Shown here: positions 1 through 42,419 of the stretch, piece by piece
Layout of the letters: every line of letters starts with the position of its first letter
Position numbering within the stretch: the stretch's first letter is position 1
DNA from: Acidimicrobiales bacterium
GTDB taxonomy: Bacteria; Actinomycetota; Acidimicrobiia; Acidimicrobiales; RAAP-2
Direction of reading: 5' to 3'
DNA: 42,419 nt
NCBI GenBank assembly: GCA_036509775.1
Contig: DATCEZ010000161.1
Span: 1 to 42,419 of the forward strand
Translations under genes and position numbers: made by a program
Notes under the pieces: model-generated
What the model was told of the DNA's origin: nothing
Seen by the model: the letters and a program-made list of their open reading frames with translations, nothing else
The model's database searches: none

Positions 1-380
1 GACAAGACCCAGACTGGTGGCTCGGCGTCTGGGACGACACCCGTCCCGCAAATGAGCAAAGCGGGATCGCGCAGCTGTTCCGGCTGAACGAGAAGTGGCC
101 CTACCCGCTCATGCCGAGCGAGTACGTCAAGCGTCAGTTCCACGTGTCGTTCCAGGACGACCCCGTCGCGGTCGCCTGCCGCCACATCACGGGGTTGTCG
201 TCGATCGTGTGGGGAAATGACTACCCGCACGCCGAAGGGACGTTCCGTGGCAGCAAGCAGCTCATGAGCCAGCTGTTCGCCGGCGTACCCGACGACGAGC
301 GCGCCGCCATGGTCGGCGGCACGCTCGGCGACCTCCTGGGGTTCAAGGCGCCGCTTGCCGCCGTGCCCTCGGCCAACTAG
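1..380 (+). CDS. amidohydrolase-2 family protein, C-terminal part (5' end outside window)
   Basis: Frame 3 is open from the window edge to TGA 378-380. The translation ...QDPDWWLGVWDD...SSIVWGNDYPHAEGTF... carries the W-x-x-D-x-P-H motif of PF04909-type metal hydrolases/decarboxylases. It parallels MWSTDFPHNEST in the paralog at 20078-21250. Confidence 0.8.
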   Translation, partial: QDPDWWLGVWDDTRPANEQSGIAQLFRLNEKWPYPLMPSEYVKRQFHVSFQDDPVAVACRHITGLSSIVWGNDYPHAEGTFRGSKQLMSQLFAGVPDDERAAMVGGTLGDLLGFKAPLAAVPSAN

Positions 381-432
381 ACCGCCCGCGCAGTCCGGCA
401 ACAGCGAGACGAGGGCAGGGGTCGACGTGGAC

Positions 433-1332
433 ATGCACGGTTTCGAGGGACGCGTCGCGGTCGTCACGGGGGCGGGCCGCGGCATCGGCCGCGCCTATGC
501 CCGCCTCCTCGCCGACCGGGGCGCCAGTGTCGTCGTCAACGACCTCGGCGGCTCCATGCAAGGCCTCGGGACCGACGGTGCGGTGGCGTCCACCGTGGTT
601 GCCGAGATCGAGGCCGCGGGCGGATCTGCGCTGGCCGACAAGCACGATGTCGCCTCGCCGGAGGGTGCCGAGGCGCTGGTCGGTGCGGCCCTCGAGCGGT
701 TCGGGCGGCTCGACATCCTGATCAACAACGCCGGCATCATTCGATGGGGAGGGCTCCCCGACGTCGACGTGGAGAGCCTGCAGCGGCACCTCGCCGTCCA
801 CGTCCTGGGGTCGTTCAACACCACGCGGGCGGCCTGGCCCACGATGGTCGCGCAGGGCTACGGGCGCGTCGTCATGACAACGTCGTCGGGGGTCTTCGGC
901 CTGCCCAAGAACCTCTCCTACGCCACCGCCAAGGGCGGCGTTATCGGGCTGACGCGCAGCATCGCCACCATGAGCGAGGCCCACGGCATAAAGGTCAATC
1001 TCATCGCACCGGCGGCGATGACGCGCATGGCCGGACCAGACGCCGATGCGGACGACACAGCGTCGCCCATGGCACCGGACCAGGTGGCGCCGCTGGTGGC
1101 GTTCCTCGCCCACGAGGACTGTCCGGTCAACGGGGAGCTGTTCGCTGCCGGCGCCGGCCGGTTCGCCCGCATCTTCATTGCGTCCACCCCGGGCTATGTC
1201 GCCACGCAGCCCACCATTGAGGACGTGGCCGAGCACTGGGACGAGATCGTCAGCGAGGAGGGGTACGTCGTGCCGCGTGACCTCCCCGACTGGTCGACGT
1301 CGTTCCTGGCCCACCTGCAGGCCGACGAGTGA
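433..1332 (+). CDS. short-chain dehydrogenase/reductase (SDR)
   Basis: Part of ORF 355-1332. The Rossmann motif VAVVTGAGRGIGRAY follows ATG 433 directly (GTG 427 is an alternative start). NNAG and the catalytic YATAK motif are present, and a purine run GAGGGCAGGGG lies upstream. Confidence 0.9.
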   Translation: MHGFEGRVAVVTGAGRGIGRAYARLLADRGASVVVNDLGGSMQGLGTDGAVASTVVAEIEAAGGSALADKHDVASPEGAEALVGAALERFGRLDILINNAGIIRWGGLPDVDVESLQRHLAVHVLGSFNTTRAAWPTMVAQGYGRVVMTTSSGVFGLPKNLSYATAKGGVIGLTRSIATMSEAHGIKVNLIAPAAMTRMAGPDADADDTASPMAPDQVAPLVAFLAHEDCPVNGELFAAGAGRFARIFIASTPGYVATQPTIEDVAEHWDEIVSEEGYVVPRDLPDWSTSFLAHLQADE

Positions 1333-1359
1333 CGACGGACTGACGAAGAGGCCCGATCG

Positions 1360-2505
1360 ATGGACTTCTCACTCAACGAGACCGAACGCGACCTCGTCGG
1401 CCTCTGCCGCGACTTCGCCCAGCGCGAAATAGCCCCACGGGCGCCGCTGGCCTGGGAGGAGGCCCGCTGCCCGACCGACCTCCTGCGCGAAATGGGCGCC
1501 TTGGGCCTGCTCGGCATGCTCGTGCCCGAGCAGTGGGGTGGCATCGGCATGTCGACCGTCGGCTTCGTCGCCGCCATGGAGCAGATCGGCCACGCCGACC
1601 AGTCCGTCGCCGCCGCCTGGCAGGCCCACGTCACCATCGGCTCGCTCCCCCTCCTCCTCTTCGGCAGCGACGACCAGCGCGAGCGCTGGCTGCGCCCGCT
1701 GGCCGAAGGGCGGGTCCTGGGTGCCTTCGGGCTCACCGAGCCCGGCGCCGGGTCCGACGCCCGTGGCATTTCGACCCGGGCGCAACGACGCGACGGCGGG
1801 TGGCTGATCAACGGACGCAAGACCTTCATCTCCAACGCGGGGACCGACATGTCGTTCGGCGTCACCCTGCTGGCGCGCACGGAGCCCGTCGACGGCCGTG
1901 ATGGCTTCGCCAGCCTGGTCGTCGAGAAGGACACGCCGGGCTTCACCATGGGCCCGAAGATGCGCGGCATCGGTTGGCGCGGCCTCGACACCCGCGAGCT
2001 CTACCTCGACGACGTCTGGGTGCCCGACGAGCATCTGCTCGGCGATCCGAACCTGGGCCTCGGCCAGTTCCTACGCACGTTGGAGGTCGGACGGATCTCC
2101 ATCGCGGCACTGTCGCTCAGCCTGACGCAGGCCGTCCTCGACCTGGCCACCGCCTACGCGCAGGAGCGCACGCAGTTCGGGCAGCCCATTTCGAAGTTCC
2201 AGGCGGTGCAGTTCAAGCTGGCCGACATCGCCACCGAGCTCGAGGCGGCCCGCTGGCTCACCTACCGGGCCGCCTCCCTGCGCGACGCGGCCCAGCCGTT
2301 CCAGAAGGAGGCGGCCATGGCGAAGCTGAAGGCGAGCCGCGTGGCGGCCTGGGCGGCCTCTGAGGCGGTGCAGATCCACGGTGGGCTGGGTTACATGCTC
2401 GAGACCCCCGTCGCCCGCTTCTACTGCGACGCCAAGGTGCTCGAGATCGGCGAGGGCACGAACGAGATTCAGCATCTCGTCATCGCACGTCAGCTGGGCT
2501 GCTGA
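1360..2505 (+). CDS. acyl-CoA dehydrogenase
   Basis: 381 aa with ACAD hallmarks: GLTEPGAGSD, QIHGGLGYM and the C-terminal EIGEGTNEIQ with the catalytic Glu region. GAAGAGG lies about 9 nt upstream of the ATG. Confidence 0.95.
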   Translation: MDFSLNETERDLVGLCRDFAQREIAPRAPLAWEEARCPTDLLREMGALGLLGMLVPEQWGGIGMSTVGFVAAMEQIGHADQSVAAAWQAHVTIGSLPLLLFGSDDQRERWLRPLAEGRVLGAFGLTEPGAGSDARGISTRAQRRDGGWLINGRKTFISNAGTDMSFGVTLLARTEPVDGRDGFASLVVEKDTPGFTMGPKMRGIGWRGLDTRELYLDDVWVPDEHLLGDPNLGLGQFLRTLEVGRISIAALSLSLTQAVLDLATAYAQERTQFGQPISKFQAVQFKLADIATELEAARWLTYRAASLRDAAQPFQKEAAMAKLKASRVAAWAASEAVQIHGGLGYMLETPVARFYCDAKVLEIGEGTNEIQHLVIARQLGC

Positions 2506-2512
2506 CGGCTCG

Positions 2513-4504
2513 TTACACCGCGGCGAGCCGGCGCAGGGCGGCGGTGATGTCCTCGCGGTCGGGCAGCCAGGCTCGCTCGAGGTCGGGCGAATAGGGCGAT
2601 GGCGTCGGCGCGGCGCCGATGCGCTCAATCGGCGCATCGAGGTACCAGAAGCCCTCCCGCGCCACCGTGGCCGCGATTTCGGCGCCGATGCCGAAGGGCA
2701 TCACCGCCTCGTGCGCGATCAGGAGTCGGCTCGTCTTGCGCACCGAGGCCAGGATCGACTCCATGTCGAGCGGGGCCACCGTTCTGAGGTCGATCACTTC
2801 GACGGAGATCCCGTCCGCCTCCACGGCGGCGGCGGCCGCCACCGCTTCGTGCACCATGCGGGAGACCGAGACGACGGTGATGTCGCTGCCGGCCCGGACC
2901 ACGGCGGCTTTGCCGATCGGCAACAGGTAGTCGGCGGGCGGTTGCGGGCCCTTCATGCCGTACAGCTGCCGGTTCTCAATGAACACCACGGGGTTGGGGT
3001 CCTGTATGGAGGCCCGCAGGAGGCCGTAGGTGTCGGCCGGCGTCGACGGCATGACCACGGTCAACCCCGGGATGTGCGCCAGCAGCGCCTCCAGGCTCTG
3101 CGAGTGCTGGCTGCCCGACGAGCGGCCGGCGCCGAACTGGGTGCGTACGGTCAGGGCCATCTCCGCCGTGCCGCCGGTCATGAAGGGCAGTTTGGCGGCC
3201 TGGTTGAGCAACTGGTCGAAGCAGACCCCGATGAAGTCGAGGTACATGAGCTCGACCACGGGGCGCATGCCGGCCATGGCCGACCCCACGCCCAGACCAA
3301 TGATGGCCGTCTCCGAGATGGGCGTGTCCCGAACGCGCCCGGGGAACTCCTCGGCCAGCCCGCGGGTGAGACCGAAGACGTTGCCGCCGGCGCCCACGTC
3401 GACGCCGGCGATGAAGACACGGTCGTCCTCGGCCAGCTCGGCGGCCAGGGCGGAGCGGACGGCGTCCATGGTGCGGAAGACCGGCGCGTCGGCGGCCGGC
3501 GCCGCCGGTTCGGGCCGCGCCGCCCGCGCCCGTAGGACAAAGTCCGTCAGCGTCGCGGGGTCGGGGTTCGCCAGCCGGCGCGCCGCCTCGACCGCACCGT
3601 CGAGCGCCGCCGTCGTCGAGGCCTCCAGGGCCTTGAGGTCGTCGTCCCTCACGCCCGCCGCACGCAGTGCGGCCTCGTGCACCAGGAGAGGGTCGCGGGC
3701 GCGCCACTCCTCGAGCTCGTCCGCCGAGCGGTAGCGCTCGGGGTCGCCCTCGTAGTGCCCGTGCCAGCGGTAGGTCGCGGCTTCCACCACGAAAGGCCCG
3801 TCGCCGTCGCGCACCCTGTCGACGACCTGCGTCATGACCGACGCCGTCGCCACGACGTCATTGCCGTCCACGGCAACGAAGGGAATGCCGTAGCCGGCTG
3901 CCCGGAGCTCGAGTGACGCCGCATGTTGGGTGGAAGCCGGGGAGAACTCGGCGTAGCCATTGTTCTCGCAGAAGAAGATGACCGGGAGCTTCCAGACGGC
4001 GGCGAGATTCAACGCCTCGTGGAACGCGCCCTGCGCCACCGCGCCGTCGCCGAAGAAGGCCACGGTCACGGTGCCGTCGTTGCGGAGTTGCGCCGCGGTG
4101 GCGGCCCCCGCCGCGATCGGCACGCCCGCGGCCACAATCCCGTTGGCACCGAAGATCCCGAGCGTGGGGTCGGCGATGTGCATTGAGCCGCCGCGGCCCC
4201 GATTGGTGCCCTGGTCCTTGCCCATCAGCTCGGCGAACATGCCGGCCGGCTCCAGTCCTTTGGCCAGGCAGTGGCCGTGGCCGCGGTGCGTCGATGTGAT
4301 GACGTCGGCCGCGCCCAGGGGCCAGCAGGCGCCGACGGCGGTCGCTTCCTGGCCGGTGGACAGGTGGACGAAACCGGGGACCTCGCCGTCACGGTAGAGC
4401 GCGGCCACCCGCTCCTCGAAGCCACGGATCAGCACCATCCGGCGCTGCATCTCGAGCAGGTCGACCAGCGAAAAGGGCGACGGAGCCGGGAAGTCGACGG
4501 TCAT
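2513..4504 (-). CDS. 2-oxoacid/acetoin dehydrogenase E1 component, alpha and beta subunits fused (ThDP-dependent)
   Basis: 663 aa. The N-terminal half has the E1-alpha ThDP motif GDGAVAQGAFHEALNLAAVWKLPVIFFCENNGY. After a Pro/Ala linker (ARPEPAAPAADAP), the C-terminal half is E1-beta-like (FIAGVDVG...DTPISETAIIGLGVGSAMAGMRPVVE). Confidence 0.9.
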   Translation of the reverse strand: MTVDFPAPSPFSLVDLLEMQRRMVLIRGFEERVAALYRDGEVPGFVHLSTGQEATAVGACWPLGAADVITSTHRGHGHCLAKGLEPAGMFAELMGKDQGTNRGRGGSMHIADPTLGIFGANGIVAAGVPIAAGAATAAQLRNDGTVTVAFFGDGAVAQGAFHEALNLAAVWKLPVIFFCENNGYAEFSPASTQHAASLELRAAGYGIPFVAVDGNDVVATASVMTQVVDRVRDGDGPFVVEAATYRWHGHYEGDPERYRSADELEEWRARDPLLVHEAALRAAGVRDDDLKALEASTTAALDGAVEAARRLANPDPATLTDFVLRARAARPEPAAPAADAPVFRTMDAVRSALAAELAEDDRVFIAGVDVGAGGNVFGLTRGLAEEFPGRVRDTPISETAIIGLGVGSAMAGMRPVVELMYLDFIGVCFDQLLNQAAKLPFMTGGTAEMALTVRTQFGAGRSSGSQHSQSLEALLAHIPGLTVVMPSTPADTYGLLRASIQDPNPVVFIENRQLYGMKGPQPPADYLLPIGKAAVVRAGSDITVVSVSRMVHEAVAAAAAVEADGISVEVIDLRTVAPLDMESILASVRKTSRLLIAHEAVMPFGIGAEIAATVAREGFWYLDAPIERIGAAPTPSPYSPDLERAWLPDREDITAALRRLAAV

Positions 4505-4512
4505 CGACCGTG

Positions 4513-4519
4513 TACTGTA
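4513..4519. promoter_or_regulatory. face-to-face overlapping -10 hexamers TACTGT (plus, SDR) and TACAGT (minus, E1 fusion) in a 29-41-bp divergent spacer
   Basis: The plus strand reads cgaccgtgTACTGTActggtcg. TACTGT is at 4513-4518 and the reverse complement of 4514-4519 is TACAGT, which lies 9 nt before ATG 4504. The spacer also contains three GTAC tetramers flanked by CGACC/GGTCG. Confidence 0.3.
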
Positions 4520-4545
4520 CTGGTCGGTACAACATGAGGGAAACG

Positions 4546-5325
4546 ATGATCGAGCAGATCGAGATACCCGAGTCGTTCCCGGGTCCGGGGGCGGTCTCGG
4601 GCAAGCGGGTCGTCATCACCGGCGCCAGCCGCGGGCTCGGCGCCCTCCTCGCCCACGCCTTCTCGCAGGCCGGTGCCTCGGTGGCACTCGTCGCCCGGAC
4701 CGAACGCGATCTGAAGGCGGTGGCGGCGGCCCTCCCCGGAGCGTCCCTCGTGGTGAGTGGTGACGTGACCGACGAGGACTTCAACGAGTCGGTGGCCGAC
4801 GCCACGGTGGCCGAATGGGGCGGCGTCGACGCCTGGATCTGCAACGCCGGCATCTCACCGGTCGTGGCCGGTCCGCGCGAGACCGAGGCCGCCACGTGGC
4901 GCCAGGTCATTGAGGTCAACCTGACGGGCTCGTTCCTCGGAGCCCGCGCCGCGGCCCGCGTGATGGGCGAGGGTGGACGCCTCATCTTCACCGGATCGGT
5001 CCTGGGCGAGCGGCCCCGCAAGGGACTGTCCGCCTACAGCGCCTCCAAGGCCGGGCTGGTCGGCGTGGCCAAGGGACTCGCGCTCGACCTGGCACCCGCC
5101 GGCATCACGGTGAACGTCGTGGCGCCGGGGTGGTTCGAGTCGCCGCTCGCCGACGAATGGATGCACAACCCCAAGCTCTCCGCCGCCATCACCAGCCACA
5201 CGGCGCAGCAGCGCTGGGGCACGTCCACCGACCTCGCCGCCGCCTATCAGTTCCTGGCCTCCGACGCCTCCGCCTTCATCACCGGCACCGTGCTGAGCGT
5301 CGACGGCGGATACTTGTTGGTATGA
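4546..5325 (+). CDS. SDR family oxidoreductase
   Basis: Motifs KRVVITGASRGLG, NAG and YSASK. The start is uncertain (GTG 4510, ATG 4534, ATG 4546). I prefer 4546 because GAGGG lies 5 nt upstream. The TGA stop overlaps the next start (ATGA at 5322-5325). Confidence 0.85.
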   Translation: MIEQIEIPESFPGPGAVSGKRVVITGASRGLGALLAHAFSQAGASVALVARTERDLKAVAAALPGASLVVSGDVTDEDFNESVADATVAEWGGVDAWICNAGISPVVAGPRETEAATWRQVIEVNLTGSFLGARAAARVMGEGGRLIFTGSVLGERPRKGLSAYSASKAGLVGVAKGLALDLAPAGITVNVVAPGWFESPLADEWMHNPKLSAAITSHTAQQRWGTSTDLAAAYQFLASDASAFITGTVLSVDGGYLLV

Positions 5326-6074
5326 CGGCGACGCGACGGGTCGTGACGATCATCGGCGCGGGCGGGGCACTCGGTGCCGCCGTGTCGAAACAGCTGGCCG
5401 GCGAGCCCTCCACCGATCTCATGCTCAGCGACGTGAGCGCGGCCACGCTCGACGCCACGGTGGCCGGTCTCGGTCCCGCGGACGGTGTCGGGTCGGTCGA
5501 GACGATGCTGGCCGACGTGAGCGACTACGACCAGGTCGAGGCCGTGATCACGCGCACGGTGGAGCGCTTCGGCCGGCTCGATGTCCTCGTCAGCAACGCC
5601 GGCGTGCTCTCCCCCAACGGCCGCATCCACAATCTGACGACCGAGGACTGGGAGCGCGCCTTCCGGGTCAATGTGCTCGGCGCCGCCAACGGCATCCGTG
5701 CCGCCGTCGGTGTGATGCGGCCGCAGCACGCAGGCTCCATCATTTTGACCGCCTCGGTCTCCGGTCTGACCGCGTGGTCGCACGCCGCCCCCTACTGCGC
5801 GACCAAGGCGGCGGTCATACAGCTGGCCAAGGTCGCCGCCGTCGAGTACGCCCGCGACGGCATTCGCGTCAACTGCGTGTGCCCCGGATCGTTCCGCTCG
5901 GCCATTCACGACGACCTTCCCCCGGACGCCCTCGACGCCGTGGCCGCCCGTCACCCGCTCGGTCTCGGCACGGCCACCGACCTCGTGGGCGCGTACTCCT
6001 ACCTGGCCGGTGAGGCGTCCCGCTGGACGACGGGATCGGCGCTCGTGGTCGACGGTGGTTACTCGGCCCCGTGA
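5322..6074 (+). CDS. SDR family oxidoreductase
   Basis: Motifs VVTIIGAGGALG, NAGV and YCATK. The ATG overlaps the stop of the previous SDR, which suggests translational coupling. The 5130 extension in the ORF track is Arg-rich junk that overlaps the previous gene. Confidence 0.9.
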   Translation: MTATRRVVTIIGAGGALGAAVSKQLAGEPSTDLMLSDVSAATLDATVAGLGPADGVGSVETMLADVSDYDQVEAVITRTVERFGRLDVLVSNAGVLSPNGRIHNLTTEDWERAFRVNVLGAANGIRAAVGVMRPQHAGSIILTASVSGLTAWSHAAPYCATKAAVIQLAKVAAVEYARDGIRVNCVCPGSFRSAIHDDLPPDALDAVAARHPLGLGTATDLVGAYSYLAGEASRWTTGSALVVDGGYSAP

Positions 6075-6080
6075 GGAGCG

Positions 6081-6719
6081 TTACCGGGGTGGATCGGCAG
6101 CCGGGTTCGGGTTCGTGATGCCCTGCATGAAGATGTCCGCGAAGGGCTTCGCCACGTCGCGCGCCGAGAGCTCCCCACCCGGCTTCAGCCAGAGATACGT
6201 GTAGTTGTGCATGCCCAACCACGCCATGGCGGTCAGTCGGGGCTCGAGGTCACGGAACTCGCCCGTGTCGACGCCAGCCTGCAGGACGGCCTCCACTCTC
6301 TGCTCGTAGGCATGTCGGCGTTGACGGAACTGCTCGGCCCGTTCGCCGGTGAGCGCCGGGAATTCGTGCAGGAAGACCCAGACGTGATCGGGGTAGCGGT
6401 GGATGACGTCGAGAAGCTCCTCGCCGAGCATGGCCAGCTGCCGCGAGGGCGAACCACCTGCGTGCGCGACGCGATCGGCACCGAGCATCACCTCGTCCAT
6501 CACCCGGTCGTGGATGGCGGCGAGCAGGTCCTCTTTCGAGCCGATGTAGTGGTACAGCGCGCCCTTGCCGAGATCGTTGGCGACGCACAGCTCGGTGATG
6601 CCAGTCGCGTGGTAACCGCCCCGGGCGAACACACCGGCGGACGTGTCGATGATCGCCTGGTACCGCGCCTCCCAGTTCGCCTTCCGCCGAGAGTCGCCGG
6701 TCGCTTCCGCCCGTGCCAT
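6081..6719 (-). CDS. TetR/AcrR family transcriptional regulator
   Basis: The 212-aa product from ATG 6719 has the N-terminal helix-turn-helix FARGGYHATGITELCVANDLGKGALYHYIGSKEDLL. The upstream part of ORF 6081-6974 has no TetR similarity. A TAGTGT -10 box lies 8 nt upstream. Confidence 0.9.
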   Translation of the reverse strand: MARAEATGDSRRKANWEARYQAIIDTSAGVFARGGYHATGITELCVANDLGKGALYHYIGSKEDLLAAIHDRVMDEVMLGADRVAHAGGSPSRQLAMLGEELLDVIHRYPDHVWVFLHEFPALTGERAEQFRQRRHAYEQRVEAVLQAGVDTGEFRDLEPRLTAMAWLGMHNYTYLWLKPGGELSARDVAKPFADIFMQGITNPNPAADPPR

Positions 6720-6727
6720 TGAATGGG

Positions 6728-6733
6728 ACACTA
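6728..6733 (-). promoter_or_regulatory. -10 hexamer TAGTGT, 8 nt upstream of the tetR ATG (leaderless or near-leaderless)
   Basis: The minus strand reads GGCCCGC TAGTGT CCCATTCA ATG. The same hexamer precedes marR and the SDR gene starting at 25482. There is no SD between the hexamer and the ATG. Confidence 0.4.
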
Positions 6734-6736
6734 GCG

Positions 6737-6758
6737 GGCCGCCGGTCGATGGGCGGCC
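6737..6758. promoter_or_regulatory. inverted repeat GGCCGCC-N8-GGCGGCC over the tetR promoter spacer/-35 zone (candidate operator)
   Basis: Perfect 7-bp arms at 6737-6743 and 6752-6758. Further palindromes in the same 166-bp divergent region are GCCGATCGGC (6769-6778) and ACGCATGCGT (6841-6850). Confidence 0.3.
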
Positions 6759-6835
6759 GTGGTCGAGCGCCGATCGGCCGCCACGTCGCCAGGTGGCGCG
6801 GCCGCATCCCTCGGAGCAGTAAGGAGTCGACAGTC

Positions 6836-6889
6836 GTGTTACGCATGCGTTCCGAGACCTTCCGGCTCCTTGTCGGGTCGCGCCCGTGA
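6836..6889 (+). other. 17-codon upstream ORF (VLRMRSETFRLLVGSRP) whose stop overlaps the acyl-CoA ligase start (GTGA)
   Basis: AAGGAG at 6821-6826 is the only strong SD in the intergenic region and lies 9 nt before GTG 6836. The uORF stop TGA is at 6887-6889 and the ligase GTG is at 6886-6888. The ligase frame has no earlier start codon after TAA 6820-6822 and no SD of its own. Confidence 0.3.
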
Positions 6890-8445
6890 CCACCGTGCCA
6901 TTCGATTCGGCGGACGTGAACTGGTGCAATGTGCTCACCCACCACGCCGGACGGACGCCGGACAAGGTCCTCACGCTCTTCGAGGGTGAGGCGGTGACCT
7001 ACGCAGAGATGGCGCGCCGCGTTGCCGCGCTGGCCGGTGGCCTGAGCGGGCGCGGGGTCGGACCCGGCGACGTGGTGGCGATCCTGTCGTACAACTGCCC
7101 GGAGTTCCTCGAAGCGCTCTTCGCCGCCAACCACCTCGGCGCCATCGCCATGCCCATCAACTGGCGGCTTGCCGCCCCCGAGGTGCGCTACATCCTGGAG
7201 CACTCGGGCGCGCGGGCCTTGGTCTGCGACGTCGCGTTGCTCCCACTGGCCGACGAGGCCATCGCCGGCCTCGACCACGTCCCCGTGCGCATCAGCATTG
7301 CGCCCGTCGACACGCCAGGCTGGACGAGCCTCGCCGACCTTCGGCGCAACGTCGGCGAGGTGGAACCTGCGGCCGCGGTGGTCGCGGTGGCAGCGGCCGG
7401 CGACGATGTCCACCGGCTGATGTACACCTCTGGGACAACCGGCCGGCCCAAGGGCGTCATGCTCACGCACGCCAACCTGGCCTGGAAGAATCTGGCCCAC
7501 ATCGTCGAATTCGGGTTCACCAGTGCCGACCTCGGCCTGGCCTGTGGCCCGCTGTACCACGTCGGCGCGCTGGACCTGACGACGACGTCGCTCATCGCCG
7601 CCGGCGCCACGACCATCGTCCACCGTGCGTTCGACGCGGCCGCGGTGGTCGACGAAGTCGAGCGCTCCCGGGTCACCGCCGTGTGGCTGGCGCCCGCCAT
7701 GGTGAACGCCATCATGTCGCTGCCCGGCATTGAGCAGCGGGATCTCTCGTCCATCCGGGTCGTCATCAACGGCGGCGAGAAGATGCCGATCCCGCTGATA
7801 GAGCGGATTCAGCGTGTCTTTCCGTCGGCCTGGTTCGCCGATGCCTACGGCATGACCGAGACCGTCTCGGGCGACACGTTCCTCGACCGCAAGAGCATTA
7901 TCACCAAGCTCGGCTCCGTGGGCCGCCCCTGCCTCTACCTCGAGCTCGACTTGTGGGACGAGGACGGCAACACAGTGCCCGCCGGAGAACAGGGGGAGAT
8001 CGTCATGCGGGGGCCCAAGGTCTTCAAGGGGTACTGGCGGGACGAGGCGGCGACATCGGCCGCCTTCACCCGGGGCTGGTTCCACACGGGCGACATCGGC
8101 GTCCGCGATGAGGACGGCTACCTCTTCATCGTCGACCGGTTGAAGGACATGATCGTGTCGGGTGGCGAGAACATCGCCAGCTCCGAGATTGAGCGCGTCC
8201 TCTACGAGCACGACGCTGTCCTCGAGGCCGCCGTCGTCGGCCGTCCCGACGCGCGGTGGGGCGAGGTGCCGACGGCGTTCGTGGTCCTCCGCCCGGGCGC
8301 CGAAGTCACACCGGACGCGCTCGTCGCGTATTGCCAGGCGCAACTGGCACGCTTCAAGGTCCCCAAAGAGGTCACGTTCGTCGATGCGCTCCCGCGGAAT
8401 CCCTCGGGCAAGGTGCTCAAGCGTGAGCTCCGGGCGGCAGGGTGA
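6886..8445 (+). CDS. AMP-dependent acyl-CoA synthetase/ligase (FadD-like)
   Basis: 519 aa with the AMP-binding motif MYTSGTTGRPKGVML, plus GYWRDE, GWFHTGDIG...DRLKDMIVSGGENI and the C-terminal PRNPSGKVLKREL. Confidence 0.92.
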   Translation: MTTVPFDSADVNWCNVLTHHAGRTPDKVLTLFEGEAVTYAEMARRVAALAGGLSGRGVGPGDVVAILSYNCPEFLEALFAANHLGAIAMPINWRLAAPEVRYILEHSGARALVCDVALLPLADEAIAGLDHVPVRISIAPVDTPGWTSLADLRRNVGEVEPAAAVVAVAAAGDDVHRLMYTSGTTGRPKGVMLTHANLAWKNLAHIVEFGFTSADLGLACGPLYHVGALDLTTTSLIAAGATTIVHRAFDAAAVVDEVERSRVTAVWLAPAMVNAIMSLPGIEQRDLSSIRVVINGGEKMPIPLIERIQRVFPSAWFADAYGMTETVSGDTFLDRKSIITKLGSVGRPCLYLELDLWDEDGNTVPAGEQGEIVMRGPKVFKGYWRDEAATSAAFTRGWFHTGDIGVRDEDGYLFIVDRLKDMIVSGGENIASSEIERVLYEHDAVLEAAVVGRPDARWGEVPTAFVVLRPGAEVTPDALVAYCQAQLARFKVPKEVTFVDALPRNPSGKVLKRELRAAG

Positions 8446-9830
8446 GCACCGTGAGCACCGTGACCGGACCGATCACCGATGGCAAGGGATGGCCGTTCGG
8501 CCTGCCCACGACCGACCTGGCCGCGGTGGGCTACCGCGCCGACGAGTACTTCCTGGAGGGAGAGGCCGCCCGCTACGGGCCCGTCGCCGGCACCGAACTG
8601 GCACGGGACGGTCGCTGGCAGGTCGAGCCGGTGGGGACTGCCCCCTTCAAGACCCGCCTGGTGGTCCTGCGTCCGGTTGACGCCGCGGCCTTCAACGGGA
8701 CGGTGGTCGTGCTGTGGAACAACGTGAGCGCCGGCTACGAGAACTTCACCGGCGGCGACAGCCCTGAGGTGTTCGAGAACGGCTACGTCTACGTGGCCGC
8801 CTCCGTGCAGCGGGTCGGGATACACGGCCAACCCGACAACCCGCAGGGCCTGCGGGACTGGGACCCGGAGCGCTACGGCTCGCTGTCGATCCCCAGCGAC
8901 GACTACTCGTTCGACATCTACACGCAGGTGGCCGATCGGGTCGCGCCCGATCGGCCTCGTGGCGGCCTCGACCCGCTGCAGGGCCTGCAGGTGCGCCGGA
9001 TCATCGCCCAGGGCGCCTCGCAGTCGGCGGCGCGGCTGGCGTCCTACCTCAACGGCGTGCAGCCGCTCACCCGACGCTTCCATGCCTTCTTCCTCCTGAT
9101 GTACTTCGGTGGCGGCACGCCGCTGCAGGTGGGTGACGAGGTGATGACCGTCTCCGGGGCCGCCGCCGGCGCGAGTCCCCGGATCCCCGAGGGTGAGCAC
9201 CTGCTACGCGACGACCTCGGCGTTCCCGTCATGGTGCTCAACACCGAGTGTGAGGCCACGTCCTGTTACCCGGTCCGCCAGCCCGACTCCGAGCGCTTCC
9301 GTTACTGGGAGGTGGCCGGGGCCTCGCACGTCTCGCTGCAGGGCATCGCCTCGTCGTCCCCTCGTATGGAGCGGGACTTCGGGTTTGCCATTCCGCTGGA
9401 CGGCGAAGCCATGCAGGCCGTGAACCACGTCTCGGTGGCACCGGTGGTCGACGCGGCCTTACATCACCTGCAGGCCTGGCTCCTCGACGGGACGCCCCCT
9501 CCAGTCCAGCCGTTGATCGCCTTCGCCGGTGAGCCGGCGGTGATCGCCCGCGACGACAACGACATCGCCCGCCGCGGCATCAGGCTGCCCCAGGTGGAGG
9601 TCCCGCTGGGACACAACAGCGCCATACAGCAGGCGCCCGATGTCTTCGCCAGGCTCGTCGGCTACCACGAGAGCTTCCCCGACGAGAAGGTGCGCGCGCT
9701 CTACGGCAGCCGTGAGGAGTACCTCGCCCGCTATGACGTGGCCACGCGGGCGGCCCAGGCAGCCGGGGTCATTCTCCCCCGCGATGTCGATCCCCTCCTG
9801 GCGGAGGCGGCTCAGGCCTTCCCGCTCTGA
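8442..9830 (+). CDS. uncharacterised alpha/beta-hydrolase-like protein
   Basis: 462 aa. The GTG start overlaps the ligase stop (GTGA 8442-8445). It has a nucleophile-elbow-like IIAQGASQSAARL and a late EVAGASHVS. From memory it resembles actinobacterial 'alpha/beta hydrolase domain-containing' hypothetical proteins. The coding call is firm but the function is not. Confidence 0.75.
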   Translation: MSTVSTVTGPITDGKGWPFGLPTTDLAAVGYRADEYFLEGEAARYGPVAGTELARDGRWQVEPVGTAPFKTRLVVLRPVDAAAFNGTVVVLWNNVSAGYENFTGGDSPEVFENGYVYVAASVQRVGIHGQPDNPQGLRDWDPERYGSLSIPSDDYSFDIYTQVADRVAPDRPRGGLDPLQGLQVRRIIAQGASQSAARLASYLNGVQPLTRRFHAFFLLMYFGGGTPLQVGDEVMTVSGAAAGASPRIPEGEHLLRDDLGVPVMVLNTECEATSCYPVRQPDSERFRYWEVAGASHVSLQGIASSSPRMERDFGFAIPLDGEAMQAVNHVSVAPVVDAALHHLQAWLLDGTPPPVQPLIAFAGEPAVIARDDNDIARRGIRLPQVEVPLGHNSAIQQAPDVFARLVGYHESFPDEKVRALYGSREEYLARYDVATRAAQAAGVILPRDVDPLLAEAAQAFPL

Positions 9831-9868
9831 CCGGACGCCGCGGCGGCTGTCTGCCCCGTCGCCTCGCC

Positions 9869-11140
9869 CTACTTCGTGGCGGCGGAATCGGCGAACTGCA
9901 GCACGTTCTTCGCCTTGTCGAAGGTCACGAGGTACACCGGGCCGAGTGCGTAGGACCGGCCCGGAGCGAAGGAAACCGGTGCACCCGATCCGGGAATGGC
10001 CGCGTTCTTGAGCGCGCAGCCGGCGTGGGTGAACGTGGACCAGGTCAGGTTCTTCCCCGCCGCCTTGGCGATCGTCGCGAACAGGTCGATGTTGAGGCAG
10101 GCCGATTCCACCGCGTAGAAGGTCTGGTCCGAGCCTGTCAACGGGTTCGTCGGCGGTGTGATCTTGAGCGAGGGGTACGCCTTGCTCACCACGCGGTCAC
10201 ACGACTGGACCGCCGGGGTGTGCCAGAGCGCATAGTTCGAAGGAACGGGGCTCGTCGTCAGGACGTTCTCGAGATACTTCGGTTGGATGGAGGATCCGAG
10301 CGTGGCGCTCTCCAGCCCGGACTCGTCCGTGGCGATCCATGCCGGCAGGTAGGTGCTCTCGTTCGCCTGCAGCGACTCCGGCCACACGGTGGCGCCGGTA
10401 CCCACGGCGATCACCTCGTTGACGCCCGCCTGCTGGAAGCGCTGGGCGATGAGGGCCGCCTGTTGGTTGGTGGCCACCTCGTCGCTCTGCGGTGCGCCGT
10501 CGACGGCGCTCTCGACGACGTGGACCCCCAATGACTTCAGCGAGGCCTGGACGACCTTCAGCTCGGGTCCATCGGTCTCGGTTCCGGCGAAGAGTCCGAC
10601 CTTCTTGCCCTTGAAGGTGCCGTGGTGATTCAAGACGGAGAGTTGGAGCGGGTCGTAGGCCGCCGGGGGCGGCAGGAGCGTGAAGTTCGGCGTGCTCTCC
10701 TGGGACGCCACCTCCTGGAACATGCCCGAAATGGTCGGGACGTCATGTTGCTGCAGGAAGCAGTCGGCCTGTTGCGGGGCGATGGCGACGAAGACCTCGT
10801 CGTCCTCGGCCAGCTGCGTACAGGCGGTGATGGCAGGCCCGGTCCCGACGGGGTTCACGGCCACCAGGTACGGCACCAGCTTGCGGCCGTTGATGCCGCC
10901 CTGCGCATTCAGATTCTTTATGATCGCGCTGTAGGCATCGGGGAAGCTCCCCTGGTCCAGAGTGATGCCGAACTGCCGGACGGCCGCCAGGTCCACGTAG
11001 GGGATGCCGACCCGGATGGTGGTGGCGGTGACCGCCTGGGGCGGCGCGGTCGCCGCCGACGCAGGGCCGCTACCGGCGACGACGGCAGTGGCACTCAGGA
11101 GCAGGGCGCCGACCAGGGGTGTGACAAGGCTCTTTCGCAT
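9869..11140 (-). CDS. secreted type-I periplasmic-binding-fold solute-binding protein (Leu/Ile/Val-binding-like)
   Basis: ATG 11140 is preceded by GGAGATGGAGA. The Sec signal is MRKSLVTPLVGALLLSATAVVAGSGPASA-A. The mature part is LivJ/Peripla_BP_6-like (TIRVGIPYVDL..., NAQGGINGRKL). No permease or ATPase genes are adjacent. Confidence 0.8.
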   Translation of the reverse strand: MRKSLVTPLVGALLLSATAVVAGSGPASAATAPPQAVTATTIRVGIPYVDLAAVRQFGITLDQGSFPDAYSAIIKNLNAQGGINGRKLVPYLVAVNPVGTGPAITACTQLAEDDEVFVAIAPQQADCFLQQHDVPTISGMFQEVASQESTPNFTLLPPPAAYDPLQLSVLNHHGTFKGKKVGLFAGTETDGPELKVVQASLKSLGVHVVESAVDGAPQSDEVATNQQAALIAQRFQQAGVNEVIAVGTGATVWPESLQANESTYLPAWIATDESGLESATLGSSIQPKYLENVLTTSPVPSNYALWHTPAVQSCDRVVSKAYPSLKITPPTNPLTGSDQTFYAVESACLNIDLFATIAKAAGKNLTWSTFTHAGCALKNAAIPGSGAPVSFAPGRSYALGPVYLVTFDKAKNVLQFADSAATK

Positions 11141-11184
11141 TCTCCATCTCCGCAGGAAGAGCAGCCACCACGGCCGCGCCGGCC

Positions 11185-11229
11185 GACACAGTGACACACT
11201 TCCCGGGCCCCGGGCATTCACACGGTGTC
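11185..11229. promoter_or_regulatory. 45-bp imperfect palindrome between the methyltransferase stop and the SBP start (terminator or operator candidate)
   Basis: GACACAGTG...CCCGGGCCCCGGG...CACGGTGTC. The outer arms pair at 8 of 9 positions and the core is doubly self-complementary CCCGGG. No U-tract follows. Confidence 0.25.
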
Positions 11230-11245
11230 GCCGGACGAGGACGAG

Positions 11246-11950
11246 TCAGGTCGTTGCGACCAGCAGTTCTTCGCCCCGCGCCGTCCGCAGCCCGTCCGTC
11301 CGTCCGGCGAAAGAGCGGTCATTCAGCGCCTCCGCAGCGACGTGCCGGGCGTCCCGGAATCCGGCCTGGAGCGCCAGCGCCGTCATTTCCTCGGGCGTGT
11401 AGAAGCTGATGAAGGGTGTGCCGGCAGCGCGGGCGCCCTTCTCGGCCGTCTCGAACCCCGGCCGCAGGACGTCGTCGACCAGCTCCGACGGCAGGAGAAA
11501 GGTCATGGCGAGCGTCGACCCGGGCGCCAGCTCGGCCATCTGGCGCAAGGTGGCGGCGTTGGCCTCCTTGGAGAGGTAGAACGTCACGCCGGTGGAGACG
11601 ACGACGGCCGGTCGGGCGGGATCGAAGTCGGCCGCGACCAGCTGGTCCCACCATGATCCTCCTCGCTCGAAGTCGACCGGCACCAGCCGCAGCCACGCCG
11701 GCACCCCGAACCCCAGCTCCGTGAGACGCCGGCGCTTCCAGACCTGCGGGCCGGGTTGGTCGACCTCGAAGACCCGGAGACGCGACGCCAGCTCCGGGCG
11801 CCGCTGCGCGAAGGTGTCCAGGCCGGCGCCCAAAATGACGTACTGGGTCACGCCTCGTGCAGCCTGCTCGGCCACGAGGTCCTCGACGAAGCGGGCGCGG
11901 GCGCGGGCGACGATGCTCGCCCGGAACCACCGCGTGCCGTCCGGATCCAT
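11246..11950 (-). CDS. class I SAM-dependent methyltransferase (LCM/TcmP-like), N-terminally truncated relative to the family; possible pseudogene
   Basis: 234 aa from ATG 11950, with VTQYVILGAGLDTFAQR (SAM-binding loop), FEVDQP and VVVSTGVTFYL. Only about 35 residues precede the GxGxD loop, whereas I recall about 60-80 in family members. The upstream in-frame sequence is Arg/Gly junk that overlaps the MFS gene. Confidence 0.6.
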   Translation of the reverse strand: MDPDGTRWFRASIVARARARFVEDLVAEQAARGVTQYVILGAGLDTFAQRRPELASRLRVFEVDQPGPQVWKRRRLTELGFGVPAWLRLVPVDFERGGSWWDQLVAADFDPARPAVVVSTGVTFYLSKEANAATLRQMAELAPGSTLAMTFLLPSELVDDVLRPGFETAEKGARAAGTPFISFYTPEEMTALALQAGFRDARHVAAEALNDRSFAGRTDGLRTARGEELLVATT

Positions 11951-11988
11951 ATCGTGGGCGGCCCCGCCGACTGCCCGAGGGTCATGCG

Positions 11989-13485
11989 TCAGCCGCCTGC
12001 GCCGACGGCCGCACCCTCCACCGACGACACCTGGGCCGGCCCGGCGGAGATGAGCACGGCACTGGCGATCGCCCCCAGTGCGAGGAATCCGGCACCGACC
12101 GCGAAGGCCACGGCGAACCCATGGACGACGCCGGCCTGGGAGGCCGCCGCCCCGTGGGCGACGATGTAACTCGCGGTGGCGGTCGCCGCCAGGGTGTTCA
12201 GTAGCGCCGTGCCCAGTGAGCCACCGATCTGCTGTGTGGTGTTCACCAGAGCGCTGGCCACGCCCGCGTCGCGTTCGCGGACCCGTATGAGGGCGGTACT
12301 GCTGAAGGCGGGGAAGGCCAGGCCCAGACCGACACTCATCAAGATCTCCTGCGGCGCGACGTGAACCCAGAAATCGCTGTGCACCCCGATCTGCGTCAGC
12401 CAGGCCAACCCGCCGGCGGCGATGCCAAGGCCGACCGTCATCGGAATCCGCGGACCGATCCGCGGGACGAGGCCGGACGATGCGCCCGCCGCCAGAATGA
12501 TGCCGAACGCAAAGGGCAGGAAGGCGAGCCCCGCTTTGAGCGCCGAGTAGTGCAGCACACTCTGCAGGTAGTAGCTCAAGAACACGAACATGGCGAAGAG
12601 CCCGGCTCCCGTGAGCAACGAAGCGAGGAACGCACCGCCCCTGTTCCGGTCGCGCACCACCCGGAGCGGCAGGAGCGGATGGCTGGTCTTCGTCTCCAGG
12701 AAGACGAACGAGGCGAGGAGGACGACCGCGACGAGCAGGAGCACGATGGTCACCGTGGCGCTCCAACCGTCGCTCTCCGCCTTGGTGAAGCCGTAGACGA
12801 GGCTGACCAGACCCAACGTCGAGAGCAGCGCGCCGGGCACGTCGTACCTTGTCGACTCCGAGGACCTGCTCTCGCGCACGAGGAAGAACGCCCCGACAGA
12901 GGCGAGGACGGCGATCGGAACGTTGACGAGAAGGCACCACCGCCACGAGGCGTATTCCGTGAGCACGCCCCCGAGGAGGACGCCGATCGCTCCGCCGGCG
13001 CCCGAGACGGCACCGTAGGCACCGAACGCCTTGGCCCGCTCCTTGGCGTCGTGTTGGAAGGTGATGGTCAGGATGGACAGCGCCGCCGGCGCCATCAGGG
13101 CCGCGAACCCACCCTGGAGGGCGCGGGCGGCGAAGAGCATGGCTTCGTTGACGGCCAAGCCCCCGAGGGCCGACGCGCCGGCGAAGCCCAGCAGCCCGAC
13201 GACGAACATCCGCTTGCGGCCCGAGAAGTCGGCGATCCGGCCACCCAGCAGCAGGAAGCCCCCGAAGGCGAGCGTGTAGGCGGTGATGACCCACTGACGG
13301 TTGGCCGTCGAAATGTTGAGGGCATGTTGCGCCGACGGCAGGGCGATGGTGACGATCGATGCGTCGAGGACGATCATCAACTGCGCCACGATCACCACGG
13401 CGAGGATCCCCCACCGCCGCGGGTCGGGACCCGTCCCGTCCGTCAGGGGCGCTGACGATGCCGTCACGATGTCACTTGACTCCAC
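11989..13485 (-). CDS. MFS transporter, DHA2 (EmrB/QacA-like, 14-TMS) drug:H+ antiporter family
   Basis: Signature motifs LDASIVTIALPS and LGGRIADFSGRKRMF, with many hydrophobic segments. I prefer the start at GTG 13485 because GGAAGAGAGAG lies 5 nt upstream. The ORF track begins at TTG 13524. Confidence 0.9.
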   Translation of the reverse strand: MESSDIVTASSAPLTDGTGPDPRRWGILAVVIVAQLMIVLDASIVTIALPSAQHALNISTANRQWVITAYTLAFGGFLLLGGRIADFSGRKRMFVVGLLGFAGASALGGLAVNEAMLFAARALQGGFAALMAPAALSILTITFQHDAKERAKAFGAYGAVSGAGGAIGVLLGGVLTEYASWRWCLLVNVPIAVLASVGAFFLVRESRSSESTRYDVPGALLSTLGLVSLVYGFTKAESDGWSATVTIVLLLVAVVLLASFVFLETKTSHPLLPLRVVRDRNRGGAFLASLLTGAGLFAMFVFLSYYLQSVLHYSALKAGLAFLPFAFGIILAAGASSGLVPRIGPRIPMTVGLGIAAGGLAWLTQIGVHSDFWVHVAPQEILMSVGLGLAFPAFSSTALIRVRERDAGVASALVNTTQQIGGSLGTALLNTLAATATASYIVAHGAAASQAGVVHGFAVAFAVGAGFLALGAIASAVLISAGPAQVSSVEGAAVGAGG

Positions 13486-13510
13486 GGTGTCTCTCTCTTC
13501 CGTTCGCCCG

Positions 13511-13532
13511 CAACTCAGGGGCAACTCAGGGG
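13511..13532. repeat. perfect tandem direct repeat 2 x 11 bp (CAACTCAGGGG), upstream of the MFS gene and downstream of marR
   Basis: Units at 13511-13521 and 13522-13532 are identical. A third, degenerate copy (GCGGCTAGGGG) follows. The repeat lies 26-47 nt upstream of the MFS GTG on the minus strand. Confidence 0.8.
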
Positions 13533-13652
13533 GCGGCTAGGGGTCACAGCGAACCTAACGGGAGCGACTTCGCACCCGAACCCCTCACCCTACCGACGGG
13601 GTGTTCGCGCCCTCCCGCTCGGGAAGGGCCGTCCACCGTGCCTGGTCGGCCG

Positions 13653-14252
13653 TTACGCCACCTCGAACCGGCCGTTGCCGACGCCACGCCCATGCTTGTG
13701 CGCCTGGCGGGACCCGACCTCCTCAATGACTTCGTCGGAGTGCTCAATGTCGAACTCGTTCCCACTGGCCCGCAGCTCGGCCAGGAGATCGGTCAGGCGG
13801 CCCCGCTTGGTCTCGGACAGGCCGATGCACGAGTACACGGTGGCGTTCAGGTCCCGCGTGGCCTCGGTCGCCACCCGCTCGCCGCGCGCCGTAATGACCG
13901 CGAGCGTGGTGCGCGCGTCGGAGGGGTGGGGAACGCGGCGCACGAGCTTGTCGCCCTCGAGTCTGTCCATGATGTTGGTGACGGTTGCCGGCGGGATCCG
14001 CAAGGTCTTGCTGATCCAACTCAGAGCCAGTGAGGATTCGGGATCCATGGCCAACCACGCCAACACCTCGTAGCGGGCGAACGTGAGGTCGTGATGGCGC
14101 ATGACGCCGTTCACCTGATCGTTCAGCAGCTGATACGAGCGGAGGACGGCTGTGTACACGGCCATCCCCGACGCCGCCTCGGGCTCCCACCGCTCCAGCC
14201 AGACGCGTCGGGACGCCTCGACGACATCGAACGGAGCTTTCTGGAAACCCAT
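13653..14252 (-). CDS. MarR family transcriptional regulator
   Basis: 199 aa with a winged-helix region: LTFARYEVLAWLAMDPESSLALSWISKTLRIPPATVTNIMDRLEGDKLVRRVPHPSDARTTLAVITARG. Confidence 0.9.
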   Translation of the reverse strand: MGFQKAPFDVVEASRRVWLERWEPEAASGMAVYTAVLRSYQLLNDQVNGVMRHHDLTFARYEVLAWLAMDPESSLALSWISKTLRIPPATVTNIMDRLEGDKLVRRVPHPSDARTTLAVITARGERVATEATRDLNATVYSCIGLSETKRGRLTDLLAELRASGNEFDIEHSDEVIEEVGSRQAHKHGRGVGNGRFEVA

Positions 14253-14258
14253 CGCTTC

Positions 14259-14264
14259 ACACTA
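14259..14264 (-). promoter_or_regulatory. -10 hexamer TAGTGT exactly 6 nt upstream of the marR ATG (leaderless transcript predicted)
   Basis: The minus strand reads GAGAGCCG TAGTGT GAAGCG ATG. There is no SD. Only 31 bp separate marR from the upstream CoA-transferase stop. Confidence 0.45.
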
Positions 14265-14283
14265 CGGCTCTCACGCCCGGCCC

Positions 14284-16779
14284 TCAGGTGCCCTGCACCA
14301 GTGAGCCGCCGACGATCCCGTCGGCCTCGAGCGTGTCGATGTCGGTCGGCGAGAGCCCGAGTTCGCCCAGAAGCACCCGGTTGTGCTCCCCGAGCAGCGG
14401 GGCATGCCGTTCGTGCACCTTTTCCGGACCTCGCGAGAACCGCATGGGCAGCGTGCTGTAGCGGGAGGATCCGATCACCGGATGCGCCAGCTCCTCGAAG
14501 AAACCACGCGCCGCCAGCTGGGGCAGGTCGGGCTGCTCATGGGGCTGCATCACCTTGCCGACCGGGACGCCGGCCTCCCACAGGGTCGTGACGATGTCGT
14601 CCGCCGACAGGGCGCGGCACCACTCCCCCAGCAGCGTGTCAATCCGATCGTGCGCGTGCACCCGGCCGGCCATGCTCGCCAGCTCGGGGTCGGCGGCCCA
14701 CTCCGGGTCGCCCAACGCGGACCGCAGGGCGCTCCACTGCTCGTCGGTCGCGACCGCGATGGCGACCCACCCGTCGTCCCGGCCCCGCTCGTCGGGGCCC
14801 GCGACCTTGTAGAGGTTCTGGGGCGCCGCCATGGGACCACGGTTCCCGGCCCGCTCGAGCAGAGAGCCGTAGGCCGAGAACTCAATCGGTTGCTCGGCCG
14901 CGATGTTGAGCGCGGCATCGACCATCGCCGCCTCCACGAGGCCCCCTTCACCGGTCCGCTCCCGGTGCTCGAGGGCGAGCAGCAAGCCGTACAACGCGTG
15001 AAGCCCCGCGTTGGGGTCACCGACGCAATAGGGCTCGAACGGGAGCAGGTCCGGATGCCCGGTCAGCCAGGTGAGACCGGCGGCGTCCTCAATGACGAAG
15101 GCGAAAGCCGACAGGTCGCGCCCCGGCCCGTCGAGCCCGAACCCGGGCATGCGCACCATGATCAGATCGGGTCGCACGTCGCGCAGGGAGTCGAAGTCGA
15201 GACCCAGCTGGTCCAGCACCCGCGGCGTGTAGTTCTCGATCACCACGTCGCACGTGCCGATGACGCGCCGCGCCAGGTCGAGGCCGCGCGGTTCGCGCAG
15301 GTCTATGGTCAGGCTCTTCTTGTTCGTGTTGAGCGCGGCGAAGATCGGGCCCCGCTCCCAGTACTTGTCCTCTGTTTGCGGGACACCACCGACCAGCCGG
15401 GCCCCGTCGGGACGGGTGGCGGACTCCAGGTGGATGACCTCGGCGCCTAGGAGCGCCAGCGTGTGACCCGTGAGGGGCCCGGCCCAGAACGACGTCATGT
15501 CCAGGATCCGGAGTCCCTCGAAGGGCAGCGTCCGGGACGCAGCTGTCGCAGGAGGTCGCACCGGCTGCGCCGGCGTCGCCGCCTCTTCTCTCCCCAACTC
15601 TCCGAGGCGGGGGGCCGCTTCGGGCGCCCGGAGGCTCCCGGCCCCGAGCCGGAAGGGCGGCCCGGGGTTTGTCGCGCCGTCCCTGGGATTGGCCACGAAC
15701 GTCCCGCGCTCGACGAAGTGCGCCCACGTGGTGGCGTTCGCCCCGTTGGTGATGGGTGCGTTGGGGATCCGGAAGGCCGAGGCCTCCTCCAACACCTCCT
15801 CGACGGTGTGGTCCGCGATCCAGGCGTCAATAGTGGGTGTCAGGGCGGTGCGATCGAGGAAGAGTGACTGGTCCTCCATCCACTCGGGGTGCCCCACCAG
15901 CACGCAGAAGTCCAACCACTGCTGCCCCGTCCCGCACCCGAGCCCGACGAGCCCGTCGCTGGCCGCCCCGACGCCGGGCGTCGCCACGAACCGCTTCCGG
16001 CGCATCGGTCGACCCAACTGGTCGTTGAAGGTCACCGGGTAATAGGTGAGGCTCATCGCCAGCGTCTCGAGCATGGAGACGTCGACGAGCTCACCGCCCG
16101 ACGCGGCGCGTCGACGGGCCGCCAGCGTCCCGATGGCGCCGTAGAGCCCGGTGAGCCACTCCCCGACCTGTCCGCCGACGAACACGGGCGGGCGTTCGGG
16201 CCGCCCGCGCGCCAGTCCGACGATGCCTCCGGACCAGGCTTGCAGCGTGAACTCGGTGGCCGGCTTGTCGCTCCAGGGTCCGTCGAGCCCGAACGGCGTG
16301 AGGGAGGTGACGACCAGATGCGGATGGGCCCGCACCACTTCGCGGGGGTCCAGCGCTGCCTGCTCCGCCAACGGCGAGCCCCGCGACCAGACAAGCGCGT
16401 CGGCCGAAGACAGCAGTGCGTGCACGGAATCGAGACCGCCGGGGTCCGTGCCGTCGACCACGACGCTGCGCTTGGAGGCGCCGAGGAAGTTGAAGAGCGC
16501 GCCGTCATCGTCGACGGGGATCGCGGCGCCTGAGGCCGACCAGCGTCGGAGCGGGTCGCCTTCGGGCGACTCCACCTTGATCACCTCTGCGCCACCGTCG
16601 GCCAGCAGCTTCGTGCAGTAGGCGCCGCCGATCCAGGTCGAGAGGTCGATCACCCGGAACCCCGAGAGCGGCGATGCGTCAGGCGCGCCCGACGGCGCCC
16701 CCGCGCCCGCCCCCGCTTCTGGTGCGGGCACGGTCAGTCGGCGGCGGGGCGGCGGCGGCCGGAACGGCTCAGCCGCCAC
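14284..16779 (-). CDS. family III CoA-transferase, tandem fusion of two CaiB/BaiF-like modules
   Basis: 831 aa. Two copies of the N-terminal signature are present: FRVIDLSTWIGGAYCTKLLADGGAEVIKVESPEGDPLRRW and LRILDMTSFWAGPLTGHTLALLGAEVIHLESATRPDG. The start is uncertain: GTG 16779 overlaps the crotonase gene by 46 nt, while in-frame GTG 16731 leaves a 2-nt gap. Confidence 0.9.
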   Translation of the reverse strand: MAAEPFRPPPPRRRLTVPAPEAGAGAGAPSGAPDASPLSGFRVIDLSTWIGGAYCTKLLADGGAEVIKVESPEGDPLRRWSASGAAIPVDDDGALFNFLGASKRSVVVDGTDPGGLDSVHALLSSADALVWSRGSPLAEQAALDPREVVRAHPHLVVTSLTPFGLDGPWSDKPATEFTLQAWSGGIVGLARGRPERPPVFVGGQVGEWLTGLYGAIGTLAARRRAASGGELVDVSMLETLAMSLTYYPVTFNDQLGRPMRRKRFVATPGVGAASDGLVGLGCGTGQQWLDFCVLVGHPEWMEDQSLFLDRTALTPTIDAWIADHTVEEVLEEASAFRIPNAPITNGANATTWAHFVERGTFVANPRDGATNPGPPFRLGAGSLRAPEAAPRLGELGREEAATPAQPVRPPATAASRTLPFEGLRILDMTSFWAGPLTGHTLALLGAEVIHLESATRPDGARLVGGVPQTEDKYWERGPIFAALNTNKKSLTIDLREPRGLDLARRVIGTCDVVIENYTPRVLDQLGLDFDSLRDVRPDLIMVRMPGFGLDGPGRDLSAFAFVIEDAAGLTWLTGHPDLLPFEPYCVGDPNAGLHALYGLLLALEHRERTGEGGLVEAAMVDAALNIAAEQPIEFSAYGSLLERAGNRGPMAAPQNLYKVAGPDERGRDDGWVAIAVATDEQWSALRSALGDPEWAADPELASMAGRVHAHDRIDTLLGEWCRALSADDIVTTLWEAGVPVGKVMQPHEQPDLPQLAARGFFEELAHPVIGSSRYSTLPMRFSRGPEKVHERHAPLLGEHNRVLLGELGLSPTDIDTLEADGIVGGSLVQGT

Positions 16780-17705
16780 TCCGGTGGGAAGAGATCGTCG
16801 TTGTCCTTGACCGCGAGGTTGAGCCCGGCATCCATGGTCTCCTTGCTCAGGGTGGCCCGACCGCCGTTGTCGTCCTCGCGTAGTTGCCCGCCCATCGACT
16901 CGAGCCAGGCGCTGAGCAGGCTGCCCATGTACTCACCCTGGTGCTGCTTCATGATTTCGAAGAAGACCTTCTGCATGAACACGGTGTCGGTCGGCCTCGT
17001 GCGGGCGCAGGCGAGCGCATACTTCGCCGTCTCCGCCTCGAGGCCCTCACGCGGGACGACGCTGTTCACGAAGTTGCACTCGTACATCTCGTCGGCCGTG
17101 AAGGGGCGGCCGGTGAAGACCATCTCCTGGAACTTGCGCATGCCCATCATCGTCGCCCACTGCCACATGCGCGGTGCGTAGCCGACGTAGCGGAAGGCGG
17201 GATGCCCGAACAACGCGTCGTCGGACGAGACGATGAGATCGGCGTCGGCTGCCTGGTAGAAGTGCCAGCCGTAGCAGTAGCCCTTCACCTCCAGGATGCT
17301 GATCTTCTTGAAGTCCTGCAGCGTTCGGCAGCCGGACCTCGAATTGCCGTACCAGTGCAGCAACGACGCGCCGGCGCGGTACGAGCGCGGGCCCGGCATG
17401 GTGACGTCGTCGTCCTCGTCGATCCCGAACTCCTCGTGCAGGGCGGTACCCGCCTCGCGCTTCGCCATCAGCTCGTCGAGGTCGGCACCGGTGCCGAGGT
17501 GGTCCCCCACGCCGCGCACGACGAGCACCTTGACGTCGTCGTCGATGTTGGCCTTGAACAGCAGGTCGGCGTAGCGACGCCGGGCCGCAATGGTCGGGAT
17601 GTTGAGCTGGTCCGGACGGTTGAGCGTGATGGTGGCGATCCGGGTAGCCGGATCCTTCTCGTAGAGGATGATCTCCTCGGCGGGTGGCACGTCGACTTCG
17701 CTCAC
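16734..17705 (-). CDS. crotonase-superfamily protein (atypical enoyl-CoA hydratase/isomerase-like)
   Basis: The start is GTG 17705, with AAGGAG 9 nt upstream. Crotonase fold motifs are IATITLNRPDQLN, VLVVRGVGDHLGTGADLDE and ILEVKGYCYGWH. A roughly 50-aa acidic insertion lies between them. The 443-aa ORF-track version is an artefactual extension. Confidence 0.85.
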   Translation of the reverse strand: MSEVDVPPAEEIILYEKDPATRIATITLNRPDQLNIPTIAARRRYADLLFKANIDDDVKVLVVRGVGDHLGTGADLDELMAKREAGTALHEEFGIDEDDDVTMPGPRSYRAGASLLHWYGNSRSGCRTLQDFKKISILEVKGYCYGWHFYQAADADLIVSSDDALFGHPAFRYVGYAPRMWQWATMMGMRKFQEMVFTGRPFTADEMYECNFVNSVVPREGLEAETAKYALACARTRPTDTVFMQKVFFEIMKQHQGEYMGSLLSAWLESMGGQLREDDNGGRATLSKETMDAGLNLAVKDNDDLFPPEWRLSRSGRRRPAAD

Positions 17706-17709
17706 GTCG

Positions 17710-18840
17710 TTAGGCTCCTTGTCGGCGGATGGGTGTCGTCGCCAGGGACTCGGGACCAGCATCCGTGACGACGATCGGCTCCTGCACGTAGAGGGCACCG
17801 ACGCCTTCCTTCCAGACGTAGCCGGTGAGTGCGAAGACCATGCCCGCCTCGACGTGCTGCTCGCCTGCCGTGAGCGGCAACGAGCGGGTGACGAGCGGGA
17901 GGTCGAAGCCGAGCCCGAGTCCGCGCGCCACCGGCATGGGCGGCTGGGGCTCGCCGGCGGCGTCGTACGCCGTGAGCAGCCCGGCGAGCGGGGCGCCGAC
18001 CCTGCAGGCGTCGAGGAGGCGCTCCCACAGGGCACTGGCGCGCTGGGCCAACTCGGAGTCGACATGACCCCCCTCGCGCACTGCGTGGGTGCGGCCCACC
18101 TCCCCCGAATAGCCCCCGAGGACGACGCCGGCCTCGAAGGCCACCAGGTCTCCGGGTTGCACCGGCGTATCGCGGTTGGTTCGCCGCCACGGGTCCTGGC
18201 GCGAGGTGATCCAGGCCACGTCCTGTCCGGAGGGCGTGGTGACCCCCGCCGCTGCCATGGCTTCCATGAAGATCGCGGTCAGCTGCCGCTCGGTCACGCC
18301 GGGCACCAACGCGTGCGTCGCTGCGGCGAGCGCCTCCTCGCCCACGCGCACCGACGCCCGTATGGCCTCGACCTCCTCGGAGCTCTTGACCCGGCGGATC
18401 TGGCGCAGCATCGGTTCGCCGTCGATGAACTCGGCCGCGGGGAACGCCTTGGGCAACAGGTTGGCCGACGAGCCCGACATGGAGTCGGTGGCGACCCTCC
18501 GGGCCGTGGCCGCGCCGTCGATGTTCGACAACACCGTCACGAAGTTCAGGGCGTTGAAGGTGATGCCGTACAGGTTCTCGTGGGGGATCTCCTCGGGAAT
18601 GCCCTCGTCCCATGTGCTCAGCAGGTGCACCGCGCCGTTCTCACGCACAAACACGCAGCCCGGACCGAATGCACGGGAGCCGGCCGTCCACAGACGCGGC
18701 GCGCCCGAGACGTAACGCGCGTTCCCCTCGCGGCCGACAATGAGGAAGTCGACGTCGGCTGCGTCCATGGCGGCCAGGACGCGGGCGCGGCGCGCCCGTC
18801 GGAGGGCAGCGTCATCGGGGAGTATCTCAACGACGGTCAT
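17710..18840 (-). CDS. M24-fold (creatinase/prolidase-like) protein with degenerate metal-ligand set
   Basis: 376 aa from ATG 18840, with a creatinase/prolidase N-domain plus a pita-bread domain. At the five canonical ligand positions I read E (AFEAG), E (SGEVGRT), R (ARGLG), T (ALTGY) and Q/E (VQEP), by eye alignment to prolidase. Confidence 0.85.
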   Translation of the reverse strand: MTVVEILPDDAALRRARRARVLAAMDAADVDFLIVGREGNARYVSGAPRLWTAGSRAFGPGCVFVRENGAVHLLSTWDEGIPEEIPHENLYGITFNALNFVTVLSNIDGAATARRVATDSMSGSSANLLPKAFPAAEFIDGEPMLRQIRRVKSSEEVEAIRASVRVGEEALAAATHALVPGVTERQLTAIFMEAMAAAGVTTPSGQDVAWITSRQDPWRRTNRDTPVQPGDLVAFEAGVVLGGYSGEVGRTHAVREGGHVDSELAQRASALWERLLDACRVGAPLAGLLTAYDAAGEPQPPMPVARGLGLGFDLPLVTRSLPLTAGEQHVEAGMVFALTGYVWKEGVGALYVQEPIVVTDAGPESLATTPIRRQGA

Positions 18841-18848
18841 GGGATCCT

Positions 18849-20078
18849 TTAAAAGGGGTCGTAGGAGTAGTCGGTCATGGGCTCCCAACCGTCATCCGTG
18901 ATGCGCAGCACTTCCTCGGAGCGGTACCCGGCGGCGCCGTCGTCCCAGACGATCGGCTCGAGCACCAGGACCATGCCGTCGACGAGGACCAGGGAGGCGT
19001 CGAACGCCTCGCCGATGTCGCTCCCGACGTAGGGCATTTCGGCGCTGTCGATCCCGAGCCCGTGGCCGAGGTAGAAGTGCGGCATCCAGGGCTTCGCGCC
19101 ACCGGCCGCACCGATGGCAGCGGCCGTCAGGTCCGCGGCCGTGGCCCCGGCCCGGGTGACGTCGAGCACGGCGCCCATGATCGACTGCCACTGCTCGTAC
19201 TGGGCCCGCTGACGCGCGCTCGGCTCACGTCCCACCACCCAGGTCCGCCCGAAATCGGAGTGGAACCCGGCGTAACTGATGCCGAGGTCGACCCAGAGCA
19301 CGTCGCCCTCGACCAGTTCACGCTCGGTCGAGAGCAGCGGGCAGGCGAGGTCTCCGGTCGTCGTCCACGGACCGTCCTCCAGGCGGGCGGGCATCACCTG
19401 CCAGATCGGGTCGAGGATGTTGGCGTCGGCCCCGGCCTCGAAGATCGTGCGCAGGAATGTCGCCGTGAGGTCGGTCTGACGGACGCCGGGGGCGATCTTG
19501 GCCTGCACATCGGCGATGGCCAGCTCGGTGATCCGCAGGCCCTCGCGCATGGCCGACAGCTCGTCAGGTGTCTTGGACGCCTTGGCCATGCTGATCACCC
19601 GGCCCGCGTCCTTGGGCGAACCCGAGGCGAACAGGATCGACTGCTCACGGCGCAGTGCGTTGGTCCATTCGTCCATGCCGATCACCGCCCCGCTGGGCAC
19701 CAATCCGCCGAGCTGCGTCGCGAACAGCTGCACGCCTTCGTCGAAGTCGAGGTAGACGGGGCCGTGGAGGTGATCCGCCGGCATCTTCTCCCGCAGGCGA
19801 TCGTCCTCCCGCATCGGGGTGAAGAGGTGCGGCCAGTCGTCATCGGCCAGGACGACAGCGACCGGTTGCTCGAAGTTCGCCCGGCCCGAATCGGCCAGGG
19901 GCCAGATGGCTCCGGTGGCGTAGGCGACGTTCGTGTTGCCGAGCAGCACCAGGGCGTCGAGCCCCTGTTGGCGCATGACCGTCTGCATGCGCTCCATGCG
20001 CTCCCGCTGCATCCGGGTGAAGTCCGGCGACGCCGGAATGGTCGCCGGCGGCGCTTTCGCCATCAGCCCGGCGGGCAT
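18849..20078 (-). CDS. M24 family metallohydrolase (Xaa-Pro peptidase/creatinase-like), canonical ligands
   Basis: ATG 20078 overlaps the upstream stop by 1 nt (TGATG). All five ligand positions are intact: VDLG, HSDFGRT, LGHGLG, VLEPIVW and RSEEVLRIT. Confidence 0.85.
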   Translation of the reverse strand: MPAGLMAKAPPATIPASPDFTRMQRERMERMQTVMRQQGLDALVLLGNTNVAYATGAIWPLADSGRANFEQPVAVVLADDDWPHLFTPMREDDRLREKMPADHLHGPVYLDFDEGVQLFATQLGGLVPSGAVIGMDEWTNALRREQSILFASGSPKDAGRVISMAKASKTPDELSAMREGLRITELAIADVQAKIAPGVRQTDLTATFLRTIFEAGADANILDPIWQVMPARLEDGPWTTTGDLACPLLSTERELVEGDVLWVDLGISYAGFHSDFGRTWVVGREPSARQRAQYEQWQSIMGAVLDVTRAGATAADLTAAAIGAAGGAKPWMPHFYLGHGLGIDSAEMPYVGSDIGEAFDASLVLVDGMVLVLEPIVWDDGAAGYRSEEVLRITDDGWEPMTDYSYDPF

Positions 20079-21250
20079 CAGTCCTCCACCCCGAGGTACC
20101 GCTTGATGTTGTCGCTGACGATGGCCGTGGCCGCCTCGACGCCGACTGCGTCCACCACGTACTTCAGCGACTCGCTGCTGTAGCCGTAGGTGCTCTCGTT
20201 GTGGGGGAAGTCGGTGGACCACATGACCTTGTCCACGCCGATGCGGTCCACCAGGTCGAGCCCGAGCGGATCCACCATGAACGAGGCGTACATGTTGTGC
20301 TCCCAGTAGTACCGGGGCTCGTGCTGCATCTTCAGGTTGGCGATGTGCCGGAAGGAGGCACTGATGTGCTCGGCGTCCTGCAACGCCGAGGGCACCCAGT
20401 TGATCCCACCCTCGAACCAGCCCACGCGCAGGCCTGGGTGGCGGTCGAGGACGCCACCGAGCACGTACTTGCCGAAGAGGTCGCGGAAGGGAGCCACGGA
20501 CTGCAGCATGCCGAGGATGACGGGATTGAACTCGTTGGGCGACGAGGGCGGGCTCTCGCCGATGTGGTGCGACACCGGCACCTGCTCCTCCTCAATGGCC
20601 TCCCACACGCCGTCCATGGCGCTGCTGCCGAAGTCGATCGGCTTGCCGTCGTCGTCCTTCCCCGGCGACAGCGGCATCAGGAAGGTCTTGAGCCCGAGCT
20701 GCTTCAGCTCGCGCAGGGTCCGCCGGGCCCCTTCGGCATCCCACCAATTGATCAGCCCGACGCCGTAGATCCGGTTGCCCGAGCGCTCCTGCACCTCGGC
20801 GATGTGCTCGTTGTAGATGCGGAAGCAGCGCTCGCGCATCTCCTTGTCCGGCCAGCCGAACAGGGCGAGCACGGAGTTCGGGAAGGCCAGCTCCTTGGTC
20901 ACGCCCTCGGACTCCAGCGCGGCGAGTCGGGCCTCCACGTCGCCCGTGTGCGACCCGGACACGGGGTCGTACATGGTCAGGACCTCGACGAACTCCCGCA
21001 CGAGGATGGACTTCCCGCCCATGCCCAGTACCCAGCCACCGTCGACGTTCATGACCCGCGGTGCCTGCTCTCGCACGTCCTCGGGCAGTCGCTCGTAGAA
21101 GATGTCGACGGCCAGCGAAATGTGGTCGTCGGCCGAGAACACCTCGACGTCGGCCGGGAGTCCCGAGTCGACGATCTGTCCCAGATGCCGGTCCTTCGGC
21201 GCTCCGAGACCGTCGGCCGGGTATGTCAGCGTTCTTGCGTGACCAGTCAT
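20078..21250 (-). CDS. amidohydrolase-2 family protein (ACMSD/LigW-type metal hydrolase or decarboxylase fold)
   Basis: 390 aa with N-terminal FSADDHISL, mid HHIGE, and C-terminal MWSTDFPHNEST. It is the first gene of the 5-gene minus-strand operon. Confidence 0.9.
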   Translation of the reverse strand: MTGHARTLTYPADGLGAPKDRHLGQIVDSGLPADVEVFSADDHISLAVDIFYERLPEDVREQAPRVMNVDGGWVLGMGGKSILVREFVEVLTMYDPVSGSHTGDVEARLAALESEGVTKELAFPNSVLALFGWPDKEMRERCFRIYNEHIAEVQERSGNRIYGVGLINWWDAEGARRTLRELKQLGLKTFLMPLSPGKDDDGKPIDFGSSAMDGVWEAIEEEQVPVSHHIGESPPSSPNEFNPVILGMLQSVAPFRDLFGKYVLGGVLDRHPGLRVGWFEGGINWVPSALQDAEHISASFRHIANLKMQHEPRYYWEHNMYASFMVDPLGLDLVDRIGVDKVMWSTDFPHNESTYGYSSESLKYVVDAVGVEAATAIVSDNIKRYLGVED

Positions 21251-21387
21251 CTCCCCCGCTTCACTCCCCCCACTCAGTCTTCGTGTGGTGCCCGCAGATT
21301 ACTTCGGCTTCGTAGCAATCGTCAACGGATCCTGCTAGCTTGCTCCATCGGGGAACAGCACGCCGTCGGGAGGTCGGGGAGGGTGAC

Positions 21388-23100
21388 ATGACCACGTGGG
21401 ACACCACCGTCGACCTCGTGATCGTCGGATCGGGCGGCGGCGGCATGGTGGCTGCGTTGGCCGCTGACGACGCCGGAGCCAGTGCCCTCGTGCTCGAGAA
21501 GCAGGAGCTCATCGGGGGCTCGACCTGCATGTCCGGCGGCATCGCCTGGGTCCCGAACAACCCGGTCATGGCAGCGGACGGCGTCCGTGACTCCTACGAG
21601 GACGCCATGGCCCACTTCGAAGCTGTCGTGGGCGACGTGGGTCCCTGCTCCTCCTTCGAACGGCGCCACGCCTTCTTGACGGCGGGCCCCGAAATGGTCT
21701 CGTTCCTGCAGGACAGCGGCGTCCGGTTCGTCTACTGCCCCGGGTACAGCGACTACTACTCGAGCGCCAAGGGCGGTCACGACAACGGGCGCGGCATTGA
21801 GCCGATCCCCTACGACGGGCGGGTCCTCGGCGAGTGGCTGCCCAAGCTGCAGCAAGGGCTGGCCAAGAGCCTCGGCCTCGCGGTCATGACGAACGAGGCG
21901 CGGTCGCTCTCGCACTACAACCGCAGCCTGCGCGCCTTCGCGATCTCGGCCCGGGTGGTCATCAGGACCTACGCCGCCCGCCTGCGCCGGCAGGAACTGC
22001 TGACGAACGGCGCCTCGCTGATCGCGCAGCTGCTGCGGATCGCCGTCGACCGGGGGATCCCGATCTGGACCGACACCCCGCTGGAAGAGCTGATCGTCGA
22101 GGACGGCCGCGTCGTCGGCGTCCGCACCGTGCGCGACGGCGTCCCCGTGCTGGTGCGGGCCCGCCAAGGTGTGCTCCTGGCCGCCGGCGGCTTCGCTCAC
22201 AACCGCGACATGCGCGTCGAGTTCGGAGGCGATCAGCCCAACCAGGCCAAGTGGTCGATCTCCAACCCGGGCGACACCGGGGACGCCATCCGGAGCGCCA
22301 TGGCCATCGGCGCCCAGACCGATCTGATGGACGAGGCCTGGTGGCTCCCGTCCCCCCGGACGGGACGCTTCGGGCAATCGACGCTCGACCAGGCCCGCCA
22401 GCGGCCGCGCACCATGTACGTCGACGCCGCAGGCAAGCGGTTCGTGAACGAGTCCAACTCCTACATGGAAGTCGGCAAGGCGATGTACGCCCGGGACAAG
22501 ACGAGCAAGGCGGTCCCGTGCTGGCTGGTCTTCGACGACCGCTACCGGAAGCGCTACGCGCACCAGCGCTCCTCGCCGGGACGGTTCCCACGCAAGCTGC
22601 TCAAGAGCGGCATGCTCAAGCAGGCCTGGACGCTGAAGGACCTCGCCGTCATGTGCGGGATCGATCCCACCGGCCTGACCGAGACCGTCGAGCGCTTCAA
22701 CGAGAACGCCGAGCGGGGCATCGACCCCGACTACGGGCGGGGTGAGTCCGCCTACAACCGGGCGCTGGGTGACCCGAACCACAAGGTCCACCCCTGCCTC
22801 GGGCCCATTGACGAGGCCCCGTTCTACGCCTGCCAGGTCGTGCCCGGTGACATCGGCACCTGTGGCGGCCTCCTGACTGACGAGGACGCGCGGGTCGTCG
22901 ACCAGGGCGGTCGGGTGATCGACGGGCTCTACGCCACCGGCAACGGCACCGCCACCGTCATGGGCCGCCACTACCTCGGTCCGGGGGCGAGCATCGCCAA
23001 CACCATGGTCTTCGGCTACGTGGCCGCCCGGCACGCCGCCCGGACCGAGGCCCGGACCGAGGCGCGGACCGAGGCGCGGACCGAGGCTCCCGCCTCGTGA
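21388..23100 (+). CDS. FAD-dependent oxidoreductase, 3-ketosteroid-delta1-dehydrogenase/fumarate-reductase flavoprotein-like
   Basis: ATG 21388 follows GGAGGTCGGGGAGGG. The dinucleotide fold is DLVIVGSGGGGMVAALAADDAGASALVLEK..IGGST, and the C-terminal motif is GLYATGN. The tail carries (ARTE)x4. Confidence 0.9.
   Translation: MTTWDTTVDLVIVGSGGGGMVAALAADDAGASALVLEKQELIGGSTCMSGGIAWVPNNPVMAADGVRDSYEDAMAHFEAVVGDVGPCSSFERRHAFLTAGPEMVSFLQDSGVRFVYCPGYSDYYSSAKGGHDNGRGIEPIPYDGRVLGEWLPKLQQGLAKSLGLAVMTNEARSLSHYNRSLRAFAISARVVIRTYAARLRRQELLTNGASLIAQLLRIAVDRGIPIWTDTPLEELIVEDGRVVGVRTVRDGVPVLVRARQGVLLAAGGFAHNRDMRVEFGGDQPNQAKWSISNPGDTGDAIRSAMAIGAQTDLMDEAWWLPSPRTGRFGQSTLDQARQRPRTMYVDAAGKRFVNESNSYMEVGKAMYARDKTSKAVPCWLVFDDRYRKRYAHQRSSPGRFPRKLLKSGMLKQAWTLKDLAVMCGIDPTGLTETVERFNENAERGIDPDYGRGESAYNRALGDPNHKVHPCLGPIDEAPFYACQVVPGDIGTCGGLLTDEDARVVDQGGRVIDGLYATGNGTATVMGRHYLGPGASIANTMVFGYVAARHAARTEARTEARTEARTEAPAS
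23038..23085 (+). repeat. in-frame tandem repeat 4 x 12 bp (GCSCGGACCGAG) encoding ARTE-ARTE-ARTE-ARTE
   Basis: Units start at 23038, 23050, 23062 and 23074 and differ only at the third base of the Ala codon. The repeat lies 15 nt before the stop of the flavoprotein gene. Confidence 0.9.
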
Positions 23101-23111
23101 GGGAATGGGTC

Positions 23112-23321
23112 CTAGGTCAACGCCTCGCCGTCCCGGCGCACTGTGATGGCATGCGTCGGACACTGGCGCGCCGCCGTCACGATCGCGTCCTCGGTCGCAG
23201 CGTCGGGGTCGACGACGCGCGCAATGGAATCGTCGTCGAGCTCGAAGACCCCCGGCGCGGCGTACACGCAGTTGCCCGAACCCATGCACGAGTCGCGGTC
23301 GATCTCGATCTCCATGCGCAT
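23112..23321 (-). CDS. small [3Fe-4S]-type ferredoxin (P450-partner type)
   Basis: 69 aa from ATG 23321: MRMEIEIDRDSCMGSGNCVYAAPGVFELDDD...QCPTHAITV. The C-x2-G-x2-C...C-P pattern matches single-cluster actinobacterial ferredoxins. Confidence 0.85.
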   Translation of the reverse strand: MRMEIEIDRDSCMGSGNCVYAAPGVFELDDDSIARVVDPDAATEDAIVTAARQCPTHAITVRRDGEALT

Positions 23322-23327
23322 GGTGCG

Positions 23328-23337
23328 ATCGTAGGCT
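23328..23337. promoter_or_regulatory. face-to-face overlapping -10 hexamers: TACGAT (minus, 6 nt before the fdx ATG) and TAGGCT (plus, P450 promoter)
   Basis: The plus strand reads gcgATCGTAGGCTcc. The minus strand reads TACGAT CGCACC ATG, which predicts a leaderless ferredoxin mRNA. TAGGCT at 23332-23337 would give a roughly 28-nt P450 leader carrying GGAAGG. Confidence 0.35.
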
Positions 23338-23371
23338 CCGAAGGCAGGCACAGGGAGACGCAGGAAGGCGC

Positions 23372-24649
23372 ATGAGCGAGTTCGAGAAGGCAAACTTCAT
23401 TACGGATCGGGCCATCCAGAATGATCCGTACCCCTACTTCGACTGGGTGCGGGAGCAGGGTCCGGTGTGGCGGGAGCCACACTTCGGCATGTACATGATC
23501 ACCGGCCACCCCGAGGCGATGGCGATCTACGGCGACCCGGCCACGTTCCCCGAGAACGACCTGCCGTCGGGGACGTACTCGTCGTGCAACGTGGTCTGCG
23601 GATCGTTCGTCAAGTTCCCCGTCCCGATGGAGGGCGACGACGTCAGCGACCTCATTGTGCAGTACCGCAACGAGCTCCCGTTCAGCGACCAGCTCCCCTC
23701 GTTCGACCCGCCGAACCACACGGCACACCGGCATCTGCTGATGCGGCTCATCACACCGAAGCGCCTCAAGGAGAACGAGGACTTCATGTGGCAGTTCGCC
23801 GACCGCCTCATCGACGCGTTCTTCGAGGACGGGTCGTTCGAAATGGTCGGCTCGTACGCCGAGCCGTTCACCCTGACGGTCATCGCCGACCTCGAAGGCG
23901 TGCCCGAGTCGGACCACTCGCTGTTCCGGGAGCGGCTCTCGACCGCGCACCAGGACGTCGGCCACAAACCCCTGGAGTTCCTCTACGAGCGCTTCAACGA
24001 CTACATCGAGGATCGCCGGCGCACCCCGCGCAACGACGTCCTCACCGGCCTGGCCACCGCCACGTTCCCCGACGGCTCGACCCCTGAGGCCAAGGACGCC
24101 GCCCTGATCGCCGCCAACCTCTTCGCCGGCGGCCAGGAGACCACCGTGCGCCTGCTCTCGTTCGCGCTGCGCATGCTGGGCGAACGGCCCGACCTCCAAG
24201 AGGCCGTGCGGGCTGACCGCGAGAAGATCCCGAACTTCATTGAGGAGACCCTCCGGCTCGAGAGCCCCCTGCGGACCCAGTTCCGGATGGCCCGCGTCGC
24301 CACGCAGCTCGGCGGTGTCGACATCCCGGCCGGGGCATCACTGATGCTCATCCCCGGCGCCTGCAACCGGGACCCCCGGGTGTTCGATCACCCCGACGAG
24401 TTCGACATCGACCGCCCGAACGCGCGGCAGCACATCGCCTTCGGGCACGGGATCCACACCTGTGCGGGAGCGCCGCTCGCCCGCGCCGAGGGCCGGGTCA
24501 CGCTCAATCGCTTCCTCGACCGCACGGCGGACATCTCCATTTCCGAAGAGCACCACGGTCCGGCGGACGCTCGCCGCTACGAGTACCTCCCGACCTTCTT
24601 CCTGCGTGGCCTTCAGAGCCTCAATCTCGAGTTCACTCCAGCCGGCTGA
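23372..24649 (+). CDS. cytochrome P450
   Basis: 425 aa with the heme-thiolate loop FGHGIHTCAGAPLA, the I-helix AGGQETT and the K-helix ETLRL (ExxR). Confidence 0.95.
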   Translation: MSEFEKANFITDRAIQNDPYPYFDWVREQGPVWREPHFGMYMITGHPEAMAIYGDPATFPENDLPSGTYSSCNVVCGSFVKFPVPMEGDDVSDLIVQYRNELPFSDQLPSFDPPNHTAHRHLLMRLITPKRLKENEDFMWQFADRLIDAFFEDGSFEMVGSYAEPFTLTVIADLEGVPESDHSLFRERLSTAHQDVGHKPLEFLYERFNDYIEDRRRTPRNDVLTGLATATFPDGSTPEAKDAALIAANLFAGGQETTVRLLSFALRMLGERPDLQEAVRADREKIPNFIEETLRLESPLRTQFRMARVATQLGGVDIPAGASLMLIPGACNRDPRVFDHPDEFDIDRPNARQHIAFGHGIHTCAGAPLARAEGRVTLNRFLDRTADISISEEHHGPADARRYEYLPTFFLRGLQSLNLEFTPAG

Positions 24650-24672
24650 GGAGCATGGCGGGACCGCTCACT

Positions 24673-25482
24673 TCAGGACGGAGACGTGTCCCCGCTCTCC
24701 GGGGGTCGCAGCGTCGACATGATCAGCTTCGTCTGCGCATAGGGCGGCCCGGCCGTGGTCCCGCCGTCGATGGGCAGCACGACGCCGGTCACCTGTGCCG
24801 CGCGGTCGCTGGAAAGCCAGACGACAGCGTTGGCTACGTCCTCGGGCTGCGCTTCGCGCCCCAAGGGCTGCATGTACTTCAAAACCGGCCCCATCTCGTA
24901 GGTCGTGATCCCGGTGCGGATATGGGCGGGCGTCAGGCAGTTGACCCTGATGTTGTAGGGCGCCAGATCGATGGCCATGCACTTGCTGGCGTGGGCGATG
25001 GCCGCCTTCGACGCCCGGTATGAAATCATGCCGGTGCCCGCGTTGATGGCGGCGATCGAGGCGTTGTTGATGATCGATCCCCCGCCGTGATCCTTCATGT
25101 AGCGCCCCGCGCGCTGGGAGCCGACGATAACGCCGAAGAGGTTCACGTTCATGATCCGGGAGAAGTCTTCGAGGTCGTCCGGCAGGAACCGCTTGAGGGG
25201 GCTGCCGATCCCGGCGTTGTTGAACATGATGTCCAGGCCGCCGAAGCGATCGACGGCGAAGTCGACCAACGCCTGCACCTGGTCCGCCTCACTGACGTCG
25301 GTCTGCTTGAAGGCAGCCGCGTCGCCGATGCTGTCGGCCAGCTGCTGCCCGCTCTCGGCGTCGACGTCCCCGATGACCACACTGGCCCCTTCGACCACGA
25401 GCAGCTCGGCTGTCGCCTTCCCGATGCCGCCCGCTCCGCCCGTCACGACGGCAACTTTTCCCTGGAGCTCTTGCGTCTGCAT
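24673..25482 (-). CDS. SDR family oxidoreductase
   Basis: Motifs KVAVVTGGAGGIGKA, NNAG and YRASKAA. It is convergent with the P450 gene across a 23-nt gap. Confidence 0.92.
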   Translation of the reverse strand: MQTQELQGKVAVVTGGAGGIGKATAELLVVEGASVVIGDVDAESGQQLADSIGDAAAFKQTDVSEADQVQALVDFAVDRFGGLDIMFNNAGIGSPLKRFLPDDLEDFSRIMNVNLFGVIVGSQRAGRYMKDHGGGSIINNASIAAINAGTGMISYRASKAAIAHASKCMAIDLAPYNIRVNCLTPAHIRTGITTYEMGPVLKYMQPLGREAQPEDVANAVVWLSSDRAAQVTGVVLPIDGGTTAGPPYAQTKLIMSTLRPPESGDTSPS

Positions 25483-25488
25483 GCCATG

Positions 25489-25494
25489 ACACTA
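25489..25494 (-). promoter_or_regulatory. -10 hexamer TAGTGT exactly 6 nt upstream of the SDR ATG (leaderless transcript predicted)
   Basis: The minus strand reads AGACCG TAGTGT CATGGC ATG CAG, with no SD. Confidence 0.45.
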
Positions 25495-25583
25495 CGGTCT
25501 CGTAGCAAATGGTGCCGAAGCGATCCGGCTCTGCACGGAACGATTCGAGCCCGGGCGCACCGAACGAAGGAGAGGACGACGTC

Positions 25584-26948
25584 ATGACCCTCGACCACCG
25601 CCGCCACAGCGCTCTCGGCATCCCCCACGAGGTCGTGGTCTCCGACCAGATTCCTAAAGAGCGCTACTACGACCCTGAGTTTTTCGCCCTCGAGGCCGAG
25701 CGGCTCTGGCCCCGGGTCTGGCAGATGGCCTGCCGGCTCGAAGAGATCCCCGGTGTGCGTGACTTCGTCGAGTACGAGATCCTCGACCGCTCCGTCATTG
25801 TGGTGCGCACGTCGGAGACCACGGTGGCGGCGTACGAGAACGCGTGCCGCCACCGTGGGGTCAAGGTCGTGGAGGGCTGCGGGACGTTGAAGTCCGGCTT
25901 CACCTGCCCTTTCCACGGCTGGTGCTACGGCCTCGACGGCAAAAACACCTTTATCTCTCGGGCCAAGTCCTTCTCCGAGCAGAACCTCGAGCCGGGCGCC
26001 ATCGACCTGGTCCCGGTGCGTTGTGAGCTCTGGGGTGGCTGTGCGTGGATCAACCTCTCCGATGACGCCCCGCCGCTGCGCAGCTGCATTGAGCCCTTCG
26101 CCACCATCCTCGACGCCTGGAAGGTCGAGGCCATGCGGGCCGAGTGGTGGCACGCCTTCAGGCTCCCGGTCAACTGGAAGTTGGCGCAGGAGGCCTTTCT
26201 GGAGCAGTACCACGTGATCGAGACCCACCCCGAGCTGGTCATCCCCAAGCGCTTCGCACCCAAGGACCCCGCCGCCTTCGACCCCGAGGTCTTCATCGAC
26301 GCCGAGCTGCATTACCTCAAGGTCATGAGCGAGGGCATGGCGGGCATGGTCCATGCCAACGACGTGGCCGTCGCCGAACGCCAGCGCACCATGGAGCTGC
26401 CCAAGGACCCCGACGGGGCCATGGAGCGGTGGCACCGCACCCTGAACGACGCCGTGGTGGCCTGGCACACCGACCGTGGCGCCGACATCCCCGACCTCAA
26501 CAAGCTGGCGGCCCGGGGCATCGGCGAGACGATGTACTACTGCTTCCCCCACTACTTCGTGCTGCCCATGTACTCGAGTGCCTCGGCCTATCGCTTCCGG
26601 CCGCTCGGGCCCGAGGAGACCCTCATGGAGATCTGGTCGCTCACCCGCTACCCCGAAGGTGAGGAGCCACCGGTGCCGCCGCGGCCCGAGGTCTGGGACC
26701 ACGACGATCCACGGGTCCCCCCGATCCCCACCCAGGACTTCTCCAACCTGCCGCGCCAACAGCGGGGCCTGCACAACAAGGGCTTCGAGTTCATGCGTCT
26801 CTCCGAGGGCATCGAAGGCGGCATCGCCAATTTCGAGCGCACCCTCGACGGCTACCTGGCGGGGCTCTCCGACGACGAGCTCGCCCCGGCGCTGCGCGAA
26901 GTCAACGTGAACCCCCTGGAGCGACCGGTGGTCGATCTGGGGTTCTGA
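25584..26948 (+). CDS. Rieske [2Fe-2S] non-heme-iron oxygenase, alpha/catalytic subunit
   Basis: ATG 25584 follows GAAGGAGAGGA. The Rieske motif is CRHRG-x17-CPFHGW. The candidate mononuclear-iron motif is EQYHVIETH. No beta subunit or reductase gene is nearby. Confidence 0.9.
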   Translation: MTLDHRRHSALGIPHEVVVSDQIPKERYYDPEFFALEAERLWPRVWQMACRLEEIPGVRDFVEYEILDRSVIVVRTSETTVAAYENACRHRGVKVVEGCGTLKSGFTCPFHGWCYGLDGKNTFISRAKSFSEQNLEPGAIDLVPVRCELWGGCAWINLSDDAPPLRSCIEPFATILDAWKVEAMRAEWWHAFRLPVNWKLAQEAFLEQYHVIETHPELVIPKRFAPKDPAAFDPEVFIDAELHYLKVMSEGMAGMVHANDVAVAERQRTMELPKDPDGAMERWHRTLNDAVVAWHTDRGADIPDLNKLAARGIGETMYYCFPHYFVLPMYSSASAYRFRPLGPEETLMEIWSLTRYPEGEEPPVPPRPEVWDHDDPRVPPIPTQDFSNLPRQQRGLHNKGFEFMRLSEGIEGGIANFERTLDGYLAGLSDDELAPALREVNVNPLERPVVDLGF

Positions 26949-27025
26949 GGAGCAGCCCGGCCGGCGCGGTCGCCGACTTCTCCCTTTACATTGGGTCGAA
27001 GGAAGACGATCGAGAGGAGCCGACC

Positions 27026-27472
27026 ATGGCCAAGGTGCTCTACACCGCGCGGGCCCACGTCACCGGCGGGCGCGAGCAGGGACATGGGGTGACCGACGAC
27101 GGGGCGTTGGACGTGCAACTCCGCACGCCGACGGAAATGGGGGGCGCCGGCCGCGGCACGAACCCCGAGCAGCTCTTCGCGGTGGGCTACGCCGCGTGTT
27201 TCGAGGGGGCGCTCGGAGTCGTGGGACGTCGCGAGAAGGTGGACCTCGGTGAGGTCTCCATCGAGTCCGAGGTCGGCCTGATCACGACCGAGAACCGCGG
27301 CTTCAACGTCGCCGTCGGGCTCAATGTCTCGCTCCCGGGCATCACCGACGCCGAGCGGGCCGTCGCCATCGTGGCCGCGGCGCACGAGGTGTGCCCGTAC
27401 TCGAACGCCACCCGGGGCAACGTCGAGGTGACCTTGACGGCCAACGGGAAAGCAGTGACTCCCACCGCCTGA
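27026..27472 (+). CDS. ohr: organic hydroperoxide resistance protein (Ohr/OsmC family)
   Basis: 148 aa with NPEQLFAVGYAACF (first catalytic Cys) and HEVCPYSNATRGN (second Cys). GAGAGGAG forms the SD. Confidence 0.9.
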   Translation: MAKVLYTARAHVTGGREQGHGVTDDGALDVQLRTPTEMGGAGRGTNPEQLFAVGYAACFEGALGVVGRREKVDLGEVSIESEVGLITTENRGFNVAVGLNVSLPGITDAERAVAIVAAAHEVCPYSNATRGNVEVTLTANGKAVTPTA

Positions 27473-27489
27473 GTCAGACCGTGACCTAA

Positions 27490-27511
27490 CCTCGGCCACC
27501 ATGGCCGAAGG
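27490..27511 (+). terminator. hairpin downstream of ohr (possible U-tract-less terminator)
   Basis: CCTCGGCCA-cca-TGGCCGaAGG: a 7-bp perfect stem plus 2 more pairs across a 1-nt bulge. It starts 18 nt after the ohr stop and has no T-run. Confidence 0.25.
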
Positions 27512-27544
27512 CGCTCGCGACGTGGCGGAAGCAGCGCGGACCTG

Positions 27545-29080
27545 ATGGATCGCCGCACCTTTCTGCGCGGGGCCACCGTGCTCGGGTCCGGCGTGTTCGC
27601 CGGTGCAGCGGTGGCCGGGTGTGCCACCTCGAGTCCGCACAATCAGGGCGGCGGCACCTCCACCTCGACGGCGAACCACGGCCCACCCGACTGGTCGAAG
27701 CTCGCCGCGTCGCTCAGCGGCATGCTGCTCCTCCCCAGCGACGGCGGCTATACCGCGGCCGGCCACCTGTACAACAGCGTCTACGCGCAACAGGCGGCGG
27801 CGATCGCCCAGTGCCAATCGGCCGGCGACGTGCAGCGCTGCCTCGCCTTCGCCCGCGACGCTGATGTGCCGGTGGCGGCGCGCTCGGGCGGCCACAGCTA
27901 CGCCGCCTATTCGTCCTGTCCCGGCCTCGTCATCGACGTCACGAACCTGGACACGGTGTCCGTGGGTGGCGGAGGGCTCGCCACGGTGGGGGCCGGCACC
28001 ACCCTCATTGACGTCTACAACCAACTCGCGGCGGCGGGCCGGCTGCTCCCCGGCGGCTCGTGCCCGACGGTGGGCATCGCCGGCCTGGCCCTGGGTGGCG
28101 GCATCGGCGTGTTCGCCCGCGCCTACGGGCTCACGTGCGACCAGCTCCAGTCCGTCGAGCTCGTGACCGCGGACGGCACCGTGCACCAGTGCGGGCCGAA
28201 TCAGGACGAGGACCTCTACTGGGCCTGCCGGGGCGGCGGGGGCGGCAACTTCGGCGTCGTGACGTCATTCGAATTCCGCACGCAACCCATTCCCGAGGCG
28301 ATCACGCTCTTCACGCTCGAGTGGCCCTGGGGCGCTGCCGGTGACGTGCTCAGCGCGTGGCTCCAGTGGATCCAGTCCGCACCCAACGAGCTCTGGGCCA
28401 ACTGCCAGCTCTACAGCAGCGGGTCCGTTGGCAGTGGTCTGGTCAAGGTGACCGGCGTCTTCGTCGGTTCGCGGAGCGCATGCACCGACGCACTCGCCCC
28501 CCTCACCACCGCCGTCGGCACGGGGACGACCTCCCGCTTCGTCGGACCTGAGGAGTACCTCGCGGCCACCATGATTGAAGCCGGCTGCGAAGGGGAGACG
28601 GTGGCCCAGTGTGCGGTGCCGGTCCAGTCGCCGTTCGTCGCCAAGTCCTCCTACGTCGGTGGCGCTCTCTCCGGCAGCACCGTGCAGACCATCACCTCTG
28701 CCTTGTCCTCCTTCCCCTCCTCGCTGCCCGGCGCCGGTGCCGGCGTCGTCTTCGACGGGTACGGCGGCGTCATCAACCAGGTCGGAGCGGGCGACACCGC
28801 GTTCGTCCACCGGTCAGCCGTGACGTGCGCCCAGTACTCCGTCACGTATGCGGGAGCGCCCCCGTCGCAGAGCCAGAAATCGACTGCCGCCGAATGGCTC
28901 GACCATCTGCAGCAGGCTTTCGCGCCGGCGAGTCAGGGTTCCTATCAGAACTACATCGACCCCACCCTGACCAATTGGCAGCAGGCCTACTACGGGTCCA
29001 ACCTGCCCCGCCTGCAACAGGTGAAACGGAAATACGACCCCGACCAGGTGTTCCGTTTCGCCCAGTCGATCCCGGCCTGA
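27545..29080 (+). CDS. secreted FAD-linked oxidase, berberine-bridge-enzyme (BBE)-like; Tat signal plus lipobox
   Basis: The N-terminus MDRRTFLRGATVLGSGVFAGAAVAGC has twin-Arg followed by a lipobox Cys. RSGGHSY and GSCPTVGIAG are the His and Cys sites used for bicovalent FAD in BBE-like enzymes. The C-terminal BBE motif is NYID...YYGSNLPRLQQVKRKYDPDQVF. Confidence 0.9.
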   Translation: MDRRTFLRGATVLGSGVFAGAAVAGCATSSPHNQGGGTSTSTANHGPPDWSKLAASLSGMLLLPSDGGYTAAGHLYNSVYAQQAAAIAQCQSAGDVQRCLAFARDADVPVAARSGGHSYAAYSSCPGLVIDVTNLDTVSVGGGGLATVGAGTTLIDVYNQLAAAGRLLPGGSCPTVGIAGLALGGGIGVFARAYGLTCDQLQSVELVTADGTVHQCGPNQDEDLYWACRGGGGGNFGVVTSFEFRTQPIPEAITLFTLEWPWGAAGDVLSAWLQWIQSAPNELWANCQLYSSGSVGSGLVKVTGVFVGSRSACTDALAPLTTAVGTGTTSRFVGPEEYLAATMIEAGCEGETVAQCAVPVQSPFVAKSSYVGGALSGSTVQTITSALSSFPSSLPGAGAGVVFDGYGGVINQVGAGDTAFVHRSAVTCAQYSVTYAGAPPSQSQKSTAAEWLDHLQQAFAPASQGSYQNYIDPTLTNWQQAYYGSNLPRLQQVKRKYDPDQVFRFAQSIPA

Positions 29081-29098
29081 GCCCCACGTTGCATCCGA

Positions 29099-29254
29099 TC
29101 AGGAGCTGATGCTCCAGTCCTCGGCGTTCCAGGTGATGCCTGTGCTCCATGTGTTCGGCAGCACGCCTTTCAGGTTGTTGGACCAGTCGAAGAACTTCCG
29201 TGGGACGCGCCGGACAGCGGCCAGGATCTGGGTCTGACCCGCCCTGGCCGTGCT
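29099..29254 (-). pseudogene. start-less 51-codon relic resembling the extreme C-terminus of a family-5 solute-binding protein
   Basis: Hand translation gives STARAGQTQILAAVRRVPRKFFDWSNNLKGVLPNTWSTGITWNAEDWSISS*. It contains no start codon and is in-frame with, and directly behind, the TAG of the GGDEF gene. The family call rests on the remembered ...L-K-G-x-x-P-N...W-S-I ending pattern. Confidence 0.35.
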
Positions 29255-30664
29255 CTATTCGACCGGCTGAAAGTCGTCCTCGAGAAGCGGGATGACACCC
29301 TCACGACCGCCACTCGGCACAATCGCTGGCTCACCCATGGCGTCATGCAATACGACCTGGTCCCGTCCCGCATGCTTGGCTTGCAACAGGGCGTCGTCCG
29401 CTCGCCTGAGGATCGCCGCCAGTTCCTCGCCCGGTTCGCATTCGGTGACCCCGAAACTCACGGTGAACTTCGGGAGACCACCCACCGTGATGGCCGCGTC
29501 GAGTTGAGAGCGCACGGTGTTGAGCGCCCGGGCTGCGTCGACCGCGGAGCAGTCCGGGAAGGCGATCGCGAACTCCTCGCCGCCGTAACGCGATGCGATG
29601 TCGCTGGTCCGTAGCGAGTCGCGCAGGACACGCGTGAAGAGGCGTAGGGCCCGGTCGCCGGTCTCGTGTCCATACGTGTCGTTCAGGATTTTGAAATGGT
29701 CCAGGTCGGCCATGGCCATCGCCACGGGGTAGAGATGAGCGGGGATCGCCGCGACCCGTTCGGAGAAGGACCTCCGATTCAACAGTCCGGTGAGTGTGTC
29801 GGTCGAGGCCTGCAATTGCGTTTCGGCCATGACCCTGAGCAGGCCGATACGCGCTCCCGCCAACTTGGCCAGCGTGGCCAGGTCGTCGACCCGATCGTCC
29901 TCCACCTTTGCGCCCGCCTCGCCGGTCGCATGAATTACGCCCACGGTGCGCCCCATGATCGACACGGGCACGCAGAGCGCCGAGAGGCGGCCCTCGGGGC
30001 GGTTGCGCAACTTGGGACAGGCGTCGAGGTGGTCGCTGTCGGCGAAGACCTGGATCTGGGCGCGACGCGCGGCCGGGCAACGGTCAGGCGAGTCCACGCC
30101 GCAGCTCGGCGGCTGTCCCTCGGGACCGACGGCCGCCATGCGGTGGAGGTGCGCGTGGCTGTTGTCCGCCAGGAGAAGTTCGGCCGGAGCCTCCGGCAAC
30201 ACGGTCGCGAAGGACCGCTCAATCACCTCAATGACCTCGGGCTCACCCTCGGCCATGTCCAGCGCGTTGGCCAGCCGGCTCTCGAAGCGTTGCCGCTGCA
30301 CCTGGGCGTCACGTACCTCGGCCTGACGGTCGGCGTCGGACATGGCGGCGCTCAGTTCGGAGTTCAGACGCTCGGCGTCAGCCACGGCGCCGCTGAGCTC
30401 GATGTTGAGATGGCGCACCTTCTCATCGGTCCGCCGTTGATTGCGCTCGCCGAAGGCGACGAGCACGAAGGCGAGCGGCAGCATGATGGCCATCAGGATC
30501 CCGACCGCGACCAGGTCGGCGTAGATGCCCGAGGCCAGAGCCTGCCCCGCCATCATGCAGGGGACGAAGATGAGCGCGAACGCACCGAGGGCGATGACTG
30601 GACTGATCAGGCGGAAGCGGGCCGACCGGGCGACCTCTCCGGACCATTCCTCCTCGGTGACCAT
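29255..30664 (-). CDS. membrane-anchored GAF-GGDEF diguanylate cyclase
   Basis: Two N-terminal TM segments, a coiled-coil (LNIELSGAVADAERLNSELSAAMSDADRQAE) and a GAF-like region. The GGDEF domain has the I-site RTSD and the A-site RYGGEEF. The start is ATG 30664 or GTG 30667, after GAGGGGG. Confidence 0.9.
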   Translation of the reverse strand: MVTEEEWSGEVARSARFRLISPVIALGAFALIFVPCMMAGQALASGIYADLVAVGILMAIMLPLAFVLVAFGERNQRRTDEKVRHLNIELSGAVADAERLNSELSAAMSDADRQAEVRDAQVQRQRFESRLANALDMAEGEPEVIEVIERSFATVLPEAPAELLLADNSHAHLHRMAAVGPEGQPPSCGVDSPDRCPAARRAQIQVFADSDHLDACPKLRNRPEGRLSALCVPVSIMGRTVGVIHATGEAGAKVEDDRVDDLATLAKLAGARIGLLRVMAETQLQASTDTLTGLLNRRSFSERVAAIPAHLYPVAMAMADLDHFKILNDTYGHETGDRALRLFTRVLRDSLRTSDIASRYGGEEFAIAFPDCSAVDAARALNTVRSQLDAAITVGGLPKFTVSFGVTECEPGEELAAILRRADDALLQAKHAGRDQVVLHDAMGEPAIVPSGGREGVIPLLEDDFQPVE

Positions 30665-30884
30665 CACGAAACCCCCTCGGTCAAGTGGATTGCCGGTCCT
30701 CTGGTGAGGCCGGCACAGCACGGTGACTTCAGAGGTGTCGTCCGACCCAAAGTCGATCTTTAGGGCGTGGGGAAAGTGGGGTTGCTGGCAGCCACGATTG
30801 TCGGGAATTGGGCGTCTGTTGGGCGGACGGGACGTCTCTGGGAGGGCCTCGCCGTGCTGCCTTCCTGGCTCTCCGGAGGGGCCA

Positions 30885-31019
30885 GCCCTCCCTGAAGAAG
30901 GTCAGCAAGTCGGCGTTGATGGTCGCAGCTTGTGTGGTGGGCATGCCGTGCGGGAAGCCTTTGTACGTCTTCAGCGTTCCGTTCTGGACGAGCTCGGACG
31001 GGGTCGTGCTGCTGATGCC
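30885..31019 (-). pseudogene. C-terminal fragment of an alpha/beta-hydrolase (haloperoxidase/esterase type)
   Basis: Hand translation gives GISSTTPSELVQNGTLKTYKGFPHGMPTTQAATINADLLTFFREG. This matches the classic ...L-K-x-Y-x-G-x-P-H-G...N-x-D-L-L-x-F ending, including the catalytic His. Upstream in the same frame is only the antisense of the DUF2090-like gene, and downstream there is no proper stop for about 50 codons. Confidence 0.5.
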
Positions 31020-31710
31020 GATCGAGAAGAGCGGCTCGAGAGTGTTCGAGCTGGAATTCGGCGACCAATTCGCCGAGCACGTCGAGGCCTTCGACCCCGA
31101 CTTCTTCAAGCTTCTCGTGCGCTTCAATCCACTCGGTGACGAGTCCTTGCGGCGCACCCAGATCGATCGGCTGGCCATGGTCTCGCAGTGGGCGGAGCGC
31201 ACGAACCGTCGCTGGATCATTGAGCTCCTCGTCCCGCCCACGCCCGCGCAATTGGCGGCCCACGGCGATCAGGCCGGCTTCGATGCCCAGGAGCGCCCGG
31301 GGTTGACCGCCCAGGTCATCGCTGAGCTCTACGCCGGCGCCGTGTACCCGACCATCTGGAAGCTCGAAGGCTACGAGACACAGGCCGGGGCGGATGTCGT
31401 GCTCGCCGCGGTGGCGGCAGAGAGCGACCATCCGGCGGTGTGCATCGTTCTGGGCCGGGATGCCCCCCTCAGTCGGGTCGAGCACTGGTTGTCCGTGGGA
31501 GCCCGCTGCGACTTCGTCGGCTTTGCCGTGGGCCCCACCATCTGGGAAGAGTCTCTTCGTCGGCATCTCGCCGGCACTCTTTCGGGCGAGGGCCTGGTCG
31601 ACGCCGTCGCCGTCGCCGTCGCCGTCGCCGAGAACTACAGCACGCTGGTCGATGCGTTCATCGGCGCCTCGGAGCGATTGCGACCTCCCGGCCGATCATC
31701 TTCGGAGTGA
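31015..31710 (+). pseudogene. DUF2090/LacD-type class I aldolase-like protein (IolC C-terminal-domain-like) lacking roughly the first 90 residues
   Basis: MPIEKSGSRVFELEFGDQFAEHVEAF...WIIELLVPP...TIWKLEGYE...CIVLGRDAP...VGFAVGPTIW matches my recollection of DUF2090 proteins from about their residue 90 onward. Upstream sequence in frame (30808-31014) shows no similarity and overlaps the hydrolase fragment. ATG 31015 or GTG 31006 could still drive a truncated product. Confidence 0.5.
31603..31630 (+). repeat. hexanucleotide tandem repeat (GCCGTC) x4.7, encoding AVAVAVAVA
   Basis: gccgtc units start at 31603, 31609, 31615 and 31621, followed by a partial gccg. The repeat is in-frame inside the DUF2090-like fragment. 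Confidence 0.9.
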
Positions 31711-31760
31711 GGGCACCGAGGCAGTTGCGCCCGCGAGTGCCGCCGCACGGCATGCCGCGG

Positions 31761-32684
31761 TCAGCTCAACGGCGGGGGAACTCCCTGCGCGCTCGCTGCA
31801 AGCGCGGGATCCCACTCACACTTCATGCAGGCATGTGCCACAACGGCTCGAGCAAACTCGAGCGCCACCGCATGTGGATCGGGACTTGTGATCACGTCAT
31901 CCCACTCGAGGATGAACTCGCCAAGTTCTTCGCTCCAACGACCCATGGCCGACGTCAAGGACCCGTCTGCGAAACCACCGGGAGCCGGCGAGGCAAACCC
32001 GAAGAAGGCCGGCATCGGGTGTCGAGGATCACCCGGCCACCAGCCAACCTCAATCTGCTGGGCGCTGCCGGCATTGCGCATGATGAACTCCTGCGAAGGC
32101 GGATCGACCTGGAGGCCTGAATACAGGCTGGCGGCCAGGTCGAATGTCCCCCACCAGGCGTTCACGGGTGAACACCGGCCACGATACGGCGCACGGAGTG
32201 CGGCAAGGACCAGCGCGGCACGGGTGGCCGCCGCGAAGTACGCGGCAACCTGATCCGGCTCGTAGGTCTTGTGCTCGTCGTCCTCATTGAGTGGGGCCGT
32301 CCACGCCACCTCCTGAGGCGTCGGATTGATCCGCACCGGGCCGACCATGCGACCGATGGCGCCCAAGACGTCTCGCGTCACTTCGCCCACCGCCCGGTTC
32401 GGCCCGAGATGGACTCGCTCCGTTCGTCCGTCGCTGTGCTCCACCACGTTGTCGTGGTGGTGGAGATCCAACGCCACGACAAGCGCACCGGACCCATCCG
32501 GTGCCGGCAGGGGCAGGGTTTCCCAGCCCCGAGCGGTCAGTCGGAGGGCGGCGTGTTGAAGTTGTGGTTCCGGCGGAGCCAGCGCGACAGCCAGTTTGCC
32601 CAGGAGCTGAGCATGCGCGTGCAGGGTGTCGCAGGTGGCCGCCCAGGCGTCGTACGGCAGCGGCTTCCATCCGACCGAATCCAT
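31761..32684 (-). CDS. DUF5996 family protein
   Basis: 307 aa from ATG 32684: WKPLPYDAWAATCDTLHAHAQLLGKL...SPVNAWWGTFDLAASLYSG...EVGWWPGD... matches the DUF5996 pattern as I remember it. GTG 32702 is an alternative start. Confidence 0.85.
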   Translation of the reverse strand: MDSVGWKPLPYDAWAATCDTLHAHAQLLGKLAVALAPPEPQLQHAALRLTARGWETLPLPAPDGSGALVVALDLHHHDNVVEHSDGRTERVHLGPNRAVGEVTRDVLGAIGRMVGPVRINPTPQEVAWTAPLNEDDEHKTYEPDQVAAYFAAATRAALVLAALRAPYRGRCSPVNAWWGTFDLAASLYSGLQVDPPSQEFIMRNAGSAQQIEVGWWPGDPRHPMPAFFGFASPAPGGFADGSLTSAMGRWSEELGEFILEWDDVITSPDPHAVALEFARAVVAHACMKCEWDPALAASAQGVPPPLS

Positions 32685-32690
32685 CCTCCG

Positions 32691-32696
32691 AATGTA
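32691..32696 (-). promoter_or_regulatory. -10 hexamer TACATT exactly 6 nt upstream of the DUF5996 ATG (leaderless predicted)
   Basis: The minus strand reads GGGA TACATT CGGAGG ATG GAT. The GGAGG abuts the ATG and so cannot act as an SD. Confidence 0.35.
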
Positions 32697-32704
32697 TCCC
32701 ACGT

Positions 32705-32734
32705 CCACTCCGGCCGAGCAGTGGCCCGGAGTGG
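32705..32734. promoter_or_regulatory. perfect 9-bp inverted repeat CCACTCCGG-N12-CCGGAGTGG in the DUF5996/LLM divergent region
   Basis: The arms are at 32705-32713 and 32726-32734. The repeat lies immediately upstream of the putative DUF5996 -10 box and about 95 nt upstream of the LLM ATG. Confidence 0.35.
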
Positions 32735-32826
32735 TTGCGCCCGGCAACGAGGAGCGCCCAGAGGCGGGAATCGTCGCTCCGACTATCGTTTCGGCGAATG
32801 GCCGGTCCTGCGACACACGACGTGCC

Positions 32827-33894
32827 ATGAGCACCGATCCGCCCGCGCACGTTCTCGACGAGCTGGCGTGCTACCTACTCGCCGGGCAGCCCCAGAGCGC
32901 GCGCGACATCATCGCTGAGGTCAAGGACGCCGAGGAGCTGGGACTCGGAGCGGCGTTCATCTCCGAGCGCTACAACAAGAAGGAAGCGGCCGTCCTCTCC
33001 GGTGCAGCAGGCGCCATGAGTGAGCGCATCCGACTCATCACTGCGGCCACCAATCACAACACCCGTCACCCCATGGTCACCGCCGGGTTCGCTCTGACCA
33101 TGCAGAGCTTGACCGATGGGCGTTTCACTCTCGGCCTCGGCCGAGGGATCGCCCCGATGCAGGACGCCTACGGAATCGATCGCATCACGACAGCGCAGAT
33201 GGAGGACTTTGCGACTCTTATGCGGCGGCTCTTCCGCGGCGAGGTGATCATTGGCCACAATGGACCGGCGGGCTCGTATCCGGTGCTGCATCTCGATGGA
33301 TCGCTCGACGAGCACCTTCCCCTCTGTCTGGTCGCATTCGGCAACCACACGCTGGAACTAGCCGGACGGCTCTTCGATGACGTGGTGCTGCATACCTATT
33401 TCACCGACGAGACGACCGCTCGCTGCGTCAAGGTGGTCAATCGGGCCGCAGAAGAGGCCGGACGCGATCCTGCCGACGTCAATGTCTGGTCTTGCTTTGC
33501 CACCATCGGCGACCATCTGCCCGAGGACGCTCGGTTGAAGAGGTCGGTTGGGCGCCTCGGCACCTACCTTCAGGGCTACGGCGACCTTCTCGTTCGCACG
33601 AACGGATGGGACCCCGAGGTGCTCCAGCGGTTTCTGAAGGATCCCGTGATCTCGGGCGTGGGCGGAGCCCTCGACGCCGTCGCGACACCCGATCAGCTGG
33701 CGCACGCGGCGACCCTCATCCCGTCCGAGTGGCTCGCCCCCAGCGCGACCGGAAGCTCGGCGGAATGCGCTGCAGCTGTGCGAAATCAACTCGCATTGGG
33801 TTGCGACGGGGTCATTTTGCACGGGTGCACGCCAGATGAGCTACGACCCGTCGTCGACGCCTACCGCGACTCGAAGCAGGCCGTGAGCAGCTGA
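32827..33894 (+). CDS. luciferase-like monooxygenase family, probable F420-dependent oxidoreductase (MSMEG_2249-type)
   Basis: 355 aa from ATG 32827: LDELACYLLAGQPQSARDIIAEVKDAEELGLGAAFISERYNKKEAAVLSGAAGAMSERIRLITAATNHNTRHPMV... is typical of this actinobacterial LLM subgroup. Confidence 0.88.
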   Translation: MSTDPPAHVLDELACYLLAGQPQSARDIIAEVKDAEELGLGAAFISERYNKKEAAVLSGAAGAMSERIRLITAATNHNTRHPMVTAGFALTMQSLTDGRFTLGLGRGIAPMQDAYGIDRITTAQMEDFATLMRRLFRGEVIIGHNGPAGSYPVLHLDGSLDEHLPLCLVAFGNHTLELAGRLFDDVVLHTYFTDETTARCVKVVNRAAEEAGRDPADVNVWSCFATIGDHLPEDARLKRSVGRLGTYLQGYGDLLVRTNGWDPEVLQRFLKDPVISGVGGALDAVATPDQLAHAATLIPSEWLAPSATGSSAECAAAVRNQLALGCDGVILHGCTPDELRPVVDAYRDSKQAVSS

Positions 33895-34595
33895 TGTCAG
33901 GGACCGCAACCGTGTCGTTCGAGGAGGCGGAATCCGTTGCGACCATCCGGATCGATGACGGCAAAGCCAATGCATTCAACGAAGGGCTGCTGTCCGCCCT
34001 TTCAGATGCACTCGATGTCGCCATCGCGCAGGATCGGGCGGCGTTGATCGTCGGCAGGAAGGGGTTTCTGTCCGCAGGTTTCGACCTCTCCGTCATGCGC
34101 GGCGATGCGTCCGCCAGAAAGAATCTGGTCCTGGCCGGGCTGAGCCTTGCGCTGAAGATCTTCGAAGCACCCATCCCCGTCGTCGTGTGCTGCACCGGTC
34201 ACGCCATCGCCGCGGGGACGCTCCTCCTCCTCCCGGCTGATCACGTCCTCGTCGGTGATGTTCCGGTCAAAATCGGATTCAATGAGACGACCATCGGGAT
34301 TGAGCTCTCTCCGTTCGTCCTGGAATTGGCCCGCTACCGACTCCTGCCTGCGGCCTACAACCAGATCCTCCGGGGCAGCCTCTACGACGCGGTGGCTGCA
34401 CAGAAGGCCGGCTACGTCGACGAGGTCGTGGCCTCGGACCACCTCGAATCCCGTGCCATCGAGATGGCGGGACACTTCGCCGGGCTGGAGCCGCTCAGCT
34501 ATCAGCGGACCAAGACGGCGATGCGAGCCGGGGCGGCGGCAGCGCTCCGCTCGGCCCTCGAACAACGACGTGGGCAATCCGTCGAGGCGCCATAG
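33894..34595 (+). CDS. enoyl-CoA hydratase/isomerase (crotonase) family protein
   Basis: 233 aa. The ATG overlaps the LLM stop (TGATG). Motifs are DDGKANAF, FLSAGFDL, CCTGHAIAAG and FNETTIGI. Confidence 0.85.
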   Translation: MSGTATVSFEEAESVATIRIDDGKANAFNEGLLSALSDALDVAIAQDRAALIVGRKGFLSAGFDLSVMRGDASARKNLVLAGLSLALKIFEAPIPVVVCCTGHAIAAGTLLLLPADHVLVGDVPVKIGFNETTIGIELSPFVLELARYRLLPAAYNQILRGSLYDAVAAQKAGYVDEVVASDHLESRAIEMAGHFAGLEPLSYQRTKTAMRAGAAAALRSALEQRRGQSVEAP

Positions 34596-34616
34596 CGCGC
34601 CCGCCGGTCGGCGCGC
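34595..34616 (+). terminator. GC hairpin beginning at the last base of the crotonase stop codon (possible terminator)
   Basis: GCGCGCC-cgccggtc-GGCGCGC: a 7-bp perfect stem with an 8-nt loop and no T-run. Confidence 0.3.
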
Positions 34617-34734
34617 CGGTTCATCCGGCGCAGTCTCGGCCGATCCGGCCGTTTCGCCTAGGAATGGGGATTGCAAGCCCGCCGAAGAGCCCATGTTTGA
34701 GAAGGGCGGCTCCAAAGGAGACAATGTCTGCGCC

Positions 34735-35949
34735 ATGCAGGAGGTTTCGCTCACCAGCGCCCAGTCCGCCCCCGCCATTCGGATCCTTCTCATCGAGGAT
34801 GATGCGGGCGACGCCTACCTGGTGCGCGAGCTGCTCGACATGGGCTTCGATCCCCACGAACTTACCTGGGTCCAGGACATGGCCGAAGCCAGTCGGATCG
34901 TCGCCTCGACGTTCGAGTGTGCGCTCCTCGATCTGGGCCTGCCGGACTCCCAGGGCCTCGATGCTCTTCACACGCTGCTCGAGCTCAACCCCGGGCTCGC
35001 CGTGGTCGTCCTCACCGGCCTGGACGACCAGCCCCGCGGCGCGCTGGCCCTCGAACAAGGAGCGCAGGACTACCTGACCAAGGGAGCAGTGACGGCGGAG
35101 ACGCTGGCCCGGTCACTTCGTTATGCCATCGCTCGACGGCGGGGCGAGGACGCGGCGCAGCGATTGCGCGAGGCCGAACTGAGCCGCGCCGAAAACTCCC
35201 GACTCGAACGAGGATTGCTGGCGCGGCCGATCCTGCATGACGGCGCTGTCCGTTGGGCGACGCGGTACCGGCCCGGCGGGAGCAGAGCTCTCTTGGGCGG
35301 TGACTTCTTTGACGCCATTGAGCTGGAAGACGGATCGATTCGTGCAGTAGTCGGCGACGTGTGCGGCCACGGCCCTGACGAGGCGGCTCTCGGTGTCGCA
35401 CTACGCGTCGCATGGCGCGCCCTCGTCCTCGCCCGTCAACCCCCCGACATCACGCTCTCCTGCCTTCATCGTGTCATTGAGGCGGAACGGCAACAGGATC
35501 ACATCTTCGCCACCGTCTGTGACATCGAACTGCATCCTGACAGGCAGCATGCGCAGATGTATCTAGCCGGACATCCGCCTCCTCTTCTCCTCGCCGACGG
35601 CGATGTCTTCGAACTGGAGGCCGAGGCCCACGGCCCTCTGCTGGGCGTGTTCGACGATTCGAAATGGCCGGCGAATCGGGTGGAGCTCGGGCCCGAATGG
35701 ACCCTCGTCCTGTTCACGGACGGGATCATCGAAGGGCGGGCCGGAGCCGGAGAGGGTGAGCGATTCAAGACGACGGGTCTCGCACGCCTGGCCCGTCAAG
35801 CGCTCACGGAGACACGAGACCTCGAATCACTGGCCGATCAGCTGATACTGGGTGCCGAGCGCGCCAATGGGGCGCCGCTGCGCGACGATGTCGCCCTCCT
35901 GCTGCTCTCGACTTCGACGCACTGGTTGCGCAAGCAACAGACAGCCTGA
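34735..35949 (+). CDS. response regulator with PP2C/SpoIIE-type phosphatase output (REC-PP2C)
   Basis: REC motifs are ILLIEDDAGDAY, ECALLDLGLPDSQG and VVVLTGLDD. The PP2C motifs are GGDFFDAIELEDGSIRAVVGDVCGHGPDEAA, LFTDGIIEG and DDVALLLL. The start is ATG 34735 or in-frame ATG 34693. The 34255 extension is an artefact. Confidence 0.9.
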   Translation: MQEVSLTSAQSAPAIRILLIEDDAGDAYLVRELLDMGFDPHELTWVQDMAEASRIVASTFECALLDLGLPDSQGLDALHTLLELNPGLAVVVLTGLDDQPRGALALEQGAQDYLTKGAVTAETLARSLRYAIARRRGEDAAQRLREAELSRAENSRLERGLLARPILHDGAVRWATRYRPGGSRALLGGDFFDAIELEDGSIRAVVGDVCGHGPDEAALGVALRVAWRALVLARQPPDITLSCLHRVIEAERQQDHIFATVCDIELHPDRQHAQMYLAGHPPPLLLADGDVFELEAEAHGPLLGVFDDSKWPANRVELGPEWTLVLFTDGIIEGRAGAGEGERFKTTGLARLARQALTETRDLESLADQLILGAERANGAPLRDDVALLLLSTSTHWLRKQQTA

Positions 35950-35987
35950 AGTCGTCGACAGCAGTACCGGACAAGGACCAGGCCACC

Positions 35988-37511
35988 ATGGTGCAGAGCC
36001 TTCGAGCGCGATTGAACATCCTGATCGTCGTCCTGACCGTGGCGATCGTTGCGATCACGGCGTTCTCGACAGCGGCGTTCCTGAATCTGTCCGACGCCCG
36101 CCACCGCCTGCTGAACCAGATCGACCCGGCCAGTCTGAGCGCCGACCAGCTCCTGCTGGCGTACGTCGACGAGGAGACCGGCATCCGTGGCTACATCCTG
36201 GGGCGCAACTTCGCCTATTTGAGCCCCGCTATATCCGGGCTCAAAGAGCAGACGTCGGCCACCAAGCAATTGAACACCACTCTGGCCGATCAACCCGCAC
36301 TCTTGCGGTCCGCCAAGCGGGCCGAACACCTCGGGCAGATCTGGCAGACGAACTGGGCCCTCCCGGCTTTCAAGGCGACGGCTGCTGGCAACGCGACCTA
36401 CGCAACTCCAGAAGAGCTCGCCCAAGGCAAGACGCTGCTCGATCGTGTCCGGACGGCGTTCACGACACTGAACGACCAGCTGTCCGCGAGCCGTCAGCAG
36501 TACGGCGACAACGTGAATACAGCCACGAGGGAGCTGGTCATCGTCCTCCTGGTCGGACTCGTGCTCCTGGTGGGCGGCACCATTGCGGTGTCGGTCGCAT
36601 TGCGGAGGTGGGTGACCCGGCCGCTCGAGTCCGTGACACAGGATGCACGCCAGGTCACCTCGGGTGAGCTCGCCCATCCGATCAGCGTCACCGGGCCGTC
36701 GGAGATCCGCGCCCTTACCTCCGACATTGAGGCGATGCGTATTCGGATCGTTCAAGAGCTCGGCGAGGTGGAGTCGGCTCGAGCTGAGACTGCCGAGCGC
36801 AATATCGCGCTGGACAGGTCCAATCAGGAGCTCGAGCAGTTCGCCTACGTCGCCTCGCACGACCTCCAGGAGCCACTGCGCAAGGTCACCAGCTTCGTCC
36901 AGCTCCTCCAACAACGCTACGAGGGTCAGCTCGATGCGCGCGCCGACGAGTACATCGGCTTCGCCGTCGACGGCGCATCGAGGATGCAGCAGCTCATCAG
37001 CGACCTCCTGGCCTTCTCGAGGGTCGAGCGGTACGCCGACCGCTTCCAGCTGACGCCGTTGGCCGAGCCGATCACCGCGGCTTTGGACAACCTCGATATC
37101 GCACTGCGCGAGGTGGAGGCAACCGTCAACGTTGCACCCGACATGCCGCAGATCGTCGGCGACCCGGTTCTCCTGACCTCCCTGTGGCAGAACCTGATTG
37201 GCAACTCGGTCAAGTTCCGATCTGCGACGGCGCCGCTGATCGACATCGACGCGCGGCGAGAGGGCGATGCCTGGCTGCTCTCCATCAGTGACAACGGCAT
37301 CGGAATTGAACCCCGATTCGCCGACAAAGTGTTCGTGATCTTTCAGCGCCTGCACGGTCGGGATGCGTATCCGGGGACCGGCATCGGCCTCGCCCTCTGT
37401 AAGAAGATCGTCGAGTTCCACGGGGGCGAAATCTGGCTCGACACCGAGGTCTCAACCGGCACTCGGATTTGCTTTACTCTTCCGGTGGCACGGAGGGAGG
37501 TACGGACATGA
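35988..37511 (+). CDS. sensor histidine kinase, CHASE3-HAMP-HisKA-HATPase
   Basis: An N-terminal TM segment, a CHASE3-like segment (LLLAYVDEETGIRGYILG), a second TM segment and a HAMP domain. The H-box is FAYVASHDLQEPLRKV. The N, G1 and G2 boxes are NLIGNSVKF, DNGIGI and GTGIGLALCKKIVE. Confidence 0.92.
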   Translation: MVQSLRARLNILIVVLTVAIVAITAFSTAAFLNLSDARHRLLNQIDPASLSADQLLLAYVDEETGIRGYILGRNFAYLSPAISGLKEQTSATKQLNTTLADQPALLRSAKRAEHLGQIWQTNWALPAFKATAAGNATYATPEELAQGKTLLDRVRTAFTTLNDQLSASRQQYGDNVNTATRELVIVLLVGLVLLVGGTIAVSVALRRWVTRPLESVTQDARQVTSGELAHPISVTGPSEIRALTSDIEAMRIRIVQELGEVESARAETAERNIALDRSNQELEQFAYVASHDLQEPLRKVTSFVQLLQQRYEGQLDARADEYIGFAVDGASRMQQLISDLLAFSRVERYADRFQLTPLAEPITAALDNLDIALREVEATVNVAPDMPQIVGDPVLLTSLWQNLIGNSVKFRSATAPLIDIDARREGDAWLLSISDNGIGIEPRFADKVFVIFQRLHGRDAYPGTGIGLALCKKIVEFHGGEIWLDTEVSTGTRICFTLPVARREVRT

Positions 37512-37954
37512 TCCAAGCGGACCGGGAGTCGACCATTGTGTTGCTTCTCGTGGAGGATGACCCAGGGGACGTCACGATCACGCGGGAGGCGTTGAGCGAA
37601 GCGAAGGTGCTGCACGACCTTCACGTCGTCGACAACGGTGAGGCCGCCATCTCCTTCCTCCGGCAGGAGGCTCCCTATACCGACGCCCCTCGCCCTGACT
37701 TGATTTTTCTGGACCTCAATCTTCCCCGAATGGACGGTCGGGAAGTCCTTGCGATTGTGAAGAGCGATGAGTCGTTGCGGAGGATCCCGCTGGTTGTGCT
37801 CACGACCTCCGACTCCCAGGACGACATTGCGCGGAGCTACGACCTCCACGCCAATGCCTACGTCACCAAGCCGGTCGGGCTTGACTCCTTCCTGACGGCG
37901 GTGCAGCAGATCGACCATTTCTTTCTGACTGTGGCCAGCCTGCCCGAGCGGTAA
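37508..37954 (+). CDS. single-domain response regulator (CheY/Rcp1-like)
   Basis: The ATG overlaps the kinase stop (ATGA). Motifs are LLLVEDDPGD, DLIFLDLNLPRMDG, VVLTTS and ANAYVTKP. Confidence 0.92.
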   Translation: MIQADRESTIVLLLVEDDPGDVTITREALSEAKVLHDLHVVDNGEAAISFLRQEAPYTDAPRPDLIFLDLNLPRMDGREVLAIVKSDESLRRIPLVVLTTSDSQDDIARSYDLHANAYVTKPVGLDSFLTAVQQIDHFFLTVASLPER

Positions 37955-37971
37955 GCGCCTACCATCGGACC

Positions 37972-38520
37972 ATGACCGAGGTCCAAGACAGATATCGGCT
38001 GGTGTCGAGTGGATTCGACGCCGTCGTCGGCGCTATCGCCCCTGGCGAGTGGGATGCTCAAACACCCTGCGAGGGATGGAACGCCCGCGATGTGGTCGCC
38101 CATATCGTCACCGGCCATCGACGCATCATCGCCAACGTGAAAGGCGGGGAGCCAGCACCCTTGGGCGCCGACGAGGATCCGAAGAAGGCCTGGGAACAAG
38201 CGTCTCGAGCGGTCGACGAGATCACCGGAGACCCGGAGGCTCTCAACACGGAAATCGACGGCCCGACCGGGGAAATGCGCGTCGGCGAGATCATCGGACG
38301 GTTCGTCTGCATGGACGTGCTCGTGCACACCTGGGACTTGGCCAGGACCGTGGGTGCGGACGAACGCCTCGACGAGGAAATGGTCCGACAGGCCTACGAC
38401 GCTCTGAAACCGATGGACGCCGCTATCCGGCAGCCGGGCGTCTTTGGGCCGAAACTGGAGCCACCTGCAGGCGCAGATCTCCAGACGGAATTCCTCTACT
38501 TCCTCGGCCGTCAGGCCTAA
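37972..38520 (+). CDS. TIGR03086-type DinB-like metal-binding protein (mycothiol maleylpyruvate isomerase N-terminal-domain fold)
   Basis: 182 aa with TPCEGWNARDVVAHIV, VLVHTWDLARTVGADERLDEEMV and GADLQTEFLYFLGR. It starts only 17 nt after the response regulator gene. Confidence 0.85.
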   Translation: MTEVQDRYRLVSSGFDAVVGAIAPGEWDAQTPCEGWNARDVVAHIVTGHRRIIANVKGGEPAPLGADEDPKKAWEQASRAVDEITGDPEALNTEIDGPTGEMRVGEIIGRFVCMDVLVHTWDLARTVGADERLDEEMVRQAYDALKPMDAAIRQPGVFGPKLEPPAGADLQTEFLYFLGRQA

Positions 38521-38731
38521 CGCCGTCGTTCGTCACTCGGCTCAGCCTCCGACGTCTCGCGACATCGACATTTTCTCCTGAGCGTTTACGGCCCAATAGA
38601 TCGGCTTCCTTCGCTCGACCCCCTCTCTCCCCGTCGTTCTCAAGGAACGCGTCGTGGACTCGGACCGGGATCTACGGGGAATGACTTCAGCCAAGGCGAC
38701 GACCTGACGATGAGATGGAGGCAGACTCTCT

Positions 38732-40744
38732 GTGCCCAACATCTCGAAGGGCCCGACGCGTGACGGTGTATATCTTCATCAGGCACATGTGACCACCCAT
38801 GTGACCAGCCACGTGCCTGGCCTGGATGCAGCCCGGCCGATTCTCGACGCCTTAGCCCAGCCGGTCGTCGTCACCGACCTCAAGGCCACGATTCTCTACT
38901 GGAATCAAGCCGCGACCGACCTCTATGGCTTTCGCGCCGACGAAGCACTGGGTCATTGCCTCTCTGCGCTACTCGAGAGTCCACCCTTTGTGGCCGGCGA
39001 CGAATCAATGGACACGCTCACCGGCCATAGCTACGCATCGACCCGTCAACTTCAAGGTCGCTCTCGTTCGGGAAGAGCACTCACAGTGCTGATGACGATG
39101 ACGCCTCTGGGTCTGGAAAATGGAGACCCGATCGCACTCATCGGTACAGCGGTGGACGTCACAACCGCGGCAAATGACCACAGTGGGTTGAAAGAGGCGA
39201 TGGACCTCGTCGAGGAAAAGTCCGCACGGATTGAAGTGGAGGCCGAACTCGCCCGCGTCAGCGGCGAAGCTGAGCGCTTACGCCTTGACGCCGAGGCTGA
39301 CCGCATCACGGCGGAGAGCGAGAAGAAAGAGGCCGAACGTGTTCGCCTTGACGCCGAGGCTGATCGCCTGACCGCCGAGAAAGAGAAGAGAGAGGCCGAA
39401 CGGGTCCGCCTCCACGCCGAGGCTGACCGCATCACGGCTGAGAGGGAGAAGAAAGAAGCCGAGCGTGTTCGCCTTGAAGCCGAGGCTGACCGCTTCACAG
39501 CCGAGGAGGAAAAGAGGGTCGCCGAGGGATTGCTGCTTGAAGACGCAGCGCACCGCGAGCAACTCGAGGCTCAGCTTCATCAATCACAGCGCTTGGAGAG
39601 CCTCGGGCAACTTGCGGGTGGGATTGCACACGACTTCAACAACCTCTTGGCCGTCATTTTGAACTATGCATCGTTCGTTGCTGAGGAGCTGTCCGCCGCG
39701 ACAGCCAATGATTCTGCGGTGCAATGGGAGGAGCCACTCAAGGACGTCAGGCAAATCCAACTGGCGGCGGAGCGTGCCAGCCTGCTTACCCACCAACTCC
39801 TTTCGTTCGCCCGGAGAGAGATCGTTCAGGCCCGTGCACTGAGTCTCAACAGCGCCATCACCCGGATGGAGCAGATACTGCGTCGCACGATCGGCGAGCA
39901 GATCGAGCTCGTCATCACTCTTGCGCCGAGCCTGCCAATGATCCTCGCAGACCCAGGTCAGATTGAGCAGATCGTTCTCAATCTGGCCATCAATGCTCGA
40001 GACGCAATGCCCTCCGGAGGGACTCTGTCCATCGACACTGCGGTGATTGAGACCCTAGAAAGCGAGACCGTAGTCACTGGAGTGCCGCCAGGGCTCTACG
40101 TCCGCTTTCGCGTGAGTGATACAGGAATCGGCATGTCCGCGGAAGTCCGCGATCGAGCATTCGAACCGTTTTACACAACCAAGCCCAGAGGCGAGGGATC
40201 CGGTCTTGGATTGGCGACGGTCTATGGAATTGTGCTGCAGTCCGACGGTTATTCACGGATCTATTCCGACGAGGGTGTCGGGACCTCAATATCCATCCTG
40301 TTGCCTGTCTCAGAAGACGAGACCATGGGTGACCCTCGCGATGGACCCTTGAATCCCAAGCTCCCTCTCGGAACTGAAACGATCCTCGTCGTTGATGACG
40401 AGGAGGCGCTCCGTGAAGTCACGGGACGAATGCTCACTCGCAGCGGCTACACGGTCCTTACTGCCTCGAGCGGCGCTCAGGCGATAGAACTCGCTGCGAG
40501 CCATGTTGGGCCAATCGATCTCGTACTCACCGACGTGATTATGCCGAAGATGCAGGGGCCAACTGTCGCAAAAGAAGTGCGAAAGGTGAGGTCAGGCATC
40601 CGAGTCTTGTTCATGTCTGGTCACGCTCAACCAGTACTACAGGCAGAAGATGTTCTCGGAACGGACTTTCTAATGCTTGAGAAGCCCTTCGACCAGGCGA
40701 TCCTTCTTGAGAGCGTACGTACCGTGCTCGATCGTCATGAGTGA
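38732..40744 (+). CDS. hybrid sensor histidine kinase: PAS - long charged helical repeat - HisKA - HATPase - REC
   Basis: The PAS domain is ILDALAQPVVVTDLKATILYWNQAATDLYGF. The H-box is GGIAHDFNNLL, and the N and G boxes are NLAINARDAM, DTGIGM and GSGLGLATV. The C-terminal REC has ILVVDDEE and DLVLTDVIMPKMQG. The start is uncertain (GTG 38732 to GTG 38813). Confidence 0.9.
   Translation: MPNISKGPTRDGVYLHQAHVTTHVTSHVPGLDAARPILDALAQPVVVTDLKATILYWNQAATDLYGFRADEALGHCLSALLESPPFVAGDESMDTLTGHSYASTRQLQGRSRSGRALTVLMTMTPLGLENGDPIALIGTAVDVTTAANDHSGLKEAMDLVEEKSARIEVEAELARVSGEAERLRLDAEADRITAESEKKEAERVRLDAEADRLTAEKEKREAERVRLHAEADRITAEREKKEAERVRLEAEADRFTAEEEKRVAEGLLLEDAAHREQLEAQLHQSQRLESLGQLAGGIAHDFNNLLAVILNYASFVAEELSAATANDSAVQWEEPLKDVRQIQLAAERASLLTHQLLSFARREIVQARALSLNSAITRMEQILRRTIGEQIELVITLAPSLPMILADPGQIEQIVLNLAINARDAMPSGGTLSIDTAVIETLESETVVTGVPPGLYVRFRVSDTGIGMSAEVRDRAFEPFYTTKPRGEGSGLGLATVYGIVLQSDGYSRIYSDEGVGTSISILLPVSEDETMGDPRDGPLNPKLPLGTETILVVDDEEALREVTGRMLTRSGYTVLTASSGAQAIELAASHVGPIDLVLTDVIMPKMQGPTVAKEVRKVRSGIRVLFMSGHAQPVLQAEDVLGTDFLMLEKPFDQAILLESVRTVLDRHE
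39266..39517 (+). repeat. in-frame tandem repeat, 4 x 63 bp (21 aa: EAERVRLDAEADRITAExEKK)
   Basis: Units start at 39266, 39329, 39392 and 39455. The peptides are EAERLRLDAEADRITAESEKK, EAERVRLDAEADRLTAEKEKR, EAERVRLHAEADRITAEREKK and EAERVRLEAEADRFTAEEEKR. Unit 1 resembles unit 3 and unit 2 resembles unit 4, which implies a 126-bp duplication of a 2-unit block. Confidence 0.95.
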
Positions 40745-42023
40745 GAAACCAGTTGTTCGCGTCGTGCTCATCGACGACCATGAGATGATTCTTCAGAGCA
40801 TGGTCCGCTTGCTCCGTGATGATCCGCAGATCGCCGTGGTCGGCACGGCTCTCACTGCTGAACAGGGTATCGGCGTCACCCAGCAAGAGCGGCCCGATAT
40901 CGTCATCGTCGATTACAAATTGACGGACATGGACGCTCCTGAAGCGATCAGGATTCTCCAGACGGTCCATCCTGAGGTCAAGGTCATTACATTGTCTGGC
41001 GCTGAACAACCTGGCGCTCTCTATGCCTCAATACGAGCTGGCAGTTCGGGATGGGTCAACAAGACCCGAGCAATCCAGGAACTCCGAGACGCTGTGCTCA
41101 ACGTGGCCGCCGGTCGGCCGGTCCCGAGTGAAGAGATTGAGTCACTTCCGTCACTCGATCAGCTTGTCCTGCACTATCAACCAATAGTGGACCTCGAGAA
41201 TGGGCACATCATCGGCTTCGAGGCTCTGGTTCGCTGGCAACACCCAGAAAGAGGCCTCCTCCACCCCATCGAGTTCGTGCCGCTCGCGCACAAGACGGGC
41301 TTTATCGTCGAGATCGACTGCTGGGTGTGGGAACACGCTGTGCAACAACTGCGGGCGTGGCAGCGACGATTCCCCTCGAGCCCGCGCCTCTTCATGAGTG
41401 TCAACATGTCGGTGACTGACCTCTCGGATCCCGGTCTCTTCGAAACGATCTCAGGGATAGTCAGAGAAGCCGGGATTGATCCGGTCGACCTCGTCATTGA
41501 GATCACCGAATCTGTCCTTCTCGACGATACCGAACAAACAATCCAATTCCTTGGGCAACTCAAAGATCTGGGTGTAGGACTGGCACTCGACGACTTCGGA
41601 ACTGCCTTCTCATCTCTCTCGTACGTCCGCCGTTTCCCGTTCGATCGTTTGAAGCTGGACATTTCATTCACCTCGGAACTCCCTCAATCGACTCGCTCAA
41701 TGTTGCTGGTCGAAGAGATCTGCCACCTGGCTACATCGATGGGGATGAAAAGCATTGCCGAAGGCATCGAGCGACAAGAGCAAGCCGACGCACTTCGAGA
41801 TATCGGATGCTTTTGCGGGCAGGGCTACCTCTATTCGCGCCCGCTGTCAGCAAGCGGCTGCAACGGGCTCCTGAAGGCTCGTTACGCGTCTCTCTCCGAT
41901 AAAGATCGTGCAGCGCTGAGCGCCGAGCAGGCCTCGCCACAGTCAAGACGTGCCGCCGCCAAATCAGCTCTTGCGGCGAACCGTGCAAAGCACACACCCG
42001 CACCGTCACCAATTCACAAATAG
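40737..42023 (+). CDS. response regulator with EAL c-di-GMP phosphodiesterase output (REC-EAL)
   Basis: ATG 40737 overlaps the hybrid kinase gene by 8 nt. The REC motifs are VVLIDDHE, IVIVDYKLTDMD and VITLSG. The EAL domain has FEALVRW, NMS, EITE, LALDDFGTAFSSL, KLD, AEGIE and GQGYLYSRP, so the catalytic residues look intact. Confidence 0.92.
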   Translation: MSEKPVVRVVLIDDHEMILQSMVRLLRDDPQIAVVGTALTAEQGIGVTQQERPDIVIVDYKLTDMDAPEAIRILQTVHPEVKVITLSGAEQPGALYASIRAGSSGWVNKTRAIQELRDAVLNVAAGRPVPSEEIESLPSLDQLVLHYQPIVDLENGHIIGFEALVRWQHPERGLLHPIEFVPLAHKTGFIVEIDCWVWEHAVQQLRAWQRRFPSSPRLFMSVNMSVTDLSDPGLFETISGIVREAGIDPVDLVIEITESVLLDDTEQTIQFLGQLKDLGVGLALDDFGTAFSSLSYVRRFPFDRLKLDISFTSELPQSTRSMLLVEEICHLATSMGMKSIAEGIERQEQADALRDIGCFCGQGYLYSRPLSASGCNGLLKARYASLSDKDRAALSAEQASPQSRRAAAKSALAANRAKHTPAPSPIHK

Positions 42024-42156
42024 CTCGCCGGCATCTGCCCAACGGCGGAGTCAGGAGGGAGCTTCAGCACCAAACGCCCGGACCAACGACGCCCACATCG
42101 CTGTAGAAACAGTCGGCGGTGGGCAAGAGACTGATCGACGTCCGACGGCGGTGAAG

Positions 42157-42419
42157 CTAGAGGCCCGCGATTGCGGACACAGGGGCGACTAGGTGACCCG
42201 CATTGGGTGCACCGAGGAAGGTCGCGTCACCGTACGTGTACACGGCGCCATTCGCACCGGCTAGCCAGTAGCCCGATCCTGTCGGTGTCGAGGTGATGCC
42301 GACGACAGGTGGCTGCGCGGTGATGCCTTGGCCCGGCACCGAGCCAACGTATTCTGCGTCGCCGTAAGTGAACACGCCGCCGTCGGATGCCACCAGCCAG
42401 TAGCCCTGACCGTCGGGCG
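42157..42419 (-). CDS. C-terminal part of a repeat protein (GYWL-x-x-x-DGGVF-x-x-GDA-x-F-x-G units); 5' end outside window
   Basis: The frame is open to the window edge: ...PDGQGYWLVASDGGVFTYGDAEYVGSVPG...GSGYWLAGANGAVYTYGDATFLGAP... There are two clear copies about 40 aa apart. The stop is TAG 42157-42159. Confidence 0.7.
   Translation of the reverse strand, partial: PDGQGYWLVASDGGVFTYGDAEYVGSVPGQGITAQPPVVGITSTPTGSGYWLAGANGAVYTYGDATFLGAPNAGHLVAPVSAIAGL

Follow-up and report, generated by a model that had tools for sequence, protein, structure and literature searches.

The window analyzed here, 42,419 nucleotides of an Acidimicrobiales bacterium, carries five tightly packed open reading frames on the minus strand between positions 21250 and 14284, and ORF calling together with inspection of the sequence places them where an earlier note on this DNA had put them. 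In reading order these encode a predicted di-iron C-H hydroxylase of the amidohydrolase-related dinuclear oxygenase (ARO) type (gene 1, 20078..21250, 390 amino acids; Pfam PF04909, Amidohydro_2), a protein of the creatinase/prolidase fold with a complete dinuclear metal site (gene 2, M24a, 18849..20078, 409 amino acids), a ligand-less pseudo-M24 protein (gene 3, M24b, 17710..18840, 376 amino acids; Creatinase_N and Peptidase_M24 in both), a crotonase fold without either catalytic Glu (gene 4, 16734..17705, 323 amino acids; ECH_1), and a fused family III CoA-transferase with two CoA_transf_3 domains (gene 5, CaiB2, 14284..16731, 815 amino acids). The junctions, as read from the sequence, are short: genes 1 and 2 overlap by 1 nt within TGATG, genes 2 and 3 are separated by 8 nt and genes 3 and 4 by 4 nt, and the crotonase/CaiB2 gap is 2 nt with GTG 16731 as the start of CaiB2, as in the 815-residue database gene call (an alternative start lies at 16779). 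Within the operon, neither a terminator-like site on its own strand nor a consensus promoter was found. Junctions and gene order across genomes thus agree with the earlier note in describing one translationally coupled, syntenic unit, and motif inspection and conservation in 57 to 84 orthologues uphold its remark that each member departs from its family archetype.

When the locus is placed into genomic context, the conserved unit is found to exceed five genes. Order and orientation of all five are kept in about 50 Acidimicrobiia loci (62 to 98% protein identity), and a core of ARO, M24a, M24b, and CaiB2 is kept in about 30 Mycobacterium-type loci (55 to 62% identity), a degree of gene-order conservation that is far beyond chance. 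The co-occurrence of tandem CaiB, M24 pair, amidohydrolase-2, and crotonase that the earlier note had envisaged is therefore syntenic in Acidimicrobiia, with a mycobacterial core that often lacks the crotonase. Also kept with the five genes are those for a MarR regulator, a KstD-like flavoprotein in divergent orientation, a small ferredoxin, a P450 of the CYP150 family, and a short-chain dehydrogenase (SDR), and the unit forms a compact island in two distant actinobacterial lineages while its surroundings vary. The hosts are soil Acidimicrobiia and mycobacteria; in the latter the operon is preceded by a ferredoxin gene (annotated in M. branderi) and by a gene orthologous to the orphan P450 CYP105Q4 (M. 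kyorinense).

The assignment of gene 1 is central to the reading of the operon. The label "amidohydrolase-2" had implied a hydrolase, but among solved structures the product is closest to PtmU3 (E 4e-30) and DitZ (E 4e-28), and by the ARO motif definitions of PMC13154177 the protein contains D41-x-H43 and D347-F-P-H350-N-E352 together with H228/H229 and E280, all of them invariant or nearly so across 80 orthologues. The match to PtmU3 is a distant one (phmmer, 108 bits over about 335 residues). Asp at gamma1, Phe at gamma2, and Asn at gamma4 agree with the published di-iron class (PMC13154177), and the terminal Glu of D-x-P-H-x-E is the rare variant of PtmU3. Judged by these signatures, gene 1 almost certainly encodes an O2-dependent di-iron hydroxylase of the ARO type and not a hydrolase, and consequently the chemistry of the operon shifts from hydrolytic to oxidative. 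PtmU3 is a beta-hydroxylase accepting CoA-ligated diterpenoid substrates (PMC7782822), and the reported ligand of DitZ is dehydroabietic acid, a free acid; as the ARO is about equally far from both, action on a CoA ester is not established by this relationship.

The dependence on CoA proposed for the operon is supported by CaiB2. Its C-terminal half best matches chain B and its N-terminal half chain A of benzylsuccinate CoA-transferase, which suggests a true transferase of fused heterodimer type. D572, at the position of Frc D169, is invariant, and the N-terminal half carries an invariant Q188 at the same position; from this alignment the enzyme is predicted to have one active site, with the catalytic Asp in the C-terminal half only. 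The two-domain enzyme PtmU4 likewise has its catalytic Asp in the C-terminal domain, and the two-domain tandem CaiB family counts at least 2,401 proteins, so that the architecture, which the earlier note had associated with DddD, is not specific to that enzyme (PMC6006322).

The loss of both catalytic Glu residues from the crotonase, reported before for this sequence, extends to its 57 orthologues, in which Tyr150 and Ala170 (Ala or Ser) occupy the two positions. The same set also shares, without exception, the motifs KGYCYGWHFYQAxDAD and LFGHPxFRY, and invariant Tyr, His, and Arg surround the oxyanion hole. At NCBIfam cut-offs the protein reaches no curated family, and its structure model (pLDDT 39) gave no help. 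Its candidate activities, with an acyl-CoA as substrate, are those of a retro-aldolase, a hydrolase, or a decarboxylase. As the fold stabilizes a thioester enolate and no hydration is needed, the protein would be the textbook candidate for a retro-aldol step; nearly every Acidimicrobiia locus has it, but of 31 Mycobacterium-type loci only 11 do, and its absence from two thirds of the latter weakens its assignment as the cleaving enzyme.

The M24 pair combines an intact and a degenerate member, as had been described. In M24a all five metal ligands (D264, D275, H339, E374, and E388) are invariant across 79 orthologues, so that it is canonical in this respect, and the second His of the peptidase-type GHGxGxxxHE motif is replaced by an invariant Ala346. 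In M24b the ligand positions hold E/S/D236, E247, R306, T339 (Thr or Ser), and E354 across 84 orthologues, and the DDHEE ligands are absent from 66 of 66 full-length representatives of its wider clade. M24b is probably a noncatalytic partner of M24a, to judge by these residues; in mycobacteria the two reading frames overlap by about 20 nt, compared with the 8-nt gap in the window. In Foldseek, an AF2 model of M24a (pLDDT 72) resembles prolidase, creatinase, DoeA, and DddP to about the same degree and does not discriminate between them, the highest TM-score being that to DddP (0.73). To our knowledge, characterized M24 enzymes are all hydrolases except the lyase DddP, and we know of none that acts on a CoA ester or performs aldol cleavage. 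It could be speculated that M24a/M24b is a true amidohydrolase that acts first and frees the acid from an amide conjugate, with CoA transfer and hydroxylation to follow; the substrate would then be a conjugated or nitrogen-containing lipid-like compound such as an N-acyl amino acid or a lactam. The complete dinuclear hydrolase site, the precedent of the family, and the persistence of the mycobacterial ARO-M24a-M24b-CaiB2 core without the crotonase are in keeping with this. We nevertheless regard it as unlikely, since the second His is gone, M24a scores below every curated peptidase, DoeA, DddP, and creatinase model, and no genes for amino acid catabolism or transport are conserved nearby.

The same families had led the earlier note to a small zwitterion or osmolyte such as DMSP, carnitine, ectoine, or creatine, degraded by DddD-, CaiB/CaiD-, DddP-, or DoeA-like chemistry. 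Each of its premises can be recognized: a tandem CaiB occurs in DddD (PMC6006322), CaiB is paired with a crotonase in the carnitine pathway, and the M24 relatives include DoeA, creatinase, and DddP, the last with the top TM-score. The curated models are, however, missed widely (in bits against cut-off, CaiB 118/413, DddP 46/600, and DoeA 38/575), gene 1 is an oxygenase, and the operon is accompanied by conserved P450, ferredoxin, KstD-like, SDR, and MarR genes. The soil Acidimicrobiia and mycobacteria that host the operon also speak against an osmolyte, as does the lack of a conserved betaine or osmolyte transporter, and we consider this substrate class extremely improbable.

The neighbors conserved on the far side of gene 1 point in another direction. 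The KstD-like FAD-dependent dehydrogenase (21389..23100, plus strand; FAD_binding_2) narrowly passes the NCBIfam model for 3-ketosteroid delta-1-dehydrogenase (PRK12844, 791 bits against a cut-off of 789), with 3-oxosteroid 1-dehydrogenase 7p18 as its best solved relative (E 6e-113). It is present in 48 Acidimicrobiia loci and absent from mycobacterial loci, and a 3-keto ring is consequently no universal feature of the substrate. Antisense between this gene and the P450 gene lies a small single-cluster ferredoxin of about 69 amino acids (23112..23321, minus strand; Fer4_15/Fer4_13), with matches in 39 loci and a CxxSxxC...CP motif of the type described for M. marinum Fdx9, partner of CYP105Q4 (PMC6237146). 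It likely supplies the P450, and possibly also the ARO, with electrons. The P450 itself (23372..24649, plus strand; Pfam p450) matches CYP150A6 (6dcd) over its full length (E 6e-140) and is 75 to 95% conserved in Acidimicrobiia loci; CYP150A5, of the same family, binds beta-ionone, a gem-dimethyl isoprenoid (PMC6237146). The SDR (24673..25482, minus strand; adh_short_C2) is kept at 75 to 97% in Acidimicrobiia loci and has a 45 to 54% relative in mycobacterial loci. The DHA2 MFS exporter noted earlier beyond the operon (11989..13524, minus strand; TIGR00711, 244 bits against a cut-off of 230) is indeed present, but as its orthologue (>85% identity) occurs in the closest relatives only, it is an accessory neighbor and not part of the conserved unit.

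The MarR-family gene (gene 6, 13653..14252, minus strand; MarR/MarR_2) does lie downstream of CaiB2, as previously stated; the description of it as leaderless fits less well, as it begins 31 nt beyond the stop codon of CaiB2, on the same strand and with equal spacing in a related locus (L001), and is more likely the sixth gene of the operon. It keeps its position in nearly all Acidimicrobiia loci (69 to 96% identity), TetR or other MarR genes take its place in mycobacterial loci, and it probably represses the regulon. The divergent region upstream of gene 1 is likewise as described, except that it measures 138 bp and not 137 bp with ATG 21389 taken as the start of the KstD-like gene. It holds a putative promoter (21296..21343, minus strand) with a -35 element TTGACG (21325-21320), an 18-nt spacer, and a -10 element TAATCT (21301-21296); the spacer contains the operator-like TTGCTACGAAGCCGAAG (21318-21302), and the block GCAAGCTAGCAGGATCC lies upstream. 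In 48 of 48 Acidimicrobiia loci this promoter/operator region is nearly unchanged between variable flanks, and we infer its promoter and operator roles from the sequence. A second copy of the operator-like motif, CTACGGTCTCGTAGCAA (25492..25508, plus strand), lies in the gap between the SDR and Rieske genes and is kept in the nine closest loci; the motif has only these two matches in the window against a chance expectation of 0.05, for a pattern derived from the two sites themselves.

Regulation of this kind also bears on the possibility that the unit is biosynthetic, with a tailoring function in secondary metabolism like that of PtmU3 and PtmU4 in platensimycin formation. PtmU3, nearest to the ARO, and PtmU4, a two-domain transferase, both serve biosynthesis, and many AROs are found in biosynthetic clusters (PMC13154177). 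A ligand-responsive MarR or TetR with an operator in the promoter spacer is, however, typical of catabolic operons, no terpene synthase, PKS, NRPS, or prenyltransferase is present in the window or the related loci examined, and a compact island conserved over two distant lineages in varying surroundings is not what such tailoring would suggest. We hold a biosynthetic role to be highly unlikely.

The conserved P450, ferredoxin, KstD-like flavoprotein, SDR, and MarR/TetR argue for a hydrophobic alicyclic acid as substrate. At about an even chance in our judgment, the locus is a catabolic island under repressor control, directed at a hydrophobic terpenoid- or steroid-like carboxylic acid in which a fully substituted alpha-carbon blocks beta-oxidation. 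We infer a possible order of steps and roles for both the M24 proteins and the crotonase. Oxidation of the substrate, perhaps from methyl to carboxylate or from alcohol to ketone, would fall to the SDR and to the CYP150-type P450, the latter with electrons from the small ferredoxin, and would be accompanied by the KstD-like flavoprotein desaturating beside a ring ketone. The C-terminal active site of CaiB2 would then move CoA to the acid from a donor thioester, possibly the product of the pathway itself, after which the PtmU3-type ARO would hydroxylate an unactivated beta C-H of the acyl-CoA in an O2-dependent manner. Retro-aldol cleavage of the resulting tertiary beta-hydroxyacyl-CoA could open the ring or remove the block; the Glu-less crotonase is one candidate for this step, and an M24a/M24b heterodimer with a single metal site may perform the cleavage, alone or together with the crotonase, or an adjacent hydrolytic step. 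MarR, bound to the operator in the promoter spacer, would keep the operon repressed as long as neither the acid nor its CoA ester is present. Thiolase, acyl-CoA dehydrogenase, and aldehyde dehydrogenase genes are absent from the conserved unit, and the downstream steps are therefore missing from it.

This absence of beta-oxidation genes can also be read differently, with CoA as a handle only. In such a scheme, modeled on the Bai pathway of bile acids, a steroid or terpenoid acid is thioesterified at a distal carboxylate, the SDR, the KstD-like flavoprotein, and the ARO modify the rings without C-C cleavage beside the thioester, and the transferase passes CoA from product to next substrate. Family III transferases often recycle CoA within their pathway (BaiF, CaiB, and BbsEF), and the match of CaiB2 to both benzylsuccinate CoA-transferase subunits, the resemblance of an SDR, a flavoprotein dehydrogenase, and a CoA-transferase to the Bai enzyme set, and the curated 3-ketosteroid dehydrogenase cut-off that the KstD-like protein just passes are all consistent with it. 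Yet the described relatives of gene 1 perform beta-hydroxylation of a CoA-ligated diterpenoid (PtmU3) or hydroxylate a diterpenoid acid (DitZ), the crotonase fold acts on atoms adjoining the thioester, and the M24 pair is left without a role; the scheme is a serious contender, if an unlikely one.

Scores of the five-gene set against every curated NCBIfam model are far below cut-off, and a full-text literature search for the gene combination returned no described pathway, in line with the earlier statement that none was known. Nor were characterized orthologues from a described pathway found, and synteny extends across genomes. The operon looks like uncharacterized machinery for the breakdown of bulky terpenoid- or steroid-like acids. 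If this is true, it follows the same logic as A-ring cleavage in platensimycin formation and as (-)-Ambrox catabolism, a pathway of 2026 whose hydroxylase and aldolase genes were not identified (PMC13599519).

Among known systems, that of PtmU3 in Streptomyces platensis (platensimycin/platencin) shares with gene 1 an ARO di-iron hydroxylase and its metal-ligand set. The ptm system is biosynthetic and its acid is activated by ATP-dependent acyl-CoA synthetases, whereas the context of the window operon is catabolic, with activation by a two-domain CoA-transferase; in the literature consulted, no record of an M24 pair in the ptm cluster was found. C5 hydroxylation by PtmU3, beside a gem-dimethyl carbon that bears a carboxylate, prepares the A ring for cleavage (PMC13599519). 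The chemical logic of Ambrox/labdanoid catabolism in Sphingomonas (AEM 2026) also fits the enzyme set of the window: a P450 turns a gem-dimethyl methyl into an acid, CoA activation is proposed, and hydroxylation of the adjacent tertiary C5-H is followed by retro-aldol opening of ring A and then desaturation (PMC13599519). The likeness is one of chemical logic only and does not imply a labdanoid link, as the Sphingomonas genes are dispersed and activation is thought to proceed via a CoA ligase, whereas the window genes are clustered, actinobacterial, and accompanied by an M24 pair and a CoA-transferase. DitZ of abietane (resin acid) degraders, a diterpenoid hydroxylase, belongs, like gene 1, to the high-potential di-iron ARO class with Asp at gamma1, but has D-x-P-H-x-D in place of the Glu variant, and its match is weak. 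DddD and PtmU4 share with CaiB2 tandem CoA_transf_3 domains and a C-terminal catalytic Asp (PMC6006322), but DddD is a DMSP transferase/lyase and PtmU4 works as a sulfur transferase with an acyl-CoA synthetase, and CaiB2 lies in neither context. In AibH1H2, the 2-aminoisobutyrate hydroxylase of Rhodococcus, an ARO is used where a quaternary alpha-carbon blocks metabolism, and the catalytic, di-metal AibH2 pairs with its mononuclear relative AibH1 (PMC7782822, PMC10811679). That unequal pair has the amidohydrolase fold and receives electrons via a Rieske ferredoxin, whereas in the window the catalytic and degenerate partners are of the M24 fold, separate from the ARO, and the ferredoxin is of the small single-cluster Fe-S type.

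The five genes of the operon were recovered by open reading frame, Pfam, and direct sequence analysis on the minus strand at exactly the coordinates proposed in the earlier note, within a window whose overall G+C content is about 69%. In gene order, they encode a protein with an Amidohydro_2 domain (21250-20078), two proteins that each combine Creatinase_N and Peptidase_M24 domains (M24a, 20078-18849, and M24b, 18840-17710), a crotonase with an ECH_1 domain (17705-16734), and a two-domain family III CoA-transferase with two CoA_transf_3 domains (CaiB2, 16731-14284), for which the database gene model gives 815 amino acids and a GTG start at 16731. Their junctions are a TGATG motif (1-nt overlap) followed by gaps of 8, 4, and 2 nt, and a promoter and terminator scan found neither a consensus promoter nor an operon-strand terminator-like site inside the five-gene unit. 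The impression that each member departs from its family archetype is sustained. None of the five proteins scores above the cut-off of any curated NCBIfam profile.

For the first gene, the previous reading as an amidohydrolase-2 hydrolase gives way to that of an oxygenase. Its match to the TIM-barrel fold of PF04909 is clear (73.5 bits against a Pfam cut-off of 26.4), and the only solved structures that it matches strongly are those of PtmU3 (E 4e-30) and DitZ (E 4e-28), with decarboxylases and hydrolases of the same fold at E 1e-7 or worse in the structure-sequence search. Together with AibH2 and SfbO, these two proteins define the amidohydrolase-related dinuclear oxygenases (AROs) (PMC13154177; PMC10811679). 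The family is marked by an N-terminal D-x-H and a C-terminal D-x-P-H-x-D/E motif (PMC13154177), the latter said to be absent in characterized PF04909 hydrolases and decarboxylases (PMC13154177; PMC10811679). Both motifs are present here, as D41-D-H43 and D347-F-P-H350-N-E352, and H228/H229 and E280, at the equivalents of His211 and Glu265 of AibH2, match SIHIG and AEAG in the alignment to PtmU3; all of these features are kept in 77 to 80 of 80 orthologues. At the class-determining positions gamma1 (D42, Asp or Asn in orthologues), gamma2 (F123), and gamma4 (N351), the protein agrees with the hydrophilic, hydrophobic, and non-aromatic pattern published for the di-iron, high-potential class, and its terminal Glu is the PtmU3 variant of a position occupied by Asp in all other characterized AROs (PMC13154177). 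On the basis of these motifs, the protein is predicted to be an O2-dependent di-iron oxygenase and not a hydrolase.

This assignment has consequences for the chemistry that may be expected. Characterized AROs hydroxylate unactivated C-H bonds (PMC13154177; PMC7782822), and two of them, AibH1H2 (acting on 2-aminoisobutyrate) and PtmU3, do so beside a fully substituted carbon (PMC13154177; PMC7782822; PMC13599519). PtmU3 is presented as a beta-hydroxylase of diterpenoid biosynthesis that accepts CoA-ligated substrates (PMC7782822). The ARO of the window is equally distant from PtmU3, a user of CoA esters, and from DitZ, which was studied with the free acid.

Synteny, on which the proposal of an undescribed module had been made to depend, was found across genomes. 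When an alignment of degenerate M24b served as query in a scan of one genome per species, at least 577 encoded relatives were returned, the best 80 of which come from soil metagenome-assembled genomes (MAGs) of Acidimicrobiaceae and Acidimicrobiales and from Mycobacterium species, including M. kyorinense and M. shimoidei; the M. branderi locus came from a separate plasmid search. Among the matches listed, homologues of the tandem CoA-transferase are all at least 73% identical, and the named ones belong to Acidimicrobiales MAGs. When twelve window proteins were compared with all collected loci by tblastn, about 50 Acidimicrobiia loci showed the same arrangement of SDR, P450, and KstD-like genes, followed divergently by ARO, M24a, M24b, crotonase, CaiB2, and MarR genes. 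The 31 Mycobacterium-type loci showed the order SDR, (TetR), P450, ARO, M24a, M24b, and then CaiB2, with the crotonase in just 11 of them; neither the KstD-like gene nor an orthologous MarR gene was found in these 31 by the same search. It follows from the gene order in both sets that the invariant core consists of ARO, M24a, M24b, and the two-domain CoA-transferase, always beside a P450. The DHA2 exporter gene (11989-13524, minus strand) is common only to the closest relatives and is thus rejected as a member of the conserved unit.

Two fusions were also encountered among the related loci. In the first, M24a and M24b are fused in frame on a single contig (P0165). In the second (L085, 9001-10611), an ARO fragment is fused to the crotonase (P0244); this locus lacks the M24 pair, and several genes nearby are split. 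As weak evidence from frameshift-prone long-read contigs, both may represent assembly errors or decaying loci.

The distinction drawn earlier between a canonical and a degenerate M24 protein is upheld by residue conservation. The five metal ligands of M24a (D264, D275, H339, E374, and E388) are invariant in 79 orthologues, and the corresponding positions of M24b are E/S/D236, E247, R306, T339 (Thr or Ser), and E354 in 84 orthologues. The pita-bread fold of M24a is confirmed by both Pfam and Foldseek; its sequence reads GHGLGIDSAEMP, in which, from alignment by eye, an invariant Ala346 takes the place of the second His of GHGxGxxxHE, a residue that peptidases use in peptide hydrolysis. Neither protein approaches a curated NCBIfam model for a peptidase, DoeA, DddP, or creatinase, the scores of M24a being 38 bits against a cut-off of 575 for DoeA_2, 34 against 613 for DoeA, and 46.5 against 600 for DddP, with those of M24b lower still. 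For the AlphaFold2 model of M24a (pLDDT 72), Foldseek ranks prolidase, creatinase, DoeA, and DddP about equally (TM 0.64-0.73).

An exhaustive profile search gathered 193 M24b-related clusters (50% identity; E 1e-30 or better), and the DDHEE ligand set is kept in none of 66 full-length representatives of this clade (drawn from the related proteins P0361-P0510), which places M24b in an old clade of pseudo-M24 proteins. A sizeable group of ligand-less M24 proteins is thereby exposed, which are probably obligate partners of catalytic M24 subunits. For annotated context of the wider clade, plasmid searches with M24b and a distant clade member had the M. branderi orthologue as their sole match. The active site of each creatinase subunit is closed by the N-domain of its partner. 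Combined with the proximity of the two genes, 8 nt apart in the window and overlapping by about 20 nt in mycobacteria, this makes it likely that M24a and M24b form a heterodimer with a single working site. Lyase chemistry within the M24 fold has a precedent in DddP. As many mycobacterial loci keep ARO, both M24 genes, and CaiB2 without a crotonase, cleavage may fall to the M24 pair itself; alternatively, the pair may hydrolyze a conjugate or a lactone. A pathway that takes an amide conjugate first would be of the latter kind and, set beside the curated peptidase models that neither protein approaches, appears distinctly unlikely.

The crotonase (ECH_1, 65 bits against a Pfam cut-off of 27) does lack both catalytic Glu residues, as had been read from the sequence. 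Motif alignment places Y150 and A170 at the positions of rat Glu144 and Glu164, and Y150 does not vary across 57 orthologues, in which position 170 holds Ala or Ser. The motifs KGYCYGWHFYQAxDAD and LFGHPxFRY around these Glu-less positions are invariant in the same orthologues, which argues for a specific non-hydratase active site under selection. The protein reaches no curated ECH family cut-off in NCBIfam and matches carnitinyl-CoA dehydratase structures only weakly; its AlphaFold2 model, built on a shallow alignment of sequences at least 81% identical, has a pLDDT of 39.

The two halves of CaiB2 find their best matches in chain A (N-terminal half) and chain B (C-terminal half) of benzylsuccinate CoA-transferase. 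D572, within the motif GDPN, aligns with Asp169 of Frc and is present in 66 of 66 orthologues, and the N-terminal domain has an invariant Q188 at this position. With the Asp in the C-terminal half only, and with matches to both chains, CaiB2 looks like a fused heterodimer with one predicted active site. Among two-domain CoA-transferases only DddD and PtmU4 are characterized, and PtmU4 and its homologues have a conserved Asp in the C-terminal domain (PMC6006322). CaiB2 has the two-domain architecture of DddD. The small osmolyte or zwitterion that such likenesses had suggested as a substrate, including DMSP and carnitine, is rejected here: the curated CaiB (PRK03525, 118 bits against a cut-off of 413), DddP, and DoeA models are missed by far, and that for creatinase is missed as well. 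CaiB2 is matched best by formyl-CoA, succinate-glutarate, and benzylsuccinate transferases, and its genomic surroundings are neither marine nor DMSP-related. The likelihood that we still grant an osmolyte is close to nil.

Upstream of the ARO gene (21296-21343), phylogenetic footprinting located the sequence GCAAGCTAGCAGGATCC-GTTGACG-ATTGCTACGAnnCCGAAG-TAATCT, which is near-invariant in all 48 of 48 Acidimicrobiia loci while its flanks vary; a sigma-70 scan based on the E. coli consensus found no promoter. We infer that TTGACG is a -35 element and TAATCT an actinobacterial-type -10 element (TAnnnT), and the 18-nt spacer between them, which holds TTGCTACGAAGCCGAAG, would contain an imperfect inverted repeat. 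A putative repressor site within the promoter spacer fits the probably co-transcribed MarR (13653-14252). The 17-mer interpreted as a putative operator has a second copy at 25492-25508, in the gap between the SDR and Rieske genes, which is kept only in the nine closest loci; its recurrence in the window has a chance expectation of 0.05, though the pattern was derived from these same two sites. Separately, the description of the marR gene as leaderless was rejected.

The divergent KstD-like gene (21389-23100, plus strand) is predicted to encode a member of the 3-ketosteroid delta-1-dehydrogenase family, as it just passes the cut-off of PRK12844 (791.4 against 789 bits) and finds its best structure in 3-oxosteroid 1-dehydrogenase 7p18 (E 6e-113). 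Antisense between it and the P450 gene, on the operon strand, lies a small ferredoxin gene (23321-23112; Fer4_15) that is conserved in 39 related loci and whose CxxSxxC...CP motif is of the same unusual cluster-binding type as in M. marinum Fdx9, the genomic partner of CYP105Q4 (PMC6237146). The P450 (23372-24649, plus strand) belongs to the CYP150 family (CYP150A6, E 6e-140), of which CYP150A5 binds beta-ionone (PMC6237146), and an SDR gene (24673-25482, minus strand) lies beyond it. In M. kyorinense, the P450 directly upstream of ARO is the orthologue of CYP105Q4 (E 7e-199), for which no substrate was found (PMC6237146), and the island supplies genomic context for this orphan enzyme. In the stretch 955-15529 of the M. 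branderi megaplasmid pJCM12687 (L003), a ferredoxin and a P450 gene lie directly upstream of ARO, in a ferredoxin-P450-ARO-M24-M24 row. The crotonase gene is 10 kb off, together with a divergent CoA-transferase of about 30% identity that reads as two ORFs overlapping in different frames; both adjoin MmpL/MmpS and two MarR genes. This plasmid has nine ARO-like places in total.

Further from the operon, a Rieske ring-hydroxylating alpha-subunit-like gene without an adjacent beta subunit (25509-26948, plus strand) and a gene for a BBE-type FAD oxidase (27545-29080, plus strand; nearest curated models BagK/FevA1, far under cut-off) are common only to the closest relatives of the island. At 32626-34595, a gene for an F420-dependent LLM-class oxidoreductase (TIGR03857, 382 bits against 218) is followed by a crotonase-family gene with a 1-nt start/stop overlap (33894). 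An upstream second CoA/lipid block (1-9830) contains SDR, acyl-CoA dehydrogenase, and TetR genes together with a fused E1 alpha/beta dehydrogenase component (2513-4504), an acyl-CoA synthetase (6886-8445), and an Abhydrolase_10 protein (8442-9830). The region 37000-42419 is possibly a segment of distinct composition, its G+C falling to 0.60 from about 0.68; it encodes a PAS hybrid kinase, response regulators, and an EAL protein, with a CHASE3 histidine kinase just upstream.

Placed into the context of known degradation chemistry, these assignments suggest a pathway. A 2026 study of Ambrox by NMR and isotope labelling showed that bacteria degrade this saturated gem-dimethyl terpenoid in four steps: a P450 oxidizes the C4 methyl to an acid, a hydroxyl group is introduced at the neighbouring C5-H, retro-aldol cleavage opens ring A, and desaturation and beta-oxidation follow. 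Its authors note the parallel to PtmU3, and the hydroxylase and aldolase genes are not identified (PMC13599519). The island would encode a plausible enzyme for each step of this type. The P450 and ferredoxin, with the SDR, could perform the oxidation, the two-domain CoA-transferase could load CoA, and ARO could carry out a PtmU3-type hydroxylation; the Glu-less crotonase would be suited to stabilizing a thioester enolate during C-C cleavage, the flavoprotein could desaturate, and the M24 pair is a candidate for a cleaving or hydrolytic role. We give this overall scheme, in which a terpenoid or steroid-like acid would be loaded with CoA, beta-hydroxylated, and cleaved, an even chance of being correct. 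Genes for beta-oxidation are not part of the conserved unit in the comparison of loci, and a Bai-like pathway, in which CoA would be a handle for modification of the substrate, is rather unlikely. A biosynthetic role for the island is very improbable.

Within the scheme of CoA loading, hydroxylation, and cleavage, it could be speculated further that ARO, the M24 pair, and the two-domain CoA-transferase are a previously unrecognized trio for removing quaternary-carbon blocks, with the half-dead M24 heterodimer acting as a metal-dependent lyase on a tertiary beta-hydroxyacyl-CoA made by ARO. The island would then be the missing ring-A-opening gene set for gem-dimethyl terpenoids and the native pathway of the mycobacterial CYP105Q4. 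This full version is unlikely; if true, an M24 heterodimer lyase would be new chemistry for the pita-bread fold.

None of this pathway is visible in current annotation, where the labels "amidohydrolase," "Xaa-Pro dipeptidase," "enoyl-CoA hydratase," and "CaiB-like CoA transferase" conceal what would be an oxygenase-centred pathway in the genomes of at least several hundred species among soil Acidimicrobiia and mycobacteria. Little is known at the level of genes about the bacterial opening of saturated polycyclic terpenoid rings that contain quaternary carbons. The island offers a compact candidate set, in which the hydroxylase type is joined by an enzyme for CoA loading, two candidates for the cleavage step, a redox partner, a regulator, and a putative operator.

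A related row, P450-EthD-SDR-ARO without M24 genes, is found on plasmid pJE1 of Sphingomonas sp. JE1 (L004, 9422-13158). Its ARO is 38% identical, has the motifs D-N-H and D-Y-P-H-N-E, and is flanked by genes for a thiolase, an aldehyde dehydrogenase, an acyl-CoA ligase, 3-hydroxyacyl-CoA dehydrogenases, and a CaiB/BaiF protein. A literature search for pJE1 gave no match. The cluster, which is proteobacterial, shares the oxidative logic of the island and bears on the Ambrox pathway of Sphingomonas, for which a C5 hydroxylase has yet to be assigned.

In comparison with known systems, a full-text literature search found no paper on the combination of the five gene families. Each family, whether AROs, two-domain CoA-transferases, crotonases, or M24 proteins, is known, and the sequence of activating an acid, hydroxylating its beta-carbon, and cleaving has chemical precedent. 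What is new is that an ARO, a catalytic/pseudo M24 pair, and a fused CoA-transferase consistently occur together; the conserved putative operator and the link to the orphan CYP105Q4 are new as well.

Follow-up and report, generated by a model that had tools for sequence, protein, structure and literature searches.

In family III (type III) CoA-transferases, the active site is formed by one subunit's large domain and the partner subunit's small domain, and Asp169, which is conserved throughout the family, acts as the nucleophile (PMC9196870). In the two-domain subfamily, represented by PtmU4 and DddD, the linker between the domains is poorly conserved, and the exchanges D430A, D430E and D430N in PtmU4 lowered the activity 125- to 400-fold (PMC6006322). 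Further experimental anchors for the catalytic residue are given by the titles of PDB entries, i.e., Frc D169A, D169S and D169E, CaiB D169A, and Rv3272 D175A.

The window analyzed here, a stretch of 42,419 nucleotides of a contig from an Acidimicrobiales bacterium, contains the gene of a type III CoA-transferase with two tandem domains, a member of an already recognized subfamily. A preliminary description of this DNA had postulated that neither half of the protein keeps the canonical catalytic Asp. A nucleophile missing from both halves would have been surprising; as set out below, this is not the case.

The tandem gene and its product

The open reading frame at 14284..16779 (minus strand, stop codon included) is uninterrupted, starts with GTG and encodes 831 amino acids counted from the first GTG. 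As a whole, it is assigned to the two-domain (tandem) family III CoA-transferases by two PF02515 (CoA_transf_3) stretches (E 1.4e-163). Scored alone against a cut-off of 23.3 bits, module 1 (residues 38-400; 15580..16668, minus strand) reached 238.9 bits over profile positions 1-364 of 366, and module 2 (residues 419-825; 14305..15525, minus strand) reached 310.9 bits over positions 2-366. The ORF thus holds two full-length domains, as had been assumed for a tandem fusion of two family III modules. Their N-terminal signatures read FRVIDLS (residues 41-47) and LRILDMT (residues 423-429), and the identity between the two modules amounts to about 27-30% (tblastn self-hits). The inter-module linker (residues 401-418; 15526..15579, minus strand) is poorly conserved and was modeled with a pLDDT of 75-80; across residues 396-418, the mean frequency of the top residue is 0.22, with none of the columns at 90% or more. 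In the AlphaFold2 model of the whole 831-aa chain (pLDDT 93.6, pTM 0.94), the protein forms one confidently packed body. Each half resembles chains of the family with TM values of up to 0.92, the best PDB fold match being BbsF (TM 0.92).

A priori, two neighboring genes might have been joined by a frameshift from sequencing or assembly, and the split relatives bbsE and bbsF exist. However, the single fused ORF recurs with identical layout at 79 independent genome loci, some of them on complete MAG chromosomes, and thousands of database proteins are homologous to it (3,968 matches, of which the best 120 listed comprise 737-832 aa, most of them 786-832 aa). This recurrence refutes the artefact, against which the single packed body of the model (pTM 0.94) also speaks; its probability is considered negligible. 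The source genomes of the homologous loci are soil Acidimicrobiaceae MAGs.

An alternative GTG start at codon 17 (16729..16731, minus strand) is located 2 nt past the stop codon that ends the upstream crotonase gene and gives a product of 815 aa. The database protein P0001, likewise of 815 aa, is 100% identical to the tandem protein, and residues 1-29 of the 831-aa chain are unconserved and predicted to be disordered (pLDDT below 50). Judged from the sequence, the GTG at codon 17 is probably the true start of the gene.

Position of the catalytic aspartate

The register was anchored by a MAFFT alignment of both modules with the genuine CaiB, Frc, and YfdE of E. coli. Therein, D169 of CaiB, D169 of Frc and D173 of YfdE share a single column, which is occupied by Asp588 in module 2 (codon 15016..15018, minus strand) and by Glu207 in module 1 (codon 16159..16161, minus strand). 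HMMER alignments with PDB chains resulted in the same register, with ALGDSNTG of YfdW, AFADIFTG of 4ed9 and NYTDHV of BbsF all placed opposite CVGDPNAG around Asp588, and AFADIFTGLY of 4ed9 opposite QVGEWLTGLY around Glu207 of module 1. In the sequence alignment, Asp588 faces Asp178 of BbsF (the Asp of NYTDHV); the title of PDB entry 9fol reads "BbsEF, D178-CoA adduct". Module 2 therefore keeps the catalytic Asp, since Asp588 stands in the nucleophile column of CaiB, Frc and YfdE, and Asp588 is the predicted catalytic nucleophile. Among 113 diverse tandem representatives sharing 33-52% identity, this column holds Asp in 112. The Glu207 column is far more variable, with Glu in 64, Asp in 21 and nine other residues, i.e., it is acidic in 85 (75%) and non-acidic in 28 of the 113 proteins. 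Within the clade of 72% or more identity, Glu207 is an invariant Glu, which, together with the predominantly acidic column, hints that this residue may retain some role. In the AlphaFold2 model, both residues are situated in the first turn of a long central helix (D588 in helix 587-609, E207 in helix 205-225).

The preliminary description had arrived at its conclusion by another route, as it took a G-Y-D stretch for the active site. Its strings are exact, namely ATEFTLQAWSG (residues 174-184; 16228..16260, minus strand) in module 1 and AFAFVIEDAAG (residues 558-568; 15076..15108, minus strand) in module 2, but these do not represent the nucleophile motif. The former is a conserved family motif and the latter features a conserved E564 instead of the canonical Gln; in the column chosen, CaiB has N, Frc has E and YfdE has D, and the nucleophile column lies about 28 residues further downstream. 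A proper alignment shifts the register to a conserved Asp in module 2 (Asp588) but not in module 1 (Glu207). The replacement of Asp by Glu in module 1 is thus correct in kind, although it concerns residue 207 and not 176. Likewise, the E564-D565 pair does not qualify as a substitute for the active site, as D565 is not conserved (Gln in 68 of 113) and E564, despite its conservation in 96 of 113, stands where the A-Q-A motif has its canonical Gln.

On these grounds, a lyase or racemase-like chemistry via Glu176 and E564-D565, with no catalytic Asp in either module, is regarded as highly improbable. It can draw on correctly quoted letters, on a Glu176 column with Glu in 59 and Asp in 33 proteins and an E564 column with Glu in 96 of 113, and on the fact that family III includes racemases (MCR) as well as a transferase/lyase (DddD). 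Nevertheless, the true column is filled by Asp588, opposite the Asp178 of the CoA adduct of BbsF, and this refutes the proposal at the alignment level. In addition, the catalytic pair of MCR is His126/Asp156 of the M. tuberculosis enzyme, and His126 maps to about residue 559 (1x74 match, query 482-624 versus chain 49-193). No His occurs near this column, represented by T175 and F559, in residues 170-180 (SDKPATEFTLQ) or 554-564 (RDLSAFAFVIE), and module 2 keeps 57 of 77 transferase signature columns.

Divergence of the two modules

Module 1 is a degenerate CoA_transf_3 module that keeps only 39 of the 77 signature columns. In module 2, 43 columns reach 90% or more, many of them polar, versus 22 columns, mostly Gly/Pro, in module 1. 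The column of Frc-N96 holds Asn in 109 of 113 C-modules versus 5 of 113 N-modules, and in only one of the 21 N-modules that carry Asp in the nucleophile column. Family-wide, the N-modules lack further conserved large-domain residues, namely the Asn in the E-N-F/Y motif, the one in N-x-x-K and an Arg following the catalytic helix; the E-N-F/Y Asn, N64 and R187 are missing even where the Asp is present. The family-wide picture is therefore that of a universal Asp in the C-module and of CoA-site residues lost throughout the N-modules.

At the boundary of linker 1 and the small domain, module 1 possesses an Arg/Lys-rich loop (residues 256-268, GRPMRRKRFVATP; 15976..16014, minus strand) with five K/R versus a median of two. 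Its residues G256, P258, M259, R260, R263, and P268 are invariant in the clade. According to the rule that the small domain acts in trans on the large domain, this loop may be oriented towards the Asp588 site. Following linker 1, an R-x-G-N motif is strongly conserved in module 2 (R643, G645, and N646 at 90% or more) but not in module 1. If acting in trans, the motif of module 2 would face the supposedly vestigial site of module 1.

The two modules further differ in their affinity to the subunits of BbsEF. BbsE scored 305.5 bits on the N-module HMM versus 205.9 bits on the C-module HMM (+100 for the N-module), and BbsF 225.1 versus 404.9 bits (+180 for the C-module), whereas homodimeric family III enzymes were near neutral between both models. 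BbsF is also the best PDB sequence match of module 2 (E 3.9e-56, 32% identity). In a neighbor-joining tree, the clades of BbsE with the N-modules and of BbsF with the C-modules received bootstrap values of only 33-58%, in a run that raised a numerical warning. In the catalytic column, BbsE features Tyr or Glu depending on the aligner, but never Asp, and BbsF features D178. The N-module is thus BbsE-like and the C-module BbsF-like, and the protein shows the division of labor of the heteromeric benzylsuccinate CoA-transferase BbsEF.

Gene neighborhood and pathway context

The surroundings of the tandem gene were compared across 67 loci. Immediately downstream, a MarR-family regulator (13653..14252, minus strand) is encoded at all 67 loci. 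Upstream of the tandem gene, the minus strand carries a crotonase/enoyl-CoA hydratase family gene of about 322 aa (16734..17702; ECH_1; 66 of 67 loci) and two M24/creatinase-like genes. Of the latter, M24b (17710..18888; 54 of 67 loci) shows degenerate metal ligands, whereas M24a (18849..20078; 58 of 67 loci) keeps five of five; its length of 409 aa is counted from an ATG whose overlap with the upstream stop reads ATGA. The adjoining gene (20078..21250, minus strand; 67 of 67 loci) encodes an amidohydrolase-related dinuclear oxygenase (ARO) with matches to PtmU3 (6omp, E 4e-30) and DitZ (8uyr, E 4e-28) and with the defining motifs D41-x-H and D347-F-P-H-N-E. Divergently oriented is a KstD-like FAD-dependent desaturase of the 3-ketosteroid delta-1-dehydrogenase family (21340..23100, plus strand; 64 of 67 loci; NF009478, 791.4 bits versus a cut-off of 789). 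A small ferredoxin of 69 aa (23112..23321, minus strand) displays a CxxGxxC...CP pattern in translation that resembles a 3Fe-4S/4Fe-4S type; in loci L004 and L003, its syntenic counterparts of 69 and 78 aa match Fer4_15/Fer4_13. A cytochrome P450 (23372..24649, plus strand; 65 of 67 loci) and a short-chain dehydrogenase/reductase (SDR; 24673..25482, minus strand; 62 of 67 loci) complete the cluster. The order MarR, CoA-transferase, crotonase, M24b, M24a, ARO, KstD-like, P450, and SDR is kept in 54-67 of 67 loci as well as in L003 and L004, and the core of ARO, crotonase, CoA-transferase and MarR still remains together at 51-59% identity. An acyl-CoA synthetase is absent from the conserved core of the 67 loci; the nearest AMP-binding gene (6886-8445) is five genes off and present in only 20 of 67 loci.

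The presence of ARO, crotonase, KstD-like protein and P450 in this conserved Acidimicrobiaceae operon suggests that a terpenoid-like or alicyclic acid is activated with CoA. Accordingly, but with lower confidence because it is the gene neighborhood that speaks for it, the tandem enzyme may convert a bulky alicyclic or terpenoid-type carboxylic acid into its CoA thioester. The PtmU3/DitZ-like diiron oxygenase would then hydroxylate the CoA ester, and the crotonase-family enzyme might process the hydroxylated ester, possibly by retro-aldol ring opening, while the divergent genes for P450, ferredoxin, SDR and the KstD-like enzyme might serve to prepare the ring; for these steps, too, the context permits only lower confidence. 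PtmU3 accepts CoA-ligated diterpenoids. For DitZ, which is likewise closely related to the ARO, the assay substrate was dehydroabietic acid in its free form; this suggests that DitZ is independent of a CoA ester.

A more specific and rather doubtful proposal makes the tandem transferase the entry enzyme of a pathway widespread among soil Acidimicrobiaceae, a catabolic counterpart of platensimycin A-ring cleavage. It would comprise ATP-free CoA loading of a terpenoid or alicyclic acid with a quaternary alpha-carbon, beta-hydroxylation at a tertiary carbon by the PtmU3/DitZ-like oxygenase and retro-aldol opening of the ring by the crotonase. The degenerate N-module would then owe its retention to its small domain, acting as a specificity lid over a bulky substrate. 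With its PtmU3/DitZ-like oxygenase, the tightly conserved operon leads to a concrete hypothesis, testable by expression, and it may bear on the degradation of terpenoid or alicyclic acids by soil Actinomycetota.

Probable mechanism and alternative explanations

The best explanation overall, considered probable, is an Asp588-based single-site tandem CoA-transferase acting in a catabolic operon. A fused pseudo-heterodimer with one conventional active site is most likely; of the single-chain pseudo-heterodimer with zero or one site proposed previously, the one-site form is retained, with Asp in the D588 column of 112 of 113 proteins, although the route to it was wrong because the wrong motif had been taken as the active site. 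The chain would fold as an intramolecular counterpart of the interlocked family III dimer. At its sole working site, the large domain of module 2 would provide Asp588 plus the CoA-binding residues, and module 1 would contribute its small domain with the clade-invariant Arg/Lys-rich loop. Following the family mechanism, an attack of Asp588 on the donor acyl-CoA would yield an aspartyl-acyl anhydride and CoA thiolate; an Asp-CoA thioester would follow, from which CoA would be loaded onto the acceptor carboxylate. The mirror-image Glu207 pocket would be vestigial or structural.

Alternatively, both pockets might work, with Glu207 as a second, unconventional nucleophile (compare the Glu of family I) or as part of a second CoA/acyl-binding site. 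The clade-wide invariance of E207 and the acidic nature of its column in 85 of 113 proteins are in line with this, as is the conserved R-x-G-N motif of module 2, which possibly faces the Glu207 pocket. Still, 28 of the 113 proteins have a non-acidic residue in this column, and the Asn of E-N-F/Y (present in 5 of 113) as well as N64 and R187 are lost in the N-modules. Moreover, Glu is a poor substitute for the nucleophile, given the 125- to 400-fold loss in PtmU4 D430A/E/N, where an Asp-to-Glu exchange is included, and Frc D169E exists as an active-site mutant according to its PDB title. The latter variant is reportedly inactive. A second working pocket is thus deemed improbable. An equally low probability is assigned to an intramolecular CoA-transferase of the Mct/IaaL type, moving CoA between two carboxyls of a ring-cleavage product. 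Mct and IaaL do belong to family III, ring-opening pathways yield dicarboxylic mono-CoA esters that need such a step, and there is a weak NCBIfam match to mesaconyl-CoA isomerase (94 bits versus a cut-off of 725). The loop between residues 643 and 653 lacks a tetraglycine, which had been counted in favor of this function, but its lack does not discriminate because CaiB and SptAB are devoid of it as well. Against it, BbsF, to which the protein is most closely related, acts as an intermolecular transferase, and with a conserved core free of acyl-CoA synthetase, something must make the first thioester.

Two further functions are known from the two-domain subfamily itself. DddD, a characterized type III enzyme that likewise has two domains and a comparable size, both loads CoA and eliminates a beta-leaving group, and an adjacent gene encodes a protein of M24, the family of the DMSP lyase DddP (weak match, 45.9 bits versus a cut-off of 600). 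A bifunctional transferase/lyase of this kind is nevertheless judged very unlikely: dddT, dddB and dddC of the described ddd cluster (PMC8163506) are missing from the neighborhood, DddD is an outgroup to the other two-domain proteins (PMC6006322), a separate crotonase is present for elimination or hydration, and the hosts are soil Acidimicrobiaceae MAGs. A thioacid synthase like PtmU4, transferring sulfur to an acyl-CoA, would agree with the two-domain architecture, the conserved C-terminal Asp and the PtmU3-like gene in the operon, but its probability is estimated to be lower still. In over 90% of the thioacid group, a PtmA3-type acyl-CoA synthetase is encoded no more than two genes away (PMC6006322). 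Here, none is found within two genes of the tandem gene, the nearest two on each side being the crotonase and M24b, and MarR and an MFS gene; genes for sulfur-carrier proteins were not seen in the cluster either.

Comparison with known systems

The single-domain proteins Frc/YfdW, YfdE, CaiB, SUGCT, and 4ed9 have the same fold and the same Asp column as the tandem protein. They form symmetric homodimers with two identical sites, whereas the halves of the tandem protein have diverged and only one keeps the catalytic set. MCR and Mct also share the superfamily fold, and both carry an Asp equivalent to D588; yet the scores of the tandem protein against both are far below those against the transferases.

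With the two-domain subfamily of PtmU4 and DddD (PMC6006322), the protein shares the tandem PF02515 domains joined by a poorly conserved linker and a catalytic Asp that is conserved solely in the C-terminal domain, and the mostly actinobacterial or proteobacterial distribution of this subfamily fits as well. The gene context, however, sets PtmU4 and DddD apart, as the tandem gene is neither adjoined by a PtmA3-type ligase nor accompanied by ddd genes.

Similar to BbsEF, a partner without the Asp (BbsE, resembling module 1) is combined with a partner possessing it (D178 of BbsF, corresponding to D588), and BbsE features a Ser at the Frc-N96 column, too. Nevertheless, BbsE and BbsF are separate polypeptides, in contrast to the one chain in E-to-F order described here. 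Furthermore, the acyl-CoA dehydrogenase BbsG and the thiolase BbsAB of the bbs operon are not adjacent to the tandem gene, whose operon has an aerobic character, with P450, Rieske and diiron oxygenases, while bbs serves anaerobic toluene degradation. The literature found makes no mention of a link between two-domain proteins and heteromers of the BbsE/BbsF type; the present analysis ties the two together. The tandem protein is thus a well-supported fused pair of an active and a degenerate module, which is known in principle from DddD, PtmU4, and BbsEF.

Tandem ORF and reality of the fusion

The tandem family-III CoA-transferase is encoded on the minus strand by an ORF at 14284..16779, which comprises 831 codons with a GTG start and features two CoA_transf_3 (PF02515) domains according to Pfam. 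Scored separately, module 1, the N-terminal half (residues ~38-400), reached 238.9 bits and module 2, the C-terminal half (residues ~419-825), 310.9 bits, the whole profile being spanned in both cases. The ORF, its two modules and the letters of the motifs ATEFTLQAWSG (residues 174-184) and AFAFVIEDAAG (residues 558-568) are all as given in a preliminary description of this DNA.

A frameshift artefact joining two genes during sequencing or assembly, which had been considered there, is excluded by full-length tandem relatives and by the identical single-ORF layout in 79 genome loci, including complete chromosomes and deriving nearly all from uncultured Acidimicrobiaceae or Acidimicrobiales MAGs. 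Among 5.8 billion proteins searched, 3,968 matched, the best 120 of which are 737-832 aa long (most 786-832) at 71-100% identity. Likewise, when 1.84 billion cluster representatives were searched exhaustively and without a profile, 6,319 matches fell below 1e-30; full-length tandem proteins with 33-52% identity make up 112 of the best 150.

Register of the catalytic residue

Both modules were aligned with the genuine E. coli sequences of caiB, frc (yfdW) and yfdE from MG1655. The column within the G-Y-D-x-x-A-Q-A-x-S-G stretch, on which the preliminary description had based its claim that neither half keeps the catalytic Asp, holds Asn in CaiB, Glu in Frc and Asp in YfdE and therefore cannot be that of the nucleophile. 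One column ~28 residues downstream unites CaiB Asp169, Frc Asp169 and YfdE Asp173, and here the letters are C-V-G-D588-P-N-A-G in module 2 and Q-V-G-E207-W-L-T-G in module 1; the register was identical in HMMER alignments to PDB chains, made independently. According to PMC9196870, the nucleophile of CaiB is Asp169, with strict conservation in Frc, YfdW, FCOCT, Rv3272, and Mct. Further anchors were found in PDB titles, to which the structural evidence on BbsEF is confined, namely Frc Asp169 to Ala/Ser/Glu, CaiB D169A, Rv3272 D175A, and 9fol 'BbsEF, D178-CoA adduct'. Counted along the BbsF sequence, D178 is the Asp of N-Y-T-D-H-V and is aligned to D588. Judged by the aligned Asp169 register, module 2 retains the canonical catalytic Asp (Asp588) and module 1 carries Glu instead (Glu207). 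The claim for both halves was thus wrong: with CaiB, Frc, and YfdE in the alignment, the register moves onto an Asp in module 2, and it is only for module 1 that the absence of Asp still stands.

Asymmetry of the two modules

Within 113 diverse tandem proteins, the catalytic column of module 2 is occupied by Asp in all but one (112/113), and that of module 1 by E (64), D (21), Q (7), and then H, Y, S, A, L, R, F, and G. Signature columns were defined as those that four or more of five proven catalytic subunits (CaiB, Frc, YfdE, 4ed9, and BbsF) have in common; of these 77 columns, module 2 keeps 57 and module 1 keeps 39, with the losses of the latter falling in its large domain, where Ser132 takes the place of the E-N-F/Y motif's Asn (Frc N96). 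In a 29-protein sample of the representatives, Asn in the Frc N96 column was found in 3% of N-modules vs 97% of C-modules, Frc N64 was kept in 34% vs 97% and Frc R187 in 10% vs 93%. Across the 113 proteins, the N96 column holds Asn in five N-modules vs 109 C-modules, and in only one of the 21 N-modules with Asp in the catalytic column. Conservation of at least 90% is reached by 43 columns of module 2, of which many are polar (R424, D427, E452, D458, R461, N484, K487, D511, N516, D588, R606, R643, N646, R706, and R758), and by 22 of module 1, mostly Gly/Pro. This conservation pattern bears the signature of a catalytic half joined to a scaffold-like one.

A reciprocal difference was observed in the A-Q-A motif, as its canonical Gln is replaced by Glu in the C-module of 96/113 tandem proteins (E564, codon 15088-15090) and kept in the N-module of 87/113 (Q180).

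The two modules resemble the two subunits of BbsEF. The best PDB sequence match of module 2 is BbsF (E 3.9e-56), and module 1 scores higher with BbsE (91.9 bits) than with BbsF (54.3 bits). The catalytic column of BbsE is likewise without Asp, with Glu placed there by HMMER and Tyr by MAFFT. HMMs were built from every N-module and from every C-module in the 112 representatives, and BbsE obtained 305.5 bits for the N-module vs 205.9 for the C-module, and BbsF 225.1 vs 404.9 bits; homodimeric enzymes were near neutral (4ed9 -2.5, CaiB -2.9, YfdE -23, Frc -66). In an NJ tree, BbsE was placed within the N-module clade and BbsF within the C-module clade, adjacent to both halves of the same tandem proteins. 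Since bootstrap support was modest (33-71% overall, 33-58% for the module clades) and a numerical warning was raised, the HMM cross-scoring was relied on for the E/F assignment. The nearest neighbors of BbsE and BbsF in the tree are the halves of the database protein P0267, the sole tandem representative whose C-module lacks Asp in the catalytic column; it features His there and Asp two residues later, and may be a fused BbsEF-like enzyme or reflect an alignment shift.

Predicted structure and proposed active site

A first AlphaFold2 model from 40 homologues of at least 72% identity had a mean pLDDT of 59, with active-site regions below 50; it was discarded and is the basis of no conclusion. 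The model used was calculated from a 125-sequence alignment including relatives of 33-52% identity and features a mean pLDDT of 93.6 and a pTM of 0.94 over all 831 residues, with disorder only in the N-terminal 29 residues and a less confident linker (75-80). In this model, each module has a long central helix whose first turn contains E207 (module 1) or D588 (module 2). Foldseek ranked BbsF first (TM 0.92 on target, 32% identity), ahead of human SUGCT, YfdW, and Frc.

From homology, we infer an interlocked topology of the tandem chain and the make-up of its pockets. The working site would be formed by the large domain of module 2, with Asp588 and the conserved CoA-contact residues, together with the small domain of module 1, and catalysis would follow the established mechanism via aspartyl anhydride and then aspartyl-CoA thioester intermediates. 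A module-1 loop (residues 256-268, GRPMRRKRFVATP) is unusually basic and invariant in the clade of relatives with 72% identity or more. In the mirror pocket, the large domain of module 1, with Glu207, would meet the small domain of module 2; this pocket appears to be without canonical residues and is probably vestigial. In PtmU4, the exchange of the nucleophilic Asp for Glu cuts activity 125-400-fold (PMC6006322), which argues against Glu207 as a good nucleophile. Nevertheless, Glu207 is invariant within the clade and the R-x-G-N motif that follows linker 1 shows conservation in module 2 and none in module 1, both of which caution against declaring the second pocket dead. The suggestion of a single-chain pseudo-heterodimer with "zero or one" conventional active site is supported in its one-site form, with D588 kept and module 1 degenerate, and not in its zero-site form.

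Operon and pathway context

The transferase gene is the penultimate one of a minus-strand operon, in which genes for an Amidohydro_2 protein (ARO, 20078-21250), two M24/creatinase-like proteins (M24a, 18849-20078; M24b, 17710-18888) and a crotonase (16734-17702) lie upstream and a MarR gene (13653-14252) comes last. Divergent from the operon are a KstD-like flavoprotein gene (21340-23100; NF009478, 791 bits vs a cut-off of 789) and, forming a set with it within 21340-26948, genes for a small ferredoxin, P450, SDR, and Rieske oxygenase. Of 67 loci of at least 20 kb, 54-67 preserve this layout of operon and divergent genes, as do the annotated loci L003 and L004. Relatives with 51-59% identity have no M24 pair but retain the ARO, crotonase, transferase, MarR, KstD-like, and P450 genes.

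The nearest matches of the Amidohydro_2 protein are PtmU3 (E 4e-30) and DitZ (E 4e-28), and it carries the D-x-H (D41-D-H) and D-x-P-H-x-D/E (D347-F-P-H-N-E) motifs which define amidohydrolase-related dinuclear oxygenases, the latter in the Glu variant, as in PtmU3. On these sequence grounds, it is such an oxygenase and not a hydrolase-type member; its gene adjoins the transferase operon in 67/67 related loci. PtmU3 is a beta-hydroxylase acting on CoA-ligated diterpenoids, and DitZ was described as a diterpenoid hydroxylase with dehydroabietic acid as assay substrate. Ambrox catabolism and platensimycin biosynthesis follow the same logic, with a carboxylate on a gem-dimethyl carbon, C5 hydroxylation and subsequent retro-aldol ring opening (PMC13599519). 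The conserved core of the 67 loci contains no acyl-CoA synthetase. Going by the neighborhood, the transferase would make the CoA ester on which the ARO oxygenase and the crotonase act, and this supply is the simplest role that can be proposed for it.

Regarding the gene starts, the ATG of M24a overlaps the ARO stop as ATGA (20076-20080), and at the transferase/crotonase junction (16729-16736) a second in-frame GTG, codon 17, lies 2 nt past the crotonase stop. Both junctions look translationally coupled. From this overlap and spacing, the 831-aa transferase ORF and the annotated 457-aa M24a ORF are probably 5'-over-extended, with true lengths of 815 and 409 aa, respectively. The first 16 codons of the transferase ORF are thus doubtful; residues 1-29 are unconserved and predicted to be disordered, and the identical database protein (P0001) has 815 aa.

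In an alignment to E. coli MetAP, none of the five metal-ligand columns is lost in M24a (D, D, H, E, E), and M24b features E, E, R, T, Q, so that the operon contains a second active-plus-degenerate pair. The distant cluster versions L065 and L076 are without this M24 pair.

The divergent set resembles the enzyme toolkit of aerobic cyclohexanecarboxylate aromatization, with the NCBIfam ChcB/ChcC models far below their cut-offs (187 vs 350 and 356 vs 900 bits). Outside the conserved core, the plus strand encodes an AMP-binding acyl-CoA synthetase followed by an Abhydrolase_10 protein (6886-9830; present in 20/67 and 10/67 loci, respectively) and, beyond the Rieske gene, a BBE/FAD_binding_4 oxidase (27545-29080; 0/67). 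Signaling proteins occupy 34255-42023, i.e., two response regulators, one with a SpoIIE phosphatase domain and one with an EAL domain, along with a CHASE3 histidine kinase and a PAS hybrid kinase. GC drops from ~0.69 to 0.56-0.62 in the last 5 kb of the window, and tRNA and Rfam scans of the entire window gave no match.

Comparison with known systems

DddD was the sole two-domain member characterized before PtmU4, whose homologues share an Asp conserved in their C-terminal domain; 2,401 such two-domain proteins, mostly from Actinobacteria and Proteobacteria, were known in 2017 (PMC6006322). As two-domain proteins with a C-terminal Asp have thus already been described, the tandem protein is a member of a known subfamily of type III CoA-transferases, and its interest is modest, lying mainly in the conserved operon context and the BbsE/F-type asymmetry. 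It differs from the thioacid cassette of PtmU4, because no PtmA3-type ligase is encoded within two genes.

DddD converts DMSP to 3-hydroxypropionyl-CoA plus DMS by means of acetyl-CoA (PMC8163506). Because M24 genes adjoin the transferase, a DMSP reading with M24 as DddP and the tandem protein as DddD was considered and rejected, as the DddP model reached 45.9 bits vs a cut-off of 600, the transferase lies outside any ddd cluster with no ddd genes present, and the M24 pair is absent from distant cluster versions. The lyase or racemase-like chemistry suggested earlier is unsupported; the tandem protein differs from MCR in having no His near the MCR catalytic-His column. ThnP, an intramolecular CoA-transferase of naphthalene degradation, was rejected as a relative as it belongs to family I. 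The closest likeness is to BbsEF: following from HMM scores and tree placement, the tandem protein features the E-type/F-type specialization of the benzylsuccinate CoA-transferase heteromer, fused in the gene order bbsE-bbsF.

Follow-up and report, generated by a model that had tools for sequence, protein, structure and literature searches.

Work on two-component systems has yet to settle how far, and by what motion, helical linkers carry sensor signals, a question addressed mostly by few-residue engineering in YF1-type chimeras. The locus described here poses it in natural form. In a 42,419-nucleotide stretch of DNA from an Acidimicrobiales bacterium (hereafter the window), a histidine kinase gene carries a tandem-repeat array at the junction of sensor and kinase core. 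What is this array, how old are its copies, and what would a change in their number mean for the kinase?

The domain order of the protein is PAS, repeats, HisKA, HATPase_c, and REC (Table 1). Because Pfam places PAS at residues 38–146 and HisKA at residues 291–363, the array lies between the sensor and the kinase core. The phospho-accepting residue, His300 (codon CAC, 39629–39631), belongs to an AHDFNN H-box that aligns with CckA (5idj) and LvrB (8vc9) in a PDB sequence search. The H-box His, the HATPase_c domain, and the C-terminal receiver together place the protein among the hybrid histidine kinases of the HisKA class, the receiver being what makes it a hybrid. Its best NCBIfam models are PRK13557 and CckA-type, all under cut-off; some members of the family described below are named CckA by JGI. 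The PAS domain gives weak sequence matches in the PDB to the PAS domains of DosP and BvgS, from which no cofactor can be inferred. No transmembrane region was found in the kinase, the AlphaFold2 model has no obvious membrane-spanning helix, and neither a surface-protein domain nor HAMP is among its Pfam domains. Translation may in fact begin at GTG 38801, as 647-aa orthologs begin 23 codons later.

The kinase gene and the REC-EAL gene downstream of it overlap by 8 nt (ATGAGTGA), from the ATG of the latter to the stop codon of the former. The REC-EAL product gives PvrR- and DibA-like NCBIfam matches, under cut-off, and is the probable phosphotransfer partner of the kinase. A kinase and an overlapping REC-EAL gene are also paired in distant family members (L004–L006), and another member (P0107) has a REC-bearing c-di-GMP enzyme next to it.

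Table 1. Features of the repeat-bearing kinase locus (nucleotide positions in the window)
Feature	Position	Strand	Basis
Soluble hybrid histidine kinase gene, 670 aa from GTG 38732	38732..40744	+	ORF list; Pfam PAS/HisKA/HATPase_c/Response_reg
PAS sensor, aa 38-146, ending in D142-V-T144 motif	38843..39169	+	Pfam PAS_4 1.8e-11, PAS 1.9e-09, PAS_9
PAS-proximal linker, aa 147-178: DH.G hinge (aa 149-152), then start of the predicted long helix ARIEVEAELARVSG	39170..39265	+	Homolog conservation; AlphaFold2
Four tandem units, 63 bp / 21 aa each	39266..39517	+	TRF, translation, identity matrix, codon positions, two assemblies
Degenerate fifth unit, aa 263-283, VAEGLLLEDAAHREQLEAQLH, array merging into DHp helix	39518..39580	+	Identity to units; PDB alignment
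HisKA/DHp, aa 291-363	39602..39820	+	Pfam HisKA 2.4e-05, 24.7 bits, just below 26.9-bit cut-off
HATPase_c catalytic domain, aa 407-527	39950..40312	+	Pfam 1.5e-18, above cut-off
C-terminal receiver domain, aa 551-662	40382..40717	+	Pfam Response_reg 4e-20, above cut-off
REC-EAL gene, c-di-GMP phosphodiesterase-type response regulator	40737..42023	+	Pfam EAL 6.3e-73, Response_reg 4.1e-17

Tandem Repeats Finder and a frame check place the four in-frame units, far above chance, exactly where the initial annotation had located them. The units start at 39266, 39329, 39392, and 39455, in frame 0 of the ORF, and translate to EAERLRLDAEADRITAESEKK, EAERVRLDAEADRLTAEKEKR, EAERVRLHAEADRITAEREKK, and EAERVRLEAEADRFTAEEEKR, together residues 179–262. 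The description of the units as nearly identical in DNA was overstated: pairs share 48–53 of 63 nucleotides (76–84%) and 16–18 of 21 amino acids, with 5–8 synonymous codon differences between any two. The proposed duplication of a two-unit, 126-bp block finds marginal support only. Units 1 and 3 share 53 nucleotides and units 2 and 4 share 52, against 48–51 for the remaining pairs; self-match at lag 126 is 105/126 (83%) versus ~78% at lag 63, and period 126 scores 374 (39281–39516) versus 317 for period 63 (3.6 copies, 81% matches, 39281–39505). Tandem Repeats Finder reported no other array scoring above 86 in the 42-kb window. The array also extends past its previously assigned end, the next 63 bp being a degenerate fifth unit that shares 28–33 of 63 nucleotides and 6–7 of 21 residues with units 1–4 and aligns, in a PDB sequence search, with the linker/DHp helix of YF1 (4gcz) and LvrB (8vc9). 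The 63 bp upstream match the units at chance level (13–16/63). Two minus-strand ORFs over the array (39052–39498 and 39278–39583) were set aside as GC-rich, unsupported products of the repetition.

Assembly errors are classically associated with tandem repeats, and the slightly higher score of period 126 would suit a late duplication. That the four copies are an assembly artefact, or a very recent expansion private to this genome, is nonetheless hardly credible. Two independent assemblies reproduce the four units without gaps: a 4483-nt Logan contig from a peat-metagenome run (X1) spans 38700–39592 with 3 mismatches, and a 637-nt Logan contig from an independent peat-metagenome run (X2) spans 39176–39812 with 8. 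The longest exact repeat within the array is 25 nt, below assembler word and read length. The units have diverged by 16–24%, and their differences fall at codon positions 1, 2, and 3 in the ratio 14/8/54 (54 of 76 at the third position), which does not support the recent expansion originally proposed. Orthologous units occur in P0002, a 91%-identical ortholog keeps the unit order of the window protein with recognizable counterparts of units 3 and 4, and four units are the commonest state in the window-like subgroup. Judged from these substitution patterns, the four copies appear to be old duplicates under purifying selection and not a recent expansion.

The array is an inherited trait, as it is carried by a whole kinase family. 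At least 120 homologs contain ~1–20 copies of the unit AERVRLEAEADRVKAEGEKTE; in the best 120, most of which come from metagenomes of peat, soil, and permafrost, the copies lie between PAS and AHDFNN. The family is assigned to Acidimicrobiales because seven metagenome-assembled genomes bear that name at NCBI; one further name, "Planctomycetaceae", probably reflects mis-binning. The unit consists of three related AExxRxx heptads, which bears out the earlier equation of 21 residues with three heptads. Over 308 unique units, the profile (per cent conservation) reads A100 E98 R65 V92 R99 L94 E78 A87 E92 A70 at positions 1–10 and x R79 V/I92 x A99 E88 G62 E97 K100 x x at positions 11–21. Homolog lengths step by 21 residues (668/647/626, 705/684/663, and 614/593/572/551), and unit starts are spaced by 21 residues 500 times, by 14 residues 41 times, and by 7 residues 24 times.

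Among the matches listed in our searches, none from outside the family had the array. A contig scan with the family alignment and the generic patterns AGGVAHDF and ADPGQIEQ gave distant relatives, and the matches listed (33–53% identity) were all non-repeat proteins. A search with the linker only, a low-complexity query run with filtering, returned 12 matches, all truncated PAS-plus-repeat ORFs. Pfam has no model of the repeat, long family members giving only sub-threshold low-complexity matches (Ig_TPPC8_2nd, DUF874, and DUF2513). In the PDB sequence search the repeats had no match, and only the DHp-proximal 40 residues matched known structures. Literature and Pfam searches revealed no comparable array.

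The helix between sensor and kinase ranges from ~45 to >450 residues across the family. Measured from the PAS D(V/I)T motif to the phospho-accepting His, the distance spans 66–453 residues. It is 2 mod 7 in all 29 window-like proteins (values of 114, 135, 156, and 170 residues) and 3 mod 7 in 67 of 76 other members, the remaining 9 being out of phase; in the non-repeat relatives, linker lengths group at 27, 34, and 43 residues. Across the family, copy number varies while length changes keep the heptad phase. In sensor kinases, coiled-coil linkers are recognized by discrete, heptad-periodic lengths (PMC6798134), and the family displays this seven-residue period, with the caveat that steps of 7n are what the repeats by their own mechanism tend to produce. 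Since recombination between repeats alone yields multiples of 7 residues, the conservation of phase may be mutational, with no need for selection. The annotation had also proposed that each unit preserves the coiled-coil register between PAS and DHp. This holds for the length changes in the family, but strict coupling is less secure in the window protein because of the conserved, probably non-helical DH.G hinge, whose H150 and G152 are near-invariant among 25 window-like homologs.

The predicted proneness of the array to copy-number change is visible in proteins with 100%-identical kinase cores, whose linkers differ by 14, 21, or 63–182 residues. The flanks of L004 and L006 are 99.8% and 98.8% identical, whereas their linkers differ by 182 residues (546 bp): the L006 array consists of L004's first three units and resumes at L004's thirteenth. 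A long, 827-aa form was found on 8 contigs. In some genomes, the gene is split within the array (P0033, and P0050 with P0126). Where units are almost the same in sequence, assembly may have collapsed them, and some of the length differences between metagenomes could be artefacts of this kind.

The AlphaFold2 prediction agrees with the placement first suggested for the units, on a helix joining PAS to DHp: it has a single helix at residues 160–325, preceded by coil at 151–159, between PAS and the long helix. Confidence in this model, run on a 25-sequence alignment, is poor overall (pLDDT 56.9), with 65–78 over the repeats and <50 for residues 148–170; as a monomer, it is silent on oligomeric state. 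By our own heuristic, the heptad (102.9-degree) hydrophobic moment comes to 0.32, whereas tropomyosin reaches 0.92 and GCN4 1.38. By our own geometry, Val4 and Leu6 of the unit, counted from its first Ala, lie ~200 degrees apart, leaving no Leu/Val seam. No single heptad register places every conserved hydrophobic in the core: the Ala/Val-Asp-Glu, Arg-Ala-Gly/Leu-Val-Thr, and Arg-Lys/Ala cores each expose Val4 or Leu6. An antiparallel hairpin at the family's Gly17 was set aside as the leading model, as the window units have S, K, R, or E there and the AlphaFold2 helix is straight. The regular feature is instead an Ala at every seventh residue (100/87/99%), never E, K, or Q. Relative to His300, phase classes 1 and 4 of the window protein read ...AAAAAAAAAAAAADL... 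and ...RRKRRKRRKRRKLRL..., and in 93 non-repeat relatives the same classes hold most Leu (class 1 A38/L25/S18; class 4 R39/L29). The Ala and Arg/Lys columns are thus in phase with the DHp-proximal Leu seam and with the canonical seam of short-linker relatives. From the model and the sequence, we take the array to prolong the signalling helix as a weak coiled coil rich in charge.

The explanation that we favour, with a probability of roughly 55%, is a family-wide, variable-number 21-residue array that lengthens the PAS-DHp helix of a CckA-like kinase co-transcribed with REC-EAL, in the form of a weak coiled coil. The unit would have arisen as a multiplied piece of the clade's own signalling helix, with its AExxRxx heptads, and the array and DHp α1 are predicted to form one continuous helix. 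In the kinase dimer, the array would most likely be a weak parallel coiled coil of two highly charged strands, with a seam of Ala at each seventh residue and Arg/Lys four residues later, flanked by Glu. Unequal recombination or slippage, acting between whole units or their component heptads, would alter copy number by 7, 14, or 21 residues at a time, so the helical phase to the phospho-accepting His would be kept across lengths. The kinase would accommodate wide variation in length, which may tune coupling or stability. A coiled coil has features against it, among them weak amphipathicity, Val4 and Leu6 that are not buried together, an SAH-like charge ladder, the hinge, and the 9 of 76 proteins out of phase. 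A stronger version, in which the array acts as an evolvable rheostat whose copy number, altered by recombination between strains, heritably tunes how stable or dynamic a marginal Ala/Arg-seam coiled coil is, and through it the kinase/phosphatase balance and the gain onto the c-di-GMP phosphodiesterase, strikes us as quite unlikely.

Most of these features would suit a single alpha-helix (SAH, or ER/K) spacer, a possible though doubtful alternative in which each subunit has a stiff, monomeric, charged helix that holds PAS 10–65 nm from the kinase core and length serves as reach or as an entropic spring, with no rotational or register signal transmitted. The repeats are 57–60% charged with only 14% large hydrophobics, which lie on opposite faces, and amphipathicity at 100 degrees is almost nil (0.03–0.14 by our heuristic). 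The dense intrahelical E-R/K ladder, E2-R5-E9-R12-E16-K19, is unbroken, and each residue has on average 0.48 favourable i+3/i+4 pairs (tropomyosin, 0.27); richness in E, K, and R with many such opposite-charge pairs is a hallmark of SAHs (PMC5347031, PMC5812594), which are commonly mislabelled as coiled coils (PMC5347031). The extreme length tolerance among strains and the hinge between PAS and helix in the window-like group point the same way. A generic SAH, however, should tolerate swaps, whereas the Ala at each seventh residue is invariant and R5, K19, E2, and E18 are 97–100% fixed, with no K/R exchange. Charge content is lower than in typical SAHs, and the Ala and Arg/Lys columns share the phase of the dimer seam of short-linker relatives. 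In designed AE-type heptad peptides, moreover, an Ala seam drove dimerization, and Arg-rich heptads oligomerized (PMC5347031). Two helices would also exit the DHp dimer side by side, to be tied together again if the PAS domains dimerize.

The variation itself, from 4 to ~13 units between strains with identical kinase cores, through indels exactly as recombination of units and sub-units predicts, would equally be expected of a neutral passenger, a recombination-prone repeat in a permissive linker whose copy number drifts and whose phase is a mutational by-product; the genes split inside the array agree with this as well. We nevertheless consider neutrality unlikely, given that many unit positions are 97–100% conserved while the kinase core is 55–65% identical across the family, that substitutions in the window are overwhelmingly synonymous, and that the array is retained in all of the at least 105 members examined, with no zero-copy member among the best 120. 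The invariant charges (R5, K19, and E18), together with exposed Val4 and Leu6, which no single coiled-coil register buries, and the conserved operon partner, might instead point to a multivalent scaffold in which each unit binds a partner or ligand, for example REC-EAL, and copy number sets stoichiometry. This is improbable: we recognized no known binding motif in the units, the Pfam matches are sub-threshold and of low complexity, and the repeats have no PDB sequence match. Inspection by eye revealed none of the known c-di-GMP-binding motifs RxxD, RxxxR, and RsiG-type.

With constant sensor and kinase and a linker that varies mostly in 7-residue steps, the family provides a natural series. 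Near-isogenic strain pairs that differ only in copy number make length tolerance and phase dependence testable, and the family does the same for coiled-coil versus single-helix behaviour of a charged Ala/Arg seam. If the kinase remains under PAS control in the long forms, a conformational signal would be carried along a two-stranded helix of 30–65 nm; if copy number is neutral, the array is a tidy example of a repeat-tolerant linker, of limited consequence. The unit could serve protein engineering as a ready-made, phase-neutral, soluble helical extender. As far as our searches show, tandem-repeat length polymorphism within a cytoplasmic bacterial signalling protein is unreported; to our knowledge, it is otherwise known from surface proteins.

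Among known systems, the core (AHDFNN, HATPase_c, and REC) resembles that of CckA, whose models give its best scores. It differs from CckA in reaching only 302–354 bits against an equivalog cut-off of 1000, in its lack of a transmembrane region, and in its N-terminus, actinobacterial host, and REC-EAL partner. Poly-HAMP arrays, as in Aer2 and the fungal group III hybrid kinases, likewise place repeated helical modules between sensor and kinase or output. HAMP units, however, are ~50-residue four-helix-bundle domains with a copy number fixed per ortholog, and no HAMP was detected in the window kinase.

As in FixL and engineered YF1 linkers, a helix may run from the PAS D(I/V)T motif into DHp α1. 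Like PAS/LOV-DHp coiled-coil linkers, those of the family have discrete lengths with a seven-residue period (PMC6798134). Unlike those linkers, which are non-repetitive and a few tens of residues long, they are strain-polymorphic arrays of 21-residue repeats, and their putative seam is Ala plus Arg/Lys, with ~60% charged residues, instead of Leu/Ile. The S-helix, ~40 residues or five heptads with a conserved ERT in the central heptad, is similarly a helical connector directly upstream of the DHp/kinase output with polar interface residues (PMC1592074); the window linker and family consensus have ERV/ERL and DRI/DRV in place of ERT, and their length is variable, at 66–453 residues. With the SAHs of myosin-6/10 and designed AEEEKKK peptides, the array shares an E/R/K/A-rich composition, i+3/i+4 pairs, heptads starting with AE, and a predicted long lone helix that keeps two functional modules apart (PMC5347031, PMC5812594). 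It departs from them in its lower charge, invariant Ala seam, conserved Val/Leu, and predicted continuity, within what would be an obligate dimer, with a four-helix bundle. Finally, as in periscope proteins, length varies at strain level through gain or loss of similar tandem repeats (PMC8201768), identical cores being joined to different arrays and L004 and L006 differing in the array between 99%-identical flanks. Periscope proteins are surface stalks whose folded domains span tens to hundreds of residues (PMC8201768), whereas here the varying element is a 21-residue helical segment within a cytoplasmic enzyme.

The observation is real: the window kinase carries a repeat array, and this array represents one allele of a hypervariable helical linker that occurs family-wide and preserves phase. 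That wider picture, out of sight of the initial annotation, is the more interesting fact. The array consists of four head-to-tail 63-bp units, in frame with the ORF of a 670-residue soluble hybrid histidine kinase. Tandem Repeats Finder reported it with a period of 63 bp (3.6 copies, 81% matches, score 317) and of 126 bp (score 374), and no array besides the kinase repeat scored above 86 in the window. The second-best array, at that score, is a 12-bp tandem repeat elsewhere in the window (GCCCGGACCGAG, 4.2 copies, 97% identity).

Features of the kinase and its surroundings (position 17 is counted from the invariant Ala of the unit)
Feature	Window coordinates	Residues	Detail
12-bp tandem repeat	23038-23087		GCCCGGACCGAG
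CHASE3-HAMP-HisKA-HATPase kinase	35988-37511
Stand-alone REC gene	37508-37954
Kinase ORF	38732-40744 (+)
12-bp tandem repeat in ORF	38786-38815		CATGTGACCACC
Possible GTG start	38801
PAS		38-146	Pfam
D-H-x-G motif	39176-39187	149-152
Repeat array	39266-39517 (+)	179-262
Unit 1			EAERLRLDAEADRITAESEKK; position 17, 39317-39319, Ser
Unit 2			EAERVRLDAEADRLTAEKEKR; position 17, 39380-39382, Lys
Unit 3			EAERVRLHAEADRITAEREKK; position 17, 39443-39445, Arg
Unit 4			EAERVRLEAEADRFTAEEEKR; position 17, 39506-39508, Glu
Degenerate fifth unit	39518-39580		VAEGLLLEDAAHREQLEAQLH
HisKA		291-363	His300 in AHDFNN
HATPase_c		407-527	Pfam
REC		551-662	Pfam
Kinase/REC-EAL overlap	40737-40744		ATGAGTGA

The domain map agrees with the annotated position of the repeats between the PAS sensor and the kinase core, and the degenerate fifth unit merges into the DHp helix. 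Only soluble-kinase domains were found in the protein, with no obvious membrane-spanning helix in the AlphaFold2 model. The units had been described as nearly identical in DNA, but their pairwise identity is only 48-53 of 63 nt (76-84%). The proposed duplication of a 126-bp block is marginal: units 1 and 3 share 53 nt and units 2 and 4 share 52 nt, compared with 48-51 in the remaining pairs.

Copy number at this locus is not an assembly artifact. Two Logan contigs from independent peat-metagenome runs span the array without gaps (X1, 38700-39592, 3 mismatches; X2, 39176-39812, 8 mismatches), and no exact repeat within the array exceeds 25 nt, so that short reads leave no ambiguity. Contigs on the kinase gene, including 39416-39568, were also found in a permafrost metatranscriptome run, which fits transcription of the gene or a close ortholog, although DNA carry-over is a possible source. 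The earlier view of a recent expansion proved wrong for this locus. Over the six unit pairs, 14, 8, and 54 differences fall at codon positions 1, 2, and 3; given so many third-position differences (∼0.43 per site) with very few amino acid changes, the units are, to judge from their codons, old duplicates under purifying selection. Because P0002, a homolog with 91% identity, keeps the His at the same position of unit 3 as well as the Phe and the EEEKR ending of unit 4, the four-unit order is older than the split between the two proteins. Four units are the commonest state in the window subgroup (16 of 27 proteins).

The same repeat occurs in essentially all of the best 120 homologs from a whole-protein search (E up to 1e-202), a set drawn from metagenomes of peat, soil, and permafrost whose NCBI-named members are Acidimicrobiales. 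Counted from the Ala, 308 unique units give the profile (in percent) A100 E98 R65 V92 R99 L94 E78 A87 E92 A70/V23 for positions 1-10 and (D/Q/E) R79/L19 V63/I29 (K/T) A99 E88 G62 E97 K100 (T/K/A) V44/E38 for positions 11-21. As had been noted, 21 residues equal three heptads, and the unit itself is built of three related ones: AERVRLE, AEADRVK, and AEGEKTx. Unit starts are spaced by 21 (500 cases), 14 (41 cases), or 7 residues (24 cases), or by 7n+2 residues (9 or 23; 76 cases); in many of the last, the odd spacing seems to be a constant property of the first unit. A protein contains between 1 and about 20 copies, and P0029 (963 aa), P0041 (890 aa), and P0034 (871 aa) are the longest. Pfam holds no model for the repeat, and the PDB no sequence match to it. 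No codon of the unit varies more than position 17, where none of the four window units has the family Gly (62%). Related kinases (P0156, P0157, P0165, and the DNA locus L009) share the same DHp (RLESLGQLAGGVAH), which in them is immediately preceded by another kind of tandem repeat, with a unit of 18-19 residues such as DTQRRDARYAQDQIDVDA (in L009, +1 frame, approximately aa 800-907, self-identity is 83% at lag 18); this looks like an independent second repeat-built region before this kinase core.

Linker length was measured between the final residue of the D(V/I)T or RDxT motif that closes the PAS domain and the phospho-accepting His. In the group resembling the window protein it is 114, 135, 156, or 170 residues, 2 mod 7 in 29/29 proteins. 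In the second group, whose helix begins right at the motif, it ranges from 66 to 453 residues and is 3 mod 7 in 67/76, the exceptions being five proteins with a common 9-residue insert near DHp and four singletons. The window-like group has 20 extra residues (TAANDHSGLKEAMDLVEEKS) ahead of the common ARIEVEAE start; measured from Ser-164, the window distance is 136, i.e. 3 mod 7, matching the second group. The claim of a preserved heptad register is thus supported at the family level, although phase conservation alone is no proof of selection for phase, because repeat-mediated indels are 7n by construction. A D-H-x-G motif, conserved in the window-like subgroup only, follows the PAS domain within the 20-residue insert, which is partly non-helical in the AlphaFold2 model, and may be a hinge or cap uncoupling PAS from the long helix.

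Kinase cores that are 100% identical from the H-box to the C terminus occur with unequal linkers, in line with the prediction that the array is prone to copy-number change. Differences of 21 residues separate P0087 from P0106-8, P0045 from P0061, P0039 from P0053, and P0014 from P0015; P0064 and P0067 differ from P0088 by 14, and one identical-core series has linkers of 164, 227, 248, and 346 residues (P0059-63, P0037, P0034/38, and P0026). At the DNA level, the loci L004 and L006 have flanks that are 99.8 and 98.8% identical and linkers 182 aa (546 bp, 26 heptads) apart. L006 comprises units 1-3 of L004 and then resumes at its thirteenth unit, with the junction inside a segment (VAERVRLEVEAVRVTAEGEKEEAE) present three times in the long allele, the outcome expected of unequal homologous recombination. 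Eight contigs encode the long form (827 aa), and two of them come from different JGI samples; elsewhere in the family, assembly collapse among near-identical units possibly affects some length differences. Several assemblies have the gene interrupted within the array (P0033, 468 aa on a 468-kb contig; P0050 and P0126 on the same 95,405-bp contig; P0103), and P0033 begins with the repeat read in an alternative frame (FALKLRLTASRL...). These could be frameshift errors in the repeats or real pseudogenization.

When the kinase core (aa 265-670) was searched against 1.84 billion cluster representatives, the array was present in only two to three of the best 150 matches (P0133, P0238, and partly P0197). 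In the others the linker is short and non-repetitive: the D(V/I)T-to-His distance is 27 (43 representatives), 34 (26), or 43 (24), and the sequence reads ...ERLEIQAERERLRAQAERERLEAQLHQSQRLESLG... and already contains AExxRxx heptads. The base length of the repeat family is 45 (43 plus 2) plus 7n. The alignments make it most plausible that the array is a stretch of this clade's signaling helix that was multiplied.

AlphaFold2, run with a 25-sequence alignment, gave a poor global model (pLDDT 56.9, pTM 0.28), within which a short helix (144-150) and a coil (151-159) precede one helix that runs without a break from residue 160 through the repeats (pLDDT 65-78) and into DHp α-1, ending at residue 325. 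A helix rises 0.15 nm per residue. If helical as predicted, the 84 repeat residues would span ∼12.6 nm, close to the 12 nm first estimated, and the whole helix ∼25 nm.

Such a helix could stand alone as a single α-helix (SAH) or pair in a coiled coil. By our own heuristics, the heptad hydrophobic moment is only 0.32, compared with 0.92 for tropomyosin and 1.38 for GCN4, and near zero at 100 degrees; favorable i+3/i+4 ion pairs number 0.48 per residue and form a continuous E2-R5-E9-R12-E16-K19 ladder. With 57-60% charged residues and 14% large hydrophobics, this composition suits an SAH, as does the placement of Val-4 and Leu-6, the best-conserved large hydrophobics, on opposite faces, so that no register buries both. 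Against an SAH, the invariant Ala column and the Arg/Lys column are in phase with the canonical seam. Phase classes 1 and 4 relative to His-300 read RLAAAAAAAAAAAAADLSGA and KESRRKRRKRRKRRKLRLEG, and the two columns run on into Leu-268, Leu-278, and Leu-282 beside DHp. These classes are the canonical seam because most Leu of 93 non-repeat relatives falls there (A38/L25/S18 and R39/L29). Moreover, across the 308 units the Ala is never swapped for a polar residue, and R5, K19, E2, and E18 show 97-100% conservation, with no interchange of K and R. In work on designed AE-type heptad peptides, dimerization was caused by an Ala seam, and Arg-rich versions oligomerized (PMC5347031). We favor a weak, charged, two-stranded coiled coil with an Ala/Arg seam, held at its ends by DHp and probably PAS.

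The kinase gene and a REC-EAL gene overlap by 8 nt at their stop and ATG codons, and the same pair overlaps by 4 nt in a distant family branch (L004-L006; L004 5540-5543), which suggests translational coupling. Another family member adjoins a PAS-GGDEF-EAL-REC gene. From this gene order, the kinases most likely feed phosphoryl groups to c-di-GMP-degrading response regulators. The window PAS is generic, with weak matches to the PAS domains of DosP and BvgS, and the core is CckA-like, far below equivalog cut-offs. Within the first 30 codons, a 12-bp tandem repeat (CATGTGACCACC, 2.5 copies) encodes HVTTHVTSHV; because 647-aa orthologs begin 23 codons downstream of the annotated start, the true start may be a GTG, with the repeat within the leader. 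The window also has another two-component module shortly upstream, in which a CHASE3-HAMP-HisKA-HATPase kinase gene overlaps a stand-alone REC gene by 4 nt, and L006 (1-2402) encodes a hybrid kinase with CHASE3, close to which lies a REC-EAL gene of its own; both look like paralogous kinase-to-c-di-GMP modules.

The array is helical by prediction, heptad-structured, under selection at the amino acid level, and strain-variable in 7-residue steps. Unequal recombination or slippage would expand and contract it. Because each step would add exactly two coiled-coil turns, the angle of the N-terminal part relative to the DHp seam would be kept, so that the kinase could tolerate the change; length may tune marginal coiled-coil stability and dynamics, and hence the kinase/phosphatase balance. 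The conserved, putative hinge between PAS and the helix in the window-like group is a caveat to this mechanism. Full-text searches of an incomplete collection for kinase linkers that are repeat-based or variable in length turned up nothing comparable, which is absence of evidence only. The coiled-coil linkers of PAS/LOV kinases have established discrete, heptad-periodic lengths (PMC6798134), and the array linker would work alike, but it is built of repeats, can be up to ten times as long, and is polymorphic. It falls outside the S-helix definition, lacking the ERT signature and a length of about 40 residues, and its sequence resembles SAH domains on two criteria. With Periscope surface proteins (PMC8201768) it shares length polymorphism, but the array protein is located in the cytoplasm and repeats a segment of helix.
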